Position numbers and translations under genes: made by a program. Below, piece by piece: positions 1-18,830 of a stretch of 18,830 nt of DNA. Below the pieces are notes generated by a model. The model saw only the letters and a program-made list of their open reading frames with translations, made no database searches and had not been told where the DNA came from. This stretch comes from Lysobacterales bacterium (GTDB taxonomy: Bacteria > Pseudomonadota > Gammaproteobacteria > Xanthomonadales > SZUA-5): positions 1-18,830 of the forward strand of contig JALHMH010000045.1 of NCBI GenBank assembly GCA_022844165.1. The letters run 5' to 3'. Numbering within the stretch: the stretch's first letter is position 1; the number at the start of each line of letters is the position of its first letter.

Positions 1-327
1 TATCGAAAGTGGCTTCAGTTTTGGCCGCGGATTGAACGACTCGACAGGATCGGTCGCAACCGATTCGGAACTCCGCGAGCCGCCCACCGGATTGGCGACA
101 AAATGCGCGACGCTGAGCTTGTCTGCGCGGACTTCGAGAATCTCCTGATGTTCGCGACCGTCCTCCAGCACGCCATTCACCTGATAAACGCCGGGGTCGA
201 GCTCGATCGACTGATTGCTACCGACCGTGGCCACCCAGCGCATCCGCGCATCGCGCACATCGAACTGCCACTGGTTGCCGAGGAGTTGCGACGGAAGTTC
301 CACATCAACACGCAGTTGTCCTTTCAT
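1..327 (-). CDS. Hypothetical protein, 5' part only (runs off window); N-terminal beta-rich (PEGA/Ig-like?) domain
   Basis: Not in ORF track because it has no stop in the window. ATG at 327-325 overlaps the caspase TGA (ATGA), AAGGT RBS-like motif about 6 nt upstream, open for 109 codons to the edge: MKGQLRVDVELPSQLLGNQWQFDVRDARMRWVATVGSNQSIELDPGVYQVNGVLEDGREHQEILEVRADKLSVAHFVANPVGGSRSSESVATDPVESFNPRPKLKPLSI. Confidence 0.8.
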   Translation of the reverse strand, partial: MKGQLRVDVELPSQLLGNQWQFDVRDARMRWVATVGSNQSIELDPGVYQVNGVLEDGREHQEILEVRADKLSVAHFVANPVGGSRSSESVATDPVESFNPRPKLKPLSI

Positions 328-1478
328 GGTTGCACCTTCGCGGCGATTCGCGTTGCCGGTGGGTCGACTGGAACATATTTGTTGAATGAGCGGTAAGGGC
401 TCGCGGTGGTGATCCTGATCGCACACACGCCGGCTTCGACCTCAGCCCTGGCTGGCCACTCGGAGGAGGTTGCGACGATCTGCATGTTCGCGTCCTCGAC
501 GCTCAACGTCGAGGACGGCGCTGCTTCGATGGGGTCGATTGAAACCGTCAGGGTCACGCTGGGCGGCCTGTCGTACACATGAAACACGGCCGGGCGCGGC
601 ATTCCGGCGGGTTCCACCCATTGTTCGACACCGGCTGAGGTAGCCAATTCGCTAACGCGGTTCGGCAACACCGTCAGCAGCTTTGCCACCGGCACGTGCC
701 AGGCGTCGACATGGCGGCTATCCGGCCCCTCGGCCGCCGCGCCCGTCGCCATGGAATCGAGCAGCGCATCGGCAAAGAACGTGCGTCCGCCGGGACGTCC
801 ATAGGCGCTGGTGCCGGTGATTGCGCTTAGCAGCAGCAGCGAAGAATCGCAGTGACCTGTGTTGACGATGTCGAGCGTGAGTGCGCCGCTCAGCAGGTTG
901 TCGAACTGTCGCGCGATCTCTGGTGGTTGCCGGCATGCATCGACAAACCAGAATTGATGCTTTGGCGCATCCGCGTTGTTGAACGCCCGGTGCACGCCGA
1001 CCAGATCGATGCTGCCATGCATACGCCGCGCAACCTTGGCGGTGCCGAAGTCTTCGAGCAGGAGAACGGCGCCGGCCATATTCAATTGCACGCCATGGCC
1101 GGCGACATACACCACCGCGTGGTTGTCGCGATGCCGATGGCAGATCGCCCAAAATTGCTCCAGTCCGTTCTCGACGTTGGCCCGGGTGGCTGGGAGATTG
1201 TCCAGAGCGCGGTAACGATCCGCGATCTGCTCGTCGGGCCCGGGCGACAGGAACAGGCGCAGGCTGCGCAAAGGCGGCAGTCCGATGGTCTTGCGGGTCT
1301 CCAGCCATTGCGCGACGTCGCTCGCCGATCGGGCCGCCGATCGCAATTGTTTCATGCCCGTCGATTCGCCCACTTCGGTCGGCTCGCTGCCGTCGGCAAA
1401 GTGCCGATACGCACTCACACCGATCACCAGCACATGCGTGCCGGGTGCGCTGTCATCATCGTCAATCACGATCGCCAT
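324..1478 (-). CDS. Caspase-like peptidase (C14 family, metacaspase-type) with C-terminal ~77-aa beta-rich domain, ~384 aa
   Basis: Motifs HVLVIGVSAY, ATRANV, VVYVAGHG (catalytic His), FWFVDACR (catalytic Cys), SAITGTSAY, GRTFFADALL. True start probably ATG 1478 (GGAG 8 nt upstream) or ATG 1484 (TGATG overlap with upstream stop); the extension to 2105 in the ORF track is a shadow of the upstream gene. Confidence 0.9.
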   Translation of the reverse strand: MAIVIDDDDSAPGTHVLVIGVSAYRHFADGSEPTEVGESTGMKQLRSAARSASDVAQWLETRKTIGLPPLRSLRLFLSPGPDEQIADRYRALDNLPATRANVENGLEQFWAICHRHRDNHAVVYVAGHGVQLNMAGAVLLLEDFGTAKVARRMHGSIDLVGVHRAFNNADAPKHQFWFVDACRQPPEIARQFDNLLSGALTLDIVNTGHCDSSLLLLSAITGTSAYGRPGGRTFFADALLDSMATGAAAEGPDSRHVDAWHVPVAKLLTVLPNRVSELATSAGVEQWVEPAGMPRPAVFHVYDRPPSVTLTVSIDPIEAAPSSTLSVEDANMQIVATSSEWPARAEVEAGVCAIRITTASPYRSFNKYVPVDPPATRIAAKVQP

Positions 1479-1483
1479 GGGCA

Positions 1484-2620
1484 TCACTCCACAAACATCG
1501 GGTCGTGCAGTTCTGCGAGCGGGCGATAGCCGCCGCGCATGCGGGCTTGCACGCTTTCGTGTACCAGCGGACGGACATCGGAATGCGGTCGGCGTGGGTT
1601 CCCACGATTGACGTGCCATTCGCGGCGCCAGATTTCTTCCGCTTCGCCGTCGTCGCCGCTGCGCAGTTCGCGGCGCATTCGCGGAATGGGCAAATGCTCG
1701 ATCACCCGCCACCAGGGTCTCAAGCGCAACTCGTCGTGGAGTGGGGCGGTTGCGTGCGCCTCCGCCAGCGTCTTGAGGAGTGTGGAATCGTCGCTGACCT
1801 GAAGGTCGCCAGTTTGGCTGGCGCTGACCTCCGGCTTGAAAGTGAGTCCGGCGGCCTGCGCTTCGCGTTGCATCCAGGCGAGGGTGATCAACGACAATCC
1901 AGCCTCGGCATCGCGATAGCCGCCGCCGATATCGGAGTGATTGCCGGCGAACCAGACCTGGCGCACATCGGTGGTTGTATTGGGTTCCTTGTGTGTCCAG
2001 CGATTCTGGACGAACATCACCCGCCGTTCGTCCAGCGCCAGTGCCTGGCGCACGCAACGCACGCGCGGATTGTCGAAAGTGTAGGAAAACCTTTGTGGCA
2101 TCCATGGCAGGCCGACGGCGCTCACCGAATCGAACAGCCCGATGAAACGGATGTCCTTGATGAAGCGACCATAGTGCCGCCGAAAGCGCGCGCCGGCGTC
2201 GTCGCCACGCTGCCAGGGCGCGAGATAAGCCTTCCAGGCGAATGGCACCATTTCGTCAAAACCGCGATGCAATAAGCCAACCCGGGTGAGCATGCCGGCC
2301 AGCACGCGCGCGGCAAAAGCGCCTCGCGAGAAACCAAAAAGGTACAGTTCATCGCCGTCCTGCCAGTTCGACATCAGATAGCGATAGGCGGCGCAAACAT
2401 GCCGCTCAATAAAGATCGCCGACATCGAGTCGATCGTCATCAGCGCGCGTTTGGCAAACGTGCTCAGCACCGACCCTGGCTCCAGTGTGCCTACGCCGGG
2501 TTGGTAATACGTGAGCTGTTCGTGATCGCGCTTGAGCATCCGGAACAGACGCTGGATGTTGGTATAGCCGCCGTCCGGATAGTTATTCGTTCCATCGAGA
2601 CATAAGACGTGCCGGGTCAT
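1484..2620 (-). CDS. DUF2235 / Tle1-like alpha/beta hydrolase (putative phospholipase), ~378 aa
   Basis: Motifs VLCLDGTNN, TNIxRL, YYQPGVGT, LYLFGFSRGAFAAR (GxSxG nucleophile), FIGLFDSV, QALALDERR, QVWFAGNHSDIGGGY (HxDxGGG). Start ATG 2620 with GAGGAG 6 nt upstream. Confidence 0.92.
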   Translation of the reverse strand: MTRHVLCLDGTNNYPDGGYTNIQRLFRMLKRDHEQLTYYQPGVGTLEPGSVLSTFAKRALMTIDSMSAIFIERHVCAAYRYLMSNWQDGDELYLFGFSRGAFAARVLAGMLTRVGLLHRGFDEMVPFAWKAYLAPWQRGDDAGARFRRHYGRFIKDIRFIGLFDSVSAVGLPWMPQRFSYTFDNPRVRCVRQALALDERRVMFVQNRWTHKEPNTTTDVRQVWFAGNHSDIGGGYRDAEAGLSLITLAWMQREAQAAGLTFKPEVSASQTGDLQVSDDSTLLKTLAEAHATAPLHDELRLRPWWRVIEHLPIPRMRRELRSGDDGEAEEIWRREWHVNRGNPRRPHSDVRPLVHESVQARMRGGYRPLAELHDPMFVE

Positions 2621-2876
2621 ACCAAACTCCTCGCAGCGGATAGGATGGTCTAGCGGATGCAGTTTAACCAATTGTTGCGAGACGCAGGCGAGGGCGCTGG
2701 AGCAGTTCGAATAACCGAAGCGAGCGGCCTGGAGGCAAGGCGGATCCCACTTCCACAGGAGCACACCATGAAAATCCGCAACAACGTTTTGCCTGGCACA
2801 GCCGCCCCGGGGACTTGCAGCCTGACGGCGGATACCTGATCTTGGTGGGATATGCTGTACTCAACGGAGACCGCCG

Positions 2877-3668
2877 ATGATCATCGAGCGCATCTGGGTG
2901 GGCAATACGCTTCGGAATTTCAACTATCTGCTGGCCTGCCCGGATAGCGGTGAAGCGCTTGCCATTGATCCGCTGGATCACCGGCAGGTTCTCGCCGTAG
3001 CGCGGGATCGTGGTTGGCACATCACCCAGATCCTCAATACTCACGAACACCACGATCATATCGGCGGCAATGCTGCTGTGGCCGCAGCAACGGGTGCCAG
3101 GGTCATAGCGCATGAGCTGGCCAGCAGCCGGATTCCGGACGTCGATCGCGGCGTTGGCGCTGGCGATGTCATCCAGGTGGGCAGGACGGTCGAACTGGAA
3201 TGTCTGGACACGCCCGGACATACGTTGAGCCATATCTGCCTGCTGGCCCATACCGGGCAACCGGCATTGTTTTCCGGCGATACCCTGTTCAATGCCGGTG
3301 CCGGCAATGTCCGAAACGGCGGCAATGTCCACGCGCTGTACCGCACTTTCGTCGATCAGTTGATGCGACTGCCGGCCAACACTCGGGTGTTTCCCGGACA
3401 CGATTACATCGAAAACAACTTGGCCTTTACGCTCTCACGCGAACCCGACAATCGCGATGCTGCAGCGCTGCTGGAGCGCGTCCGCGGCCACGATCCGGCT
3501 GGGGCACCGGTGGCGACACTGGCCCAGGAGATGCGGCACAACAGCTTCTTCCGTCTGGACCAAGCCAGGATCATCGCCGGATTGAGGCTGAATTTCCCGG
3601 ATCTGCCTGAGCAGCCGGATGCCGAAACCGTGTTCATCAAGCTGCGCGAGCTGCGCGATCTCTGGTGA
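2877..3668 (+). CDS. gloB: Hydroxyacylglutathione hydrolase (glyoxalase II, metallo-beta-lactamase fold)
   Basis: THEHHDHIGG, TPGHT, FSGDTLF, PGHDY, ATLAQEMRHNSF, C-terminal FxxLRxxRD; GGAG RBS upstream. Confidence 0.9.
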   Translation: MIIERIWVGNTLRNFNYLLACPDSGEALAIDPLDHRQVLAVARDRGWHITQILNTHEHHDHIGGNAAVAAATGARVIAHELASSRIPDVDRGVGAGDVIQVGRTVELECLDTPGHTLSHICLLAHTGQPALFSGDTLFNAGAGNVRNGGNVHALYRTFVDQLMRLPANTRVFPGHDYIENNLAFTLSREPDNRDAAALLERVRGHDPAGAPVATLAQEMRHNSFFRLDQARIIAGLRLNFPDLPEQPDAETVFIKLRELRDLW

Positions 3669-3844
3669 GAATCCCATTCGCCTGTCGCGTACCTCAGCCG
3701 TGCGCAGACGACTCGCGTCCGCGATACGGACGAGACCGCACCCGGATCTGCGCCAGAATGGCCACCTTGAAGCCACTTGGCAATTTTCCGCGCACCACAC
3801 TCCAAAGCAAGCTCGCAAGTGCTCATGCTTCGTTGCGCGCTACA

Positions 3845-4315
3845 TTAGCGCCGTTTGTCCGGCGGTGGCGTTGGCGGCGGCGCCTTGGGCAAACCGCCCT
3901 GGATCTGCCGCCATAGTTCCATGTTGCGCTCGGTTAAGTCGGTCATCATCGCCCACGGCGACTGTCCGAGCAGCGTGTTCAGCTGGCTGCGAAACTGCTG
4001 TTGCTGATCCAAAAACACTTGCATGCTGCGTTCGAGATAGCTGCCCATGAATCCCTGCAGCGAATCGCCGTAAAAGCGTATTAATTGCGACAGCAGTTGG
4101 GTGGTCAACAGCGGCTGCCCCTGCTCTTCACGCTCGGCGATGATTTGCAGCAACACCGAGCGCGTCAGGTCCTGGCCCGACTTGGCGTCATGGACCTCGA
4201 AGCTCTCGCCGTCTTGCACCAGTTGGCGGATGTCCTCGAGGGTCACGTATGAGGAAATTTCGGTGTCGTACAGACGCCGATTCGGATACTTTTTGATGAC
4301 GCGCAAGCCGGCCAC
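3845..4315 (-). CDS. phaR: Polyhydroxyalkanoate synthesis repressor PhaR
   Basis: IKKYPNRRLYDTEISSYVTLE and DLTRSVLLQII, LxQLIRFYG signature; start GTG 4315 (or GTG 4321 overlapping the phaB stop). Confidence 0.93.
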   Translation of the reverse strand: MAGLRVIKKYPNRRLYDTEISSYVTLEDIRQLVQDGESFEVHDAKSGQDLTRSVLLQIIAEREEQGQPLLTTQLLSQLIRFYGDSLQGFMGSYLERSMQVFLDQQQQFRSQLNTLLGQSPWAMMTDLTERNMELWRQIQGGLPKAPPPTPPPDKRR

Positions 4316-4317
4316 GT

Positions 4318-5058
4318 TCACCAGCCCATGTAGTGGCCGCCGTTGATCGACAGATTGGCACCTGTGATCCACGCAGCCTCTTCATTGACGAAAAAGTTCA
4401 CCGCATACGCGATTTCGTCCGGCGAGCCCAGACGTCCGGTCGGGATTTGCGCAACGATCTTTGCGCGCACATCTTCGGGCACCGCCATGACCATATCGGT
4501 GCCGACGTAACCGGGCGATACCGTGTTGACCGTAATGCCGAATTTGGCGTTCTCTTGCGCCAGCGAAATCGTGAACCCGTGCATGCCGGCTTTCGACGCG
4601 GCGTAATTCGCCTGGCCGTATTGCCCTTTCTGACCATTGATCGATGAGATCTGCACGATGCGACCCCACATGCGTGCCCGCATCCCCTCGATCACGTTGC
4701 GCGTCACGTTGTAGCACGACGTCAGATTGGTCGCGATCACGTCCGACCACTGTTGCTCGCTCATGCGATGAAAGGTGCCGTCGCGGGTGATGCCTGCATT
4801 GTTGATCAAGATATCGATGCCGCCGAGTTGCGCTTCGATGGCCTGGACCATGGCCTTGCTCGACGCAAAGTCGGCCACATCTCCCGGCACAATCAAACAA
4901 TCCACGCCATCTTTCTTCAGCTCTTCCTGCCAGGCGCGGGCCTTCTCTTCGCTGCGGTAGTTGGTGGCTACGCGGTGTCCGGCGCGCGCGAGGCGTTTGA
5001 TCATGGCCGTACCGATGCCGCCGGTTCCGCCGGTAACGAGTGCAACGCGTGAAGTCAT
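4318..5058 (-). CDS. phaB: Acetoacetyl-CoA reductase (SDR family)
   Basis: TGGTGGIG, NNAGITRD, ISSINGQKGQYGQANYAASK, ends SINGGHYM; GGAGG RBS; adjacent to phaR. Confidence 0.95.
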   Translation of the reverse strand: MTSRVALVTGGTGGIGTAMIKRLARAGHRVATNYRSEEKARAWQEELKKDGVDCLIVPGDVADFASSKAMVQAIEAQLGGIDILINNAGITRDGTFHRMSEQQWSDVIATNLTSCYNVTRNVIEGMRARMWGRIVQISSINGQKGQYGQANYAASKAGMHGFTISLAQENAKFGITVNTVSPGYVGTDMVMAVPEDVRAKIVAQIPTGRLGSPDEIAYAVNFFVNEEAAWITGANLSINGGHYMGW

Positions 5059-5127
5059 GACTTGATTACTCCTCCCAAAGGTGCTGGGGATTCTACACAG
5101 CGCGTCGACATTTTCCGCAGCGCACCA

Positions 5128-5544
5128 TCATGGGATCGTTTGCAGCAACAGCGAGCCGCTGAGACGGTCATGCGCACATTGTTTGTCGCGGTCGATCAGC
5201 GCCCACATCAAGCCAACGACGGATGCCATTGACAGCAGTGCCAGGAACGCGCGCAGGGTTGCGCGTGCGACGCTCAGGCGCGACCCATCCAGCGCCCGAA
5301 CCTCCAGCCGCCAGGCGCGCGCGCCGAGCGTCTGTGCGCCGCGCCACCAGGACAGAGCGAAATACGCCCACACGATGAGGATCAGATACGCCTGAAACCA
5401 AAGCGCCCCAGCGGGCACCGCCTTGCCGCCGGTCACTGGCAACACGGCGAAGCCCGCGATCATCAGCACACCCAGCAGAATCAGCGTGTCATAGACGATC
5501 GCACCCAGGCGCTTTAGAAAAGTCGCGGGTTCCAGGATGCGCAT
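5128..5544 (-). CDS. RDD family membrane protein
   Basis: KRLGAIVYD, hydrophobic helices, GAQTLGxxAWRLxV, R..., HDRLS motif. Confidence 0.9.
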   Translation of the reverse strand: MRILEPATFLKRLGAIVYDTLILLGVLMIAGFAVLPVTGGKAVPAGALWFQAYLILIVWAYFALSWWRGAQTLGARAWRLEVRALDGSRLSVARATLRAFLALLSMASVVGLMWALIDRDKQCAHDRLSGSLLLQTIP

Positions 5545-5643
5545 TCGTAGGACTCAGGAAAAGGGCCAAAGACAATAGCGCTGCGCTGTTCGTTTTTCGC
5601 CCCCTGCACCATTCACTCCAGCATCCGCCACTGGAGTCGACTC

Positions 5644-8073
5644 ATGTTGCGTCTTGCCGCCACCTTTGCGACATTGCTTGCGGTACCCGCGCATGCGCAG
5701 GTCGTCACATCCTGCGTCGATACCGTCGAGGAATTCGACGCTGCCTATCAGCAGGCGCAGGAGGAAGACGTTGAAATCCGCGTTGTTCGCGGAACTTACG
5801 ATATGAGCGACTCCTGCATCGGCGCGCTGGACAACGAATTCCGCTGCCAGGACATCGCCGAGGCCATCACGATCAAAGGTGGCTATGCGCCGGGTTGCGG
5901 CTCGCGCGTTTTGGACGCGACACAAACCGTTTTCCTCGGGCCGGGCATCGGCGTCGGTGGCCTCGGTTTTCGCATGGTCACGCGCGATCCCATCGTGCTC
6001 GATACGCTGACCATCACCGAAAGCGACCGCGGCTTCGAGTTCGAAGTCGAGAGCGACTTTACGCCAGACGCCCGCCTGACGTTTCGCCGCGTGTGGTTCC
6101 ATCGCATCGGGCCCGTCACGATGGAACGTGGTGCGGAATGGGTGATCAGCAATTCGATGTTCACTCGAACACGAGGCAGTTCCAGCGGCTGCGCTCTGGA
6201 GGCTGGCATCACGCAGAACAGCCTGCTGGAACTGGTCTCGCTAACCCACGTGACGATTGCCGACAGCGTCGGCAGTGGACTGTGCGTGGGTCAATCCTTC
6301 GACAGCGGTCCTGGCGACATCCGCATGCGACTCTACAACTCGATCTTCTGGAACAACGCCGGCACCGATGTGCGCCTGCGCCAGGTCGGCACCATCGATG
6401 CGATTATTGATCGCAATACCTACGGCAGCATTTCGGTGGTGCCGGACCTGCCGCAATCACCGAGCGGTACGTTGACCAGCGATCCACAGTTCGTCACGCC
6501 ACTGGTGAACTACGAACTGGGCGGTTCGTCCGCCTCGATCAACAGTGCAGGAATCTTGGCCAATACGGCGAGCGACGTCGACCTTAAGGGCGACGCGCGA
6601 CAGTTTTCGAGCCGCCCAGACCGCGGCGCGCTGGAGTCATCTGTCGGTAGTACCGCCAGCACGATCACCGTCACTTCGGCCGCCGATAGCGGCGTGGGCA
6701 CCTTGCGACAAGCACTGCTGGATGCCAATCAGACGCCAGATTTGACGCGCGTACACTTCAACATTCCGGGCGCCTGCCCGCGCGTGATCAACCTGCAGAC
6801 ATTGCTTCCAGAGCTCAGCACGAATGTGCGCATTGATGGCTACACGCAACCGGGCGCCAGCCGCAACACGTTGTTTGCTGCCAATAACGCCAATATCTGC
6901 ATTGTGTTGCACAATGCCAATTCAGCACTGGCCGGCATCATCGTACCAGCCAGCATTCCCGCCGACCGCAGCGTCGTGATCGACGGTGTGGGCTTCTCCA
7001 ACTTCGCGTTCGGTGGAGTCAATTTTAACGGCGGAGCAAATCATGCGCTGTTCGGTTCGCAGGTCGGCGGCAGCATCAATGGCTATGACGCCACCGCCAG
7101 CGGGTATGGTGTGCGCATTGCGGCGGCAACACGCGACATTCTGATCGGCGGCGATGCACCAGGTGAGCGCAACACCTTCGCCGATGCCGCGATTGTTGGC
7201 GTCCAGGCGCTCGGCCGAGAGGCAATCATCGAGAACAACTACATCGGCACCAATCGGCTGGGCTCGTCGGTGGTGCCAAACAACATTGGCGTCGAGTTGC
7301 GCAATGGCGGGGCCAACATCGTGCGCGGCAACCTGATTTCTGGCAACCTCGAAGCCGGCATCGAGATCGACAACGCTGAATTCAACACGATCACCGGCAA
7401 TGTGATCGGCACGAGCTCCGTATGCGCGTTCGGCGACTGCGACCTGGGCAACGGCACGCATGGCGTTTTCGTTTTTGGCAGCGGCGCCAGAAACAACGCG
7501 ATCAACAACAATCGCATCGTTTTCAACAACGGGGATGGCATTTACATCCGCGATGGCGCCAGCGGCAATGTGATCGTCGCCAATCGCATGAGCGACAACA
7601 CTGGGCTCGGTATCGATCTTGGCGCCAACGGCTTGAACCCTAACGACAGCGATTACGCCACTGCGCCAGCGATCGCCGGCAATCAGAACCAGAACACTCC
7701 ACAATTGACTCTTGCGTATGGCGGCGCCGGCACGGGCTTCGTCAGCGGTTCCCTGCAGACGCGAAACGGCACCTACCGTATCAACTTCTATGCCGATGAC
7801 GAATGTCCGTTACCGATTTTCAACGACACCGGCCAAGGCGAGTATCCGCTGAGTCAGACCATCGTCAACGTGGTCGGCGGCGACCCTGGCACCGGCGTCA
7901 ATGGCATCGGTACATTCACGGACGTTCCCATCAGTCGCAGCGGCGATACGGACTTCTTCGACGTCCCACGCCGCATCCTGGCCACCGCGACCCGTCTTGC
8001 AAGCAACGATACGTCTGAGCTGAGCCGCTGCGTGAACTACGATCGGCGACTATTTGCCAACGGGTTTGAGTAA
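5644..8073 (+). CDS. Large secreted right-handed parallel beta-helix protein with choice-of-anchor-Q-like segment, CSLREA-like motif and C-terminal LFANGFE motif
   Basis: Sec signal peptide ending AHA/Q; SxxINSAG...DLKGDAR...PDRGALE; ITVTSAADSGVGTLRQALLDAN; N/G/I-rich repeats (NIVRGNLISGN, NTITGNVIG, NVIVANRM); LGIDLGxNG..PND; ends DRRLFANGFE. GGAG RBS. Confidence 0.82.
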   Translation: MLRLAATFATLLAVPAHAQVVTSCVDTVEEFDAAYQQAQEEDVEIRVVRGTYDMSDSCIGALDNEFRCQDIAEAITIKGGYAPGCGSRVLDATQTVFLGPGIGVGGLGFRMVTRDPIVLDTLTITESDRGFEFEVESDFTPDARLTFRRVWFHRIGPVTMERGAEWVISNSMFTRTRGSSSGCALEAGITQNSLLELVSLTHVTIADSVGSGLCVGQSFDSGPGDIRMRLYNSIFWNNAGTDVRLRQVGTIDAIIDRNTYGSISVVPDLPQSPSGTLTSDPQFVTPLVNYELGGSSASINSAGILANTASDVDLKGDARQFSSRPDRGALESSVGSTASTITVTSAADSGVGTLRQALLDANQTPDLTRVHFNIPGACPRVINLQTLLPELSTNVRIDGYTQPGASRNTLFAANNANICIVLHNANSALAGIIVPASIPADRSVVIDGVGFSNFAFGGVNFNGGANHALFGSQVGGSINGYDATASGYGVRIAAATRDILIGGDAPGERNTFADAAIVGVQALGREAIIENNYIGTNRLGSSVVPNNIGVELRNGGANIVRGNLISGNLEAGIEIDNAEFNTITGNVIGTSSVCAFGDCDLGNGTHGVFVFGSGARNNAINNNRIVFNNGDGIYIRDGASGNVIVANRMSDNTGLGIDLGANGLNPNDSDYATAPAIAGNQNQNTPQLTLAYGGAGTGFVSGSLQTRNGTYRINFYADDECPLPIFNDTGQGEYPLSQTIVNVVGGDPGTGVNGIGTFTDVPISRSGDTDFFDVPRRILATATRLASNDTSELSRCVNYDRRLFANGFE

Positions 8074-8346
8074 GTGTTGCGTGCGACGTACCAGGCCGAA
8101 TTTGTTTAACTGCGAGGCTTTGCGCCGGCCCCACGAACAATATTGGCTTCGACGCCGCAGCTGACAGATCTCCATTGAGCTGCGCGTATCCTGCCCGGCG
8201 GCGCAGTCGACGGGGTTCGGTTCGGCACACGCCTCGTGGCGCCTAAACGCCGAACCTCAGTCCTCTTCTGACAAGCCGACATGCAGCTGGCAGGCTGTTC
8301 CCCGATTGCGATATCTTCAAGGCATCATCGTGGAAACCTCATTTGG

Positions 8347-8532
8347 ACGGGGCAGCGTGCGCGCTCATGGGGGTGCAGGGGTGAAAGCTGGCAAGCTTGC
8401 GCGGCAGCCGGGTGTCAGCTTGAACGGCTGGCGACTGCGCCGCCAGACCGGAACGGCGCAATGAGAACGAATAGCCATTCCAACGAGTTGTAACGCTGCG
8501 ATGCGCCGCCAGAAGGGTGCCACCTGCCCCGT
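8347..8532. repeat. MITE-like / structured intergenic element bounded by imperfect 31-bp inverted repeats
   Basis: 8347-8377 ACGGGGCAGCGTGCGCGCTCATGGGGGTGCA versus reverse complement of 8502-8532 ACGGGGCAGGTGGCACCCTTCTGGCGGCGCA (22/31 identical, first 9 perfect); several internal hairpins. Confidence 0.5.
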
Positions 8533-8633
8533 AGCGCACTCACCCGATGGGTGTATCGCCCAAACTGCTGAAAAGGCAATAGATACATGAACCTATGGGC
8601 CTGGAGAAGCGGTCAACCGAGGTTTTCAGGATC

Positions 8634-9557
8634 ATGACGCGCAAACCGCCGCCGCCTCGCCAGGACAATCCCGAAGATGCCGCACAGCGCATTGCGCGTT
8701 TTTGCGACTCACTGTGGGCCGAACGTGGTTTGGCCAAGGCATCGCTCGCCAGCTATGCAAGCGATCTGAATCTGCTCGCCGTTTTTCTGCGTACCCGGCA
8801 ACGCACATTGGACGATGTCAGCCGCCAGGAATTGTTCGACTATCTGGCCACTCGAATGAACGAGGGGCTGAAGCCGCGCTCGGCGGCGCGCCTACTGTCG
8901 GTGATGAAGCAATACTTCAACTGGGCTCGTGAGCAGGGCTTCCGCGACGATATCCCGAGCGCGGAACTGAGTTCACCGAAACTGCCGCGCGCCTTGCCGA
9001 AAGCACTGAGCGAATCGGAGGTTGTTTGCCTGCTCCGGGCGCCCGAGGTCTCTACGCCGCTTGGTTTGCGCGACAAAGCGATGCTCGAGTTGCTGTATGC
9101 ATCGGGACTTCGTGTATCGGAACTGGTGGCGCTGCGCAGCGAGCAAGTGAGTTTGGCGCAGGGCGTGTTGCGAATCCGCGGCAAAGGAAACAAGGATCGC
9201 CTGGTGCCGATGGGGGACGAGGCGCAGGCCTGGATCGAACGTTATTTGAGCGAAGGTCGCCCGTTGCTGCACGACAAACCCCAACCAGCCCTTTTCATCA
9301 CAACGCGCGGCAGCGCCATGACGCGCCAGGCTTTTTGGGCGTTGATCAAACGCTACGCAATCGTTGCCGGTGTGCGCGATTTATCGCCGCACGTGTTGCG
9401 GCATAGTTTTGCCACGCATCTTCTGAACCATGGTGCCGACTTGCGCGTCGTGCAGCTGTTGTTGGGACATAGCGATCTGTCGACAACGCAGATTTACACG
9501 CATGTGGCGCGCGAAGGACTCAAGCGCCTGCACCAGCAGCACCATCCTCGCGGATGA
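8634..9557 (+). CDS. xerD: Site-specific tyrosine recombinase XerD
   Basis: LWAERGLA..SYxSDL, RDKAMLELLYASGLRVSELV, GKGNKDRLVP, SPHVLRHSFATHLLNHGADLRVVQLLLGHSDLSTTQIYTHV, C-terminal HHPRG typical of XerD. Start 8634 or 8595. Confidence 0.95.
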   Translation: MTRKPPPPRQDNPEDAAQRIARFCDSLWAERGLAKASLASYASDLNLLAVFLRTRQRTLDDVSRQELFDYLATRMNEGLKPRSAARLLSVMKQYFNWAREQGFRDDIPSAELSSPKLPRALPKALSESEVVCLLRAPEVSTPLGLRDKAMLELLYASGLRVSELVALRSEQVSLAQGVLRIRGKGNKDRLVPMGDEAQAWIERYLSEGRPLLHDKPQPALFITTRGSAMTRQAFWALIKRYAIVAGVRDLSPHVLRHSFATHLLNHGADLRVVQLLLGHSDLSTTQIYTHVAREGLKRLHQQHHPRG

Positions 9558-11935
9558 ACATTCTCAGCGACGAAACTCAGGACACGCCGCGCGGCAACGA
9601 AGCGCCGCAACTGGAAGTGCTGGGGCCATTCAAGCTGATTGAATTGCTGGGGCGCGGCGGGATGGGCGCGGTGTACCTGGCCGAGCAGGATCACCCGCGG
9701 CGACGCGTCGCGTTGAAGCTGATGCGCAGCGAGCTTGTGGGCAGCGACGACCTGAGACGCTTTACGCGCGAGGCGGGCTTCCTGGCCAAACTGGCGCACC
9801 CAGCCATTGCGCGTGTGCTCGAAGCCGGCCATGTTCGCGGCGCACTGGGACCGATACCCTATCTTGCGATGGAGTATGTGCAAGGCACCGGCCTGATTCG
9901 GCACGCCGCCGCTCTGTCGCCCGTGGCGCGCATTCGGCTGCTGGCAGACATCTGCCGTGCCGTACAACATGCGCATGCCCGTGGCGTGATTCATCGGGAT
10001 CTGAAGCCCGACAACATTCTGGTCGACAGCAACGGTTTGCCGAAGATCCTCGATTTTGGGATCGCCAAAGCTGTGGAGGCCGAGGACGACGACCCGACGG
10101 CACCGCACACGATGGCGGGGCATGTCATTGGAACGCCGAACTACATGAGTCCCGAACAACTGGCGGGTGCCGCGATCGATCCGCGTACCGATGTATACAG
10201 CCTGGGCGCGATCGCCTATGAGGTCCTCAGTGGTGCACGCGTACGCGAGTTCGCGGGCCAATCGCTGGCAGAGGCACAAGCTGCGTTGCATCTGGCGCCG
10301 ACACGGCTGGCGAACCGCGCACCCGCTACGCGAGGCGATATCGATACGATCGTGATGAAGGCACTGGCCGCCGAGCCGGAGCGACGTTATCAAAGTGCCG
10401 CGGAGCTCGCCGACGACTTCGAACGGTACTTGACGCGACGCCCAATTCTCGCGCGTCCGCCCTCCTTCGCTTACAGCGCAGGGCGTTACCTGGTTCGCAA
10501 TTGGCTGGCGCTCAGTGTTGCCGGCATCGTGGTGGCAAGCCTGCTCGGCGCGACGTTGGTTTCGCTCGGATTTGCAAAAAGGGCCGAACGCGCGCGCGCA
10601 GAGGCCGAAACACAGGCGGCAGTTGCGCGCGAAGTCAATGGGTTCTTGCGCTCGATGCTCAGCGCCGCCAACCCGCGTGCGAGCGCGGACCGGCCGACAA
10701 CCTTGCTGGACATGGTCGACAGAGCCAGAGACGCATTGGCGCAGCGCAACGTGAGCGCTGCGGTCGAACTGGAAATTCGCCGCACGCTGCTGGATACCTA
10801 CCGCGGCCTCAGTCAGTCCGAACAGGCCCTGGCTCAAGCCGAGGTGATCCTGGCTCACGCCCAGAGTATCGAGGCGCAGATTGAGGCGCAGTTGCATCGA
10901 GCGGCGCTGCTTGGAGAATTGCAGCGGCAAACCGAGGTCGCCGCAACACTGACGACGGTGGAATCGCTGATCGCACAATTAGCGACTGTGCCACCGGAAA
11001 GCGCACGTAAACTGGCGCTGGAGCGCGCCCGATGGCACACTCGCGACGGACGCTTCAACGAGGCGCTCACTGCCTTCGACGAAGCACTTGCAATGGCGTC
11101 AGGCGAGCTACGTCGCGACGACCCCGAACAGTTCCCGATTCGCGCCGATCGCCTCAACGTGCTCGCTGACTTGGGTCAAATCAACGCTGCGATGACTGAG
11201 TTCGATGCACTGATCGCTGACGTCGAACGCGTCCAGGGCGCCGATCATCCGGAGACACTGATCCTGCGCAACGATCGTGCGACGCTGTTTCACGGCACTG
11301 GCGCCACCGCCAGAGCGGCAGCGGAAATGGAAACGATCGCTGCCGATGCCGCCCGCGTATTCGGTCCCGATCACGAATTTACGTTGACAACGTTGCACAA
11401 CCTGGCGGCTGTCGAAATTGGACGTGGAAAACGACAACGGGCGCTGGAGTTGCTCAGCGAAAAACGCCGCCGGATGCAAGGCAGGTACGCCCCCGATCAC
11501 CTGAAACTGATCAATACCGAGTCGTCGCTCGCGGTTGTGGCCGCGCAACTCGGGGATGCCGACGGCGCGGAAGCCATCTATGTGGATGTGCTCAAGCGCT
11601 GGCCCGAAACCAAGAGCGGTTTCCCCGCGGAAATCGCAACCGCTCTGTTCAACCTCGCGCGTCTGCGCGCCGACCAAAAGCGTTGGCCACAAGCCCGCGC
11701 CGATTTTGAAACCCTCATCCGACGTATGGAGCAGGCAAAGCTCAGCGACTCCGTGTCGCTGGCACGATACCGCGTCGAGTTTGCCAGTCTGCTCCTGATC
11801 CACGAAAACGATGTGAGCGCCGCTCGTCGTCAACTGGACTTCGCCCACGCCAAAATCGAGCGAGAGCTGCCCGTCGATCATCCATCGCACAAGCTTGCGG
11901 ACCAGGTTGCGGCTCGCCTGGGCGAGTCGTTCTGA
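9554..11935 (+). CDS. Hanks-type Ser/Thr protein kinase with transmembrane helix and C-terminal TPR-like region
   Basis: LGRGGMGAVY, VALK, HRDLKPDN, ILDFG, GTPNYMSPEQ, DVYSLG, PERRYQSA; TM WLALSVAGIVVASLLGATLVSL; repeats of the GxDHPxTLxxxNxLA type. ATGA overlap with xerD. Confidence 0.93.
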   Translation: MNILSDETQDTPRGNEAPQLEVLGPFKLIELLGRGGMGAVYLAEQDHPRRRVALKLMRSELVGSDDLRRFTREAGFLAKLAHPAIARVLEAGHVRGALGPIPYLAMEYVQGTGLIRHAAALSPVARIRLLADICRAVQHAHARGVIHRDLKPDNILVDSNGLPKILDFGIAKAVEAEDDDPTAPHTMAGHVIGTPNYMSPEQLAGAAIDPRTDVYSLGAIAYEVLSGARVREFAGQSLAEAQAALHLAPTRLANRAPATRGDIDTIVMKALAAEPERRYQSAAELADDFERYLTRRPILARPPSFAYSAGRYLVRNWLALSVAGIVVASLLGATLVSLGFAKRAERARAEAETQAAVAREVNGFLRSMLSAANPRASADRPTTLLDMVDRARDALAQRNVSAAVELEIRRTLLDTYRGLSQSEQALAQAEVILAHAQSIEAQIEAQLHRAALLGELQRQTEVAATLTTVESLIAQLATVPPESARKLALERARWHTRDGRFNEALTAFDEALAMASGELRRDDPEQFPIRADRLNVLADLGQINAAMTEFDALIADVERVQGADHPETLILRNDRATLFHGTGATARAAAEMETIAADAARVFGPDHEFTLTTLHNLAAVEIGRGKRQRALELLSEKRRRMQGRYAPDHLKLINTESSLAVVAAQLGDADGAEAIYVDVLKRWPETKSGFPAEIATALFNLARLRADQKRWPQARADFETLIRRMEQAKLSDSVSLARYRVEFASLLLIHENDVSAARRQLDFAHAKIERELPVDHPSHKLADQVAARLGESF

Positions 11936-11968
11936 TGGCGTCACGCGAAGCGCGCTTTGGCCCGAACA

Positions 11969-12454
11969 TCATTTTCCTAACGCCAGTTCGATCGCATTGA
12001 TCAACTCTGGGGCTTCGGGCTTCACTGTCGGCGCAAAGCGGCGCACCACGTTCCCATCACGGCCGATCAGGAATTTTTCGAAATTCCAGCTGATGTCTCC
12101 CGGAAAACTGGCGTTCGTCCCCGCGAGCCATTCGTACAAAGGATGACGATCTGCGCCATTGACATCGATTTTCCCGGACATCGGGAACGTCACGTCATAG
12201 TTGATTGTACAGAACTGCTGAATCTCAGCCTCAGTGCCGGGCTCTTGACCGGCGAATTGATTGCACGGTACACCGAGCACCTGGAATCCGCGGTCGTTGA
12301 ACTGGCGGTGCAGCGCTTCCAGCCCCCGGTACTGTGGTGTCAGACCGCAGCGACTGGCCACATTGACCACCAGCACCACTTCTCCCTCGAAACGGTCCAA
12401 TGGCAAATCCCAACGGTCGATGCCGGGAAGCTTGAAGTCTCTGATGTGCGCCAT
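11969..12454 (-). CDS. Glutathione peroxidase (Cys-type, BtuE/Gpo family)
   Basis: VVNVASRCGLTPQY, GVPCNQFAGQEPG, WNFEKFLI; start at ATG 12454 (MAHIRDF). Confidence 0.93.
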   Translation of the reverse strand: MAHIRDFKLPGIDRWDLPLDRFEGEVVLVVNVASRCGLTPQYRGLEALHRQFNDRGFQVLGVPCNQFAGQEPGTEAEIQQFCTINYDVTFPMSGKIDVNGADRHPLYEWLAGTNASFPGDISWNFEKFLIGRDGNVVRRFAPTVKPEAPELINAIELALGK

Positions 12455-12518
12455 GTTTCGTTCGAGTCGCGATTGAGGGCGCGAATCATGCGCCTCGTTT
12501 CGCGGGCTTGCCAATGTC

Positions 12519-13468
12519 TCAAGCGACATCGAATCGCAGCGGCGCGACGGCCGCCAATTCCTCGCTGCCTGCCAGGAACTGATGCAAACGATCGACACCC
12601 ATCGCAACCCCGCAGCAACTGGGCAGCATCGGCAAAGACGCGAGCAAACGCTCATCCAGCAAGGGCAGCGCCCTGGCGCGCGTCAGGCGCACGCTCAGAT
12701 CGTGTTCGAAGCGCCGACGTTGTTCCGCGCAATCACGCAGCTCATCGTACCCATTGGCGATCTCCAGCGAACCTAGAAAAAGCTCGAATCGCTGTGCTAC
12801 ATGGACGCCGCCGACGCGTTCAACCCTGGCCAATGCCGCCTGCGCGGGCGGGAAATGGTAGACAAAACGTGCCGTGTCGTTCGCGAATGTTGGCTCGATC
12901 TGATGCGTACGAATCACGTCAAGGGCGTCGTCGCGCGACAGCCCCTCCGGATCGATACCACAGGCGCGCGCCCGAGCGAAAACCTCTTGGTCGCTGGCGA
13001 GCCAGGGATCCAGGCCGGATGCCACGAATAACGTCCGGTAGTGAATCCGCTGCACAGCGCCAAGCGTACGACCGAACGCCTGAGCAACGCGGCGAACCAG
13101 TGCTTCGACCTCGTCCATCAGCTGATCCAGCCCGATTCCGACGCGATACCACTCGAGCATCGTAAACTCTGGATTGTGCCGACGCCCATACTCGCCATTG
13201 CGGAAAACCGGACCAATCTCGAAACAATCTCCAATCCCGGCCGCCAGAAGTCGCTTCAACGCAAACTCGGGCGAGGTTCGCAACCAGCGTTGCCCGGCCC
13301 CTCCGCTCGCCGGTCCGACATAGCTGGTCTCAAAGCTCTCGATATTCGGATCCGTATTGCCTGCTGAAGATAGGATTGGCGTAACGACTTCGACGGCACC
13401 TGTGTCCGCAAAATGCGCTCGTAGCGCAGCCAACAGGCGCGCTCGCTCGGCGTAAGCCGCCAGCCGCA

Positions 13469-13469
<1 letters not shown>
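12519..13469 (-). CDS. epmA: EF-P lysine aminoacylase EpmA/GenX
   Basis: LRTSPEFALKRLLAAG, FRNGE.GRRHNPEFTMLEWYR, RFELF, EIANGYDEL, GVAMGVDRL; lacks a LysRS anticodon domain; start overlaps ligA stop. Confidence 0.95.
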
Positions 13470-15559
<2,090 letters not shown>

Positions 15560-16264
15560 TCACCAATTGGGTTTGATTTGTAGAGCTTCGCGTTTGCGAT
15601 CGTAAGCACGCAGTTCATCGCGCAACGACGCGATACGTTGACGACCCAGCGGTGTACGCTGATCGTCGAGCACCTGGGCTTGCAGCAGACCGCCCAGCCG
15701 ATTCGCGGCCGCCTGCATCATGTCCCATGCCTCAAGGGCAGAAACCGGCCCTGGCAAAGTCATGAAAATTACCACGCCCGGTGTGCTGATCTGATCCATC
15801 GAGGCCAGATCAAAATGCCCCGGACGCACCATGTTGGCCATGCTGAATACCGGCCCCAACTCGGGTTTGGTATCGACCAGCCGGTGATAAATGTTCAAGT
15901 GGCCGTGAACCATGCCGGCTTTCTCTGCCGCCACCATCAAATCGCTGCCATGAATCTCGAATCCCTCCGCAGCCACTACGTACAACGTGACGATCCGTTC
16001 ATGGCTCTGTTCGTCGCGCTGCCCCGGTTGCGGCGAACTCTCATCGTCAACTTCCCGCTGGTCAGACTCTGGAGTCGCCGCAAAATCGCCGTCATCCAAA
16101 GCGGTGAACGATGGCTCGTCCGGACTATCCAATACAGGTTCGCGCCGCGCCGAAGAGGCGCGCGGCTTCGGCGCATCCGGTCGCTTACGCCCGAACCAGT
16201 AGATGGCCGCCAAAATCAGCAGGCCCAGGAGAATCAACACAACGCGAAGTTCGGTGGCAGTCAT
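15560..16264 (-). CDS. zipA: Cell division protein ZipA
   Basis: N-terminal anchor ELRVVLILLGLLILAAIYWFG, acidic/Pro linker, C-terminal IYHR..FSMANMVRPGHFD..TPGVVIFMTLP domain; directly upstream of ligA. Start ATG 16264. Confidence 0.92.
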   Translation of the reverse strand: MTATELRVVLILLGLLILAAIYWFGRKRPDAPKPRASSARREPVLDSPDEPSFTALDDGDFAATPESDQREVDDESSPQPGQRDEQSHERIVTLYVVAAEGFEIHGSDLMVAAEKAGMVHGHLNIYHRLVDTKPELGPVFSMANMVRPGHFDLASMDQISTPGVVIFMTLPGPVSALEAWDMMQAAANRLGGLLQAQVLDDQRTPLGRQRIASLRDELRAYDRKREALQIKPNW

Positions 16265-16461
16265 CGACAAGGTCCCATGCTCAAAGCAAAGCATACGCGG
16301 GCGCCAGCGTATCTGTTAAACCTCAAGTGCAAGCGAGTTTGTCTTGTTCTTCGCGAAAGTCGCCATTTTCGGTACGCAAGAGGGTCCGGTATCGTTATCA
16401 TGAGTCACTCGGCGCCGACCTTGGGCATACTCGACGCCGCCAACCAAGGGGTTGTTCCAGC

Positions 16462-17439
16462 GTGTCATTTCTCGATCGACTCAAGCGCGAAGCGGATCAG
16501 CAAAAGGCTCAGGCCGATGTCGTCTCGCAAGAACGAGACGTGCGCAGCGCGCTCTACAAAACCGAGATCGAACCGCGCATGCTCACGATGGCTACCTTCC
16601 TTGAAGGGTTGGCGGCCACGTTGATTCAGGTTCGCCCGTCGATTGTCGTGAAGATGCCAATCCAGGGTTATGGCGATCTGGGCGCGCAACCGTTTTGGGA
16701 TTATCGCGTCGATCACGAACGCCGCCACCGCGGTTTTTTGATCACGATGCGCTGGACCTTGCGCGTCGATCCGGAACGCACCCCGATCGTACGCGCGGAA
16801 GGCGCCACCAAAGTCAGGACCTTGACCTCGGTGTTCCGCAACTGTCAGCTGGCAGGCATCAAAGAAGAGAAACGCGCGCCCAACGGCGAAATCTCGATCG
16901 CGACGTTTCATGCTCGCGGCATGATCAAAGCGGAAATGCAGGCCACCATCACCGCCGAAGATCCGGTGCTTCGCCTCGTGTTCAACAACGCCAGTTGGCT
17001 TGGTTCTTCTCGACGGCAGGTTCCCTGGCAGCAAATCGATGAGGCTCTGTTCGATCGTGTCGCCCGCTTCATTGCGCGCGAAGACGATTCGCTGTTCACC
17101 GAAGAACTCCCGGCGGCTTTGCGCGCGAGTCTGCGCGGCGAGACTGACGCCGTCGATACGCCAAAGAACACCTCCTGGATGGATCGCAATCATCCGGAGC
17201 CAACGCCTGCTGCGCCACCACCGCCTTCCGCGCCGAAGCCAGCGGCTCAGAAGGACTCGGAGTTCGCTCCGATAGCCTCAGACATTGCGTACGTGCCGAG
17301 CATGATCGCCGCACCGCCACCACCAGATGCCGGCGAAATGATCCCGATCGATCAAACCAAGCTCGAAGCTGCCTCTTTCATGATGCGTATGAACGTGACG
17401 CTTTCGAAGCTGCGGGACGACGAACCCGACAAGTCCTGA
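16462..17439 (+). CDS. Hypothetical protein, ~325 aa, charged helical N-terminus and Pro/Ala-rich C-terminal tail
   Basis: Probable GTG start 16462 (MSFLDRLKREADQQ) with AAGGGG upstream; the ORF-track extension to 16111 overlaps zipA antisense. Protein-like composition; ends 5 nt before the HDAC gene. Confidence 0.75.
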   Translation: MSFLDRLKREADQQKAQADVVSQERDVRSALYKTEIEPRMLTMATFLEGLAATLIQVRPSIVVKMPIQGYGDLGAQPFWDYRVDHERRHRGFLITMRWTLRVDPERTPIVRAEGATKVRTLTSVFRNCQLAGIKEEKRAPNGEISIATFHARGMIKAEMQATITAEDPVLRLVFNNASWLGSSRRQVPWQQIDEALFDRVARFIAREDDSLFTEELPAALRASLRGETDAVDTPKNTSWMDRNHPEPTPAAPPPPSAPKPAAQKDSEFAPIASDIAYVPSMIAAPPPPDAGEMIPIDQTKLEAASFMMRMNVTLSKLRDDEPDKS

Positions 17440-17444
17440 ACGCG

Positions 17445-18272
17445 ATGTTCGACGTCTTTTATGCCGATGCGATGCTCGCGCCGGCTCAGGCGATCAGCCC
17501 AAGCGCGCATAAACCCAAACTGGTCGTGGAATCCTGGCAGCAACTCGCGCCACATCTGCAAATCGCCACGCCTGAGCCGGTGACGCGCGAACAACTCGCA
17601 CGAGCACACGACGAGCGCTATGTCGAAGAGATTTTTGCCGGCGTCGCGCGCAACGGATTTGGCAATTGCGATGCAGCGGTCGCTGCATCCTTGCCGCATA
17701 CCTGCGGTGCCATGTTGAGCGCAGCGCGCGCGGCGTGGAAAACGGGCAGTGTTGCGATTGCGCCTTGTTCGGGCTTTCACCATGCGAAGTTCGCACAAGC
17801 GGGCGGCTTCTGTACTTTCAATGGCCTGATGGTCGCCGCCCTTGCGCTGTTGGGTGAAGGCGCAGCGCGGATCGGTATCCTGGATGCCGACATGCACTAC
17901 GGCGATGGCACCGACGACATCCTGGCTGAACTCGGCGAACTACGCGTTGAGCACGTCACGCTCGGTGCCGACTACCGGCGGCCGAAACATGCGGCGACGT
18001 TCTTCGCCGCGCTGCCACTCATCATGCGCCGTTTCGAGAGCTGCGATGTGTTGCTCTATCAAGCCGGCGCGGATCCCCATATCGATGATCCGCTCGGCGG
18101 CTGGCTGACGACTGACGAGCTGCTAAGGCGCGATCTGGAAGTCTTCGGCGCATGCCGGACGATGCACCTGCCGATTGCCTGGAATCTGGCCGGTGGCTAT
18201 CAATCGCCGCTGCGCAAGGTACTGGATATCCACGACAACACGCTACGCGCGACGATGCAGGTTTTCGGCTGA
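17445..18272 (+). CDS. Histone deacetylase family (Zn-dependent deacylase) protein
   Basis: AHDERYV, GFHHA, GGFCTFN, ILDADMHYGDG, YQAGADPHIDDPLG, LAGGY. Confidence 0.93.
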   Translation: MFDVFYADAMLAPAQAISPSAHKPKLVVESWQQLAPHLQIATPEPVTREQLARAHDERYVEEIFAGVARNGFGNCDAAVAASLPHTCGAMLSAARAAWKTGSVAIAPCSGFHHAKFAQAGGFCTFNGLMVAALALLGEGAARIGILDADMHYGDGTDDILAELGELRVEHVTLGADYRRPKHAATFFAALPLIMRRFESCDVLLYQAGADPHIDDPLGGWLTTDELLRRDLEVFGACRTMHLPIAWNLAGGYQSPLRKVLDIHDNTLRATMQVFG

Positions 18273-18302
18273 TCTGCGCTTCCGATCCACTTTTTGAGCG
18301 AT

Positions 18303-18830
18303 CGGCATCGCCGCTGGGCGTTGTGCTCGGCACACGCCTGCGGCGTGCTCTGGCCAGTTCGCCCGGCCCAGCGGCATCGCCGCTGGGCGTTGTGCTCGGC
18401 ACGCGCCTGCGGCGTGCTCTGGCCAGTTCGCCCGGCCCAGCGGCATCGCCGCTGGGCGTTGTGCTCGGCACACGCCTGCGGCGTGCTCTGGCCAGTTCGC
18501 CCGGCCCAGCGGCATCGCCGCTGGGCGTTGTGCTCGGCACACGCCTGCGGCGTGCTCTGGCCAGTTCGCCCGGCCCAGCGGCATAGCCGCTGGGCGTTGT
18601 GCTCGGCACACGCCTGCGGCGTGCTCTGGCCAGTTCGCCCGGCCCAGCGGCATAGCCGCTGGGCGTTCGGCTCGGCACACGCCTGCGGCGTGCTCTGGCC
18701 AGTTCGCCCGGCCCAGCGGCATAGCCGCTGGGCGTTGTGCTCGGCACACGCCTGCGGCGTGCTCTGGCCAGTTCGCCCGGCCCAGCGGCATAGCCGCTGG
18801 GCGTTCGGCTCGGCACACGCCTGCGGCGTG
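18303..18830. repeat. 69-bp tandem repeat array, palindrome-rich (REP/BIME-like), 7 full units plus 45 bp, truncated by window end
   Basis: Unit CGGCAT[C/A]GCCGCTGGGCGTT[GT/CG]GCTCGGCAC[A/G]CGCCTGCGGCGTGCTCTGGCCAGTTCGCCCGGCCCAG starting at 18303, 18372, 18441, 18510, 18579, 18648, 18717, 18786. Confidence 0.97.

Follow-up and report, generated by a model that had tools for sequence, protein, structure and literature searches.

The Canu (CanABC) anti-phage system was described with KaeCanABC of Klebsiella aerogenes as its prototype (Tuck et al., Science 2025; PMC12799240). In the parts of that paper drawn on here, CanA is described as a MALT1-like caspase with a C-terminal Ig-like domain, both gating loops of CanC carry a conserved Gly, and the diversity of Canu is explicitly left open; the terms lipase and patatin have 0 occurrences in its main text. 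In a second system, from Lysobacter capsici AZ78, LcCaspase was reported to activate the alpha/beta-hydrolase zymogen LcHydrolase by double cleavage (Evans et al., bioRxiv 2025; PMC12642450). According to the sections of that preprint used here, LcHydrolase has a size of ~33 kDa (the total for its three reported fragments), and it is cleaved at two R|G sites, which are conserved and flank an inhibitory fragment. No account of a Canu locus with a lipase came up in the literature searched, which covered PMC12799240 and PMC12642450 within their main texts.

Here, we analysed a stretch of 18,830 nucleotides from a Lysobacterales bacterium (assembly GCA_022844165.1, contig JALHMH010000045.1, positions 1 to 18,830), which as a whole is referred to as the window. 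At its left end lie three genes, all on the minus strand. The first, at 2620-1484, encodes a hydrolase, the second (1484-324) a caspase-like protease and the third (327-1) a further protein. The features of this region are as follows.

1484..2620, minus strand: gene A, DUF2235/Tle1-like alpha/beta-hydrolase, lipase-like (Pfam PF09994)
324..1484, minus strand: gene B, CanA-like caspase-family protease (PF00656, PADLOC, AlphaFold2 model)
1..327, minus strand: gene C, first 109 codons, CanB-like (tblastn, alignment with relatives)
1482..1486, minus strand: TGATG, overlap of the gene A stop and the gene B start (sequence)
324..327, minus strand: ATGA, overlap of the gene C start and the gene B stop (sequence)
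2621..2876, no strand: intergenic region of 256 bp between gene A and a divergent gloB-like gene (position only)

An earlier note on this DNA had reported a same-strand trio joined by the TGATG and ATGA overlaps, and both junctions were confirmed from the sequence; the same ATGA overlap between the caspase gene and canB recurs at 4663 in a relative, locus L001. The motifs that the note had called intact, GFSRG and HSDIGGG in the hydrolase and GHG and DACR in the caspase, were all present, and the catalytic residues are invariant in the relatives. Its placing of gloB beside the cassette was likewise borne out by a gloB-like gene at 2877-3668 (+), which scored above the Pfam cut-offs for both Lactamase_B and HAGH_C and reached 179 bits with TIGR03413, below the cut-off of 200.8. 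The note had seen neither a T6SS gene nor a signal peptide; in agreement with this, the Pfam scan of 19 window ORFs gave no T6SS component, and no signal peptide was found by eye in the product of gene A or gene B. The strand of the trio is not given in the note, and the cutting of gene C by the window end is not visible there. A GGAG stands 8 nt 5' of the gene A ATG. The promoter of the operon is presumed, from position only, to lie within 2621-2876; a sigma-70 consensus scan returned no promoter-like site in 1-3000, and the five terminator-like sites in that interval are each inside a gene. No tRNA gene and no Rfam match occurred in the window, and neither the window nor the scanned neighbours of related loci contained a gasdermin, CRISPR-Cas or a CalpT/Csx30-type partner.

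The product of gene B has 386 aa; translation from a second possible ATG, 6 nt further downstream, would yield the 384 aa of database protein P0001. It matched PF00656 Peptidase_C14 in Pfam (E 2.3e-6, 27.9 bits vs a cut-off of 21.4) and the PADLOC 'caspase' model (E 1.7e-10), and the caspase dyad, His130 and Cys184, was invariant in an alignment of 28 relatives. The AlphaFold2 model (pLDDT 90.5) comprises a caspase fold at residues 1-285 and an Ig-like beta-sandwich at residues 288-383. When this model was searched against the PDB with Foldseek, the best matches were MALT1 caspase-Ig3 chains (E 2.3e-6 to 1e-5), with a TM of only 0.31-0.45 over both domains, and caspase-only chains gave a TMt of 0.62-0.66. 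The predicted structure fits that of CanA, a MALT1-like caspase with a C-terminal Ig-like domain. The NCBIfam model 'caspase_w_EACC1' was also considered for gene B and was rejected at 26.7 bits vs a cut-off of 140.

Gene C starts at 327 and leaves the window at base 1. Its 109 visible codons encode a transthyretin/Ig-like beta-sandwich at the N terminus and the beginning of a disordered linker, and the fragment could be aligned with 17 full-length relatives. In the model of the full-length relative from L001, two beta-sandwiches are accompanied by a disordered linker and a helical, TPR-like domain. The Pfam scan assigned no family to gene C, and CanB had no match among the PADLOC and NCBIfam models; look-alike clusters of gene C in the Atlas carry PF27295 Y4kD_C, and a literature search for y4kD returned nothing relevant. 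A tblastn search placed a gene C homologue directly downstream of the caspase gene in 26/27 related loci. By position and domain types, with KaeCanB compared by description only, gene C matches CanB and would encode the partner of the caspase rather than an effector.

The 27 related loci came from Pseudomonadota, Chloroflexota, Actinomycetota, Myxococcota, Planctomycetota, Gemmatimonadota and Acidobacteriota. Across them the conserved unit is the caspase gene, then the third gene, then a gene for an MBL-fold nuclease (D). The D gene was present in 25/27 loci; in 24 of these it lies downstream, and in L022 it is found upstream on the opposite strand. The loci without a C or D homologue are those with early contig ends. 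L001, the nearest fully visible relative (62% CanA identity), has all four genes, and so does, by indirect contig assignment, the lineage P0005/P0130/P0246. Natural fusions of the caspase with CanB were found in P0476 and P0495. A tblastn search of plasmids with the caspase returned 11 records, all distant (25-32% identity), 8 of which were inspected (H3, H5 and H8 were skipped, their species and statistics being those of H2, H4 and H7). Six of these 8 plasmid loci are triads, and L033 and L035 have another architecture. Neighbours of the related loci include DruE, JetC/D-like genes, E1-E2-JAB, TIR, RES and IS elements, and the neighbourhoods look like defence islands.

All six D proteins tested scored above the Pfam cut-off for Lactamase_B, and all five tested with PADLOC matched its MBL models LmuA (E 1e-57 to 1e-68), Avs1a and RTasMBL; among solved sequences, ComEC/competence MBL domains come closest. 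Judged from these sequence matches, the D proteins are defence-type MBL nucleases. They contain two variable insertions, and in each of these an invariant Gly is part of an [LIV]-E-x-hydrophobic-G motif ([LIV]ExΦG), of which 15/19 proteins have two copies and 4/19 have one; in L001 numbering the invariant residues of the gating insertions, tested in relatives, are Gly105 and Gly190. Mantel tests correlated the distances of CanA with those of CanC (r 0.81, P 2e-4, 19 loci) and with those of CanB (r 0.80, P 2e-4, 17 loci). On these sequence distances, the Canu core of CanA, CanB and CanC co-evolves.

The hydrolase encoded by gene A has 378 aa, begins MTRHVLCLDG and belongs to the Pfam family PF09994 T6SS_Tle1-like_cat (E 3.2e-76, residues 3-253). 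It is made up of a catalytic core and, C-terminally, a conserved domain of about 125 aa, and Ser98 (in GFSRG), Asp164 and His228 were invariant in an alignment of 31 relatives. No PADLOC or NCBIfam model matched gene A. The DUF2235 family of the window is large, with 4923 of 8000 scored hits as against 192 hits for CanA, and the C-terminal domain is common to this large family, so no Canu-specific zymogen feature is visible in gene A. Conserved R-G pairs occur at R99-G100, inside the GFSRG nucleophile elbow, and at R119-G120, and cannot be equated with the LcHydrolase sites. The protein is presumably cytoplasmic and is a candidate accessory effector.

DUF2235 has so far been known as a T6SS effector domain. 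Gene A might thus encode a Tle1-type antibacterial phospholipase delivered by a T6SS, with accessory or immunity genes behind it, as the name of its Pfam family suggests and as would suit the finding that the family profile reaches solved Tle1 chains (E 2e-16). The solved chains, however, have 560-884 aa vs 378 aa in gene A, and only short core segments align; vgrG, PAAR, hcp and other T6SS genes are absent from the window and from the annotated neighbours of L001, L012 and L029; and the genes downstream are homologues of CanA and CanB, not immunity lipoproteins. We regard a T6SS effector as extremely improbable here.

A DUF2235 gene was found in the window, in 2/27 genome loci (L001 and L012) and in plasmid locus L029, and in all four it is directly upstream of the core on the same strand. 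A patatin lipase, which is unrelated to DUF2235, was found in 10/27 genome loci and in plasmid locus L028. Patatin-like phospholipases are abortive-infection effectors, for example CapV of CBASS. With the window counted, a lipase of either of these two unrelated families is present in 13/28 loci; 15/27 loci have none, and the core therefore does not need a lipase. At least two gains of DUF2235 and at least five changes in patatin are required on the CanA tree. The lipase is a variable accessory of the core that was gained repeatedly.

A variable accessory might be an independent neighbour, that is, a stand-alone defence or housekeeping hydrolase that is co-localised with Canu in defence islands. 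The 15 loci without a lipase point in this direction, and so does the lack of co-evolution between lipase and core: Mantel tests of patatin vs CanA distances gave r 0.32 (P 0.06, 10 loci) and r -0.26 (8 loci), and the patatins of L004 and L019 share 64% identity, as against 40% for the CanA proteins of the two loci. The patatin gene is 2-3 kb away from the core in L005 and L013 and on the opposite strand in L013 and L028, and by the hit numbers given above DUF2235 occurs mostly outside Canu. The gene junctions argue against independence, since 10 of the 12 lipase genes of the genome loci are no more than 125 bp from the core, with gaps of 0-8 nt or overlaps in L012, L029 (a plasmid locus), L007, L004 and L019 and a stop/start overlap in the window. 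Two or three unrelated hydrolase families, moreover, were independently recruited to the same slot across phyla. We consider an independent neighbour rather unlikely, and the lipase is probably wired functionally to the core.

The cut-site motif of CanC had no conserved copy in 13 lipases, in the CanA set or in the CanB set; loose matches occurred in 2/13 lipases, at unrelated positions, and visual inspection of the alignment revealed no insertion or docking tail shared by the patatins. Because the lipases are without the CanC cut-site motif and show no co-evolution with the caspase, cleavage of the lipase by the caspase is unproven. Proteolytic licensing by CanA is a tentative account of the wiring, and other options are release of the lipase from a complex or its independent action once the core fires.

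In the strictest form of licensing, the lipase would itself be a caspase-cleaved zymogen and the main or only effector of a three-gene lipase-caspase-CanB system without a nuclease. The translational coupling of the lipase and caspase genes would suit such a system, as would the constant position of DUF2235 (upstream, same strand, in 4/4 DUF2235 loci) and, as far as the preprint is used here, the precedent of a caspase-activated alpha/beta-hydrolase (PMC12642450). A search with the CanC protein of L001 bears on the same point: among the best 120 of 789 matches, none could be assigned, by an indirect approach, to the contig of the window or of its closest relatives, while the same approach did assign CanC matches for two other lineages. 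The locus may therefore lack the nuclease, or its contig may stop. Against a system without nuclease, CanC was found in 11/11 lipase-bearing loci that extend far enough, and all four genes occur together in L001 and, by the indirect assignment, in the lineage P0005/P0130/P0246; the missing cut-site motif and the missing co-evolution with CanA also speak against a zymogen. We judge this system to be improbable.

Our preferred reading, to which we assign a probability of about 0.6, is that these genes are the promoter-proximal portion of an anti-phage operon of the Canu caspase-nuclease type, with the coupled DUF2235 hydrolase as an exchangeable second death effector. The operon would run from the DUF2235 hydrolase gene, translationally coupled to canA, through canA to the start of canB. 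By analogy with K. aerogenes CanABC, the CanA-CanB complex would respond to phage infection, the MBL-fold pro-nuclease CanC would be cut by CanA at both of its gating loops, and the cut CanC would degrade DNA, which would abort the infection. The gene for CanC, the established effector, would be expected immediately to the left of base 1 of the window. The DUF2235 hydrolase, recruited to the Canu core, would act on membranes or lipids, and in the window it would take the slot that a patatin-like phospholipase holds in other Canu loci.

Measured against this reading, the interpretation in the earlier note stands in part. A protease-gated defence or cell-death system outside T6SS is well in line with the co-occurrence of the caspase and the third gene in 26/27 loci, several of which adjoin known defence genes. 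The note had not recognised a named system in the combination, and the triad of caspase, unknown protein and MBL nuclease matches Canu (CanABC) as set out in the parts of PMC12799240 covered here. It had also treated the trio of the window as the unit to be looked for in other genomes; the caspase does recur with the third gene, but the lipase accompanies them in 13/28 loci only, window included, and the conserved core is the caspase, the third gene and the MBL nuclease. The third protein, taken there as a possible effector, corresponds in position and domain types to CanB, the partner of the caspase.

A wider possibility, which we put forward with reserve and consider doubtful as a whole, is that two different death effectors, an MBL DNase and a phospholipase, are both licensed by the Canu caspase as a branch point, with DUF2235, patatin and other alpha/beta-hydrolases being interchangeable and the lipase perhaps replacing the nuclease in the lineage of the window. 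If this were true, bacteria would have their counterpart of a single caspase that sets off the destruction of both DNA and membranes. Should the recurrent lipases be functionally connected to the caspase, one protease would govern a nuclease as well as a membrane-damaging enzyme, which would make Canu a multi-effector system, and DUF2235 would take on a part in intracellular suicide defence. Without such a connection, the locus would be a normal representative of a known family of defence systems, with a hydrolase next to it.

Several known systems share single traits with this locus. As in the LcCaspase/LcHydrolase module, an alpha/beta-hydrolase is encoded beside a caspase-like cysteine protease, and the logic proposed in both cases is that proteolysis unleashes a death effector; in the parts of PMC12642450 used here, however, that module is without CanB and CanC, and the window protein, compared with LcHydrolase by description only, is a 378-aa DUF2235 protein without recognisable equivalents of the R|G sites. 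[quoted passage not shown] These pairs differ in that the protease here is a stand-alone caspase and there a trypsin-like domain fused to the sensor, and STAND, Hachiman and Lamassu core genes are absent here. With the T6SS Tle1 effectors (DUF2235), gene A shares the family of the catalytic domain and the Ser-Asp-His residues, but it is about half their size and has neither a T6SS context nor an immunity gene. In CBASS, a sensing core is linked to a CapV-type patatin phospholipase as its exchangeable suicide effector; unlike CapV-type systems, the present locus has no nucleotide-signalling genes. The closest likeness is to Canu, with which the window was compared by gene order, fold and domain types, KaeCanABC being compared by description only. 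The window differs from Canu, as far as the description used here goes (PMC12799240), by a DUF2235 lipase-like gene coupled to canA, and canC is not visible in it. It shares with Canu, within the same scope, a MALT1-like caspase with a C-terminal Ig-like fold and a middle protein with Ig-like and TPR-like parts; in its relatives, the gene order is that of caspase, unknown-function gene and MBL nuclease, the nuclease has two gating insertions with a conserved Gly, and the loci lie in defence islands or beside transposases, as in Canu.

The cassette at the left end of the window consists of three genes, all on the minus strand:

2620..1484, minus strand: gene A, DUF2235/T6SS_Tle1-like catalytic domain, 378 aa (PF09994, E 3.2e-76)
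1486-1482, minus strand: TGATG overlap of the A stop and the B start
1484..324, minus strand: gene B, Peptidase_C14 caspase domain, 386 aa (27.9 bits versus a cut-off of 21.4)
327-324, minus strand: ATGA overlap of the C start and the B stop
starting at 327, minus strand: gene C, first 109 codons, then the window end; without Pfam match

The genes, their overlaps and the catalytic-type motifs (GFSRG, HSDIGGG, GHG and DACR, all found in A and B) were borne out as the earlier note had described them. Ser98, Asp164 and His228 of A were unchanged in 31/31 related sequences, while for B, His130 and Cys184 were unchanged in 28/28. A gloB-like hydrolase lies to the right of the cassette and the remaining window is housekeeping (phaR, phaB, xerD, epmA, ligA, zipA); flanked by such genes, the cassette shows no marked GC shift. 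None of the 19 window ORFs scanned was a T6SS gene, in agreement with the absence of such genes previously noted beside the hydrolase. Elsewhere in the window, xerD (8595-9557, plus strand; TIGR02225, 365 bits) shares an ATGA stop/start overlap (9554-9557) with a Ser/Thr protein kinase gene (9554-11935, plus strand; 793 aa, C-terminal TPR repeats). Matches of this kinase's catalytic domain to PADLOC PD-T4-6 models (E 7e-77) may reflect just the generic kinase fold. The sole recognisable parts of an 809-aa protein (5644-8073, plus strand) were right-handed beta-helix/NosD repeats at residues about 486-658, with nothing assigned in the N-terminal half.

The B family comprises ~384-aa proteins conserved end to end (192 matches), and a profile of 28 members yielded 27 loci on one-genome-per-species contigs from seven phyla. 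A C homologue followed the caspase gene in 26/27 loci; in the exception, the contig breaks off within the caspase gene. An MBL-fold gene, D, was present in 25/27: in 24 it comes straight after C, and in locus L022 it lies upstream on the opposite strand; the two loci without D are contigs that end early. DUF2235 preceded the caspase in just L001 (72% identity to A) and L012 (31%). Because C and D are near-universal and DUF2235 is restricted to two of the 27 loci, the conserved set is B-C-D rather than the window's A-B-C, and the three-gene combination proposed in the earlier note is not the conserved unit. The three conserved proteins are called here CanA-, CanB- and CanC-like, after the Canu anti-phage system. 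Their distances strongly co-varied (Mantel r 0.80-0.81, P 2e-4). The profile of C matched 1771 cluster representatives, including two natural caspase-CanB fusions, which would fit a physical CanA-CanB partnership. In these database entries (P0476 and P0495, 682 and 656 aa), a Peptidase_C14 caspase domain is fused to a CanB-like region; P0494 is a WD40-CanB-like fusion of 661 aa.

Variant architectures were observed among the relatives. At L033 (4222-10375) and L035 (4062-10771), both on rhizobial plasmids, the gene order is M12 metallopeptidase, caspase and then a very large protein whose N-terminus matches the CanB profile; its annotation is phospholipase D-like at L033 and trypsin-like at L035, and both loci lack an MBL gene. 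Between canC and a patatin gene, L005 (13649-16591) carries another MBL-fold gene (477 aa, Lactamase_B E 2.5e-13), perhaps an effector module that was duplicated or added. An EAD1 + trypsin-like protein lies at the canA end of L019 (7874-9931), and an AAA_16 ATPase follows canB in L022 (9342-11198). L006 (9179-11146) joins TPR repeats and caspase in one ORF, and in L010 (2553-6548) a 947-aa upstream stretch with a weak Abhydrolase_1 match is in frame with the caspase.

The D proteins scored above the Pfam cut-off for Lactamase_B in 6/6 tested, and 5/5 tested gave full-length matches to the PADLOC MBL models LmuA (E 1e-57 to 1e-68), Avs1a and RTasMBL; the solved structures nearest by sequence were ComEC/competence MBL domains. 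An alignment of 19 D proteins displayed an HxDxDH metal site and two variable insertions, each with an invariant glycine in a [LIV]-E-x-hydrophobic-G motif (both copies in 15/19, one copy in 4/19). Searching with L001 CanC recovered clusters with contig statistics matching the CanA clusters of P0004/P0243 (119,175 nt) and of P0005/P0130/P0246 (36,356 nt), the latter a lineage also holding DUF2235. Among the best 120 matches, none shared the contig statistics of the window (33,671) or its closest relative (35,076), an indirect test that may have failed. Beside the window's operon, canC may be absent, or the contig may end there.

HMM scans of all ORFs of the 27 loci detected DUF2235 in 2 and patatin-like phospholipases in 10, with confirmation by Pfam. 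Ten of these 12 lipase genes are no more than 125 bp from the triad, the tightest junctions being 0-8 nt or overlapping. Among plasmid triads, which are distant relatives of the window's locus, a Bradyrhizobium one has DUF2235 8 nt upstream of the caspase, a Sinorhizobium one a divergent patatin gene 65 bp upstream, and a Streptomyces one a divergent alpha/beta-fold hydrolase upstream; no lipase gene was found at three further plasmid triads. On the CanA tree, DUF2235 required at least 2 gains and patatin at least 5 changes. This repeated filling of the same slot by two unrelated lipase families argues for a functional link to the core, and is the main support for the earlier idea of the lipase as part of the system.

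The 15/27 loci without a lipase count against the simple model in which the caspase cleaves the lipase. The motif of both CanC gating loops occurred in 0/13 lipases, and a Canu-specific gating insertion was not visible in the alignment of the window DUF2235; the family of this protein is very large (4923 matches of 8000 scored) and shares the C-terminal domain. Patatin and CanA divergence were uncoupled (r 0.32, P 0.06; r -0.26 without two outliers). L004 (13455-14480) and L019 (13387-14391), from hosts in different phyla, both have patatin genes downstream of canC; these patatins are 64% identical whereas the CanA proteins are just 40% identical, which disfavours the cleavage model and suggests that the lipase cassette may move between Canu lineages. 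The single published caspase/alpha-beta-hydrolase zymogen (main text of PMC12642450) is smaller than the window DUF2235, and its R|G cleavage sites cannot be mapped onto it.

Several related loci adjoin known defence genes or mobile elements (DruE, JetC/D-like, an E2-E1-JAB protein, TIR, RES toxins, IS, integrase), and the CanA tree runs across taxonomy; both fit a horizontally mobile defence module. Directly beside the Canu-like triad are DruE (Druantia, PADLOC E 0) in L016 (14652-20171), JetD/JetC-like genes in L017 (13652-18245) and an E2-E1-JAB fusion protein in L009 (13826-16132), and these surroundings are defence-island neighbourhoods.

In the main text of Tuck et al. (Science 2025, PMC12799240), the canA product is a MALT1-like caspase keeping a C-terminal Ig-like fold, CanB, of unknown function, co-purifies with CanA, and the canC product is an MBL pro-nuclease that is kept blocked by two insertions bearing conserved glycines and that CanAB turns into a nuclease in vitro; KaeCanABC shields E. 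coli from T4, with escape mutants mapping to dda. Evans et al. (bioRxiv 2025, PMC12642450) independently reported that protease-associated MBL proteins include a clade with links to caspase-like proteases. No description of a lipase at Canu loci was found in the literature, the main texts of both reports, supplements aside, being silent on it; the accessory lipase may therefore be the novelty, the Canu core being already known. Modelled with AlphaFold2, the window's B (pLDDT 90.5) combined a caspase fold with a beta-sandwich at 288-383, and its best PDB matches were MALT1 caspase-Ig3 chains. The model of full-length C from L001 contained two transthyretin/Ig-like sandwiches, a disordered linker and a TPR-like helical domain, thus showing both the Ig-like and the TPR elements mentioned for CanB in PMC12799240; Atlas look-alike clusters of C carry PF27295 Y4kD_C. 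Because these defining features hold, together with the co-variation and the fusions, B was assigned as CanA-like and C as CanB-like, from relatives, models and the published description of the Klebsiella system; canC would lie outside the window. The candidate defence system of the earlier note is real, but the combination it did not recognise as a named system has as its core the already described Canu (PMC12799240).

Follow-up and report, generated by a model that had tools for sequence, protein, structure and literature searches.

The window, by which we mean the whole 18,830-nucleotide stretch of DNA analyzed here (Lysobacterales bacterium, GenBank assembly GCA_022844165.1, contig JALHMH010000045.1, positions 1 to 18,830), carries close to its first base the junction of two minus-strand genes, a caspase-like protease gene, canA, and the gene that follows it, canB. 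The span under study, 100–557 on the minus strand, covers the end of canA and the start of canB, and the features in and around it are as follows, with coordinates given on the window and all features on the minus strand.

1484..2764, minus strand: gene for a Tle1-like (DUF2235) alpha/beta-hydrolase (Pfam PF09994, E 4.5e-76)
324..1484, minus strand: canA, gene for a caspase-like (Peptidase C14) protease of 386 codons (Pfam PF00656, E 2.3e-6; PADLOC 'caspase', E 1.7e-10)
567..1445, minus strand: catalytic caspase domain of CanA, residues about 14–306
327..560, minus strand: predicted C-terminal seven-stranded β-sandwich of CanA, residues 309–386
468..500, minus strand: 11-residue core VEDANMQIVAT of CanA, residues 329–339, a predicted hairpin between sandwich strands 2 and 3
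324..327, minus strand: ATGA in which the canA stop and canB start overlap, seen in the sequence and indicating translational coupling
1..327, minus strand: canB (ORF3), first 109 codons, the gene running off the contig start
94..327, minus strand: predicted N-terminal seven-stranded β-sandwich of CanB, residues 1 to about 78
226..258, minus strand: 11-residue core VRDARMRWVAT of CanB, residues 24–34; within the family R25 never varies and D26 hardly does
1..93, minus strand: start of the disordered, hypervariable linker of CanB, residues 79–109

Window position 1 is also base 1 of the contig, so canB is cut after 109 codons, and a tblastn search across all 59 contigs of the assembly recovered neither the remainder of canB nor any MBL or CanC partner. 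The four-base overlap between canA and canB recurs in 29 of 38 related loci examined. On the other side of canA, the stop codon of the Tle1-like gene shares one base with the canA start, and the true start of the Tle1-like gene is probably Met48 (nt 2623). Relatives of canA are annotated from the second Met, giving a protein of 384 aa.

A contig scan with an alignment of caspases returned 64 related loci, and the same scan with a single caspase sequence returned none. CanA relatives (n = 192) are about 384 aa long and align over 91–100% of the query. In a 32-sequence alignment of caspase relatives the catalytic His/Cys dyad, His130 and Cys184, is invariant, as are W343, P344, A351, G352 and P375 in the C-terminal tail, and the AlphaFold model of CanA has a pLDDT of 91.2. 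The window CanB fragment shares 52% identity over residues 1–90 with the partner protein at related locus L002 (tblastn E 5e-27). CanB relatives are 338–531 aa long and lie after the caspase gene. In CanB the N-terminal sandwich gives way to a disordered linker, a second β domain and, beyond it, a helical module of TPR-like type (Pfam Y4kD_C). This module, PF27295, is attached to five of five CanB relatives in the protein collection and carries the name Y4kD_C in the ESM Atlas, where it spans about residues 140–373. The Atlas places it outside the N-terminal sandwich. In searches with full-length CanB relatives, no model from PADLOC, NCBIfam or a Pfam set that lacks PF27295 passed its threshold, and a literature search for y4kD found nothing relevant.

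The gene downstream of canB was scanned in 23 loci, and in 19 of them its product is an MBL-fold protein, about 360–420 aa in length and a relative of the Avs1a nuclease; the MBL protein of L002 aligns with the NCBIfam Avs1a MBL model at E 5.7e-52, below the model cut-off. Profile HMM scans detected both the CanA tail domain and the CanB N-terminal domain in 41 of the 64 loci, neither in 18 and only one in five; in 40 of the 41 the CanB N-terminal domain sits in a separate frame downstream of the caspase. The only longer relative found with CanA and CanB fused (P0124, the frame at L015) looks like a frameshift in a metagenome-assembled genome, because its caspase tail departs from that of its neighbor L016 just before the junction, and we did not count it as a Rosetta-stone case.

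Relationship to the Canu defense system

The genes at this junction very probably belong to Canu, an anti-phage caspase–nuclease system described in Klebsiella aerogenes as KaeCanABC (Tuck et al., Science 2025, PMC12799240). That paper describes KaeCanABC as guarding E. coli against T4: upon infection, CanAB activates CanC, an MBL-fold pro-nuclease, which then works as a DNase. The caspase KaeCanA, with an Ig-like fold at its C-terminus, resembles MALT1, and KaeCanA and KaeCanB need co-expression for solubility and co-elute (PMC12799240), in agreement with the proposal of the preliminary description, made from the sequence of the window alone, that the caspase and the product of the next gene are partners. 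The KaeCanA, KaeCanB and KaeCanC sequences (Table S1, PMC12799240) show the motifs of the families assembled here in a comparison by eye, and the loci that appear closest to them, again by eye, are L018 and L027 from Pseudomonas, whose caspases are 36–37% identical to the window caspase (E 3e-66 and 1e-59).

Further likenesses to Canu are the order of caspase, partner and MBL nuclease genes in the relatives, the C-terminal β-sandwich of the window CanA, and a CanB homolog directly downstream of canA, of which the N-terminal third is present in the window. The window locus differs in being known from canA and 109 canB codons, with no canC on the 59 contigs, and in its coupled upstream Tle1-like gene, a feature confined to the window's clade (the window, L002 and L003, with L007 carrying it at a distance). 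We read the window locus as a further copy of a known defense system. In literature searches on caspase–nuclease (2025 onward) and CanAB systems, the sole relevant results were the report of Tuck et al. and its preprint. Independently, Evans et al. (bioRxiv 2025, PMC12642450) describe MBL nucleases that proteases activate, among them a clade associated with caspases, and their modules resemble the present loci in pairing a protease with a latent MBL nuclease.

The nuclease of this system also provides a candidate cleavage motif. Glycine replacement in the KaeCanC mutants G104K and G189K abolishes defense (PMC12799240); G104 lies within LEGLG and G189 within LESMG, and the motif L-E-x-hydrophobic-G occurs twice in 17 of 19 CanC relatives, where it marks the two predicted cut sites of CanC. 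The preliminary description had suggested the Ser/Pro-rich linker of CanB as a cleavage site, an idea that the motif does not bear out, as L-E-x-hydrophobic-G is found in 0 of 31 CanB linkers. These linkers range from 23 to 102 residues with no common sequence across the 31 relatives, and the one in the L002 homolog is predicted to be disordered, with pLDDT below 50 at residues 82–137.

CanB might nonetheless also be a substrate of CanA, cut in the linker that follows its N-terminal sandwich. The predicted disorder would suit this, related protease–effector modules act by site-specific cleavage (PMC12642450), and a basic motif, [FYW]-[TS]-[RK] (for example in RPRFTR), appears in 10 of 31 linkers where shuffling would lead one to expect 1.4. 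However, only a single subclade has that motif, and it is missing from the window's clade, where the CanC-type motif is missing as well: the nearest the window linker comes is VESFN, which lacks the glycine that KaeCanC needs for defense. The available parts of PMC12799240 report co-elution of CanB with CanA and make no mention of CanB cleavage. On balance we regard cleavage of CanB as improbable.

In L002 and L003 the Tle1-like gene is likewise the immediate upstream neighbor of canA, and in L007 it lies on the same side at a greater distance. Among the accessory lipases the CanC-type cut motif is found in 0 of 4 Tle1-like and 1 of 4 patatin-like proteins, the motif's background frequency being about 0.4 per 1000 residues. 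Evans et al. describe a Lysobacter caspase that cleaves an alpha/beta-hydrolase at R-G sites (PMC12642450). The Tle1-like protein of the window differs from that hydrolase in having no gating insertion when compared to the Pfam profile and no LExhG motif.

Comparison of the CanA tail and the CanB N-terminus

The preliminary description had proposed that the same small domain closes the caspase and opens the next gene product, based on an 11-residue core shared between nt 468–500 and nt 226–258 of the minus strand. The letters and coordinates of this core are correct, and 7 of 11 residues are identical, but as a pairwise similarity the match is no better than chance. Smith–Waterman alignment recovers just the core, with a raw score of 30, and scores of at least 30 arose in 290 of 2000 shuffles when the caspase tail was the target and in 529 of 1000 when it was the whole caspase; BLASTP of CanA against ORF3 did not report the motif alignment, and its best E-value, 70, came from an unrelated stretch. 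The expectation that the core motif would be kept in homologs also failed for CanA, with no majority residue at the core columns of 32 CanA-family sequences. Among ORF3 relatives the R-D of the core shows no or almost no variation.

Profile comparison gave a different result. Using 30-sequence alignments of the CanA tail and of the CanB N-terminus from the related loci, hhalign aligned the two segments over 53 columns with a probability of 82.7%, an E-value of 9.6e-6 and a score of 32.5, in the same register as that first proposed. Reversed profiles scored 8.0 and 8.3 and 30 column shuffles scored at most 15.3 (best E 0.025). The second β domain of CanB scored 9.6 against the CanA tail and 12.7 against the CanB N-terminal domain, and the helical domain of CanB scored 11.0 against the CanA tail. 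The signal persisted with the window's clade removed (69%, E 4e-5) and in five of five random halves of the data (60–85%).

Structural models agree with the profiles. In the CanA tail model a strand (309–317) and a short helix (319–324) precede six further strands (326–330, 336–340, 345–350, 352–359, 367–373 and 377–383), and the model of full-length L002 CanB (pLDDT 83.4) opens with a strand (3–10), a helix (14–17) and six strands (21–25, 31–36, 40–43, 46–53, 59–66 and 71–77), so that the elements of the two predicted folds come in the same order. Among the PDB entries that match CanA residues 309–386, 20 of 22 also match CanB residues 1–80, mostly over the same chain ranges (for example 8qox_B 128–218 and 127–219, and 1qmu_A 304–382 and 304–381). 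The structural neighbors of both domains are transthyretin-like, CnaB and carboxypeptidase-D regulatory domains, and the early guess of a PEGA-like β-sandwich was therefore right: both segments are of the PEGA/CarboxypepD_reg (transthyretin-like) type.

Could the likeness be chance, or convergence of two unrelated small β domains? The chance-level pairwise score and the lack of core conservation among CanA relatives would fit such a reading, as would the Pfam result, in which neither the CanA tail nor the CanB N-terminal domain (30 members each) reached the gathering score of any family. Set against these are an hhalign score to which neither shuffled nor reversed profiles come close and which is stable in sub-samples, predicted models whose seven strands and single helix agree in order and spacing, and the sharing of nearly all structural neighbors. 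Chance or convergence is already disfavored by this evidence, and we consider it very improbable. The claim of one small domain at both ends consequently stands at the level of the superfamily, through hhalign, fold order and structural neighbors, and falls at the level of the pairwise motif from which it started. We assign a probability of roughly 0.8 to the reading that the locus is the canA/canB junction of a Canu operon with a shared sandwich type at the end of CanA and the start of CanB.

The kinship between the two sandwiches is one of superfamily and does not make them an exclusive pair. Neither sandwich family's HMM detects the other's domain at E 1e-3 across the 64 loci. Below the Pfam threshold, two of 30 CanB N-terminal domains match CarboxypepD_reg (best E 0.0082) and one matches PEGA, and two of 30 CanA tails match FlgD_ig (E 0.25), with none matching CarboxypepD_reg or PEGA. 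At E 1e-3 or better, the CanB N-terminal profile finds 1991 proteins among 1.84 billion representatives. Among the 150 matches listed, one is the CanB relative P0128 (370 aa); the other 149 divide into 80 proteins below 800 aa, nearly all CanB-like with a single N-terminal match, and 69 of at least 800 aa, nearly all matching in several stretches. Pfam scans of five of these large proteins showed domain-level tandem repeats in three (PEGA ×19, CarboxypepD_reg ×12 and SpaA/SdrD_B ×5), the remaining two giving PKD and PEGA scores without a domain-level match. Against 18 repeat units from such giant proteins, which were picked by their likeness to the CanB N-terminal domain, that domain reached an hhalign probability of 98% (E 3.9e-14), and the CanA tail gave a weak 46% (E 2e-4), compared to E 1e-5 between the CanA tail and the CanB N-terminal domain. 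The CanB domain is far nearer to these PEGA/CarboxypepD_reg repeats of unrelated giant proteins than to the CanA tail, and the CanA tail is about equally near to the repeats and to the CanB domain. PEGA, CarboxypepD_reg and SpaA/prealbumin repeats share the fold of both sandwiches but occur in tandem in surface proteins, whereas the CanA and CanB copies are single, cytoplasmic and part of a defense operon.

The sandwiches also invite comparison with the homotypic adaptors of the CARD, DED and EAD families, which the preliminary description had drawn. The logic is similar, with a small module alike on the protease and its partner, and the hhalign result (E 9.6e-6) upholds the same domain on both proteins; membership in the death-fold or EAD families does not follow, as CARD, DED and EAD are helical folds and the CanA tail and CanB N-terminal domain are all-β sandwiches, and a search for EAD or death-fold Pfam families on either segment found none at E up to 1. 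The comparison with CARD, DED and EAD is an analogy only.

Possible contact between the two sandwiches

The last 78 residues of the CanA protease form a predicted transthyretin-like sandwich, and CanB, translationally coupled to it, opens with a sandwich of the same superfamily. We tentatively propose, as a reading less likely than not, that the two sandwiches pack together and form part of the CanA–CanB interface; docked in this way, they would let the sensor-like portion of CanB control the protease in a manner comparable to the regulation of MALT1 by Ig3. Both domains are placed exactly at the coupled gene junction and they co-occur, although co-occurrence in 41 of the 64 loci is weak evidence, because the loci are akin and both HMMs lose sensitivity together. 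Complex prediction of the whole caspase with ORF3 residues 1–90 scored 0.09, 0.60 and 0.20 in three runs without controls, against a mark of 0.32, and speaks neither for binding nor against it.

The main rival to docking, to which we give somewhat less than even odds, is that the two proteins carry the same domain type without mutual contact. The CanA tail would then act in cis, in the manner of MALT1 Ig3, and CanB would bind through its middle or TPR-like part or use its sandwich elsewhere, for example on a phage-derived trigger; the likeness would come from a module so abundant that both proteins use it, or from a duplication at the place where the gene split. Kinship at the superfamily level only fits this reading, and the 1991 proteins found by the CanB N-terminal profile, including the large multi-stretch proteins and their tandem PEGA, CarboxypepD_reg and SpaA/SdrD_B repeats, attest to the abundance of the module. 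Y4kD_C is also found behind another N-terminal domain, in an Atlas cluster of 617 aa (pYEATS on 96% and Y4kD_C on 56% of members, feature score 0.84), an observation that serves as a lead only. The best structural matches of the caspase model are MALT1 chains, which also have a C-terminal domain. The co-occurrence of the two domains, weak as it is among kindred loci, and their position exactly at the coupled junction speak against this rival and for docking. MALT1, a paracaspase with a caspase domain followed by Ig3, shares 9–14% sequence identity with CanA, and VIA alignments cover CanA model residues 14–306 only; the CanA tail matches transthyretin-like and CnaB domains instead, and any equivalence to MALT1 Ig3 is thus positional.

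Docking has a more specific form, in which a matched pair holds a split protein together. An ancestral gene would have been split at the sandwich, each half keeping a copy, and edge-to-edge pairing of the copies would pass the state of the CanB sensor module to the protease. Transthyretin-like domains often pair edge-to-edge. On this reading, distant relatives combine caspase, one sandwich and a Y4kD_C/TPR module in one polypeptide. Caspase and TPR module do lie in a single frame in 10 more distant relatives, none of which is matched by either sandwich HMM at E 1e-3, and by eye the actinobacterial single-frame relatives L037, L044 and L052 have one sandwich each, so that the sandwich pair is not universal. 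The inter-domain region of the 10 fused relatives resembles the CanB N-terminal domain weakly (hhalign probability 34%, E 4e-4) and gives no match to the CanA tail, in a set too heterogeneous for hhalign to decide the ancestral sandwich. We regard the split-protein form as rather unlikely.

The description of Canu dates from 2025, and its available parts leave open the role of CanB and its mode of binding to CanA (PMC12799240). In the present locus, a motif match at the level of chance led to a real shared fold. If the split-protein reading is true, it would supply the structural basis of the CanAB complex and a case in which a domain duplicated where a gene split gave rise to a heterodimer interface. 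More broadly, if the paired sandwiches are an interface, they would provide a testable handle on how a partner licenses a bacterial caspase, and would set a β-sandwich beside the helical adaptors through which animal caspases pair homotypically.

Single-frame and tandem relatives of the caspase and its partner

In more distant relatives, found among 64 loci collected with an alignment of the caspase-like protease CanA, one frame of ~620–1125 codons holds both the caspase and the TPR-like module typical of CanB (L037, L044, L048, L051, L052, L054, L055, L058, L061 and L062), and the continuation of the L044 frame carries MBL motifs. These single-frame relatives represent the CanA/CanB pair in fused form. 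Another locus presents a further candidate:

L015:7959-10181, apparent CanA–CanB fusion (also stored as protein relative P0124, 738 aa)

Comparison with its close relative L016 suggests a frameshift in the MAG instead of a true fusion, because the L015 caspase tail departs from that of L016 just before the junction. Two or three tandem caspase genes of the CanA family occur at L053:3305-5604 and L060:6583-9736, and an HMM scan of these two loci detected no CanB.

A recurrent basic motif in CanB linkers

The CanB linkers are disordered and otherwise unalignable, and the motif [FYW][TS][RK] (for example within RPRFTR) is present in 10 of 31, versus 1.4 expected (L004–L010, L014, L025 and L028). 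The L009 linker contains a tandem duplication with the motif twice inside it. The [FYW][TS][RK] peptide may serve in docking or as a pseudosubstrate.

Lipase, protease and other neighboring genes

Genes of the alpha/beta-hydrolase type lie upstream of canA in the window and in three related loci:

Window 1484-2764, minus strand, Tle1-like (DUF2235) alpha/beta-hydrolase gene
L002:2332-3438, Tle1-like (DUF2235) gene
L003:6801-7964, Tle1-like (DUF2235) gene
L007:5619-6923, Tle1-like (DUF2235) gene, farther upstream of canA

The Tle1-like gene is directly upstream of canA and coupled to it in the window's clade, patatin-like phospholipase genes instead adjoin the operon at other canu-like loci (L009, L011, L034 and L035), and one such locus, L023, has an EAD1-trypsin gene. 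A motif search of lipases beside canu-like operons returned no convincing case of the CanC-type cut motif. These lipases may be accessory effectors. Elsewhere in the window lie:

Window 2664-3401, minus strand, 245-codon frame
Window 2877-3668, plus strand, glyoxalase-II-type gene (Lactamase_B and HAGH_C)
Window 8595-11935, plus strand, tyrosine-recombinase (phage-integrase family) gene together with a Ser/Thr kinase gene whose start it overlaps by four bases

The 245-codon frame has no family match, overlaps the well-supported glyoxalase-II-type gene on the opposite strand, and is probably not a gene. The kinase carries TPR repeats and matched PADLOC PD-T4-6 models (E 7e-77). It may be a second gene of defence type, carried on a mobile element, though the generic nature of kinase models tempers this reading.

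The Y4kD_C module behind another domain

In an ESM Atlas cluster (617 aa), the TPR-like Y4kD_C module known from CanB is preceded by a pYEATS (prokaryotic YEATS) domain, with pYEATS in 96% and Y4kD_C in 56% of members; the cluster's feature score of 0.84 marks a lead only. Because Y4kD_C is also found behind pYEATS, this lead hints that the N-terminal domain of the Y4kD_C module family is exchangeable.
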